This document shows, one piece after another, positions 1 to 64,000 of a stretch of 64,000 bases of DNA. The translations under genes were made by a program, and so were the position numbers. The notes beneath the pieces are model-generated. The model was not told where the DNA came from, did not search any database, and saw only the letters and a list, made by a program, of their open reading frames with translations. Position 1 is the stretch's first letter. Each line of letters opens with the position of its first letter. The stretch is from Octopus sinensis (lineage: Eukaryota): the NCBI RefSeq assembly GCF_006345805.1, contig NC_043019.1, forward strand, positions 18,351,360 to 18,415,359, written 5' to 3'.

Positions 1-145
1 TAGTTATAAGGGCTTTTCTTAATTCTGTGTCTGTATTAGCCATGATTTCCTGGTCTCAAGTTCATGTCCTTATCGAGGTGGTCTTATCAGAAGTTATAGC
101 CATTGTTTAAGTTAAATGATGCGTAACAAAGACCTTGATTCATTA

Positions 146-218
146 TACTACTACTACTACTACTACTACTAGATAATAATAATAATAATAATAATAATGA
201 TGATAATGATAATAATAA
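146..218. repeat. (CTA)n/(ATA)n microsatellite, probably the tail of an adjacent minus-strand SINE remnant (219-356)
   Basis: tactactacta...ataataataat run, followed by ctggtacttatttcatcgacccc-aaaggatgaaaggcaaag, a SINE-like sequence in reverse orientation. Confidence 0.65.
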
Positions 219-732
219 CTGGTACTTATTTCATCGACCCCAAAAGGATGAAAGGCAAAGCCAACACTGGTGGAATTTGAACTGACAACATAAACATGGA
301 CGAAATACCACTAAGCATTTTGTCCAGGCAGCTAACAATTCTGCCAGCTGACCGCCTGATGATAATAAATATAATAATAATAATAACAACAATGATGATG
401 GTTTCAACTTTTGCCATTAAGGCAGCAATTTTAGGAGTCGATTAGATTGACCCATATTTATGTTCTCTAGCACACACAGATATTGGTAATGACACTGGAC
501 GCAGAAAAGTTTGGTAAAATTTACCTTCCCAATGAGAACACAAGTGTTTCCATGTTTTAAAGAATTCTCTTCTTACAAAAGACGTTTTTTTTTTCTGGCA
601 CAAGTTTAGTCTCTCCAAGTAAATATTTCATCTACCAAAGCCTTCACTACTCTCCAAATAACTCTTTAAATATGTTTAGTCATAAAAGTGTTCGGATTGA
701 TCTGTGGTTTGAATTTCTCATTCATTTTTCAG

Positions 733-798
733 ATTCTTGAATCTGGTGATGTAGCTGATGCAGTCCTGTTTGCACTTCAGGTACCCAAACACTGTGAG
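733..798 (+). CDS. DHRS11: DHRS11-like SDR, duplicate copy A, penultimate coding exon (ILESGDVADAVLFALQVPKHCE)
   Basis: ttttcag acceptor and gtgggt donor; identical to 55650-55715. Confidence 0.85.
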
Positions 799-1898
799 GT
801 GGGTGTCCTTTGATCTCTTTTAATAACCCCTACTTTGTTGAGATTGCAACAAAGATATATTTGTTGTGGGTTGAGGGGAGGAGCAGAGTGTTGCAATGAA
901 CGAGAGGGAAAATGTTTACAGCAAGTGAAGCAGTTGCACAGTTTGTGTGAGATGTGCAATGGCAGCAGTTGTTGAATTGTGTAACTGGAGTGGAATAAGT
1001 TCATGCAGCCATTGGTCTTGGTTGGGCTGTGATGGCTGTCACCATCTTGGTCCCTAGCTGATGCTCGCTGGCTTCAGCCGTATCACGACGACTCTCAATT
1101 TAGCAGATAAACAAACTATAGCTAATGTCTGTCTGTCAAAGAAAATGAACAAAAGGCAACATTGTTAATGACAATCTGTTTCTTCTTCAAGAATTTGAGT
1201 GGTCATTTGTTTGCTGACATGACCATGTTTGTGTTATTTTTGATCTGAACAGTAATTCAGGTTCAATTCCAATTCCTAGGCAGTGAGTTGGTGCCTATGC
1301 ACTTTACCAAATATTCTTGCTCTTAGATTATTGAGTAATCTGATAATACAAATTCTATATCATCTACTTCATATAGCGCCTAGATGTTGGGAAAGTACCA
1401 TCTACAATAAACTGAGGCTGACCAATGCTTTCCTCATCATTATCATTTAATGTCCATGTTCGATGCTGGCAAGTGTTGGCTGCTTTGGCTGGACCAGATG
1501 AGTTGGAGGACTGCATCATTCTCAATTGTCTACTTTGGAATGGTTTCTACAGCTGGATGCCCTTCCTAACACCAATCAATTTACAATGTTCTGACTGCTT
1601 TTTTCTGCTGGGCACTGTAAAATGTGCAAGACTAAAAAGACCCTGCAACTGTGTAAGAATATAATAGAAAGAGATGTGTCTTTATGCTAGGTGTTGAGAA
1701 GTTAAAAGTATAAACCTCTTGGCATTTAGTATAAAGAAACTTCACTTTCCAACCATAGAAAAATCTGCCTCAACAAATTCCTTCTGACTCATAGAAAAGT
1801 GGACATTAAATGCTGATGCTTCTGTCTCATTCCTCTGACAACCCTTCCAATTTGGTCTCTATTAGAAAAGATAAATACCAAATTTTGTTTTCTTTCAG

Positions 1899-1940
1899 AT
1901 TAATGAAATTATGATGAGACCAACTAAGCAGGGCTACTGA
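1899..1940 (+). CDS. DHRS11: DHRS11-like SDR, duplicate copy A, last coding exon (INEIMMRPTKQGY*)
   Basis: tttctttcag acceptor and TGA stop; identical to 56801-56842. Confidence 0.85.
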   Translation: MNEIMMRPTKQGY

Positions 1941-2597
1941 AAAACTGACAAAGCAAAACGAACAGATCGTCCATTTTCCACTTGACAAGGACACAAGAGA
2001 GCATTTGATCACATATGGACCTTGATCTCTGCTTCAGAGCAACCATTTTTTTAAAGACACTACTCCAGTATGACTACAATGAGTGAAACAAGTAAAAATT
2101 AAAGACATCTTGCCTCGTATCATTAATGTCTTATGAAATTCTATTCCTTCTTCTTCTCTCTCTCTTTTACTCTCACTTTCTTTTCTCTCCCCTAAAAGAA
2201 AATTCTAGATGTCTCTAAAATAGTTGAACTTGTAAAAAAGGTAGCAGGGAGCATTTTGTATTATTCATTCATTCATTTATGTCTCCCCATAGAAGACAGG
2301 GAATCTATTTCTACACACTGGAGCTCCTTACAGTGGAAGACCTGGTGAGATGCATATACTAGAAGTCCTTATTTATTGATGCTGGTGAGGCATCCACTAC
2401 CAGGGAGTATAAAAAGACTCCATAAGATCAAAAGACTTAGCACCCTTCAAAGCTGACCTCCTAGACATAGTAGCCAAGGTCCTCTAGACCTTTTCAAATT
2501 AGATTGTAAAAAATTGACATTGGAACTTTTAGGAATTCATAAAACTGACATATAATGGTAGAGGCATGGCTGAGTTGTTAAGAAACTTGCTTTACAA

Positions 2598-5500
2598 TAG
2601 TGAATTGTGTAGAATACTGCTGATTCACTGTGCCTCTCATAAAGCAATCTAGGTGGTTTCTAGCTATTACCAGAGATAATACTGAAAGGAACATATCTAG
2701 TGATTTGTGTAGAACCTGCTGATTCACTGTGCCTCTCATAAATGCAATCTAGTGTTTCTAGCTGTTACCAGAGATAATACTGAAAGGAACATATCTAGTG
2801 AATTTGTGTAGAATACTGCTGATTCACTGTGCCTCTCATAAATGCAATCTAGGTGTTTCTAGCTATTACCAGAGATAATACTGAAAGGAACATTCTAGTG
2901 AATTTGTGTAGAATACTGCTGATTCACTGTGCCTCTCATAAATGCAATCTAGGTGTTTCTAGCTGTTACCAGAGATATACTGAAAGGAACATATCTAGTG
3001 AATTTGTGTAGAATACTGCTGATTCACTGTGCCTCTCATAAATGCAATCTAGGTGTTTCTAGCTGTTACCAAGATAATACTGAAAGGAACATATCTAGTG
3101 AATTTGTGTAGAATACTGCTGATTCACTGTGCCTCTCATAAATGCAATCTAGGTGTTTCTAGCTGTTACCAGAGATAATACTGAAAGGAACATATCTAGT
3201 GAATTTGTGTAGAATACTGCTGATTCACTGTGCCTCTCATAATGCAATCTATGTTTCTAGCTGTTACCAGAGATAATACTGAAAGGAACATATCTAGTGA
3301 ATTTGTGTAGAATACTGCTGATTCACTGTGCCTCTCATAAATGCAATCTAGGTGTTTCTAGCTGTACCAGATAAATACTGAAAGGAACATATCTAGTGAA
3401 TTTGTGTAGAATACTGCTGATTCACTGTGCCTCTCATAAATGCAATCTAGGTGTTTCTAGCTATTACGAGATAATACTGAAAGGAACATATCTAGTGAAT
3501 TTGTGTAGAATACTGCTGATTCACTGTGCCTCTCATAAATGCAATCTAGGTGTTTCTAGCTGTTACCAGAGATAATACTGAAAGGAACATATCTAGTGAA
3601 TTTGTGTAGAATACTGCTGATTCACTGTGCCTCTCATAAATGCAATCTAGGTGTTTCTAGCTATTACCAGAGATAATACTGAAAGGAACATATCTAGTGA
3701 ATTTGTGTAGAATACTGCTGATTCACTGTGCCTCTCATAAATGCAATCTAGGTGTTTCTAGCTGTTACCAGAGATAATACTGAAAGGAACATATCTAGTG
3801 AATTTGTGTAGAATACTGCTGATTCACTGTGCCTCTCATAAATGCAATCTAGGTGTTTCTAGCTGTTACCAGAGATAATACTGAAAGGAAATATCTAGTG
3901 AATTTGTGTAGAATACTGCTGATTCACTGTGCCTCTCATAAATGCAATCTAGGTGTTTCTAGCTATTACCAGAGATAATACTGAAAGGAACATCTAGTGA
4001 ATTTGTGTAGAATACTGCTGATTCACTGTGCCTCTCATAAATGCAATCTAGGTGTTTCTAGCTATTACCAGAGATAATACTGAAAGGAACATATCTAGTG
4101 AATTTGTGTAGAATACTGCTGATTCACTGTGCCTCTCATAAATGCAATCTAGGTGTTTTTAGCTATTACCAGAGATAATACTGAAAGGAACATATCTAGT
4201 GAATTTGTGTAGAATACTGCTGATTCACTGTGCCTCTCATAAATGCAATCTAGGTGTTTCTAGCTATTACCAGAGATAATACTGAAAGGAACATATCTAG
4301 TGAATTTGTGTAGAATACTGCTGATTCACTGTGCCTCTCATAAATGCAATCTAGGTGTTTCTAGCTGTTACCAGAGATAATACTGAAAGGAACATATCTA
4401 GTGAATTTGTGTAGAATACTGCTGATTCACTGTGCCTCTCATAAATGCAATCTAGGTGTTTCTAGCTGTTACCAGAGATAATACTGAAAGGAACATATCT
4501 AGTGAATTTGTGTAGAATACTGCTGATTCACTGTGCCTCTCATAAATGCAATCTAGGTGTTTCTAGCTATTACCAGAGATAATACTGAAAGGAACATATC
4601 TAGTGAATTTGTGTAGAATACTGCTGATTCACTGTGCCTCTCATAAATGCAATCTAGGTGTTTCTAGCTGTTACCAGAGATAATACTGAAAGGAACATAT
4701 CTAGTGAATTTGTGTAGAATACTGCTGATTCACTGTGCCTCTCATAAATGCAATCTAGGTGTTTCTAGCTGTTACCAGAGATAATACTGAAAGGAACATA
4801 TCTAGTGAATTTGTGTAGAATACTGCTGATTCACTGTGCCTCTCATAAATGCAATCTAGGTGTTTCTAGCTGTTACCAGAGATAATACTGAAAGGAACAT
4901 ATCTAGTGAATTTGTGTAGAATACTGCTGATTCACTGTGCCTCTCATAAATGCAATCTAGGTGTTTCTAGCTGTTACCAGATAATACTGAAAGGAACATA
5001 TCTAGTGAATTTGTGTAGAATACTGCTGATTCTGTGCCTCTCATAAATGCAATCTAGTGTTTTCTCTAGCGTTACCAGAGATAATACTGAAAGGAACATA
5101 TCTAGTGAATTTGTGTAGAATACTGCTGATTCACTGTGCCTCTCATAAATGCAATCTAGGTGTTTCTAGCTGTTACCAGAGATAATACTGAAAGGAACAT
5201 ATCTAGTGAATTTGTGTAGAATACTGCTGATTCACTGTGCCTCTCATAAATGCAATCTAGGTGTTTCTAGCTGTTACCAGAGATAATACTGAAAGGAACA
5301 TATCTAGTGAATTTGTGTAGAATACTGCTGATTCACTGTGCCTCTCATAAATGCAATCTAGGTGTTTCTAGCTATTACCAGAGATAATACTGAAAGGAAC
5401 ATATCTAGTGAATTTGTGTAGAATACTGCTGATTCACTGTGCCTCTCATAAATGCAATCTAGGTGTTTCTAGCTGTTACCAGAGATAATACTGAAAGGAA

Positions 5501-8500
5501 CATATCTAGTGAATTTGTGTAGAATACTGCTGATTCACTGTGCCTCTCATAAATGCAATCTAGGTGTTTCTAGCTGTTACCAGAGATAATACTGAAAGGA
5601 ACATATCTAGTGAATTTGTGTAGAATACTGCTGATTCACTGTGCCTCTCATAAATGCAATCTAGGTGTTTCTAGCTGTTACCAGAGATAATACTGAAAGG
5701 AACATATCTAGTGAATTTGTGTAGAATACTGCTGATTCACTGTGCCTCTCATAAATGCAATCTAGGTGTTTCTAGCTATTACCAGAGATAATACTGAAAG
5801 GAACATATCTAGTGAATTTGTGTAGAATACTGCTGATTCACTGTGCCTCTCATAAATGCAATCTAGGTGTTTCTAGCTGTTACCAGAGATAATACTGAAA
5901 GGAACATATCTAGTGAATTTGTGTAGAATACTGCTGATTCACTGTGCCTCTCATAAATGCAATCTAGGTGTTTCTAGCTGTTACCAGAGATAATACTGAA
6001 AGGAACATATCTAGTGAATTTGTGTAGAATACTGCTGATTCACTGTGCCTCTCATAAATGCAATCTAGGTGTTTCTAGCTGTTACCAGAGATAATACTGA
6101 AAGGAACATATCTAGTGAATTTGTGTAGAATACTGCTGATTCACTGTGCCTCTCATAAATGCAATCTAGGTGTTTCTAGCTATTACCAGAGATAATACTG
6201 AAAGGAACATATCTAGTGAATTTGTGTAGAATACTGCTGATTCACTGTGCCTCTCATAAATGCAATCTAGGTGTTTCTAGCTGTTACCAGAGATAATACT
6301 GAAAGGAACATATCTAGTGAATTTGTGTAGAATACTGCTGATTCACTGTGCCTCTCATAAATGCAATCTAGGTGTTTCTAGCTATTACCAGAGATAATAC
6401 TGAAAGGAACATATCTAGTGAATTTGTGTAGAATACTGCTGATTCACTGTGCCTCTCATAAATGCAATCTAGGTGTTTCTAGCTGTTACCAGAGATAATA
6501 CTGAAAGGAACATATCTAGTGAATTTGTGTAGAATACTGCTGATTCACTGTGCCTCTCATAAATGCAATCTAGGTGTTTCTAGCTGTTACCAGAGATAAT
6601 ACTGAAAGGAACATATCTAGTGAATTTGTGTAGAATACTGCTGATTCACTGTGCCTCTCATAAATGCAATCTAGGTGTTTCTAGCTGTTACCAGAGATAA
6701 TACTGAAAGGAACATATCTAGTGAATTTGTGTAGAATACTGCTGATTCACTGTGCCTCTCATAAATGCAATCTAGGTGTTTCTAGCTGTTACCAGAGATA
6801 ATACTGAAAGGAACATATCTAGTGAATTTGTGTAGAATACTGCTGATTCACTGTGCCTCTCATAAATGCAATCTAGTGTTTTCTATGAATTTGTGTAGAA
6901 TACTGCTGATTCACTGTGCTCTCATAAATGCATCTAGGGTTTCTAGCATTAACAGAGATAATACTGAAAGGACATAGCTAGTGAATTGTGTAGATACGGC
7001 TGATTCACTGTGCCTCTCATAAATGCAATATTAGGGTGTTTCTAGCTGTTACCAGAAGACTATTACGGAACGGAACATATCTAGGGGATTTGTGTAGATA
7101 CTGCGCTGATTCACGGTGCCTCTCATAAAGGCAATTTAGGGGTTTTCTAGTGTTACCAGAGATAATACTGAAAGAACATATCTAGTGAATTTGGTGTAGA
7201 ATACTGCTGATTCACGGTGCCTCTCATAATGCAATCTAGGTGTTTCTAGCTATTACCAGAGATAATACTGAAAGGAAACATATCTAGTGAATTTGTGTAG
7301 AAACTGCTGATTCACTGTGCCTCTCATAAATGCAATCTAGGGTTTCTAGCTATACCAGAGATAATACTGAAAGGAAAACATATCTAGTGAATTGTGTTTG
7401 TGTAGAAATACTGCTGATTCACTGTGCCTCTCATAAATGCAATCTAGGTGTTTCTAGCATTACCAGAGATAATACTGAAAGAACATATCTAGTGAATTTG
7501 TTGTAGAATGAGATACTGCTGATTCACTGTGCCTCTAATAAATGCAATCTAGGTGTTTCTAGCTGTTACCCAGAATAATACTGAAAGGAAATATCTAGTG
7601 AAATTTGTGTAGAATACTGCTGATTCACTGTGCCTCTCATAAATGCAATCTAGGTGTTCTAGCTATTACAGAGATAATACTGAAAGGAACATATCTAGTG
7701 AATTTGTGTAGAATACTGCGGACTGATCACTGTGCCTCTCATAAATGCAATCTAGGTGTTCTAGCTGTTACCAGAGATATAATACTGAAAGGAACATATC
7801 TAGTGAATTTGTGTAGAATACTGCTGATTCACTGTGCCTCTCATAAATGCAATCTAGGTGTTTCTAGCTATAACCAGAGGTAATACTGAAAGAACATATC
7901 TAGTGATTTTTGTAGAATACTGCTGATTCACTGTGGCCTCTCATAAATGCAATCTAGGTGTTTCTAGCTGTTACCAGAGATAATACTGAAAAGAAAATAT
8001 CTAGTGAATTTGTGTAGAATACTGCTGATCACTGTGCCTCTCATAAATGCAATCTAGGTTGTTTCTAGCTGTACCAGAGATAATACTGAAAGGAACATAT
8101 CTAGTGAATTTTGTGTAGAATACTGCTGATTCACTGTGCCTCTCATAAATGCAATCTAGGGTTTCTAGCTATTGACAAGAGATAATACTTAAGGAACATA
8201 TCTAGTGAATTTGTGTAGAATACTGCTGATTCACTGTGCCTCTCATAAATGCAATCTAGGTGTTTCTAGCTGTTACCAGGAAGATAATACTGAAAGGAAA
8301 CATATCTAGTGAATTTGTGTGTAGAATACTGCTGATTCTGTGCCTCTCATAAATGCAATCTAGGTGTTTCTAGCTATTACCAGAGATAATACTGAAAGGA
8401 CATATCTAGTGAATTTGTGTAGAATACTGCTGATTCACTGTGCCTCTCATAAATGCAATCTAGGTGTTTCTAGCTGTTACCAGAGATAATACTGAAAGGA

Positions 8501-11500
8501 ACATATCTAGTGAATTTGTGTAGAAGAATACTGCTGATTCACTGTGCCTCTCATAAATGCAATCTAGGGTTTCTAGCTGTTACCAGAGATAATACTGAAG
8601 AGAAATATATAGTGAATTTGTGTAGGGGTATAATCCTGCGATTCACTGTGCCTCTCATAAAATGCAATCTAGTTGTTTTCTATCCGTTACCAGAGATAAT
8701 AGTGAAGATAAGGAACATATCTAGTGAAGTGTGTAGAATACTGCTGATTCACTGTGCCTCTCAAAGGCAATCTAGGTGTTTCTAGCTATTGACCAGAGAT
8801 ATACTGAAAGGAACTGAAACATGTCAGTGAATTTGTGTAGAATACTGCTATTTCACTGTGCTCTATAAATGCTTTCTAGGAGGTTTTAGCTAGAACCAGA
8901 GATAATACTGAAAGGAACATATCTAGTGATTGTGTGTAGGAATACTGCTGATTCACTGTGCCTCTCAGAAATGCAATCTAGGTGTTTTAGCTATTACCAG
9001 AGATAAATATGACGAAAGAACATATCTAGTGAATTGTGTAGAATAGCTGATTCACTGTGCCTCTCATAAATGCAATCTAGTGTTTCTAGCTGTTACCAGC
9101 AATAATACTGAAAGGAAAATATCTAGTGAATTTGTGTAGAATACTGCTGATTCACTGTCCTCTCATAAATGCAATCTAGTTGTTTCTAGCTATTACCAGA
9201 GATAATACTGAAGGAACATATCTAGTGAATTTGTGTTAGAATACTGCTGATTCACTGTGCCTCTCATAAATGCAATCTAGGTGTTTTAGCTATTACCAGA
9301 GATAATACTGAAAGGAACATATCTAGTGAATTTGTGTAGAATACGCTGATTCACTGTGCCTCTCATAAAATGAAATGTATCTAGGTGTTCTAGCTATTAC
9401 CAGAGATAATAATACTGAAAGGAACATATCTAGTGAATTTGTGTAGGAACTGCTGATTTCACTGTGCCTCTCATAAATGCATTTCTAGGTGTTTCTAGCT
9501 ATTACCAGAGTAATACTTGAAAGGAACATATCTAGTGAATTTGTGTAGAATACTGCTGATTCACTGTGCCTCTCATAAATGCAATCTAATGTTTCTAGCT
9601 GTTACCAGAGATAATACTGAAAGGAACATATCTAGTGAATTTGTGTAGAATACTGCTGATTCACTGTGCCTCTCAGAAATGCAATCTAGGTGTTTCTTGC
9701 TGTTACCAGAGATAATACTGAAAGGAACAATATAGTGAATTGTGTTAGAATACTGCTGATTCACTGTGCCTCTCATAAATGCAATCTAGGTGTTTTCTAG
9801 CTATTACCAGAGATAATACTGAAAGGAACATATCTAGTGAATTTGTGTAGAATACTGCTGATTCACTGTGCCTCTCATAAATGCAATCTAGGTGTGTTTC
9901 TAGCTATTACCAGAGATAATACTGAAAGGAACATATCTAGTGAATTTGTGTAGAATACTGCTGATTCAATGTGCCTCTCATAAATGCAATCTAGGTGTTT
10001 CTAGCTGTTACCAGAGATAATACTGAAAGGAACATATCTAGTGAATTTGTGTAGAATACTGCTGATTCACTGTGCCTCTCATAAATGCAATCTAGGTGTT
10101 TCTAGCATTACCAGAGATAATACTGAAAGGAACATATCTAGTGAATTTGTGTAGGTTAGAATACTGCTGATTCACTGTGCCTCTCATAAATGCAATCTAG
10201 GGTTTCTAGCTATTACCAGAGATAATACTGAAAGGAACATATCTAGTGAATTGTGTGTAGAATACTGCTGATTCACTGTGCCTCTCATAAATGCAATCTA
10301 GGTGTTTCTAGCTTTACCAGAGATAATACTGAAAGGAACATATCTAGTGAATTTGTGTAGAATACTGCTGATTCACTGTGCTCTCATAAATGCAATCTAA
10401 ATGTTTCTAGCTATTACCAGAGATAATACTGAAAGGAACATATCTAGTGAATTTGTGTAGAATACTGCTGATTCACGCTTGCCTCTCATAAATGCAATCT
10501 AGGTGTTTCTAGCTGTTACCAGAGATATACTGAAAGGAACAAATCTATTGTGTAGAATTTGTGTAGAATACTGCTGATTCACTGTGCCTCTCATAAATGC
10601 AATCTAGGTGTTTTCTAGCTGTTACCAGAGATAATACTGAAAGGAACATATCTAGTGAATTGTGTAGAATACTGCTGATTCACTGTGCCTCTCATAAATG
10701 CAATCTAGGTGTTTCTAGCTGTTACCAGAGATAATACTGAAAGGAACATATCTAGTGAATTTGTGTAGAATACTGCTGATTCACTGTGCCTCTCATAAAT
10801 GCAATCTAGGTGTTTCTAGCTATACCAGAGATAATACTGAAAGGAGATATCTAGTGAATTTGTGTAGAATACTGCTGATTCACTGTGCCTCTCATAAATG
10901 CAATCTAGGTGTTTTTTCTAGCTTACCAGAGATAATACTGAAAGGAACATATCTAGTGAATTTGTGTAGAATACTGCTGATTCACTGTGCCTCTCATAAA
11001 TGCAATCTAGGTGTTTCTAGCTGTTACCAGAAATAATACTGAAAGGAACATATCTAGTGAATTGTGTAGAATACTGCTGATTCACTGTGCCTCTCATAAA
11101 TGCAATCTAGGTGTTTTTCTAGCTATTACCAGAGATAATTTACTGAAAGGAACATATCTAGTGAATTGTGTAGAATACTGCTGATTCACTGTGCCTCTCA
11201 TAAATGCAATCTAGGTGTTTCTAGCTATTACCAGAGATAATACTGAAAGGAACATATCTAGTGAATTTGTGTAGAATACTGCTGATTCACTGTGCCTCTC
11301 ATAAATGCAATCTAGGTGTTTCTAGCTGTTACCAGAGATAATACTGAAAGGAACATATCTAGTGAATTTGTGTAGAATACTGCTGATTCACTGTGCCTCT
11401 CATAAATGCAATCTAGGTGTTTCTAGCTATTACCAGAGATAATACTGAAAGGAAATATCTAGTGAATTTGGTTAGAATACTGCTGATTCACTGTGCCTCT

Positions 11501-14500
11501 CATAAATGCAATCTAGTGTTTCTAGCTGTTACCAGAGATAATACTGAAAGGAACATATCTAGTGAATTTGTGTAGAATACTGCTGATTCACTGTGCCTCT
11601 CATAAATGCAATCTAGGTGTTTCTAGCTGTTACCAGAGATAATACTGAAAGGAACATATCTAGTGAATTTGTGTAGAATACTGCTGATTCACTGTGCCTC
11701 TCATAAATGCAATCTAGGGGTTTCTAGCTATTACCAGAGATAATACTGAAAGGAACATATCTAGTGAATTTGTGTAGAATACTGCTGATTCACTGTGCCT
11801 CTCATAAATGCAATCTAGGTGTTTCTAGCTATTACCAGAGATAATACTGAAAGGAACATATCTAGTGAATTTGTGTAGAATACTGCTGATTCACTGTGCC
11901 TCTCATAAATGCAATCTAGGTTTTTCTAGCTGTTACCAGAGATAATACTGAAAGGAACATATCTAGTGAATTTGTGTAGAATACTGCTGATTCACTGTGC
12001 CTCTCATAAATGCAATCTAGGTGTTTCTAGCTATTACCAGAGATAATACTGAAAGGAACATATCTAGTGAATTTGTGTAGAATACTGCTGATTCACTGTG
12101 CCTCTCATAAATGCAATCTAGGTGTTTCTAGCTATTACCAGAGATAATACTGAAAGGAACATATCTAGTGAATTTGTGTAGAATACTGCTGATTCACTGT
12201 GCCTCTCATAAATGCAATCTAGGTGTTTCTAGCTGTTACCAGAGATAATACTGAAAGGAACATATCTAGTGAATTTGTGTGTAGAATACTGCTGATTCAC
12301 TGTGCCTCTCATAAATGCAATCTAGGTGTTTCTTTCTAGCATTACCAGAGATAATACTGAAAGGAACATATCTAGTGAATTTTTAGAATACTGCTGATTC
12401 ACTGTGCCTCTCATAAATGCAATCTAGGTGTTTCTAGCTGTTACCAGAGATAATACTGAAAGGAACATATCTAGTGAATTTGTGTAGAATACTGCTGATT
12501 CACTGTGCCTCTCATAAATGCAATCTAGGTGTTTCTAGCTGTTACCAGAGATAATACTGAAAGGAACATATCTAGTGAATGTGTGTGTAGAATACTGCTG
12601 ATTCACTGTGCCTCTCAAAATGCAATCTAGGTGTTCTAGCTATTACCAGAGATAATACTGAAAGAACATATCTAGTGAATTTGTGTAGAATACTGCTGAT
12701 TCACTGTGCCTCTCATAAATGCAATCTAGGTGTTTTAGCTATTACCAGAGATAATACTGAAAGGAACATATCTAGTGAATTGTGTATAGATACTGCTGAT
12801 TCACTGTGCCTCTCATAAATGCAATCTAGGTGTTTCTAGCTATTACCAGAGATAATACTGAAAGGAACATATCTAGTGAATTGTGTAGAATACTGCTGAT
12901 TCACTGTGCCTCTCATAAATGCAATCTAGGTGTTTCTAGCTATACCAGAGATAATACTGAAAGGAACATATCTAGTGAATTTTTGTAGAATACTGCTGAT
13001 TCACTGTGCCTCTCATAAATGCAATCTAGGTGTTTCTAGCTGTTACCAGAGATAATACTGAAAGGAACATATCTAGTGAATTTGTGTAGAATACTCTGAT
13101 TCACTGTGCCTCTCATAAATGCAATCTAGGTGTTTCTAGCTGTTACCAGAGAATACTGAAAGGAACATATCTAGTGAATTTGTGTAGAATACTGCTGATT
13201 CACTGTGCCTCTCATAAATGCAATCTAGGTGTTTCTAGCTATTACCAGAGATAATACTGAAAGGAACATATCTAGTGAATATGTGTATGTGTGTAGAATA
13301 CTGCTGATTCACTGTGCCTCTCATAAATGCAATCTAGGTGTTTCTAGCTGTTACCAGAGATAATACTGAAAGGGAACATATCTAGTGAATTGTGTAGAAT
13401 ACTGCTGATTCACTGTGCCTCTCATAAATGCAATCTAGGTGTTCTAGCTGTTACCAGAGATAATACTGAAAGGAACATATGTAGTGAATTTTGTGTAGGA
13501 TATTGCTGATTCACTGTGCCTCTCATAAATGCATTCTAGGTGTTTCTAGCTATAACCAGAGATAATACTGAAAGGAACATATCTAGTGAATTTGTGTAGA
13601 ATACTGCTGATTCACTGTGCCTCTCATAAATGCAATCTAGGTGTTTCTAGCTATTACCAGAGATAATACTGAAAGGAACATATCTAGTGAATTTGTGTAG
13701 AATACTGCTGATTCACTGTGCCTCTCATAAATGCAATCTAGGTGTTTCTAGCTGTTACCAGAGATAATACTGAAAGGAACATATCTAGTGAATTTGTGTA
13801 GAATACTGCTGATTCACTGTGCCTCTCATAAATGCAATCTAGGTGTTTCTAGCTGTTACCAGAGATAATACTGAAAGGAACATATCTATTGTGAATTGTG
13901 TGAATGTAGAATACTGCTGATTCACTGTGCCTCTCATAAATGCAATCTAGGTGTTTCTAGCTGTTACCAGAGATAATACTGAAAGGAACATATCTAGTGA
14001 ATTTGTGTAGAATACTGCTGATTCACTGTGTCCCTCATAAATGCAATCTAGGTGTTTCTAGCTATTACCAGAGATAATACTGAAAGGAACATATCTAGTG
14101 AATTGTGTAGAATACTGCTGATTCACTGTGCCTCTCATAAATGCAATCGGTGTTTCTAGCTATTACCAGAGATAATACTGAAAGGAACATATCTAGTGAA
14201 TTTGTGTAGAATACTGCTGTGATTCACTGTGCCTCTCATAAATGCAATCTAGGTGTTTCTAGCTGTTACCAGAGATAATACTGAAAGGACAAGGAACATA
14301 TCTAGTGAATTTGTGTAGAATACTGCTGATTCACTGTGCCTCTCATAAATGCAATGTAGGTGTTTCTAGCTTTTACCAGAGATAATACTGAAAGGAACAT
14401 ATCTAGTGAATTTGTGTAGAATACTGCTGATTCACTGTGCCTCTCATAAATGCAATCTAGGTGTTTCTAGCTGTTACCAGAGATAATACTGAAAGGAACA

Positions 14501-17500
14501 TATCTAGTGAATTGTGTAGAATACTGCTGATTCACTGTGCCTCTCATAAATGCAATCTAGGGTTTCTAGCTATTACCAGAGATATACTATATGAAAGGAA
14601 CATATCTAGTGAATTTGTGTAGAATACTGCTGATTCACTGTGGCCTCTCATAAATGCAATCTAGGTATTTCTAGCTATTACCAGAGATAATACTGAAAGG
14701 AACATATCTAGTGAATTGTGTAGAATACTGCTGATTCACTGTGCCTCTCATAAATGCAATCTAAGGTTTCTAGCTGTTACCAGAGATAATACTGAAAGGA
14801 ACATATCTAGTGAATTTGTGTAGAATACTGCTGATTCACTGTGCCTCTCATAAATGCAATGTAGGTGTTTCTAGCTTTTGCCAGAGATAATACTGAAAGG
14901 AACATATCTAGTGAATTTGTGTAGAATACTGCTGATTCACTGTGCCTCTCATAAATGCAATCTAGGTGTTTCTAGCTGTTACCAGAGATAATACTGAAAG
15001 GAACATATCTAGTGAATTTGTGTAGGATACTGCTATTTCACTGTGCTCTCATAAATGCAATCTAGGGGTTCTAGCTATTACCAGAGATAATACTGAAAGG
15101 AACATATCTAGTGAATTTGTGTAGAATACTGCTGATTCACTGTGCCTCTCATAAATGCAATCTAGGTGTTTCTAGCTATACCAGAGATAATACTGAAAGG
15201 AACATATCTAGTGAATTTGTGTAGAATACTGCTGATTCACTGTGCCTCTCATAAATGCAATCTAGGTGTTTCTAGCTGTTACCAGAGATAATACTGAAAG
15301 GAACATATCTAGTGAATTTGTGTAGAATACTGCTGATTCACTGTGCCTCTCATAAATGCAATCTAGGGTTTTCTAGCTATTACCAGAGATAATACTGAAA
15401 GAAACATATCTAGTGAATTTGTGTAGAATACTGCTGATTCACTGTGTCCCTCATAAATGCAGTCTAGGTGTTTCTAGCTATTACCAGAGATAATACTGAA
15501 CGGAACATATTTAGTGCATTGTGTAGAATACTGCTGATTCACTGTGCCTCTCATAAATGCAATCTAGGTGTTTCTAGCTGTTACCAGAGATAATACTGAA
15601 AGGAACATATCTAGTGAATTTGTGTAGAATACTGCTGATTCACTGTGCCTCTCATAAATGCAATCTAGGTGTTTCTAGCTTTTACCAGAGATAATACTGA
15701 AAGGAACATATCTAGTGAATTTGTGTAGAATACTGCTGATTCACTGTGCCTCTCATAAATGCAATCTAGGTGTTTCTAGCTGTTACCAGAGATAATACTG
15801 AAAGGAACATATCTAGTGAATTTGTGTAGAATACTGCTGATTCACTGTGCCTCTCATAAATGCAATCTAGGTGTTTCTAGCTAATACTAGAGATAATACT
15901 GAAAAGAACATATCTAGTGAATTTCTGTAGAATACTGCTGATTCACTGTGCCTCTCATAAATGCAATCTAGGTGTTTCTAGCTAATACTAGAGATAATAC
16001 TGAAAAGAACATATCTAGTGAATTTCTGTAGAATACTGCTGATTCACTGTGCCTCTCATAAATGCAATCTAGGTGTTTCTAGCTAATACTAGAGATAATA
16101 CTGAAAGGAACATATCTAGTGAATTTCTGTAGAATACTGCTGATTCACTGTGCCTCTCATAAATGCAATCTAGGTGTTTAGCTTTTACCAGAGATAATAC
16201 TGAAAGGAACATATCTAGTGAATTTGTGTAGAATACTGCTGATTCACTGTGCCTCTCATAAATGCAATCTAGGTGTGTTTCTAGCTGTTACCCAGAGATA
16301 ATACTGAAAGGAACATATCTAGTGAATTTGTGTAGAATACTGCTATTCACTGTGCCTCTCATAAATGCAATCTAGGGGTTTTCTAGCTATACCAGAGATA
16401 ATACTGAAAGGAACATATCTAGTGAATTTGTGTAGAATACTGCTGATTCACTGTGCCTCTCATAAATGCAATCTAGGTGTTTCTAGCTAACCAGAGATAA
16501 TACTGAAAGGAACATATCTAGTGAATTTTGTGTAGAATACTGCTGATTCACTGTGCCTCTCATAAATGCAATCTAGGTGTTTCTAGCTGTTACCAGAGAT
16601 AATACTGAAGGAACATATCTAGTGAATTTGTGTAGAATACTGCTGATTCACTGTGCCTCTCATAAATGCAATCTAGTGTTTCTAGCTGTTACCAGAGATA
16701 ATACTGAAAGGAACATATCTAGTGAATTTGTGTAGAATACTGCTGATTCACTGTGCCTCTCATAAATGCAATCTAGGTGTTTCTAGCTGTTACCAGAGAT
16801 AATACTGAAAGGAACATATCTAGTGAATTTGTGTAGAATACTGCTGATTCACTGTGCCTCTCATAAATGCAATCTAGGTGTTTCTAGCTATTACCAGAGA
16901 TATATACTGAAAGGAACATATCTAGTGAATTTGTGTAGAATACTGTGTAGAATACTGCTGATCACTGTGCCTCATAAATGCAATCTAGGTGTTTTTAGCT
17001 GTTACCAGAGATAATACTGAAAGGAACATATCTAGTGAATTTGTGTAGAATACTGCTGATTCACTGTGCCTCTCATAAATGCAATCTAGGGTTTCTAGCT
17101 GTTACCAGAGATAATACTGAAAGGAACATATCTAGTGAATTTGTGTAGAATACTGCTGATTCACTGTGCCTCTCATAAATGCAATCTAGGTGTTTCTAGC
17201 TTTTACCAGAGATAATACTGAAAGGAACATATCTAGTGAATTTGTGTAGAATACTGCTGATTCACTGTGCCTCTCATAAATGCAATCTAGGGTTTCTAGC
17301 TATAACCAGAGATAATACTGAAAGGAACATATCTAGTGAATTTGTGTAGAATACTGCTGATTCACTGTGCCTCTCATAAATGCATTCTAGGTGTTTCTAG
17401 CTATTACCAGAGATAATACTGAAAGGAACATATCTAGTGAATTTGTGTAGAATACTGCTGATTCACTGTGCCTCTCATAAATGCAATCTAAATGTTTCTA

Positions 17501-19923
17501 GCTGTTACCAGAGATAATACTGAAAGGAACATATCTAGTGAATTTGTGTAGAATACTGCTGATTCACTGTGCCTCTCATAAATGCAATCTAGGTGTTTCT
17601 AGCTATTACCAGAGATAATACTGAAAGGAACATATCTAGTGAATTTGTGTAGAATACTGCTGATTCACTGTGCCTCTCATAAATGCAATCTAGGTGTTTC
17701 TAGCTGTTACCAGAGATAATACTGAAAGGAACATATCTAGTGAATTTGTGTAGGATACTGCTATTTCACTGTGCCTCTCATAAATGCATTCTAGGGGTTT
17801 CTAGCTATAACCAGAGATAATACTGAAAGGAACATATCTAGTGAATTTGTGTAGGATACTGCTGATTCACTGTGCCTCTCATAAATGCAATCTAGGTATT
17901 TCTAGCTAATACCAGAGATAATACTGAAAGGAACATATCTAGTGAATTTGTGTAGAATACTGCTGATTCACTGTGCCTCTCATAAATGCAATCTAAATGT
18001 TTCTAGCTGTTACCAGAGATAATACTGAAAGGAACATATCTAGTGAATTTGTGTAGAATACTGCTGATTCACTGTGCCTCTCATAAATGCAATCTAGGTG
18101 TTCTAGCTGTACCAGAGATAATACTGAAAGGAACATATCTAGTGAATTTGTGTAGAATACTGCTGATTCACTGTGCCTCTCATAAATGCAATCTAGGTGT
18201 TTCTAGCTGTACCAGAGATAATACTCAAAGGAACATATCTAGTGAATTTGTGTATAAATACTGCTGATTCACTGTGCCTCTCATAAATGCAATCTAGCGT
18301 TTCTAGCTATTACCAGAGATAATACTGAAAGGAACATCTAGTGAATTTGTGTGAATTGTGTAGAATACTGCTGATTCACTGTGCCTCTCATAAATGCAAT
18401 CTAGGTGTTTCTAGCTATTACCAGAGATAATACTGAAAGGAACATATCTAGTGAATTTGTGTAGAATACTGCTGATTCACTGTGCCTCTCATAAATGCAA
18501 TCTAGGTGTTTCTAGCTGTTACCAGAGATAATACTGAAAGGAACATATCTAGTGAATTTGTGTAGAATACTGCTGATTCACTGTGCCTCTCATAAATGCA
18601 ATCTAGGTGTTTCTAGCTGTTACCAGAGATAATACTGAAAGGAACATATCTAGTGAATTTTGTGTAGGATATTGCTATTTCACTGTGCCTCTCATAAATG
18701 CATTCTAGGGGTTTCTAGCTATAACCAGAGATAATACTGAAAGGAACATATCTAGTGAATTTGTGTAGGATACTGCTGATTCACTGTGCCTCTCATAAAT
18801 GCAATCTAGGTATTTCTAGCTAATACCAGAGATAATACTGAAAGGAACATATCTAGTGAATTTGTGTAGAATACTGCTGATTCACTGTGCCTCTCGTAAA
18901 TGCAATCTAAATGTTTCTAGCTGTTACCAGAGATAATACTGAAAGGAACATATCTAGTGAATTTGTGTAGAATACTGCTGATTCACTGTGCCTCTCATAA
19001 ATGCAATCTAGGTGTTTCTAGCTGTTACCAGAGATAATACTGAAAGGAACATATCTAGTGAATTTGTGTATAATACTGCTGATTCACTGTGCCTCTCATA
19101 AATGCAATCTAGGTGTTTCTAGCTATTACCAGAGATAATACTGAAAGGAACATATCTAGTGAATTTGTGTAGAATACTGCTGATTCACTGTGCCTCTCAT
19201 AAATGCAATCTAGGTGTTTCTAGCTATTACCAGAGATAATACTGAAAGGAACATATCTAGTGAATTTTGTAGAAGTATGAATACTGCTGATTCACTGTGC
19301 CTCTCATAAATGCAATCTAGGTGTTTCTAGCTGTTACCAGAGATAATACTCAAAGGAACATATCTAGTGAATTTGTGTATAATACTGCTGATTCACTGTG
19401 CCTCTCATAAATGCAATCTAGGTGTTTCTAGCTATTACCAGAGATAATACTGAAAGGAACATATCTAGTGAATTTGTGTAGAATACTTCTGATTCACTGT
19501 GCCTCTTATAAATGCAATCTAGCTGTTTCTAGCTATTACCAGAGTTAATACTGAAAGGAACATATCTAGTGAATTTGTATAGAATACTGCTGATTCACTG
19601 TGCCTCTCATAAATGCAATCTAGGTGTTTCTAGCTGTTATCAGAGATAATACTGAAAGGAACATATCTAGTGAATTGTGTAGAATACTGCTGATTCACTG
19701 TGCCTCTCATAAATGCAATCTAGGTGTTTCTAGCTATTACCAGAGATATACTGAAAGGAACATATCTAGTGAATTGTGTAGAATACTGCTGATTCACTGT
19801 GCCTCTCATAAATGCAATCTAGGTGTTTCTAGCTATTACCAGAGATAATACTGAAAGGAACATATGTAGTGAATTTGTGTAGAATACTGCTGATTCACTG
19901 TGCCTCTCATAAATGCAATCTAG
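2598..19923 (+). repeat. 101-bp tandem satellite, ~170 units, derived from a hAT transposase coding segment
   Basis: Unit gaatttgtgtagaatactgctgattcactgtgcctctcataaatgcaatctaggtgtttctagct(g/a)ttaccagagataatactgaaaggaacatatctagt; period 101 measured from 4201 to 4302; no variable spacers. Confidence 0.98.
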
Positions 19924-20703
19924 CTGCGTTTGCATACCTTGTTAAAATTATGTTGATGAGGCAGCTAAAAGCATTAAAACTTACAGGTAAACTTCGAGAA
20001 TGAATGTCTTGGCAAACCTTTACAGAGAACTAAAACCTGTTGGTTCATTACTTATAACATGATTGATATGTACATCCAAGTGAATCTGTTTTTACGCTCT
20101 TTTCAAGGCAATCCAAACTGGTTGATTATCTTTTGACTCCATGTGATTATAATGATCTGCAGACTTAAAGACAATTTAGGAAAGTTACGCTCAGTAATAA
20201 TTGCCTTGCAAAAGACAGAAATCTATTTGAGAGATGCTCAAATACTTTTTGATGAAATTCCCGCATTGTATCCTTACGAAGAGTTGAAAAAATATTTGCT
20301 TCCATCAACAGCCCTTGTGGAGAGCCCAAATTTTGAAAAGTGGAATTGGGAAAATTTTACAACATGCAGAAGCAGAGTTAACTGCGGATAAAGTGGCCGC
20401 TCTACATCAGCTGAAAGTGGTTACAGACACAGCAATCTGATTTACCTGTAGATGATGATTTCGCTTCAATTTGTTTGAAAAAAATACAAAAAGGATAAAA
20501 TTTCACCTTGGCAATATCTGAACGGCAGATTTTTGTTACCAACGTCCAACATCTTGGAACATTTCTTCACGTCAGCAGGTTGCGCTTTTAATGATTTTCG
20601 GCAATACTTAACACCAATGAATTTAGAAATGCAATCATTTCTAAAAGTCAATCGCACTTTCTGGGATGAAGACCTAGTTTCAGAAGTCTGCAATCGTTCA
20701 TGA
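19829..20703 (+). pseudogene. Degraded hAT-superfamily transposase (catalytic core to C-terminal dimerisation region)
   Basis: Motifs in the expected order across frameshifts and stops: RDN...HCASHKCNLA (D and CxxH); TKTCWFITYNM (TRWxSxxxM-like, ~20035); LRSVIIALQ...LFDEI...YL...VESPNFE; then YLNGRFLLPTSNILEHFFTSAG...LTPMNLEMQSFLKVNRTFWD with TGA at 20701-20703. Confidence 0.85.
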
Positions 20704-20779
20704 TTTTTTGCTATATTAAAATTGTAGCGTACACTTGAGTAAAACTCCTCTCTTATATATATATATATATATATACACA

Positions 20780-21773
20780 TACGAATGCAGTAGATAACAG
20801 CCAGCCTCTGGCTGCATTTTGGACCCCGCTGTGTCCACTATTCTGATTGGTTGGTATTGGCGCAATTTGTCTCTTGCTCTAGCATGAGTCAATATGCAGC
20901 CCAACCAATCGCAGCCTTCAAATAAGGTCACATGTGACACCCTGTTTTTCTACTCAACTTTGAGCCTACAACTCCTCATAAAAACCCAGTTTTCTCCTTG
21001 TCTCGATCCTGTCTTTTAGTCAGACTTTTAAGGTCTAGCCACTGACACACAAGACACCGCCAGTTTCAGTGACAACACAACAGCAGCACGTTGAGACTTA
21101 TCGACTTCATCCAACAGCATTCGGCAAACTCCATTTCTGTCGCCACCATCAACCCTAACGTCATCATCTCTCTAAGTACACAACTCAACAAGCAACTCAC
21201 CCTGGTCACAACACTGCACTGTTTGTGAATTACTTCACCATGGACCAACAGCAAATATACAAGTGGCGAGAACTCCTGTACCAAGTGACCCAGGCAGCAG
21301 CATCACAGCCACAACATCACATACGACATGTACCGCAACCAGCTCTGCATCATCACTGCAACTTCTTGATACATTATTTCAACTATCGTGTACAATTGAC
21401 TATGAACTGGTATTTATCATTCTTGTGTCTATGAATTTACTCCTCACTCCAATGGCTACAGAAGCTTTCACTGTCTCGTCTTCATCGCCATCCTTATATG
21501 TTCTTAACACGCATACGTCTATGTCTGCATACACACGCATACATCTTATTCTTATGACGGCCTGTCTATTATTCTGTATATACAACGCACACACAATCAC
21601 ACATGTTAACATATCACCAAATCTTCTCTTAAACATTCTGCCCGGTTGTGTCTCTTATTTCCCTCTGGCACATATATGCATTGTTCTATTTATATTCATT
21701 GTATCGACCGTGTGATGTACTAAGGAGCCATTCTCATCACCTCGCTTCGCACGGATGTTACAAGTTGGTGACC
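20780..21773 (+). mobile_element. Probable LTR-retrotransposon LTR remnant with a truncated PBS
   Basis: CCAAT boxes in both orientations and a TATA-like cataaaaa (~20977). Ends ...gatgttaca (21762), followed by agttggtgacc, which resembles a tRNA-Trp PBS (TGGTGACCCCG). 5' boundary uncertain. Confidence 0.4.
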
Positions 21774-22451
21774 TGTTCCAGCTCCTTGAAACTACAAAAA
21801 TAATTATAATGGGAGAAGAAGATACTCCACAGGTATCCATTCCATTATAGAACGTTTCAATTGTGCAACTCGTTTGAGAAACTCTTTCAATTAAAGAACT
21901 ACAATTTATTTGTTTTTCAACTACTGTTCAATGTAGAGTATACATATTGTTTGTTCTCAATTTTAAATCAATAAAACTGAACTTTGCACATTTTCTGATA
22001 ATAAAGTTTTTGGAAACTATAAGACGTGCCTTTTATTTTCCTATCATTTTGGCTCTTATCTAAAACGAAGCTAACACTCCAAACTATATGGTATTTTTAT
22101 GTTTGGCAAAATAATTGAGAATTGATTATGATAATTGATTGGCCTATATCCCAATTTAAAATTAATTGATTGGAAAGGTTCCAAGAGAGTGAGTTGGAGT
22201 GAGAGAGATGTTGTAGTTTCAAGGAGCTTGTAGTTTCAAGGAGTCCTTGAGGGACACAACATCCCGCACTCTACGGTACTGATGGCCAGCTGGTTGGAAC
22301 TCGTTTTGTGTCAGCCACCCCTGGTGGTATATGTATTTCACACCCAGCCCATCAAGGACTGCTAGACAGACGACTGAAACTGTTTTTTATGGCATGTCTG
22401 TTGCTCCATACTTTACAGATAAGGAAAATGCAAGGTGCTTTTTGGTTTTCT

Positions 22452-22732
22452 CAGCCACTTAATAAATTGGGTTATCTCTCCCACCTTAAAAAATTATTTA
22501 ACCCTCATTAAAACAAAACAAAAAATGAAAAAATTCATAAACATGAAAAGTAAAAAGTTTTTGCATACTCATTGAATCTGATAATATTTTTTATAACAAA
22601 TCATACCTTGCCTATTGAGGAGGTCAAACATCAACAATGTGTTGAAGTATTGAATCGGAAGGATTTAACTTTTAATCTAATCTCTTGTTGCCACATTTTT
22701 TAGTGGGGAGATAACCCAATTTTTTAATGGCT
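22452..22732. mobile_element. Small inverted-repeat element (MITE-like)
   Basis: agccacttaataaattgggttatctctcccaccttaaaaaat (22452-22494) pairs with attttttagtggggagataacccaattttttaatggct (22695-22732). Confidence 0.6.
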
Positions 22733-23148
22733 ATTTTGTAATAGGGTTGATCTGAGAGAAAGTATCGTAGGATTAACGAAAATATATTCAGTTCGGCCAG
22801 ATTTATTTCTCTTCTGGCCAGCAATTTCTTCAAATACAATTCAGGCTGATGTCGGTGGTACAACGTTGTTCTGTTTTCTGGTGTTTGTTGATGATACAAA
22901 TGTACCGAGGCGGGCCTCACAGAATGCACTGTGATTCCCTTAACTTATTTCTATGTAAAAAGCTCGTAATCTAAATGAGAATTATAGTCTCATACAACAA
23001 ACTGCAGAAAAGTGGCTTTCGAATGTGAAAGAAAGTTGTCGCAACCAGGAATCGAAACCAGGCCAGCGAATGTTTACAGCTGTTACTTACATCCTTGTCC
23101 CACCGTCTTGAAGTGACTCGAGATAAGAAAATTGCATAAAGCCCCAGA

Positions 23149-23526
23149 ATTAATTCGGTACTACGCGCGAACAGTGGTCCCGGTGCGCGCACTCGCTCAT
23201 CCGCACTAGCTAGTCGTAAGTAGTCGATCCTACAACGACTTGCGCCTATGTTTGTATTTCAAGGCTGAATACATATCAAAGAAAATTCAATAATATTTTT
23301 CGAACAAAGTAAATAAAACGCAAAGTAAATAATTTTTTAAACTAAGAAAATAAATTATTTTTATAAACCTGTGTGGTAAGTAGCTTGCTAACCAACCACA
23401 TGGCTCCGGGTTCAGTCCCACTGCGTAGCACCTTGGGCAAGTGTCTTCTGCTATAGCCCCGGGCCGACCAATGACTTGTGAGTGGATTTGGTAGACGGAA
23501 ACTGAAAGAGGCCTGTCATATATATG

Positions 23527-23557
<31 letters not shown>

Positions 23558-23881
23558 TTATGTGTCTGTGTTTGTCCCCCTAGCATTGCTTGACAACCGA
23601 TGCTGGTGTGTTTACGTCCCCGTAACTTAGCGGTTCGGCAAAAGAGACCGATAGAATAAGTACTGGGCTTACAAAGAATAAGTCCCGGGGTCGATTTTCT
23701 CGACTAAAGGCGGTGCTCCAGCATGGCCGCAGTCAAATGACTGAAACAAGTAAAAGAGTAAAAAAGAGTAAAAGAGTAAACAAAGTTAGGGTTAAAAAGT
23801 CGTTGTAGGATCGACTACTTACGACTAGCTAGCGCGAGTGCGCGTGACGGGACCACTGTTCGCTCGTAGTACCGAATTAAT
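23149..23881. mobile_element. MITE with ~90-bp CpG-rich terminal inverted repeats, interrupted by a SINE
   Basis: Arms 23149-23241 (attaattcggtactacg...cctacaacgactt) and 23797-23881 (aagtcgttgtagg...cgtagtaccgaattaat) are reverse complements with one internal indel. Confidence 0.8.
23369..23778 (+). mobile_element. Octopus-type tRNA-derived SINE
   Basis: Pol III A/B-box-like head (tgtggtaag...ggttcagtcc), internal (TA)n(TG)n, tail atgactgaaacaagtaaaagagta repeats; near-identical to 24222-24643. Confidence 0.85.
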
Positions 23882-24221
23882 CGGTTGCTCATTAAACCGG
23901 CTGCTTTGATTCACAACCACACTTTATCACACTTCTGTCAACCGCAAAACTTGATTCTACACTTAACAGTAAGTTTGTTACACAGAAATTGCTATCGATC
24001 TCATTCACATTTTAATGAACTTAGACTAATTAATTACTTCATAACTTTTAAGCAAATGTTTTCCCAGTGTTTCTTTTTCTTCTCCTTTTTTATTATTTAC
24101 AAATCTGAAATCTATTGTTGCATTGTTTTGTTGTTTATTCATTTGTTTGTGTATAAAGCAACAGTTGTTTCATTTCTAAAATTCAAAAACTTTTATATTG
24201 TTATTTAATTACCAAAGTTGA

Positions 24222-24378
24222 AATGGCTCTGTGGTAAGTAGCTTGCTTACCAACCACATGGTTCCTGGTTCAGTCCCACTGTGTGGCATTTTGGTCAAGT
24301 GTCTTTTGCTATAGCTTCGGGCCGACCAAAGCATTGTGAGTGGATTTGATAGACAGAAACTGAAAGAAGCCCGTCGTA

Positions 24379-24425
<47 letters not shown>

Positions 24426-24643
24426 ATATGCTTGTGTGTCTGTGTTTGTCCCCCCAACATCACTTGACAACCGATGCTGGTGTATTTACGTCCCCGTAAC
24501 TTAGCGGTTCGGCAAAAGAGACCGATAGAATAAGTACTAGGCTTACAAAGAATAAGTCTTGGTGTAGATTTGCTAGACTAAAGGTGGTGCTCCAGCATGG
24601 CCACAGTCAAATGACTGAAACAAGTAAAAGAGTATAAATGAGT
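24222..24643 (+). mobile_element. Octopus-type tRNA-derived SINE
   Basis: Same family as 23369-23778 over its full length. Confidence 0.85.
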
Positions 24644-25194
24644 AACTTCAGAAATTAAACCTAATGAACAAGCAACGAAACACTACACGATATCTTACTA
24701 TCACGAACATAAAGAATACGCTCACCTGGTGTTTAGGGTTAAGGTTACCTCCACCTCAAACTTATTTCATAGAACTTAGGTCACCCTTGGGCGGTTTGGC
24801 ATGGAAATGGTCAAAACAGTTTTGAAGATAACACAGCAGAGGTCGAGTGTTTGCACCCCGACCTGGATAATTGCCAGACTTAAAAAACCGTAACGGGGTC
24901 AATCTGTTCGATCGAAACCGTCCATGGCACTGACCGAGCATGACTGCAATCCAATGACTGAAACAAGGAAAAAGATTTATTTTCCAGGATGGAGATTATG
25001 TTTGTGTTGGTAATTGTTTTTCTCGATATTTGAGAATGGTTTCAAATTTTCTTCCTCATAGGACTTTTTCTTCTAAAATAATATTTTGCAGAAGAAATAC
25101 ATTTTCGAAAGTGTAGATAACATAATGTTCATGTTTCTGAAAAAAAAAAAAAGTGTAAAATGATAAAATTATGGAATTTACTGGTTGCAAAAAT

Positions 25195-26304
25195 GGGATT
25201 GTTTCAATCTCAGTCACAGATTTTTTAATTAAATTTTTTTAACTAAACAGTTTTAACTTTGGATACTGGTTGAGTGTGTCATGTAGAACGTGGTTTACTC
25301 TTAACGTTTTTGACAAAATTTTGCATTTTAGAAGTTATTTCGTGTTAAAGTTGTTGTATTTGGATAATTTAACCAATCAATGATGTATTCAGCTCAAGAA
25401 AGTTACTGCTGTTTGCAAAAGTAATGGAAGAGCAATAACTTCCAGGTTATCGGGCAATGAAAGAGAGAGAAAGAGAGGTGGGAGAAAAATATATACGATA
25501 AGAAAGGTGAGTGAGGAAAATAGAAAGTTCTTTTATAGGGAATACATACGTGTGTCTGTGCGTGTGTATTTTTTTCCATTTTATCCAATGTGTCCTATCA
25601 TTTATATAATGATAGTGTATGATATTGAGAGATATTTGACTGTTATTTCCAACAAATCATAGAGGGAGAGAGAGAGAGAACAGAGAGTGTGGTGGTGTAT
25701 TGACGATCTGAATGACAGCTTATATAAACTTACCAATCCTCTACCACTGCATATTAATTTATTAAACCCTCTCCTTTTCCTTGCTTCCATTCGGGGTTTT
25801 ACATATGAATGTGTGTGATGGACAGCAGAAACGCTGCATGAACAACTGTTGTCAACTTCACAATCCCAATCATTCCTTAAAGCTATGTATTGCTCACACC
25901 CATCTCCTTTTCCTTTCTTCAGCATTCTAAAGGTTGCATGTGTGCGTATGTATTGGTATCTGTGTGTGTGCGTGTGTGTATGTGTATAGTTGTATACATG
26001 TGGCTGTGTATATACGTACATATATGTATGCAGTGTCCAAAACAGATGACCCAGAAGTTGTTGCTCTTCCATTACTTTTGCAAACAGCAGTAACTTTCTT
26101 CAGCTGATTACACATCATTGATTGGTTAAAATTAACCAAATATGACAACTTTAACATGAAATAACTTCTAAAATTCAAAATTTGTCAAAAACGTTAAGAA
26201 GAAACCACGTTCTATGTGACACATTCAACTGGTATCTGAAATTTCAAACTGTTTAGTTAAAAAAAATTAATTAAAAAATCTGTGACTGAGATTGAAAAGA
26301 TCCC
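25195..26304. mobile_element. Non-autonomous DNA transposon / foldback element with ~255-bp inverted arms
   Basis: 25195-25451 (gggattgtttcaatctcagtcacag...) is the diverged reverse complement of 26044-26304 (...ctgtgactgagattgaaaagatccc); ~590-bp non-coding spacer; no clear TSD. Confidence 0.8.
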
Positions 26305-26947
26305 GCTATTTTCTGTCTTTACAAAATTTCATAAACACACTCGTGATGTACATGTTGGAAAATAAACATTTATGGCACTTTGTACCCTGAGCACACCTGT
26401 ATTTTTTTTTTCTATTTTATCCCACGAGAAAGAAACACGTTTTCAAACTTTTAATTTAGCCTCTCCCCATTTCAATTTTATATCTGTGCCTCACAAATTG
26501 GAAAATAAAAGTTGATTTCGATTGGAGTTGAGCTATAATTTAGAGTCTGTCCAGGGCAAATAAGGATATTTCATGTTTGTTTTTATTCTTCCCTAAATCT
26601 CGACTTTCAAAATGTATTTCAATTTTGATACAAAGCCACAAATTATTTTCGTGTTGTGTCTATAAAGAAATGTTATCGAGTTACTGATTTGCAACAAACT
26701 CCATTACCCAGCCATGCCATACACTACTTGTGACCCATGACCTGGTAGACCAATATTTTATCTATATTATCAATTTTATCAATGTTTTATCTGTTCAGGT
26801 ATTTTGTTTCTGATTTTTGTTTTGTTTGCCAGGATCTCACTTCCAATCTCACCTTTCAATAAATTTAATCAAGTAAGAATTTGATTTTCTTTTTCTTGTA
26901 GCAGTCAACAACAACAACAACAGCAAAAACAACACAAGCTTTTCACA

Positions 26948-27079
26948 ATGGACAAATGGGTTAAACGGACAGCCTTGGTTACTGGGGCTTCGTGTGGCAT
27001 TGGTGCCGCTATATGCAGAAAGTTGGGGAAGTCTGGCATGAATGTTGTTGGTTGCGGAAGAAATGTGCAGCGCATCCAA
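26948..27079 (+). CDS. DHRS11: Dehydrogenase/reductase SDR family member 11-like, coding exon 1
   Basis: MDKWVKRTALVTGASCGIGAAICRKLGKSGMNVVGCGRNVQRIQ; TGxxxGIG Rossmann motif; donor gtaatt at 27080. Confidence 0.93.
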
Positions 27080-27122
27080 GTAATTTTTATGTCTTTGAGA
27101 TTTTCTAATCACTTTCTTTCTT

Positions 27123-30100
27123 TATTTGTCTCTCCTTCCTTCATATACACTCTCACATTTGTCTCTCTTTCCTTCATATACACCCTCTTATTTCTCTCTC
27201 CTTCCTTCATATACACTCATATTTGTCTCACCTACCTTCATATACACTCTCATATTTGTCTCTCTTTCCTTCATATACACCCTCTTATTTCTCTCTCTTT
27301 CCCTCATGTACACTTTCATATTTGTCTCTCCTTCCTTCATATATACCCTCTTAATTCTCTCTCCTTCCTTCATATACACTCATATTTGTTTTTCCTTCCT
27401 TCATGTACATCCTCTTATTTCTCTCTCCTTCCTTCATATACACCCTCTTATTTCTCTCTCCTTCCTTCATATACACTCATATTTGTCTTTCCTTCCTTCA
27501 TATACATCCTCTTATTTCTCTCTCCTTCCTTCATATACACTCATATTTGTCTCTCCTTCCTTCATAAACACCCTCGTATTTTTCTCTCCTTCCTTCATAT
27601 ACACTCTCATATTTGTCTTTCCTTCCTTCATATACACCCTCTTATTTCTCTCTGCTTCCTTCATATACACTCATATTTGTCTCTGCTTCCTTCATATACA
27701 CTCATATTTCTCTCTCCTTCCTTCATATACACCCACTTATTTGTCTCACCTTCCATCAACTACGCTCACACATTTGTCTCTCCTTCCTTCATATACACTC
27801 TCATATTTGTCTCTCCTTCTTTCATATACACTTTCGTATTTGTCTCTCCTTCCTTCATATACACTCTCGTATTTGTCTCTCCTTTCTTCATATACACTCT
27901 CGGATTTGTCTCTCCCTCCTTCATATACACTCATATTTGTCTCTCCTTCCTTCATATACGCTCTCACATTTTTCTCTCCTTCCTTCATATACACTCTCGT
28001 ATTTGTCTTTCCTTCCTTCATAAACATTCTCGTATTTTTCTCTTCTTCATTCATATAAACCCACTTATTTGTCTCTCCTTCTTTCAAATACACTCTCCAA
28101 TTTGTCTCTCCTCCCTTCATATACACTTTCGTATTTGTCTCTCCTTCCTTCATATACACTCTCGTATTTGTCTCTCCTTCCTTCATATACACTATCGTAT
28201 TTGTCTCTCCTTCCTTCATATACACTCTCGAAGTTGTCTCCTTCCTTCATATACACTGATATTTGTCTCTCCTTCCTTCATATACGCTCTCACATTTTTC
28301 TCTCCTTCCTTCATATACACTGATATATGTCTCTCCTTCCTTCATATACACTCTCGTATTTGTCTCTCCTTCCTTCATATACACTCTCATATTTGTCTCT
28401 CTTTCCTTCATATACACCCTCTTATTTCTCTCTCCTTCACACATATACACTCTCATATTTGTCTCTCCTTCCTTCATACACACCCTCTTATTTCTCTCTC
28501 CTTCCTTCATATGCACTCTCATATTTGTCTCTCCTTCCTTCATATACGCCCTCTTATTTGTCACTCCTTCCTTCATATACACTCTCGTATTTGTCTCTCC
28601 TTCCTTCATATACACTCTCGTATTTGTCTCTCCTTCCTTCATATACACTCTCGTATTTGTCTCTCCTTCATTCATATACACTGATATTTGTCTCTCCTTC
28701 CTTCATATACGCTCTCGTATTTGTCTCTCCTTCCTTCATATACATTCTCGTATTTGTCTCTCATTCCATCATATACACACTCGTATTTGTCTCTCCTTCC
28801 TTCATATACGCTCTCACATTTTTCTCTCCTTCCTTCATATACACTGATATATGTCTCTCCTTCCTTCATATACACTCTCGTAATTGACTCTCCTTCCTTC
28901 ATATACACTCTGGAATTTGTCTCTCCTTCCTTCATATACACTCTCGTATTTGTCTCTCCTTCCTTCATATACGCTCTCACATTTTTCTCTCCTTCCATCA
29001 TATACACTGATATATGTCTCACCTTCCTTCATATACACTCTCGAATTTGTCTCTCCTTCCTTCATATACACTCTCGTATTTGTCTCCTTCCTTCATATAC
29101 ACTAATATTTTTTCTCCTTCCTTCATATACGCTCTCACATTTTTCTCTCCTTCCTTCATATACACTGATATATGTCTCTCCTTCCTTCACATACACTCTC
29201 GTAATTGACACTCCTTCCTTCATATACACTCTCGAATTTGTCTCTCCTTCCTTCATATACACTCTCGAATTTGTCTCTCCTTCCTTCATATACACTCTCG
29301 TATTTGTCTCTCCTTCCTTCATATACACTCTCGAATTTGTCTCTCCTTCCTTCATATACACTCTCGTAATTGACTCTCCTTCCTTCATATACACTCTCGA
29401 ATTTGTCTCTCCTTCCTTCATATACACTCTCGAATTTCTCTCTCCTTCCTTCATATACACTCTCGTATTTGTCTCTCCTTCCTTCATATACACTCTCGAA
29501 TTTGTCTCTCCTTCCTTCATATACACTCTCGTAATTGACTCTCCTTCCTTCATATACACTGATATTTGTCTCTCCTTCCTTCATATACGCTCTCACATTT
29601 TTCTCTCCTTCCTTCATATACACTGATATATGTCTCTCCTTCCTTCATATACACTCTCGTAATTGTCTCCTTCCTTCATATACACTGATATTTGTCTCTC
29701 CTTCCTTCATATACACTCTCGTATTTTTCACTCCTTCCTTCATATACACTCTCGTATTTGTCTCTCCTTCCATCATATACACTCTCGTGTTTGTCTCTCA
29801 TTCCTTTATATACACTCTCAAATTTGTCTCTCCTTCCATAATATACATTCTCGTCTTTGTCTCTCCTTCCTTCATATACACTCTCGTATTTGTCTCTCCT
29901 TCATTCATATACACTCTCGTATTTGTCTCCCCTTCATTCATATACACTCTCGTATTTGTCTCTCCTTCCTTCATATACACTCTTATATTTTTCTCTCCTT
30001 CCTCATATACACTCTCGTATTTGTCTCTCCTTCCATCATATACACTCTCGTATTTGTCTCTCTTTCCTTCATATACACTCTCGTATTTGTCTCTCCTTCC

Positions 30101-33100
30101 ATCATATACGCTATCGTATTTGTCTCTCCTTCCTTCTTATACACTCTCGTATTTGTCTCTCCTTCCTTCATATACACTCTAATATTTGTCTCTCCTTCCT
30201 TCATATACACTCTCGTATTTGTCTCTCCTTCCTTCATGTACACTCTCATATTTGTCTCTCCTTCCTTCATATACTCTCTCGTATTTGTCTCTCCTTCCTT
30301 CATGTACATTCTCGTATTTGTCTCTCTTTCCTTCATATACACTCTCATATTTGTCTCTCCTTCCTTCATATACACTCTCGTATTTTTCACTCCTTCCTTC
30401 ATATACACTCTCGTATTTGTCTCTCCTTCCATCATATACACTCTCGTGTTTGTCTCTCATTCCTTTATATACACTCTCAAATTTGTCTCTCCTTCCATAA
30501 TATACATTCTCGTCTTTGTCTCTCCTTCCTTCATATACACTCTCGTATTTGTCTCTCCTTCATTCATATACACTCTCGTATTTGTCTCCCCTTCATTCAT
30601 ATACACTCTCGTATTTGTCTCTCCTTCCTTCATATACACTCTCGTATTTGTCTCTCCTTCCATCATATACACTCTCGTCTTTGTCTCTCCTTCCTTCATA
30701 TACACTCTCACATTTGTCTCTCCCTTCTTCATATACACTCTCGTATTTGTCTCTCCTTCCTTCATATACACTCTCGTATTTGTCTCTCATTACATCATAT
30801 ACACTCTCGTATTTGTCTCTCCTTCCTTCATATACACTCTCGTATTTGTCTCTCCTTCCTTCATACTCACTCTCGTATTTGTCTCACCTTCCTTCATATA
30901 CACTCTCGTATTTGTCTCTCCTTTCTTCATATACACTCTAATATTTGTCTCTCCTTCCTTCATATACACTCTCGTATTTGTCTCTCCTTCCATCATATAC
31001 ACTCTCATATTTGTCTCCCCTTCCTTCATATACACTCTCGTATTTGTCTCTCCTTCCTTCATATACATTCTCGTCTTTGTCTCTCCTTCCATCATATACA
31101 CTCTCGTATTTGTCGCTCATTCCTTTATATACACTCTTAAATTTGTCTCTCCTTCCATCATATACACTCTCGTCTTTGTCTCTCCTTCCTTCATATACAC
31201 TCTCGAATTTGTCTCTCCTTCCTTCATATACACTCTCGAATTTCTCTCTCCTTCCTTCATATACACTCTCGTATTTGTCTCTCCTTCCTTCATATACACT
31301 CTCGAATTTGTCTCTCCTTCCTTCATATACACTCTCGTAATTGACTCTCCTTCCTTCATATACACTGATATTTGTCTCTCCTTCCTTCATATACGCTCTC
31401 ACATTTTTCTCTCCTTCCTTCATATACACTGATATATGTCTCTCCTTCCTTCATATACACTCTCGTAATTGTCTCCTTCCTTCATATAAACTGATATTTG
31501 TCTCTCCTTCCTTCATATACGCTCTCACATTTTTCCCTCCTTCCTTCATATAGACTGATATATGTCTCTCCTTCCTTCATATACACTCTCGTATTTGTCT
31601 CTCCTTCCTTCATATATGCTCTCACATTTGTCTCTCCTTCCTTCATATACACTTTCATATTTGTCTCTCTTTCCTTCATATACACCCTCTTATTTCTCTC
31701 TCCTTCCCTCATGTACACTCTCATATTTGTCTCTCCTTCCTTCATATATACCCTCTTAATTCTCTCTCCTGCCTTCATATACACTCATATTTTTCTTCCT
31801 TCCTTCATCTACACCCACTTCTTTGTCTCACCTTCCTTCATATACGCTCACACATTTGTCTCTCCTTCCTTCATATACACTCTCATATTTGTCTCTCCTT
31901 CTTTCATATACACTCATATTTGTCTCTCCCTCCATATACGCACTCACATTTTTCTCTCCTTCCTTCATATACACTGTCGTATTTGTCTCTCCTTCCTTCA
32001 TATACACTCTCGAATTTGTCTCTCCTTCCTTCATATACACTCTCGTATTTGTCTCTCCTTCCTTCATAAACACTCTCGTATTTTTCTCTTCTTCTTTCAT
32101 ATACACCCACTTATTTGTCTCTCCTTCTTTCAAATACACTCTCCAATTTGTCTCTCCTTCCTTCATATACACTCTCGTAATTGTCTCTCCTTCCTTCATA
32201 TACACCCACTTATTTGTCTCTCCTTCTTTCAAATACACTTTAAAATTTGTCTCTCCTTCCTTCATATACACTCTCGTATTTGTCTCTCCTTCCTTCATAT
32301 ACACTCTCGTATTTGTCTCTCCGTCCTTCATATACACTCTCATATTTGTCTCTCTTTCCTTCATATACACCCTCTTATTTCTCTCTCCTTCACACATATA
32401 CACTCATATTTGTCTCTCCTTCCTTCATATACACCCTCTTATTTCTCTCTCCTTCCTTCATATGCACTCTCATATTTGTCTCTCCTTCCTTCATATACAC
32501 CCTCTTATTTGTCACTCCTTCCTTCATATACACTCTCGTATTTGTCTCTCCTTCCTTCATATACACTCTCGTATTTGTCTCTCCTTCCTTCATATACACT
32601 CTCGTATTTGTCTCTCCTTCATTCATATACACTGATATTTGTCTCTCCTTCCTTCATATACGCTCTCGTATTTGTCTCTCCTTCCTTCATATACATTCTC
32701 GTATTTGTCTCTCATTCCATCGTATACACACTCGTATTTGTCTCTCCTTCCTTCATATACGCTCTCACATTTTTCTCTCCTTCCTTCATATACACTGATA
32801 TATGTCTCTCCTTCCTTCATATACACTCTCGTAATTGACTCTCCTTCCTTCATATACACTCTCGAATTTGTCTCTCCTTCCTCCATATACACTCTCCTAT
32901 TTGTCTCTCCTTCCTTCATATACGCTCTCACATTTTTCTCTCCTTCCATCATATACACTGATATATGTCTCACCTTCCTTCATATACACTCTCGAATTTG
33001 TCTCTCCTTCCTTCATATACACTCTCGTATTTGTCTCCTTCCTTCATATACACTAATATTTTTTCTCCTTCCTTCATATATGCTCTCACATTTTTCTCTC

Positions 33101-36100
33101 CTTCCTTCATATACACTGATATATATCTCTCCTTCCTTCACATACACTCTCGTAATTGACACTCCTTCCTTCATATACACTCTCGAATTTGTCTCTCCTT
33201 CCTTCATATACACTCTCGTATTTGTCTCTCCTTTCTTCATATACACTCTCGAATTTGTCTCTCCTTCCTTCATATACACTCTCGTAATTGACTCTCCTTC
33301 CTTCATATACACTCTCGAATTTGTCTCTCCTTCCTTCATATACACTCTCGAATTTGTCTCTCCTTCCTTCATATACACTCTCGTATTTGTCTCTCCTTCC
33401 TTCATATACACTCTCGAATTTGTCTCTCCTTCCTTCATATACACTCTCGTAATTGACTCTCCTTCCTTCATATACACTGATATTTGTCTCTCCTTCCTTC
33501 ATATACGCTCTCACATTTTTCTCTCCTTCCTTCATATACACTGATATATGTCTCTCCTTCCTTCATATACACTCTCGTATTTGTCTCCTTCCTTCATATA
33601 CACTGATATTTGTCTCTCCTTCCGTCATATACGCTCTCACATTTTTCTCTCCTTCCTTCATATAGACTGATATATGTCTCTCCTTCCTTCATATACACTC
33701 TCGTATTTGTCTCTCCTTCCTTCATATACGCTCTCACATTTGTCTCTCCTTCCTTCATATACACTTTCATATTTGTCTCTCTTTCCTTCATATACACCCT
33801 CTTATTTCTCTCTCCTTCCCTCATGTACACTCTCATATTTGTCTCTCCTTCCTTCATATATACCCTCTTAATTCTCTCTCCTGCCTTCATATACACTCAT
33901 ATTTTTCTTCCTTCCTTCATCTACACCCACTTCTTTGTCTCACCTTCCTTCATATACGCTCACACATTTGTCTCTCCTTCCTTCATATACACTCTCATAT
34001 TTGTCTCTCCTTCTTTCATATACACTCATATTTGTCTCTCCCTCCATATACTCTCTCACATTTTTCTCTCCTTCCTTCATATACACTGTCGTATTTGTCT
34101 CTCCTTCCTTCATATACACTCTCGAATTTGTCTCTCCTTCCTTCATATACACTCTCGTATTTGTCTCTCCTTCCTTCATAAACACTCCCGTATTTTTCTC
34201 TTCTTCTTTCATATACACCCACTTATTTGTCTCTCCTTCTTTCAAATACACTCTCCAATTTGTCTCTCCTTGCTTCATATACACTCTCGTAATTGTCTCT
34301 CCTTCCTTCATATACACCCACTTATTTGTCTCTCCTTCTTTCAAATACACTTTAAAATTTGTCTCTCCTTCCTTCATATACACTCTCGTATTTGTCTCTC
34401 CTTCCTTCATATACGCTCTCGTATTTGTCTCTCCTTCCTTCATATACACTCTCGAAGTTGTCTCCTTCCTTCATATACACTGATATTTGTCTCTCCTTCC
34501 TTCATAAACGCTCTCACATTTTTCTCTCCTTCCTTCATATACACTGATGTATGTCTCTCCTTCCTTCATATGCACTCTCGTATTTGTCTCTCCTTCCTTC
34601 AGATACACTCTCACATTTGTCTTTCATTCCTTCATATACACCCTCTTATTTCTCTCTCCTTCCTTCATATACACTCATATTTGTCTCTCCTTCCTTCATA
34701 TACACCCACTTATTTGTCTCTCCCTCCTTCATATACACCCTCTTATTTCTCTCTCCTTCCTTCATATACACTCATATTTGTCTCTCCTTCCTTCATATAC
34801 ACCCACTTATTTGTCTCACCTTCTTTCAAATACGCTCACACATTTGTCTCTCCTTCCTTCATATACACTCTCATATTTGTCTCTCCTTCCTTCATATACA
34901 CTTTCGTATTTGTCTCTTTTTCCTTCATATACACTCTAGTATTTGTCTCTCCTTCCTTCATATACGCTCTCACATTTTTCTCTCCTTCCTTCATATACAC
35001 TGATATATGTCTCTCCTTCCTTCATATACACTCTCGTATTTGTCTCTCCTTCCTTCATATACACTCTCGAATTTGTCTCTCCTTCCTTCATATACACTCT
35101 CGAATTTGTCTCTCCTTCCATCATATACACTCTCGTATTTGTCTCTCCTTCCTTCATATACACTCTCGAATTTCTCTCTCCTTCCTTCATATACACTCTC
35201 GTAATTGACTCTTCTTCCTTCATATACACGCTCGAATTTGTCTCTCCTTCCTTCATATACACTCTCGTATTTGTCTCCTTCCTTTATATACACTGATATA
35301 TGTCTCTCCTTCCTTCATATACACTCTCGTATTTGTCTCTCCTTCGTTCATATACACTCTCGTATTTGTCTCTCCTTCCTTCATATACACTCTCGTATTT
35401 GTCTCACCTTCCTTCATATACACTCTCGTATTTCTCTCTCCTTCCTTCATATACACTCTCATATTTGTCTCTCCTTCGTTCATAAACACTCTCGTATTTT
35501 TCTCTTCTTCCTTCTTATACACCCAATTATTTGTCTCTCCTTCTTTCAATTACACTCTCAAATTTGTCTCTCCTTCCTTCATATACACTCTCGTATTTGT
35601 CTCTCCTTCCTTCATAAACACTCTCGTATTTTTCTCTTCTTCCTTCATATACACCTACTTATTTGTCTCTCCTTCTTTCAAATACACTCTCCAATTTGTC
35701 TCTCTTTCCTTCATATACACTCTCGTATTTGTCTCTCCTTCCTTCATATACACTCTCGTATTTGTCTCTCCTTCCTTCATATACACTCTCGTATTTGTCT
35801 CTCCTTTCTTCATATACACTCTCATATTTTTCGCTCCTTCCTTCATATACACTGATATTTGTCTCTCCTTCCTTCATATACACTCCCACATTTGTCTCTC
35901 CTTCTTTCATATACTCTTCCATATTTGTCTCTCCTTCCTTCATATACACTCTCGTATTTGTCTCACCTTCCTTCATATACACTCTCGTATTTGTCTCTCC
36001 TTCCATCATATACACTCTCATATTTGTCTCTCCTTCCTTCATATACACTCTCGTATTTGTCTCTCCTTCCTTCATATACATTCTCGTCTTTGTCTCTCCT

Positions 36101-39100
36101 TCCATCATATACACTCTCGTATTTGTCTCTCATTCCTTTATATACACTCTTAAATTTGTCTCTCCTTCCATCATATACACTCTCGTCTTTGTCTCTCCTT
36201 CCTTCATATACACTCTCGTATTTGTCTCTCCTTCCTTCATATACACTCTCGTATTTGTCTCCCCTTCATTCATATACACTCTCACATTTGTCTCTCCTTC
36301 CTTCATATACACTTTCGTATTTGTCTCTCCTTCCTTCATATACACTCTCATATTTGTCCCTCCTTCCTTTCTATACACTCTCGTATTTGTCTCTCCTTCC
36401 TTCATATACACTTTCGTATTTGTCTCTCCTTCCTTCATATACACTCTCATATTTGTCCCTCCTTCCTTTCTATACACTCTCGTATTTGTCTCTCCTTCCT
36501 TAATATACACTCTCGTATTTGTCTCTCCTTCCTTCATATACACTCTTATATTTTTCTCTCCTTCCTCATATACACTCTCGTATTTGTCTCTCCTTCCATC
36601 ATATACACTCTCGTATTTGTCTCTCTTTCCTTCATATACACTCTCGTATTTGTCTCTCCTTCCATCATATACGCTATCGTATTTGTCTCTCCTTCCTTCT
36701 TATACACTCTCGTATTTGTCTCTCCTTCCTTCATATACACTCTAATATTTGTCTCTCCTTCCTTCATATACACTCTCGTATTTGTCTCTCCTTCCTTCAT
36801 GTACACTCTCATATTTGTCTCTCCTTCCTTCATATACTCTCTCGTATTTGTCTCTCCTTCCTTCATGTACATTCTCGTATTTGTCTCTCATTCCTTTATA
36901 TACACTTTCAAATTTGTCTCTCCTTCCATCATCATATACTCTCGTCTTTGTCTCTCCTTCCTTCATATACACTCTCGTATTTGTCTCTCCTTCCTTCATA
37001 TACACTCTCGTATTTGTCTCTCTTTCCTTCATATACACTCTCATATTTGTCTCTCCTTCCTTCATATACACTCTCGTATTTTTCACTCCTTCCTTCATAT
37101 ACACTCTCGTATTTGTCTCTCCTTCCATCATATACACTCTCGTGTTTGTCTCTCATTCCTTTATATACACTCTCAAATTTGTCTCTCCTTCCATAATATA
37201 CATTCTCGTCTTTGTCTCTCCTTCCTTCATATACACTCTCGTATTTGTCTCTCCTTCATTCATATACACTCTCGTATTTGTCTCCCCTTCATTCATATAC
37301 ACTCTCGTATTTGTCTCTCCTTCCTTCATATACACTCTCGTATTTGTCTCTCCTTCCATCATATACACTCTCGTCTTTGTCTCTCCTTCCTTCATATACA
37401 CTCTCACATTTGTCTCTCCCTTCTTCATATACACTCTCGTATTTGTCTCTCCTTCCTTCATATACACTCTCGTATTTGTCTCTCCTTACATCATATACAC
37501 TCTCGTATTTGTCTCTCCTTCCTTCATATACACTCTCGTATTTGTCTCTCCTTCCTTCATACTCACTCTCGTATTTGTCTCACCTTCCTTCATATACACT
37601 CTCGTATTTGTCTCTCATTCCTTTATATACACTCTCAAATTTGTCTCTCCTTCCATCATATACACTCATATTTGTCTCTCCTTCCTTCATATACACTCTC
37701 GTATTTGTCTCTCCTTCCTTCATATACACTCTCGTATTTGTCTCTCCTTCCTTCATATACACTCTTGTATTTGTCTCTCCTTTCTTCATATACACTCTAA
37801 TATTTGTCTCTCCTTCCTTCATATACACTCTCGTATTTGTCTCTCCTTCCATCATATACACTCTCATATTTGTCTCCCCTTCCTTCATATACACTCTCGT
37901 ATTTGTCTCTCCTTCCTTCATATACATTCTCGTCTTTGTCTCTCCTTCCATCATATACACTCTCGTATTTGTCTCTCATTCCTTTATATACACTCTTAAA
38001 TTTGTCTCTCCTTCCATCATATACACTCTCGTCTTTGTCTCTCCTTCCTTCATATACACTCTCGTATTTGTCTCTCCTTCCTTCATAAGCACTCTCGTAT
38101 TTGTCTCCCCTTCATTCATATACACTCTCACATTTGTCTCTCCTTCCTTCATATACACTTTCGTATTTGTCTCTCCTTCCTTCATATACACTCTCATATT
38201 TGTCCCTCCTTCCTTTCTATACACTCTCGTATTTGTCTCTCCTTCCTTCATATACACTTTCGTATTTGTCTCTCCTTCCTTCATATACACTCTCATATTT
38301 GTCCTTCCTTCCTTTCTATACACTCTCGTATTTGTCTCTCCTTCCTTCATATACACTCTCGTATTTGTCTCTCCTTCCTTCATATACACTCTTATATTTT
38401 TCTCTCCTTCCTCATATACACTCTCGTATTTGTCTCTCCTTCCATCATATACACTCTCGTATTTGTCTCTCTTTCCTTCATATACACTCGTATTTGTCTC
38501 TCCTTCCATCATATACGCTATCGTATTTGTCTCTCCTTCCTTCTTATACACTCTCGTATTTGTCTCTCCTTCCTTCATATACACTCTAATATTTGTCTCT
38601 CCTTCCTTCATATACACTCTCGTATTTGTCTCTCCTTCCTTCATGTACACTCTCATATTTGTCTCTCCTTCCTTCATATACTCTCTCGTATTTGTCTCTC
38701 CTTCCTTCATGTACATTCTCGTATTTGTCTCTCACTCCTTTATATACACTTTCAAATTTGTCTCTCCTTCCATCATATACACTCTCGTCTTTGTCTCTCC
38801 TTCCTTCATATACACTCTCGTATTTGTCTCTCCTTCCTTCATATACACTCTCGTATTTGTCTCTCCTTCCTTCATATACACTCTCATATTTGTCTCTCCT
38901 TCCTTCATATACACTCTCGTATTTTTCACTCCTTCCTTCATATACACTCTCGTATTTGTCTCTCCTTCCATCATATACACTCTCGTGTTTGTCTCTCATT
39001 CCTTTATATACACTCTCAAATTTGTCTCTCCTTCTATCATATACATACTCGTCTTTGTCTCTCCTTCCTTCATATACACTCTCGTATTTGTCTCTCCTTC

Positions 39101-41757
39101 ATTCATATACACTCTCGTATTTGTCTCCCCTTCATTCATATACACTCTCGTATTTGTCTCTCCTTCCTTCATATACACTCTCGTATTTGTCTCTCCTTCC
39201 ATCATATACACTCTCGTCTTTGTCTCTCCTTCCTTCATATACACTCTCACATTTGTCTCTCCCTTCTTCATATACACTCTCGTATTTGTCTCTCCTTCCT
39301 TCATATACACTCTCGTATTTGTCTCTCCTTCCTTCATATACACTCTCACATTTGTCTCTACTTCCTTCATATACACTCTCACATTTGTCTCTCCTTCCTT
39401 CATATACACTCTCACATTTGTCTCTACTTCCTTCATATACACTCCCGTATTTGTCTCTCCTTCCATCATATACACTCTCGTCTTTGTCTCTCCTTCCTTC
39501 ATATACACTCTCACATTTGTCTCTACTTCCTTCATATACACTCTCGTATTTGTCTCTCCTTCCTTCATATACACTCTCACATTTGTCTCTACTTTTTTCA
39601 TATACACTCTCGTATTTGTCTCTCCTTCCTTCATATACACTTTCGTATTTGTCTCTCCTTCCTTCATATACACTCTCATATTTGTCTCTCCTTCCTTTCT
39701 ATACACTCTCGTATTTGTCTCTCCTTCCTTCATATACACTTTAATATTTGTCTCTCCTTCCTTCATATACACTCTCGTATTTGTCTCTCCTTCCTTCATG
39801 TACACTCTCATATTTGTCTCTCCTTCCTTTCTATACACTCTCGTATTTGTCTCTCCTTCCTTCATATACATTCTCGTATTTGTCTCTCCTTCCATCATTT
39901 ACACTCTCGTATTTGTCTCTCATTCCTTTATATACACTCTTAAATTTGTCTCTCCTTCCATCATATACACTCTCGTCTTTGTCTCTCCTTCCTTCATATA
40001 CACTCTCGTATTTGTCTCTCCTTCCTTCATATACACTCTCGTATTTGTCTCCCCTTCATTCATATACACTCTCGTATTTGTCTCTCCTTCCTTCATATAC
40101 ACTCTCGTATTTGTCTCTCCTTCCTTCATATACACTCTTATATTTTTCTCTCCTTCCTCATATACACTCTTGTATTTGTCTCTCCTTCCATCATATACAC
40201 TCTCGTATTTGTCTCTCTTTCCTTCATATACACTCTCGTATTTGTCTCTCCTTCCATCATATACGCTATCGTATTTGTCTCTCCTTCCTTCATATACACT
40301 CTCGTATTTGTCTCTCCTTCCTTCATATACACTCTAATATTTGTCTCTCCTTCCTTCATATACACTCTCGTATTTGTCTCTCCTTCATTCATGTACACTC
40401 TCATATTTGTCTCTCCTTCCTTCATATACTCTCTCGTATTTGTCTCTCCTTCCTTCATGTACATTCTCGTATTTGTCTCTCATTCCTTTATATACACTTT
40501 CAAATTTGTCTCTCCTTCCATCATATACACTCTCGTCTTTGTCTCTCCTTCCTTCATATACACTCTCGTATTTGTCTCTCCTTCCTTCATATACACTCTC
40601 GTATTTGTCTCTCCTTCCTTCATATACACTCTCATATTTGTCTCTCCTTCCTTCATATACACTCTCGTATTTTTCTCTCCTTCCTTCATATACACTCTCG
40701 TATTTGTCTCTCCTTCCATCATATACACTCTCGTCTTTGTCTCTCCTTCCTTCATATACACTCTCACATTTGTCTCTCCCTCCTTCATATACACTCTCGT
40801 ATTTGTCTCTCCTTCCTTCATATACACTCTCGTATTTGTCTCTCCTTCCTTCATATACACTCTCACATTTGTCTCTACTTCCTTCATATACACTCTCACA
40901 TTTGTCTCTCCTTCCTTCATATACACTCTCACATTTGTCTCTACTTCATTCATATACACTCTCGTATTTGTCTCTCCTTCCATCATATACACTCTCGTCT
41001 TTGTCTCACCTTCCTTCATATACACTCTCACATTTGTCTCTACTTCCTTCATATACTCTCTCGTATTTGTCTCTCCTTCCTTCATATACACTCTCACATT
41101 TGTCTCTACTTTTTTCATATACACTCTCGTATTTGTCTCTCCTTCCTTCATATACACTTTCGTATTTGTCTCTCCTTCCTTCATATACACTCTCATATTT
41201 GTCTCTCCTTCCTTTCTATACACTCTCGTATTTGTCTCTCCTTCCTTCATATACACTTTCATATTTGTCTCTCCTTCCTTCATATACACTCTCGTATTTG
41301 TCTCTCCTTCCTTCATATACACTCTCATATTTGTCTCTCCTTCCTTTCTATACACTCTCGTATTTGTCTCTCCTTCCTTCATATACACTCTCGTATTTGT
41401 CTCTCCTTCCTTCATATACACACTAATTTTTGTCTCTCCTTCCTTCATATACACTCTCGTATTTGTCTCTCCTTCCTTCATATACACTCTCGTATTTGTC
41501 TCTCCTTCCTTCATATACACTCTCGTATTTTTCTCTCCTTCCTTCATATACACTCTCGTATTTGTCTCTCCTTCCTTCATATACACTCTCGTATTTGTCT
41601 CTCCTTCCTTCATATACACTCTCGTATTTGTGTCTCCTTCCTTCATATACACTCTCGTATTTGTTTCTCCTTCCTTCATATACACTCTCCTATTTATCTC
41701 TCCTTCCTTCATATACACTCTCGTATTTGTCTCTCCTTCTATCATATACACCCTCTT
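27123..41757 (+). repeat. 33-bp (31-bp variants) pyrimidine-rich minisatellite, ~445 units, in DHRS11 intron 1
   Basis: Consensus tttgtctctccttccttcatatacactctcgta; a stop-free 33-mer explains the YTLVFVSPSFI / HIHSRICLSFL / SYLSLLPSYTL / RVYMKEGETNT ORFs. Confidence 0.98.
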
Positions 41758-41778
41758 AAGTAAATGATAAATAATATG

Positions 41779-41967
41779 TGCAGGTGTAGCTGTGTGGTAA
41801 GAAATTTGCTCCCCAACCATGTGGTTCTGGGTTCAGTCTCATTGAATCGCACCTGGAGGAACTGTATTCTTCTATAGCTTTGGGCTGACCAAAGCCTTGT
41901 GAGTGGATTTGGTAGATAGAAAATGAAAGAAGCCGATCGTGTGTATGTGTATGTATGTGTGCGTGTA

Positions 41968-42008
<41 letters not shown>

Positions 42009-42360
42009 TTACATGTGTGTGCTTGTGTTTGTCCCTGTCACACTGCTTGCCAACTGGTGTTGGTGTGTTTATGTCCCAGTAACTTAGTAGTTTGACCGAG
42101 CAAACTGATAGAATAAGTATCAGGCTTAGAAATATGTAGGGAGGTCGATTTGTGACACACATGATGGTTGTAGACAGTGTCACCCCATTGAAGCAGAGAC
42201 CCTTGTCTTCAGCCTTCCATGAAAACATGTCGAGCTATGGGAAAATATTAACCTTGCTTGAAGGACAGGTGAGGGTTGGCAGTAGGAAGAGCACCTGGCC
42301 TTAGAAAATCTACTTTAACAATTTCTGCTTGACCTCTGGCAGCATGGAGAAATGCACATA
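41779..42360 (+). mobile_element. Older tRNA-derived SINE, composite
   Basis: Head gcaggtgtagctgtgtggtaagaaatttgc...ggttcagtctc, internal TA/TG microsatellite, body similar to the 23369 family. Confidence 0.75.
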
Positions 42361-42716
42361 AAAAGCAATGAGGATTGATCTTGTAAACTAAAGCTCCCCT
42401 GTAGTTCACCCCCACATCCTGTCACACTTAGGCTTAGAAACAATTGACAGAAAGTCAGGAGAGATAGATCGTGTTGCGTAGCTTAGTATATTTCTTCAAC
42501 TATATAAATTAAATGTTTTGTAACAATCATGATATCAGGTTGAATAAAAAGGAAGAAACATTTTGAACCTTCAAGAATTTGTAGGGGATTTCTGCAGAGT
42601 TTTGAATTTTTCTGTAAACATTTCTTTGCAATTGTCTGATAATACAGACATAGACTTGCCCATATACATCAATAAATTAACATTGATATTTTATTGACTG
42701 TTGTTACAATCATCTG

Positions 42717-45700
42717 CAATTGATCGGTTGGTTTGGATGTTTTTTTGGTAGTTATTGTGATTTTTGTTGATATTATTGTTGGATTTATTACCGTTTTGTT
42801 GAACTTTTATTGTTTTTGTTTTAAAACATTCTATTTTTCTGCCTTTTGGCAGATTTGTTAACGGTTTCCCCATTGGGGAATTTTTTCTCTTCTTTGAAAC
42901 TTTTTTTCTTATGTTGTGCATAAGCTCATCAGATGTATCTTCGTCACATGAAGATTTGAATGAACAAATTCAGGAGTTATACAGAAAATTGTTAAAAGAC
43001 ACAAAAGAAATGAAAATTACAGGTGGAAAACAAAAAGTTAACAACTTTATGGCTGTTGCCGGCGTCAACAGGGAAGACTTGAATCTTGGAAAACAAGATC
43101 TAGGCAAATTTAAAGGAATGCTTCAACGAGAGGTATATGCGATCAAACTTACCTCTCTCAGGGATGTGATGCATGATACCACTCAGAAAACTATCGTCTT
43201 TAAGACAGTATCAGTTAAGGTAAAAAAAAACTGGATAGAATAACCAATGAACAGGCAGGAAATTGCCTACAACCAATCTGGCAAGATATTGTGTATCTTG
43301 CCAGAGGGAATTAGTTTGCAATGATAGAGGTTCGATTCCGAATTGAAGATAAGGCCAGGCAACACTCAACGTCACCTCTGAGATCGAACAAAGTGGTGCT
43401 CCTACCTACCTACTTGGGAAGGTGAACTTCCCAGATGAAGATAGGAGAAATCTCACTGGAGGTCAACGCTGCCTGACTGGTAGTCGCTACTATCTTAGGC
43501 TTGGAGGATAAAGTGACAATTCTCCATACCACAAAAATTCACCAGCAAAATTGGCAGGGCCTAGGCCAAGAAATATTATTACAGGCCTTGCAAGATGACC
43601 TAGAATTGATTGCAGACACCATACGGGTAGAGGATGTAATGAGCCTGAGAGTAATGGTGGAGGGCAGAAAGCCAAGATGTTTTAAGTGCGGCCAAAAGGG
43701 GCACATAAGATTGGAGTGCTTTTCACCAGTAAAAATAAGCTCGCCCACCCACTGTGGAAACAGTCACACCTCCTACAGTGGCAGTGGTCAAAGAGACAAG
43801 GAGAGAGGAGCAGCAAAATATGAAAAGAAAGATGCAAGCCTTGGACAGGAAATGGAGTACAGTATCCAGGAGGAAAAAGAAAAGATCCCACCCTTCTTCC
43901 ATGGACACTTGTCCCCAGCCCATGCTCACAGACATTGACACCCAAATGGCTTCCACAGTCACCAATACCCAGTCCTCCACCTCTAACACTAATCTCCCCT
44001 CTCCCCCTGAGTTACAAACATACATGCAGAATCCTCAAATTTCCCCCACCTCTCAAAAAAAGTTATATTACTGCTTATGATACAAACAATGAAAAGTTAA
44101 AAAAGGAAATTGCCATGTTACAAAATGTGCAAACGTTTACCAGAGCTCAAATCAATGAAATTCCCACCCACATACGTTTTATTTACATCGATGTGGGCCA
44201 ACCACAAACATTTAAAAAAAACTATTTCCAGAGGAGGTTGGCCCTCTAAGAAAAACATTTTCAACAGCTTTGTTCAATAGACTCATCAACATGTTCCCAC
44301 AGATTATGGATGATGAAGAGGGTTAAGCCTTCTCCAGTAAAGGCAAGACCGTTTTTTTGATTCTCTAAATGTAGGATGTATAAATGTGTGCAGCCTGGGA
44401 TTGATCAGAAAGCAGGGTTACCTCTGTGATGATCTCAGGTCACATAGACTGGATGTTGTTATTACTGAAGCCAGACAGAGTGGACCGCAAGCTTTCTCAC
44501 CCGTGCTAAACAACTACAAGAAAATTATTTCTCCATGTCAACTGGCAGGGACGGGTGGTGGTGTCGTGATTCTTCTCAGGAAGACTTTAAAGTTACTGAT
44601 AAGAACAATTTTTGTTGACCCGGAGGGCAGGCTGTTCGTTATTGATGTGATGCACAGCAGTAGTAAATCCTTCAAGTTGGTGACTATCTACACTCCTTGT
44701 AGAGTGGAGCAGTCCAACTTTTTTCAAAGTCTTGAAAATTTTCTTGGCATGTCACACACTTTAGTGTTGTTAAGAGACTTTAACACAATCTGTTATGCAT
44801 GTGTAGATTATGTTGGCTCAATTTCTGTTAGGAGGGGTAACTCATGCCTCAATGATCTACTCAGTCGCTTTCAGGTGGCAGACCATTACAGACTAGAATT
44901 TCCGGACGTTCCAGTGTGAACCTGGTCTAATAGTGACGGATCTTCTGGGTTTTACCTAGATACCAATAATAATAATAATAATGATGAAATTATTGTATAC
45001 AGTGCTCTGGTGCATCACAACTTGTCAAAAGTGTGTATAAAGCATATGCAGTAATGTACAAATGTCTGGGAAGTGAACAGTGTATGAATCAGATACATGC
45101 TTGCATGTGTATGGAGGGGAGAAAATCAGGTGTAGTGTTGGCGAATCTCAGAAAGCATGGAAGTTTTGAAGGATGCAGTGCTCCGACAACTAACAACTGA
45201 TGCCGGCTGTTTGTTCCATGCTTCAGCAACTCTTAGAGTGAAAAAATGTTTCCAAGAATAATGGGAGCTGTGCTGTTTTCTGATTTTGTAAACATGTCCA
45301 CGGGTGTTAGGCAGGTGGAGTTTGAAAAGGTGCTCAGAGTTCTTGTTAGTAAGATGGTTAATAATTTTATGGGTGCCTGCCAAGTCAGCTACCAGATGTT
45401 GGAGTTTCGATGTGTCCATGTCCAGGGAAGTAAGGCGTTCGGAATATGGCAAATGCCTGATGGAGGGTATTCTCTTGGTTGCACGTCGCAGAACAGTTTC
45501 CAGACGATTAATATCCTGGGCAAGATAGGGGTTCCAGACCGGTGATGCAAATTCCAGGTGAGGCCACACCATAGCTATATAAAGCCTCAGATGGATAGCC
45601 GGAGAGCAGCTCACAAGGGACTTAGTGAGTGATGCCAAGACACCCTCAGCCTTCTTGACAATTTTAGCGATGTGTTTTGTCCAATGCAAATCGCTGTTGA

Positions 45701-48632
45701 CAATAATGCCCAGGTCACATTCACAAGAAGACTTTTTGAGATTAGTGTTGTGGAGGGAGTGAGTAGACGCTGGGTTTTTCCTCCCAAAATGCATGGTGGT
45801 ACATTTGTCCACAGCCAGCTTGAGTTGCCAGTCCATGATCCACTGCTGCATTGTGTCCAGGTATGCTTGCAATAGAGATCTATAGTGTACAGGATCTGAC
45901 CTCTTTATTTCGAGGTACAGCTTGATGTCATCTGCATATTTCAGCACTGTGGCATTCTTTAAGTTGGCATCTATGTCATTAACATATGCAACAAATAAAA
46001 GGGGGCCAAGAACAGATCCCTGTGGTACACCAGATGTCATCTCATAAGGTGAAGAGTGCTGTCCTAGAACTGTGACAACCTCTTTTCGGCCGATAATGGA
46101 ATGAGCAGTGGAATGAGCAGGAATCAACACTGTTATATAGGCCCGTGAGGTAGAGACCCAATGTGGCAATGATGCTACAATAAGGTCTTGGATGAGTCAG
46201 CAGGAGCATTTGATAACTGAACCCAAGGTAATGTGTAAGGTTTTTCAGGAGCATTTCGCCCAGCTTTTCAGGAGGGGCGGTGGACTGGAGCGTACGAGGG
46301 ACATCACAGACTTTCTTGCCTGTTTGCTGTGCCTCTCAGGGTGGGAAGCAGAATGCTGTGAGGGATTCGTCACAGCTGCAGAAATAGAAGAGGCCTCATT
46401 GGACTGTAGCGGGAACAAGTCGCCGGGACTGGATGGTCTTCTCTATAAGCTTTATTACAGAATGCCAGACTTGTTTGGGCACCTGCTGGCATGCACCAAC
46501 ACCAACTGGCAGCAGAACAAGTTTATACCCAGATCTGTGAGCTGGGAGGTTGTGGAGCTGCTAAGAAAGGACACAAACAAGGGGGATAAGACAGACAATT
46601 TCAGGCCTATCACTCTGCTTAACTCAGAGTTGAAGATTTTGGTCAAGGTATTAGCTAAAAGGTTGGCACATGTTGCGGGTGGACTCAATTGGGGAAGCGC
46701 AAACTTGGGCCATTCTTGGCAGATCCATCCAGGACAATCTCCATCTTGTACGCTATACCTTAGAGAGGGTAAGTAGATTTTCTGGCAAGGGCAGGGCTTT
46801 GGTTCATTTAGACCAATCAAAAGCCTTTGACAGGTTTGACCATCAGTATCTGGTGACGGTCCTTGCAGAGTTTGAGCTTGGCCCATCATTCCATAGTTGG
46901 ATCTTAACACTTTATAGCAACATTGAATCGGTCATTCAGGTGTATGGCTTCTTTTCAGAGCCATTCAACATCAAGTGTTCGGTGCATCAAGGATGTCCCC
47001 TTTTCCCATTTCTGTATGTGCTGGCTTTGGAGACTTTACTGCGGAAGTTGGAGGGCATGAGGGGTGTCCTGTGAGATCTCGGTTGTGGAAAATCACTTTT
47101 GGCATATGCGGATGACATCACCATCATCATCTCCAAAGTGGAACACCTACAGAGGGTAGGCAATGCCATTAAGGATTATGAGGCAGTAGCATGAGCTAAG
47201 ATTAACTGTGATAAGTCAGTCAGCTTGCAGCTTGGCACCTGTAGAGGTAAGTCAATACATCCCAACAACATCATCGGTCATTGGACAGAGGGTCCGGTTA
47301 AGATGCTAGGGTTCTGGTTCGAGCCAGATCTCCAGACAGAGAAGAATTGGAGTGCGGTGGCGAGCAGGGTGGCTCACCTAACTCGGACCTGGTCTAAATG
47401 GTGGTTGTCCCTGAAAGGGAGGATGGCGGTTACAGATGTATTTATTGCATCTGTGATTACCTAGCACCTGACCATTGTGCCATGCCTGATTCGTGGCTAA
47501 ACAAGATGGGGTGATTGCTGTACCGCTTTTTGTAGAAGGGCAAGGGTCCACATGTGAGGTGCTAAAGGGTTAGCTTGAGGTGCCTTGGCTGTTGATACAT
47601 AGACATGTGCTGAGGCTGAGGCATCTGTGGCTCTACTTGGATGGTGAGTGGGTGTGGTCTCCGTTTGTCAGACTGATTCTTCCTAAGTTCACCAGTTTTG
47701 GTGAGTTAAAACTGTGGATTAAGTGTAGACCTAAGTTGGGAGTATGGCAGGTCAAATGTCAGCAGGCTCTCGTGCTTCTCTCTTACACAGGTAATGCCAG
47801 TGGTGAGGGTTCCACCTCGTCATTCTATAGAGGGTTAGTAGAGGCAAAGTATGACGATGTCCTGAGGGAAACCCTCAGCTTCGTTGAAATCAGCTTGCTG
47901 GTTTGTTCCGAAGAACATTCGGACCAGGGCCTATAGACAATTTCCAGAGGTCGCTGGCTTGGCAATGTTACCAAGTAGACTTGCCAGTTTGGGATAAACT
48001 CGCTAAGCATGGCTATTCTTGCAAGCCCACTTGCTCAAGATGCAAGCAAAGCAGTGAAACTGTTCTGCACACTATTGTGCAGTACCCGAGGGTATTGGAG
48101 ATGTGGGTTTATGCTGAACATGTTTAGGAAGAGTACAGCTGTCTTCTGAGTCTAGAATAAAGATTCTTCCACCTCCCTCCCTTTCAAGGGAATGGAAGGT
48201 TTGTTTCATTGTGGTGATGGTGACAGCAAAAGAGATGGTATGAAAGTCGCATTTGAGAAGAACAGGGACAGGTGACTTTATCTCCAGCCAAGGGTTAGTA
48301 AACTACTTTATTTGCCAACTCAAAAGGAAAATAAGGATGGAAAGGAGCTGCCTGTGTCTGATTATGTTCGAGAAAAGATGGAAAAAAGTAGCGCCCATGT
48401 TAAGAGTAAATGTGACCCAATAAGGGAAGTCAAAAGGTCAAAAAAAAAAGGTTCAGTGGTTTGTAGGGTTGCACCCCATTCCCCACTTCATTTCTCATAA
48501 TTATTTTATATTTGTTTATATATTTATTTGTTATTAAATTTTTAATCAAATGTTATCATTCAGAATAAATCACCCCGCTGACTCCTTGTCTGTCCCCTCT
48601 TTGTATAGTCCCCTGTGGATAATTAAAGAAAA
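42717..48632 (+). mobile_element. Near full-length degraded L1/Tx1-clade LINE
   Basis: ORF1 with CCHC knuckle CFKCGQKGHIRLEC (43678-43719); APE endonuclease (CINV...TE...RDFN...YLD, ~44370-44960); RT (KSPGLDG, FRPITLLN, DQSKAFD, QGCPL, YADD at 47105); C-terminal CSRC...ETVLH; A-rich tail; TSD aatcatctg at 42708-42716 and 48633-48641. Confidence 0.9.
44965..46097 (-). mobile_element. 5'-truncated CR1-clade LINE inserted antisense into the L1/Tx1 element
   Basis: ORF with SGVPQGSVLGPLLF, YADD, WNPY...RRATK, TRGH...FFTLRVAEAWN; 3' UTR ending in (ATT)n at ~44965. Confidence 0.92.
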
Positions 48633-48643
48633 AATCATCTGAA

Positions 48644-49641
48644 ATGGAATAGTCAAATTGCAGTATTCAAGCAATTTTGCTCTTCATCTTCAAAAAAGGA
48701 TGTAAAGCAGCTGAAACTGAATGCGATATCAACAAAATGTTTGGTGAGGAAATGACCAGTAAGTGGTCAGCTTGAAAATGGTTTAAACGATTTCACAGTT
48801 GAGACCTGAGCCTTGAAGATTGCAAGTGTAGTGGACGCCCATCTGTCATCAATGATGGTCAATTAAAGACTGTCATTGAGAAAGATTCACATAAAACAAC
48901 ACAAGAACTGGCAAAAGAACTTCAAGTGAGCTAGAAAACTGCCTGCAACCATTTGCATGAGATCAGAAAAACATAAAAGTTCAACAAATGGGTACCACAC
49001 AATTTGAATGAAAATCAGAAAATGCACAGATATGAAATTTGCTTGTCATTTCTCCTCCATAACCAGGCTGATCCATTTCCCGATCGTATAGTAACTTGTG
49101 ACGAAAAGTGGATAATAAATGTTCTTTGCAGTGGTTGGATCAAAATGAAGCAGTGGAAACCTTCCCTAAACCCAAGCCCTTCAAAAAGAAGGTTATGGTG
49201 ACTGTTTGGTGGTGTTGTACTGCTAGACTCATCCACTATAATTTCTTAAAACCGGGAAAAACCATTACTGCAGAAACATATTTCTATGAAATTATCAAAA
49301 TGAATGAAAGACTGATACTCCGCCATCCCAGACTGGTCAACAGAAGAAGGCCAATCATTCTTCAAGACAATGCTTGACCACACATATCACTGATGCTCCA
49401 GAAGTTGGAGGAACTTGGCTACAAAGTTCTTCCCCACCCAGCTTATTCCCCAGACCTTTCTCCTACCGACTACCATTTTCTCAAGCACCTTGATGGTTTC
49501 AAAAATCAAACTGATGCTGAAAATATGTTCAAAGAGTTCATCAGTTCCAGAACTCCAGATTTTTATGTTAGCAGAATAAACAAACTTGTAACTCGTTGGC
49601 AAAAATGTGTTGATTGTCATGGTACTTACTTTGATGAATAA
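48644..49641 (+). pseudogene. Mariner transposase pseudogene
   Basis: KWFKRF...SGRPS, WVPHNL, IVTCDEKW, QDNA, HPAYSPDLSPTDYH motifs; several stops and a frameshift. Confidence 0.93.
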
Positions 49642-49997
49642 AAATTCTGCATTGTTGAAATATATTGTGATGAATTTCATGTTTCAAAATGTTGCTAACC
49701 TTTAACTCAGCCTGATAAATATTAGCTCTCAAGCATTATCCATTGTTAATCTATTAATGATAATGAGCATTTAATCTATTTACTTATGTATTAGCTACCA
49801 TCAAATCCACAGTTAATCTCATGCATTGTAATATATTGTTAAATCTCTGAGTTGACATTTCCCTCTTAATTTACTCATTATTCACTGATTGTTAAGTTTC
49901 TGGTTAATCCAGTTAACTATTGTTAATCTGTTCTTAAATATCTTTTAATCTGTTATCCAATGTTAATCAACTGTTTTCTGTTGCTAATCTATCCCAG

Positions 49998-50201
49998 GAA
50001 ATCTCTGATGAACTGAAAGGTGAAGCCGGTTCCTTGTTAGCCTTGAAATGTGACCTCAACAATGAGTCTGATATCCTGTCTATGTTTGGGACCATCAAGT
50101 CCCATTATGGAGGAGTGGATGTGTGCATCAACAATGCAGGACTGGCCCACGCTGAGCCACTGCTTACTGGGGACACTAACAAATGGCGGGAGATGTTCAA
50201 T
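49998..50201 (+). CDS. DHRS11: DHRS11-like coding exon 2
   Basis: EISDELKGEAGSLLALKCDL...GGVDVCINNAGLAHAEPLLTGDTNKWREMFN; NNAG motif; cag/gtaagt; phase 0-0. Confidence 0.95.
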
Positions 50202-50698
50202 GTAAGTGGTTTCTTGTCCTTGATTGCTAATGGAAGCAGCCAGCATAGAAAATATTGTTAGAATTATTTTTTGTTTCCAAGCTTCTTGTGGCAGTGTTAT
50301 GTTGAGTTTCCCTGCCTTCAAAAATCTTGGTTCTCTGCAAGAATCTATGCCATGATGATTGATATTGAAGCATGGATCTTGAAAGTGGAAATTCTACAAA
50401 AGTTGCAAAAATATTAGCTCGAAAATGTAGGGTCCATGTGATCTGAAAATGTGCCTTGGTGCGAAAGGCATGAATCACCTGTAAGGAAGTTGGCTGCATT
50501 GATAAAGATTAATTAACTCAAGATTAATTAGGACTAGACATTTGGATGTGTCGTTTTCTTCATAAACTAAAATTAATTGTAACCTTGGAGACATATCACT
50601 GCTGAATGTTTTGTTTGTAATAGTTTATGCAAAGAGTGTAGAAATGGTTAAGTCCACCTGGGTAACAACATCTCCTTCCAATTTATTGTCAATGAAAT

Positions 50699-51010
50699 AG
50701 CTTAACTTTAAACTGATACTCTGTTCGTTACGATGACAAGGATCCCAGTTAATCCGATCAATGGAATGGCCTGCTTGTGAAATTAATGTGCAAGTGGCTG
50801 AGTACTCCACAGACATGTGTGCCCTTAACATAGTTCTCAGGGAGATTCAGCAGGACACGGAGTGTAACAACGCTGGCCCTTTGAATTTTGCCAGCTGAGT
50901 TAACTGGAGCAACGTGAAGTAAAGTGTCTTGCTTGAGGACACACCACACCACTGGGTATTGAACCTAAGACCTTATGATCAGGAGCCTAATGCCCTGACC
51001 ACTAAGCTAC
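50699..51010 (-). mobile_element. tRNA-derived SINE remnant, minus strand
   Basis: Reverse complement gives a tRNA-like head (tagcttagtggtcagggc...ggttcaatacc...gtcctcaagcaagacactt). Confidence 0.6.
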
Positions 51011-51227
51011 CCAGTCCAGATGGATCTAATTAGCTTAACTAGAAATTGAAGCTGGATCGTAGATAATACGTCCAGGACACCAAATCCAAAGCAATCCAAT
51101 ATCCTTCACTCGTAAAACTCCTGTCAATGTATTCCAGACATGCCCACCTCTAAGCGCTGGTTACATATCTGTACATGGAACCTCAAGAAATGATTAAATG
51201 CTATCACTTTCCATTTTTTGTCTGCAG

Positions 51228-51322
51228 GTGAATGTCTTGGCTCTTAGCATCTGTACAAGAGAATCTTTTAAATCCATGACGGAACGAAATGTGATGGATG
51301 GTCATTTCATCCACATAAATAG
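51228..51322 (+). CDS. DHRS11: DHRS11-like coding exon 3
   Basis: VNVLALSICTRESFKSMTERNVMDGHFIHIN(S); tctgcag acceptor and gt donor; 95 nt, ends in phase 2. Confidence 0.95.
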
Positions 51323-51571
51323 GTCTGCTATTTTGGTTTCTTATATGGTTTAGTGTGGGTGGGGTAACATAAAACACTGGATCCTAATCGGTGCTTCTGT
51401 TTTTGGGTGGCTTATGTTTTGCTTTCTTTGGGTGAGTTGCAGCACTTGCCCAGCCTGAAGAGCAACAGTCCCAAGTGAGTGACCAGCAATGGTAACATTG
51501 CTCCAAATGGGTGCAAAGTACCTCACAACAAACAGCACTTCAAAAATACTATTGTGTATCATTTCACGTCC

Positions 51572-51789
51572 GGGCCATGACTGCTGAGGACATGCGTAAA
51601 CTCGCAAGGAATGAAGCCAGTATGCTCCGATGGATGTGTAATGTCTGTGCATACTCAACAGAGTGTTAGTTCCTTGAGAGAAAGGTTGGACCTAAGAAGC
51701 ATCAGATGTGGTGTGCAAGAGAGATGACTGCGCTGGTATGGTCATGTGGCGAGAATGGATGTGGATAGCTGTGTGAAAAAGTGCCAATG
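51572..51789 (+). mobile_element. Internal fragment of an RTE-clade LINE between 26-bp direct repeats
   Basis: Translates to AMTAEDMRKLARNEASMLRWMC...LRWYGHVARM; atactattgtgtatcatttcacgtcc at 51546-51571 and 51790-51815. Confidence 0.8.
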
Positions 51790-63409: not shown

Positions 63410-63764
63410 ATCTTGTTTTTGGTTGTTTGTGTGTGTATTTCTGTGTCTTGCAACATATAGACAATGCAGCATTAAAAAAAAAAAGACTTTCACTTTGAAC
63501 AATTTATGAACGTACATCCATGATTCACAAATATTTTTTCCCAGCAGTGGAGCAATCAGCAACAACCTAGCTTCATGGAAGCAAGAGAGGGAATCTTCTT
63601 ACCAGAAATATCTTCTGGGAAAAGGAATAAAATATATCTTTTTGCATTAATTTAATAATTTTTTTGTTCCTTTTCAACAATAGAACTCTTAATAATCTTT
63701 GTATTAACTTGTCATTTTTGATGGTCCCAGATACCTTTAATCTTTTACTTGGTTGAGGCATTAG

Positions 63765-64000
63765 ACTAGGGCCATCCTGGGGCACCACCTTGAAGAATTT
63801 TAGCTGAATGAACCCCAGTTCTTTTTTTCCTATTTATTCTATTGGTCACTCTTGCTGAACTGCTAAGTTACAGAGACTTAAACAAAACCGACACTGGCTG
63901 TCAAGTGGTTGTGGAGGGACAAACAGACACACACATACACAATGGGCTTCTTTCACCTTCCATCTACCAAATCCACTCATGGAATTTGGGTTGACCAGAA
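63765..64000 (-). mobile_element. SINE remnant, minus strand
   Basis: Reverse complement of the 23369-family body (ccaaatccactca, gggacaaacagacac, ctgctaagttac). Confidence 0.7.

Follow-up and report, generated by a model that had tools for sequence, protein, structure and literature searches.

Transposase coding DNA is already known to have given rise to satellites. According to the relevant passages of the source, the CficCl-61-40 satellite of Chenopodium derives from the tnp2 transposase of the CACTA element Jozin and has a monomer of 39–40 bp that occurs in many arrays and amounts to as much as 3.8% of the plant genome, the arrays adjoining a partial transposase fragment that runs in the same direction (PMC7320549). 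In Locusta, as described in the corresponding passage, LmiSat15-190 and LmiSat34-299 match the coding regions of Gypsy and Polinton, and LmiSat29-68 and LmiSat55-90 match hAT elements outside the coding region; the passage gives no junction with a parent element (PMC4935994). LINE ORF2 was the source of the satellites PROsat, Pvc 20, and HinfI, and gag-derived cases exist too, according to the pertinent part of a review (PMC9659126) that also agrees with a premise of the original prediction for the locus described here, namely that satellites of this kind usually come from the termini or noncoding parts of elements. In the literature that we searched, mostly outside subscription papers, we found no satellite derived from a hAT coding region (supplementary satellitome tables could hold one) and no report of the present array.

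The array lies in a stretch of 64,000 nucleotides from Octopus sinensis (NC_043019.1, positions 18,351,360 to 18,415,359), which we call the window and whose features are collected in Table 1. It is a long, homogenized, head-to-tail run of a monomer that matches part of a transposable element, and in this sense it is a satellite derived from such an element. Like CficCl-61-40, it has a monomer taken from transposase coding DNA and adjoins a transposase remnant that runs in the same direction; unlike that satellite, it has a 101-bp monomer that contains catalytic motifs, occupies one locus in an animal genome, derives from a hAT element, and has a sister copy with a single unit. The Locusta satellites resemble it in being homologous to mobile elements, coding regions and hAT elements included, whereas the hAT cases among them are noncoding. 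The LINE ORF2 satellites likewise represent coding DNA made tandem but come from retroelements. Thus, the array adds a case from a hAT coding segment to the satellites already known to derive from transposase coding DNA.

Table 1. Features of the window and of the intact family copy (window positions unless a locus is named)
Feature	Coordinates	Strand	Remark
5' flank, not hAT	1..2597	+	reaches 1.3 kb upstream of the window; near-identical to 53598-57497
Tandem array	2598..19923	+	55-bp partial unit, then 171 units of 101 bp
Last unit, continuing into parent element	19823..19923	+	
3' part of dead hAT copy	19924..20726	+	insertion domain, W288, E463, stop 20701-20703
1.1-kb insertion within hAT 3' noncoding part	20727..21847	.	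not in family copies
3' subterminal region of hAT copy	21848..22184	+	3' terminal inverted repeat lost
First coding exon, short-chain dehydrogenase (Pfam adh_short)	26948..27079	+	about 7 kb beyond the array; also present in sister block
Second array, 33 bp x 447	27123..41755	+	directly after dehydrogenase exon; only about 4 units in sister block
Near-identical downstream copy of the 5' flank	53598..57497	+	7 substitutions in 3,890 aligned bases (99.8%)
Lone intact family copy, 510-aa ORF	L001:879-2411 (G000:C21, about 24.85 Mb)		both inverted repeats, perfect 8-bp target duplication

Tandem Repeats Finder reported the array in two pieces, one of 42.6 copies with 98% matches (2598–6881) and one of 128.6 copies with 93% matches (6882–19923), in keeping with the original prediction of a 101-bp unit amplified about 170-fold. 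Unit-by-unit alignment revealed two main variants, present in 34 and 16 exact copies, that differ by one base; an A/G dimorphism is located at unit position 13. Divergence is 0.55% among the clean units at the 5' end and 3.2% among the units at the 3' end, near which older, more variable units and a nine-unit higher-order repeat are found. Of 80 substitution variants, 17 are seen three times or more, chiefly in the 3' third, and the lag-9 periodicity of the variant sets was matched by 13 of 2,000 shuffles. Because the phase jumps by 40 nt at unit 43 (about 6880) and heavy indel noise resembling read errors extends from there across about 6.9–10.6 kb, the count of 171 is a figure of the assembly, and the true length of the array and its 5' boundary are in doubt. 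A protein product of the array can be rejected: the longest open frame in clean units is 38 codons, and a frame of 105 codons arises solely across noisy units.

We also searched the assembly (G000) for further array loci. All 100 exact matches to the unit junction fell inside the array (a reversed control gave none), and a diagnostic 28-mer had 133 matches, 132 in the array and one in the sister copy. The array is therefore a single-locus macrosatellite as far as the assembled sequence is concerned.

As judged by sequence comparison, the parent of the array is a family of hAT transposases, and the original identification was right. The unit, which has lost 2 nt, represents about residues 208–242 of the family transposase and covers the second catalytic Asp and the CxxH motif. 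The two peptide pieces that had been read from each unit are present in translation, split by the frameshift that this deletion causes, and the spacing of 18 residues that had been given for the hAT segment holds between D214 and C233 of the intact family copy L001. A genome search with the last unit and its flank gave at least 48 matches, 39 of the 67 candidates having been scored. We fetched 30 family loci, 26 of which carry a single full match to the unit (76%–84%) that is colinear with the 3' flank; the match was partial or split in three and absent from one, and none of the 30 has the unit in tandem. The family measures 2.4–2.7 kb, has terminal inverted repeats, 8-bp target duplications, a BED finger, and the DDE and CxxH motifs, and includes at least 40 decayed copies. 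The 5' inverted repeat was found in 14 of the 30 loci, the 3' repeat in 22, and both in 10. Target-site duplications of hAT elements are 8 bp long; flanks of this length agreed within two mismatches at seven of the 10 loci with both ends and perfectly at three. Two family loci on contig C8, L020 and L021, which are 430 kb apart, are near-identical in sequence and flanks and represent a recent or false duplication, in addition to the one considered below.

The protein encoded by L001 (P0001) has the DDE triad (D145, D214, E463), an insertion domain, the CxxH motif (C233-x-x-H236), and the conserved Trp (W288); for the roles of these motifs we relied on the relevant passages of the Kat1 paper (PMC4763223). 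D214, W288, and E463 are invariant across the 25 aligned homologs (25 of 37 matches). A zf-BED domain scored above the cut-off in P0001 and is present in 17 of the 25 homologs; Dimer_Tnp_hAT was detected in seven of the 25 at E ≤ 0.05 and is absent from P0001 itself. Searching solved structures with P0001 by phmmer gave no match, and only a profile of the family reached the Hermes transposase (E 5.5e-7); in that alignment CxxH, RW, and the Glu align directly, and the second Asp of the family sits one column off that of Hermes. Six fragments of the window matched no hAT family in Pfam (0 of 6), and a single-sequence structure model of the family transposase (pLDDT 35) was too poor for its RNase H fold to be judged. 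With Hermes and other hAT transposases (PDB 6dww, 4d1q, 2bw3, 8edg) the family shares the BED finger, DDE, CxxH, the conserved Trp, and the hAT C-terminal region, but it is a distant and short lineage (about 510 aa), and its copy in the window encodes no working protein. Colinearity within the family and the profile match to Hermes together support the view that the unit originated in hAT coding DNA, from the DN..CxxH segment, and was amplified in place.

What follows the array is 86% identical to L001 when the last unit and the part up to 20726 are taken together. It has a 24-nt deletion and additional frameshifts and stops; seven frame-breaking indels fall in 19830–20700, one of them in the last unit. 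The last unit had been described as reading in frame into its parent, and a read-out from HKCNL-AAFAY to GKLRE does continue for 26 codons, but it meets a stop at 20001–20003; the TRW-like and PTSN motifs noted beyond the array are present in translation but lie in other frames. Compared with the sister copy, which retains the 3' inverted repeat, the window copy has a 41-bp deletion that removed this repeat, and it is devoid of the 5' repeat as well. Its 5' half was absent within 50 kb upstream. The possibility that the window copy is an active or autonomous hAT element is thus rejected, given the absent 5' half, the seven frameshifts, the stops, and the deleted 3' repeat. The insertion at 20727–21847 contains a stop-free stretch of 179 codons with no Pfam match.

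The intact copy is of interest in its own right. The 510-aa frame of L001 is identical to a named Octopus sinensis protein, and it has 510-aa counterparts in O. vulgaris (502 residues identical) and O. bimaculoides (492 identical). Its changes comprise 39 silent and 24 replacement substitutions and no indels (Fisher p 7e-9 versus other copies), and of its 23 copy-specific residues 19 are shared in O. vulgaris and 12 in O. bimaculoides. On this substitution pattern, which is that of purifying selection, and on its conservation in three Octopus species, L001 is likely to be an orthologous domesticated hAT/ZBED-like gene in which all catalytic residues have been kept. A survey of transposon-derived factors describes, in its pertinent passage, two Octopus ZBED genes that are truncated and lack a full transposase (PMC10027918); because these are truncated, L001 seems not to be among them.

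The 5' side of the array is without any hAT sequence, a feature that had been overlooked. The flank ends bluntly at 2597, exactly where the array starts, inside a high-copy dispersed repeat, and the join is either a real breakpoint or a join made by the assembly. No contig crossed 2597/2598 among the 32 of 2,046 pieces listed, an absence that does not amount to proof; contigs of two short-read runs, X3 and X4, extend 39 and 32 letters beyond 2597 into different sequence, and two 1-bp deletions specific to the flank are missing from the runs. The sister block starts at G000:C23:18328874, with the one-unit copy located 22 kb upstream of the window. It contains exactly one unit and a near-identical dehydrogenase gene. 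Its hAT copy shows the 2-nt and 24-nt deletions of the window copy together with an internal deletion, retains the 3' inverted repeat intact, and has the same flank as the window copy. This hAT remnant is truncated by a LINE-like reverse-transcriptase fragment, beside which lies a GC-rich minisatellite of 61/123 bp (L032:5331–6061). Near the hAT remnant the two blocks have diverged by 1.9%, with numerous indels in addition, and inside the remnant 11 of 209 bases differ. The sister copy is unlikely to be a collapsed array, because its unit has two private changes and its exit shows these 11 differences.

We lean toward the view that the sister block is the other haplotype, placed in tandem by the assembly, because no bridging piece was listed, the X3 and X4 contigs diverge past 2597, and the flank-specific deletions are missing from the runs. 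That it is instead a true paralog within a tandem cluster of dehydrogenase genes has a little less than an even chance; the 1.9% divergence with its indels, the 11 differences in 209 bases, and a third, diverged gene copy, which indicates a real tandem cluster, argue for this reading. Summed contig depth does not discriminate between the two without a single-copy reference depth. There are three tandem short-chain dehydrogenase copies (window 26948–57497 and G000:C23:18306823–18353956), two of them nearly identical, and these two are a possible false duplication. The third copy is 82% identical in its first exon (protein) and 99.6% in a later exon, a contrast that suggests exchange or gene conversion between copies. 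Positions 43477–46931 of the window hold decayed LINE-like frames in both orientations, which resemble endonuclease and reverse transcriptase on visual inspection; this stretch is absent from the matching place in the sister block.

How old was the element when it was amplified? Measured against the commonest base in each column of the family alignment, 29 family copies have diverged by 4.7%–7.9%, and their changes are evenly distributed among the codon positions. The unit departs from the majority at 15 of 97 bases (15.5%), in addition to its 2-nt deletion, and its ratio of 11 replacement to 4 silent changes resembles that of the pooled dead copies (1,880 to 673). Fourteen of these changes are common to the last unit and 13 to the sister copy, leaving one or two private ones. 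By this measure of decay, the parent element was long dead before amplification, and the amplified piece is a frameshifted, neutrally decayed pseudogene segment. Since the array, its exit, and the sister copy have mutations in common, the expansion is recent relative to the insertion. The unit junction retains eight bases like the downstream family sequence before it jumps back, and it lies between two short imperfect direct repeats. Seeds of this sort are frequent: L001 has 591 imperfect 10-mer repeats 50–250 bp apart. In addition, diverged internal tandem repeats of about 80–95 bp occur in the 5' noncoding region of the family (L001:437–726 and equivalents), which is not the part that was amplified.

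A family copy decayed first, acquiring in the segment about 14 changes and the 2-nt deletion, all of which recur in the array, its exit, and the sister copy. We propose that a first duplication then arose between the short imperfect direct repeats flanking the segment. Slippage or unequal crossing-over would have expanded and homogenized the array, leaving older units at its 3' edge, and the one-unit upstream copy may represent both the state before expansion and the missing 5' entry of the array. A contig of X3, in which a unit junction has two letters of the sister copy's exit, is a weak hint of an early form of the junction. We consider it highly probable that the array represents 171 assembled copies of a piece of a dead hAT element, that it probably arose through slippage or unequal exchange at a time when the element had long been dead, and that it is probably neutral, with neutrality being judged from the decay of the sequence. 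Chance could account for the catalytic motifs in the unit: of the element's 101-bp windows, 59% fall within the ORF and 19% include one of six key catalytic codons. The special role of the active site that the original prediction implied did not survive these comparisons, given that the segment was already dead when amplified, that a fifth or so of windows hold a key codon, and that another family copy, L017, has a duplication at a different place in the element. A special predisposition of the segment to amplify is likewise rejected, its DNA conservation being unremarkable and repeat seeds being common. The duplication in L017 (2204–2507), a dead copy, is a two-copy tandem of 153 bp, 98% identical, over the catalytic Glu region, and has the appearance of an unexpanded seed. 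Counting against chance slippage, windows that span D214 to H236 make up 1.4% of 101-bp windows (a post hoc figure), and at the protein level the segment holds three of the 11 invariant columns of the 25 aligned homologs.

Other explanations of the array fare less well. The phase jump near 6880, the strong indel noise across 6.9–10.6 kb, and the blunt 5' join, with no bridging contig among the pieces listed, are what an artefact of long reads or amplification might produce. An artefact is nevertheless scarcely credible, as the array is very deep in short-read contigs. Summed contig depth, which is not a measure of copy number, was 703,525, 221,961, 360,492, and 29,923 for array bins in four public runs and 80, 42, 78, and 24 for flank bins in the same runs, and thus the array exceeded the flank by thousands of times in all four. 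(The runs represent three samples from three studies under two organism labels, and the assembly may have been built from one of these samples.) Moreover, a contig in X4 jumps back by 101 bases, which is a unit-to-unit joint, and the 17 recurring variants build the nine-unit repeat. Doubt touches the length and the 5' boundary of the array; its existence is not in question. An altogether different proposal is that the array was selected as a silencing device, which would direct small RNAs or heterochromatin against active hAT relatives through their catalytic segment, as the original prediction suggested. Tandem arrays are able to seed heterochromatin, the unit spans the second Asp and CxxH, and some dead copies have as many as 26 consecutive bases in common with it and match as many as 13 of its 101 21-mers with no more than one mismatch. 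Yet we found no young subfamily for such a device to act on: the nearest relative of L001 among 40 scored candidates is 93% identical over 601 bp, and L001 alone among the scored copies has a stop-free frame of more than 500 codons. The unit matches L001 over at most 12 nt exactly, with none of 101 21-mers within one mismatch and none of 101 28-mers within two, and its longest exact match to 24 dead copies is 10–26 nt (this k-mer comparison covers 25 of the 30 loci, five with absent, split, or displaced units being omitted). Nor does the segment, which had been supposed to be the most conserved part of active relatives, stand out from the rest of the ORF in DNA conservation among the copies (it ranks 86th of 144 windows), and the unit had decayed before it was amplified. 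Because we found no young copies and a poor match to the sole intact copy, silencing of active relatives is unsupported by the sequence comparisons, and we regard a selected device as very unlikely. None of the 24 runs listed with array sequence was an RNA run, which is no evidence either way on expression.

The surroundings of the array raise one more alternative. Here the two arrays comprise 171 and 447 units, against one and about four in the sister block, and independent slippage alone leaves unexplained why two unrelated arrays should be long in the same block. The two arrays bracket the dehydrogenase exon, and as a cis-acting structural variant they might alter its expression, having been expanded together in a hotspot of recombination or replication stress. 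The three tandem dehydrogenase copies, with their 99.6% exon against an 82% first exon, are a sign of exchange that would fit such a hotspot, but the 101-bp array is about 7 kb away from the exon, and in a genome so full of repeats the coincidence of two long arrays in one block may be accidental. We judge this explanation to be quite unlikely. It is also doubtful that the birth of a satellite is seen here as a polymorphism, with haplotypes that carry either a single hAT active-site segment or hundreds of units together with the expanded 33-bp repeat, and that a block-wide process of expansion builds both arrays around the first dehydrogenase exon and alters expression of the gene.

Amplification by slippage or unequal exchange remains our preferred explanation, and the array gives no hint of a new mechanism. 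Its value is as an example of the birth of a satellite, for which one can see the source family, the junction, a one-unit "before" copy, and the shared mutations by which the events are placed in order. Should the two blocks be alleles, array length (one versus at least 171 units) could be typed across octopus populations, and rates of expansion and homogenization would be directly measurable. The analysis also warns that a dehydrogenase gene may have been falsely duplicated in the assembly. Finally, the full-length hAT transposase found in three Octopus species may merit more attention than the array itself.
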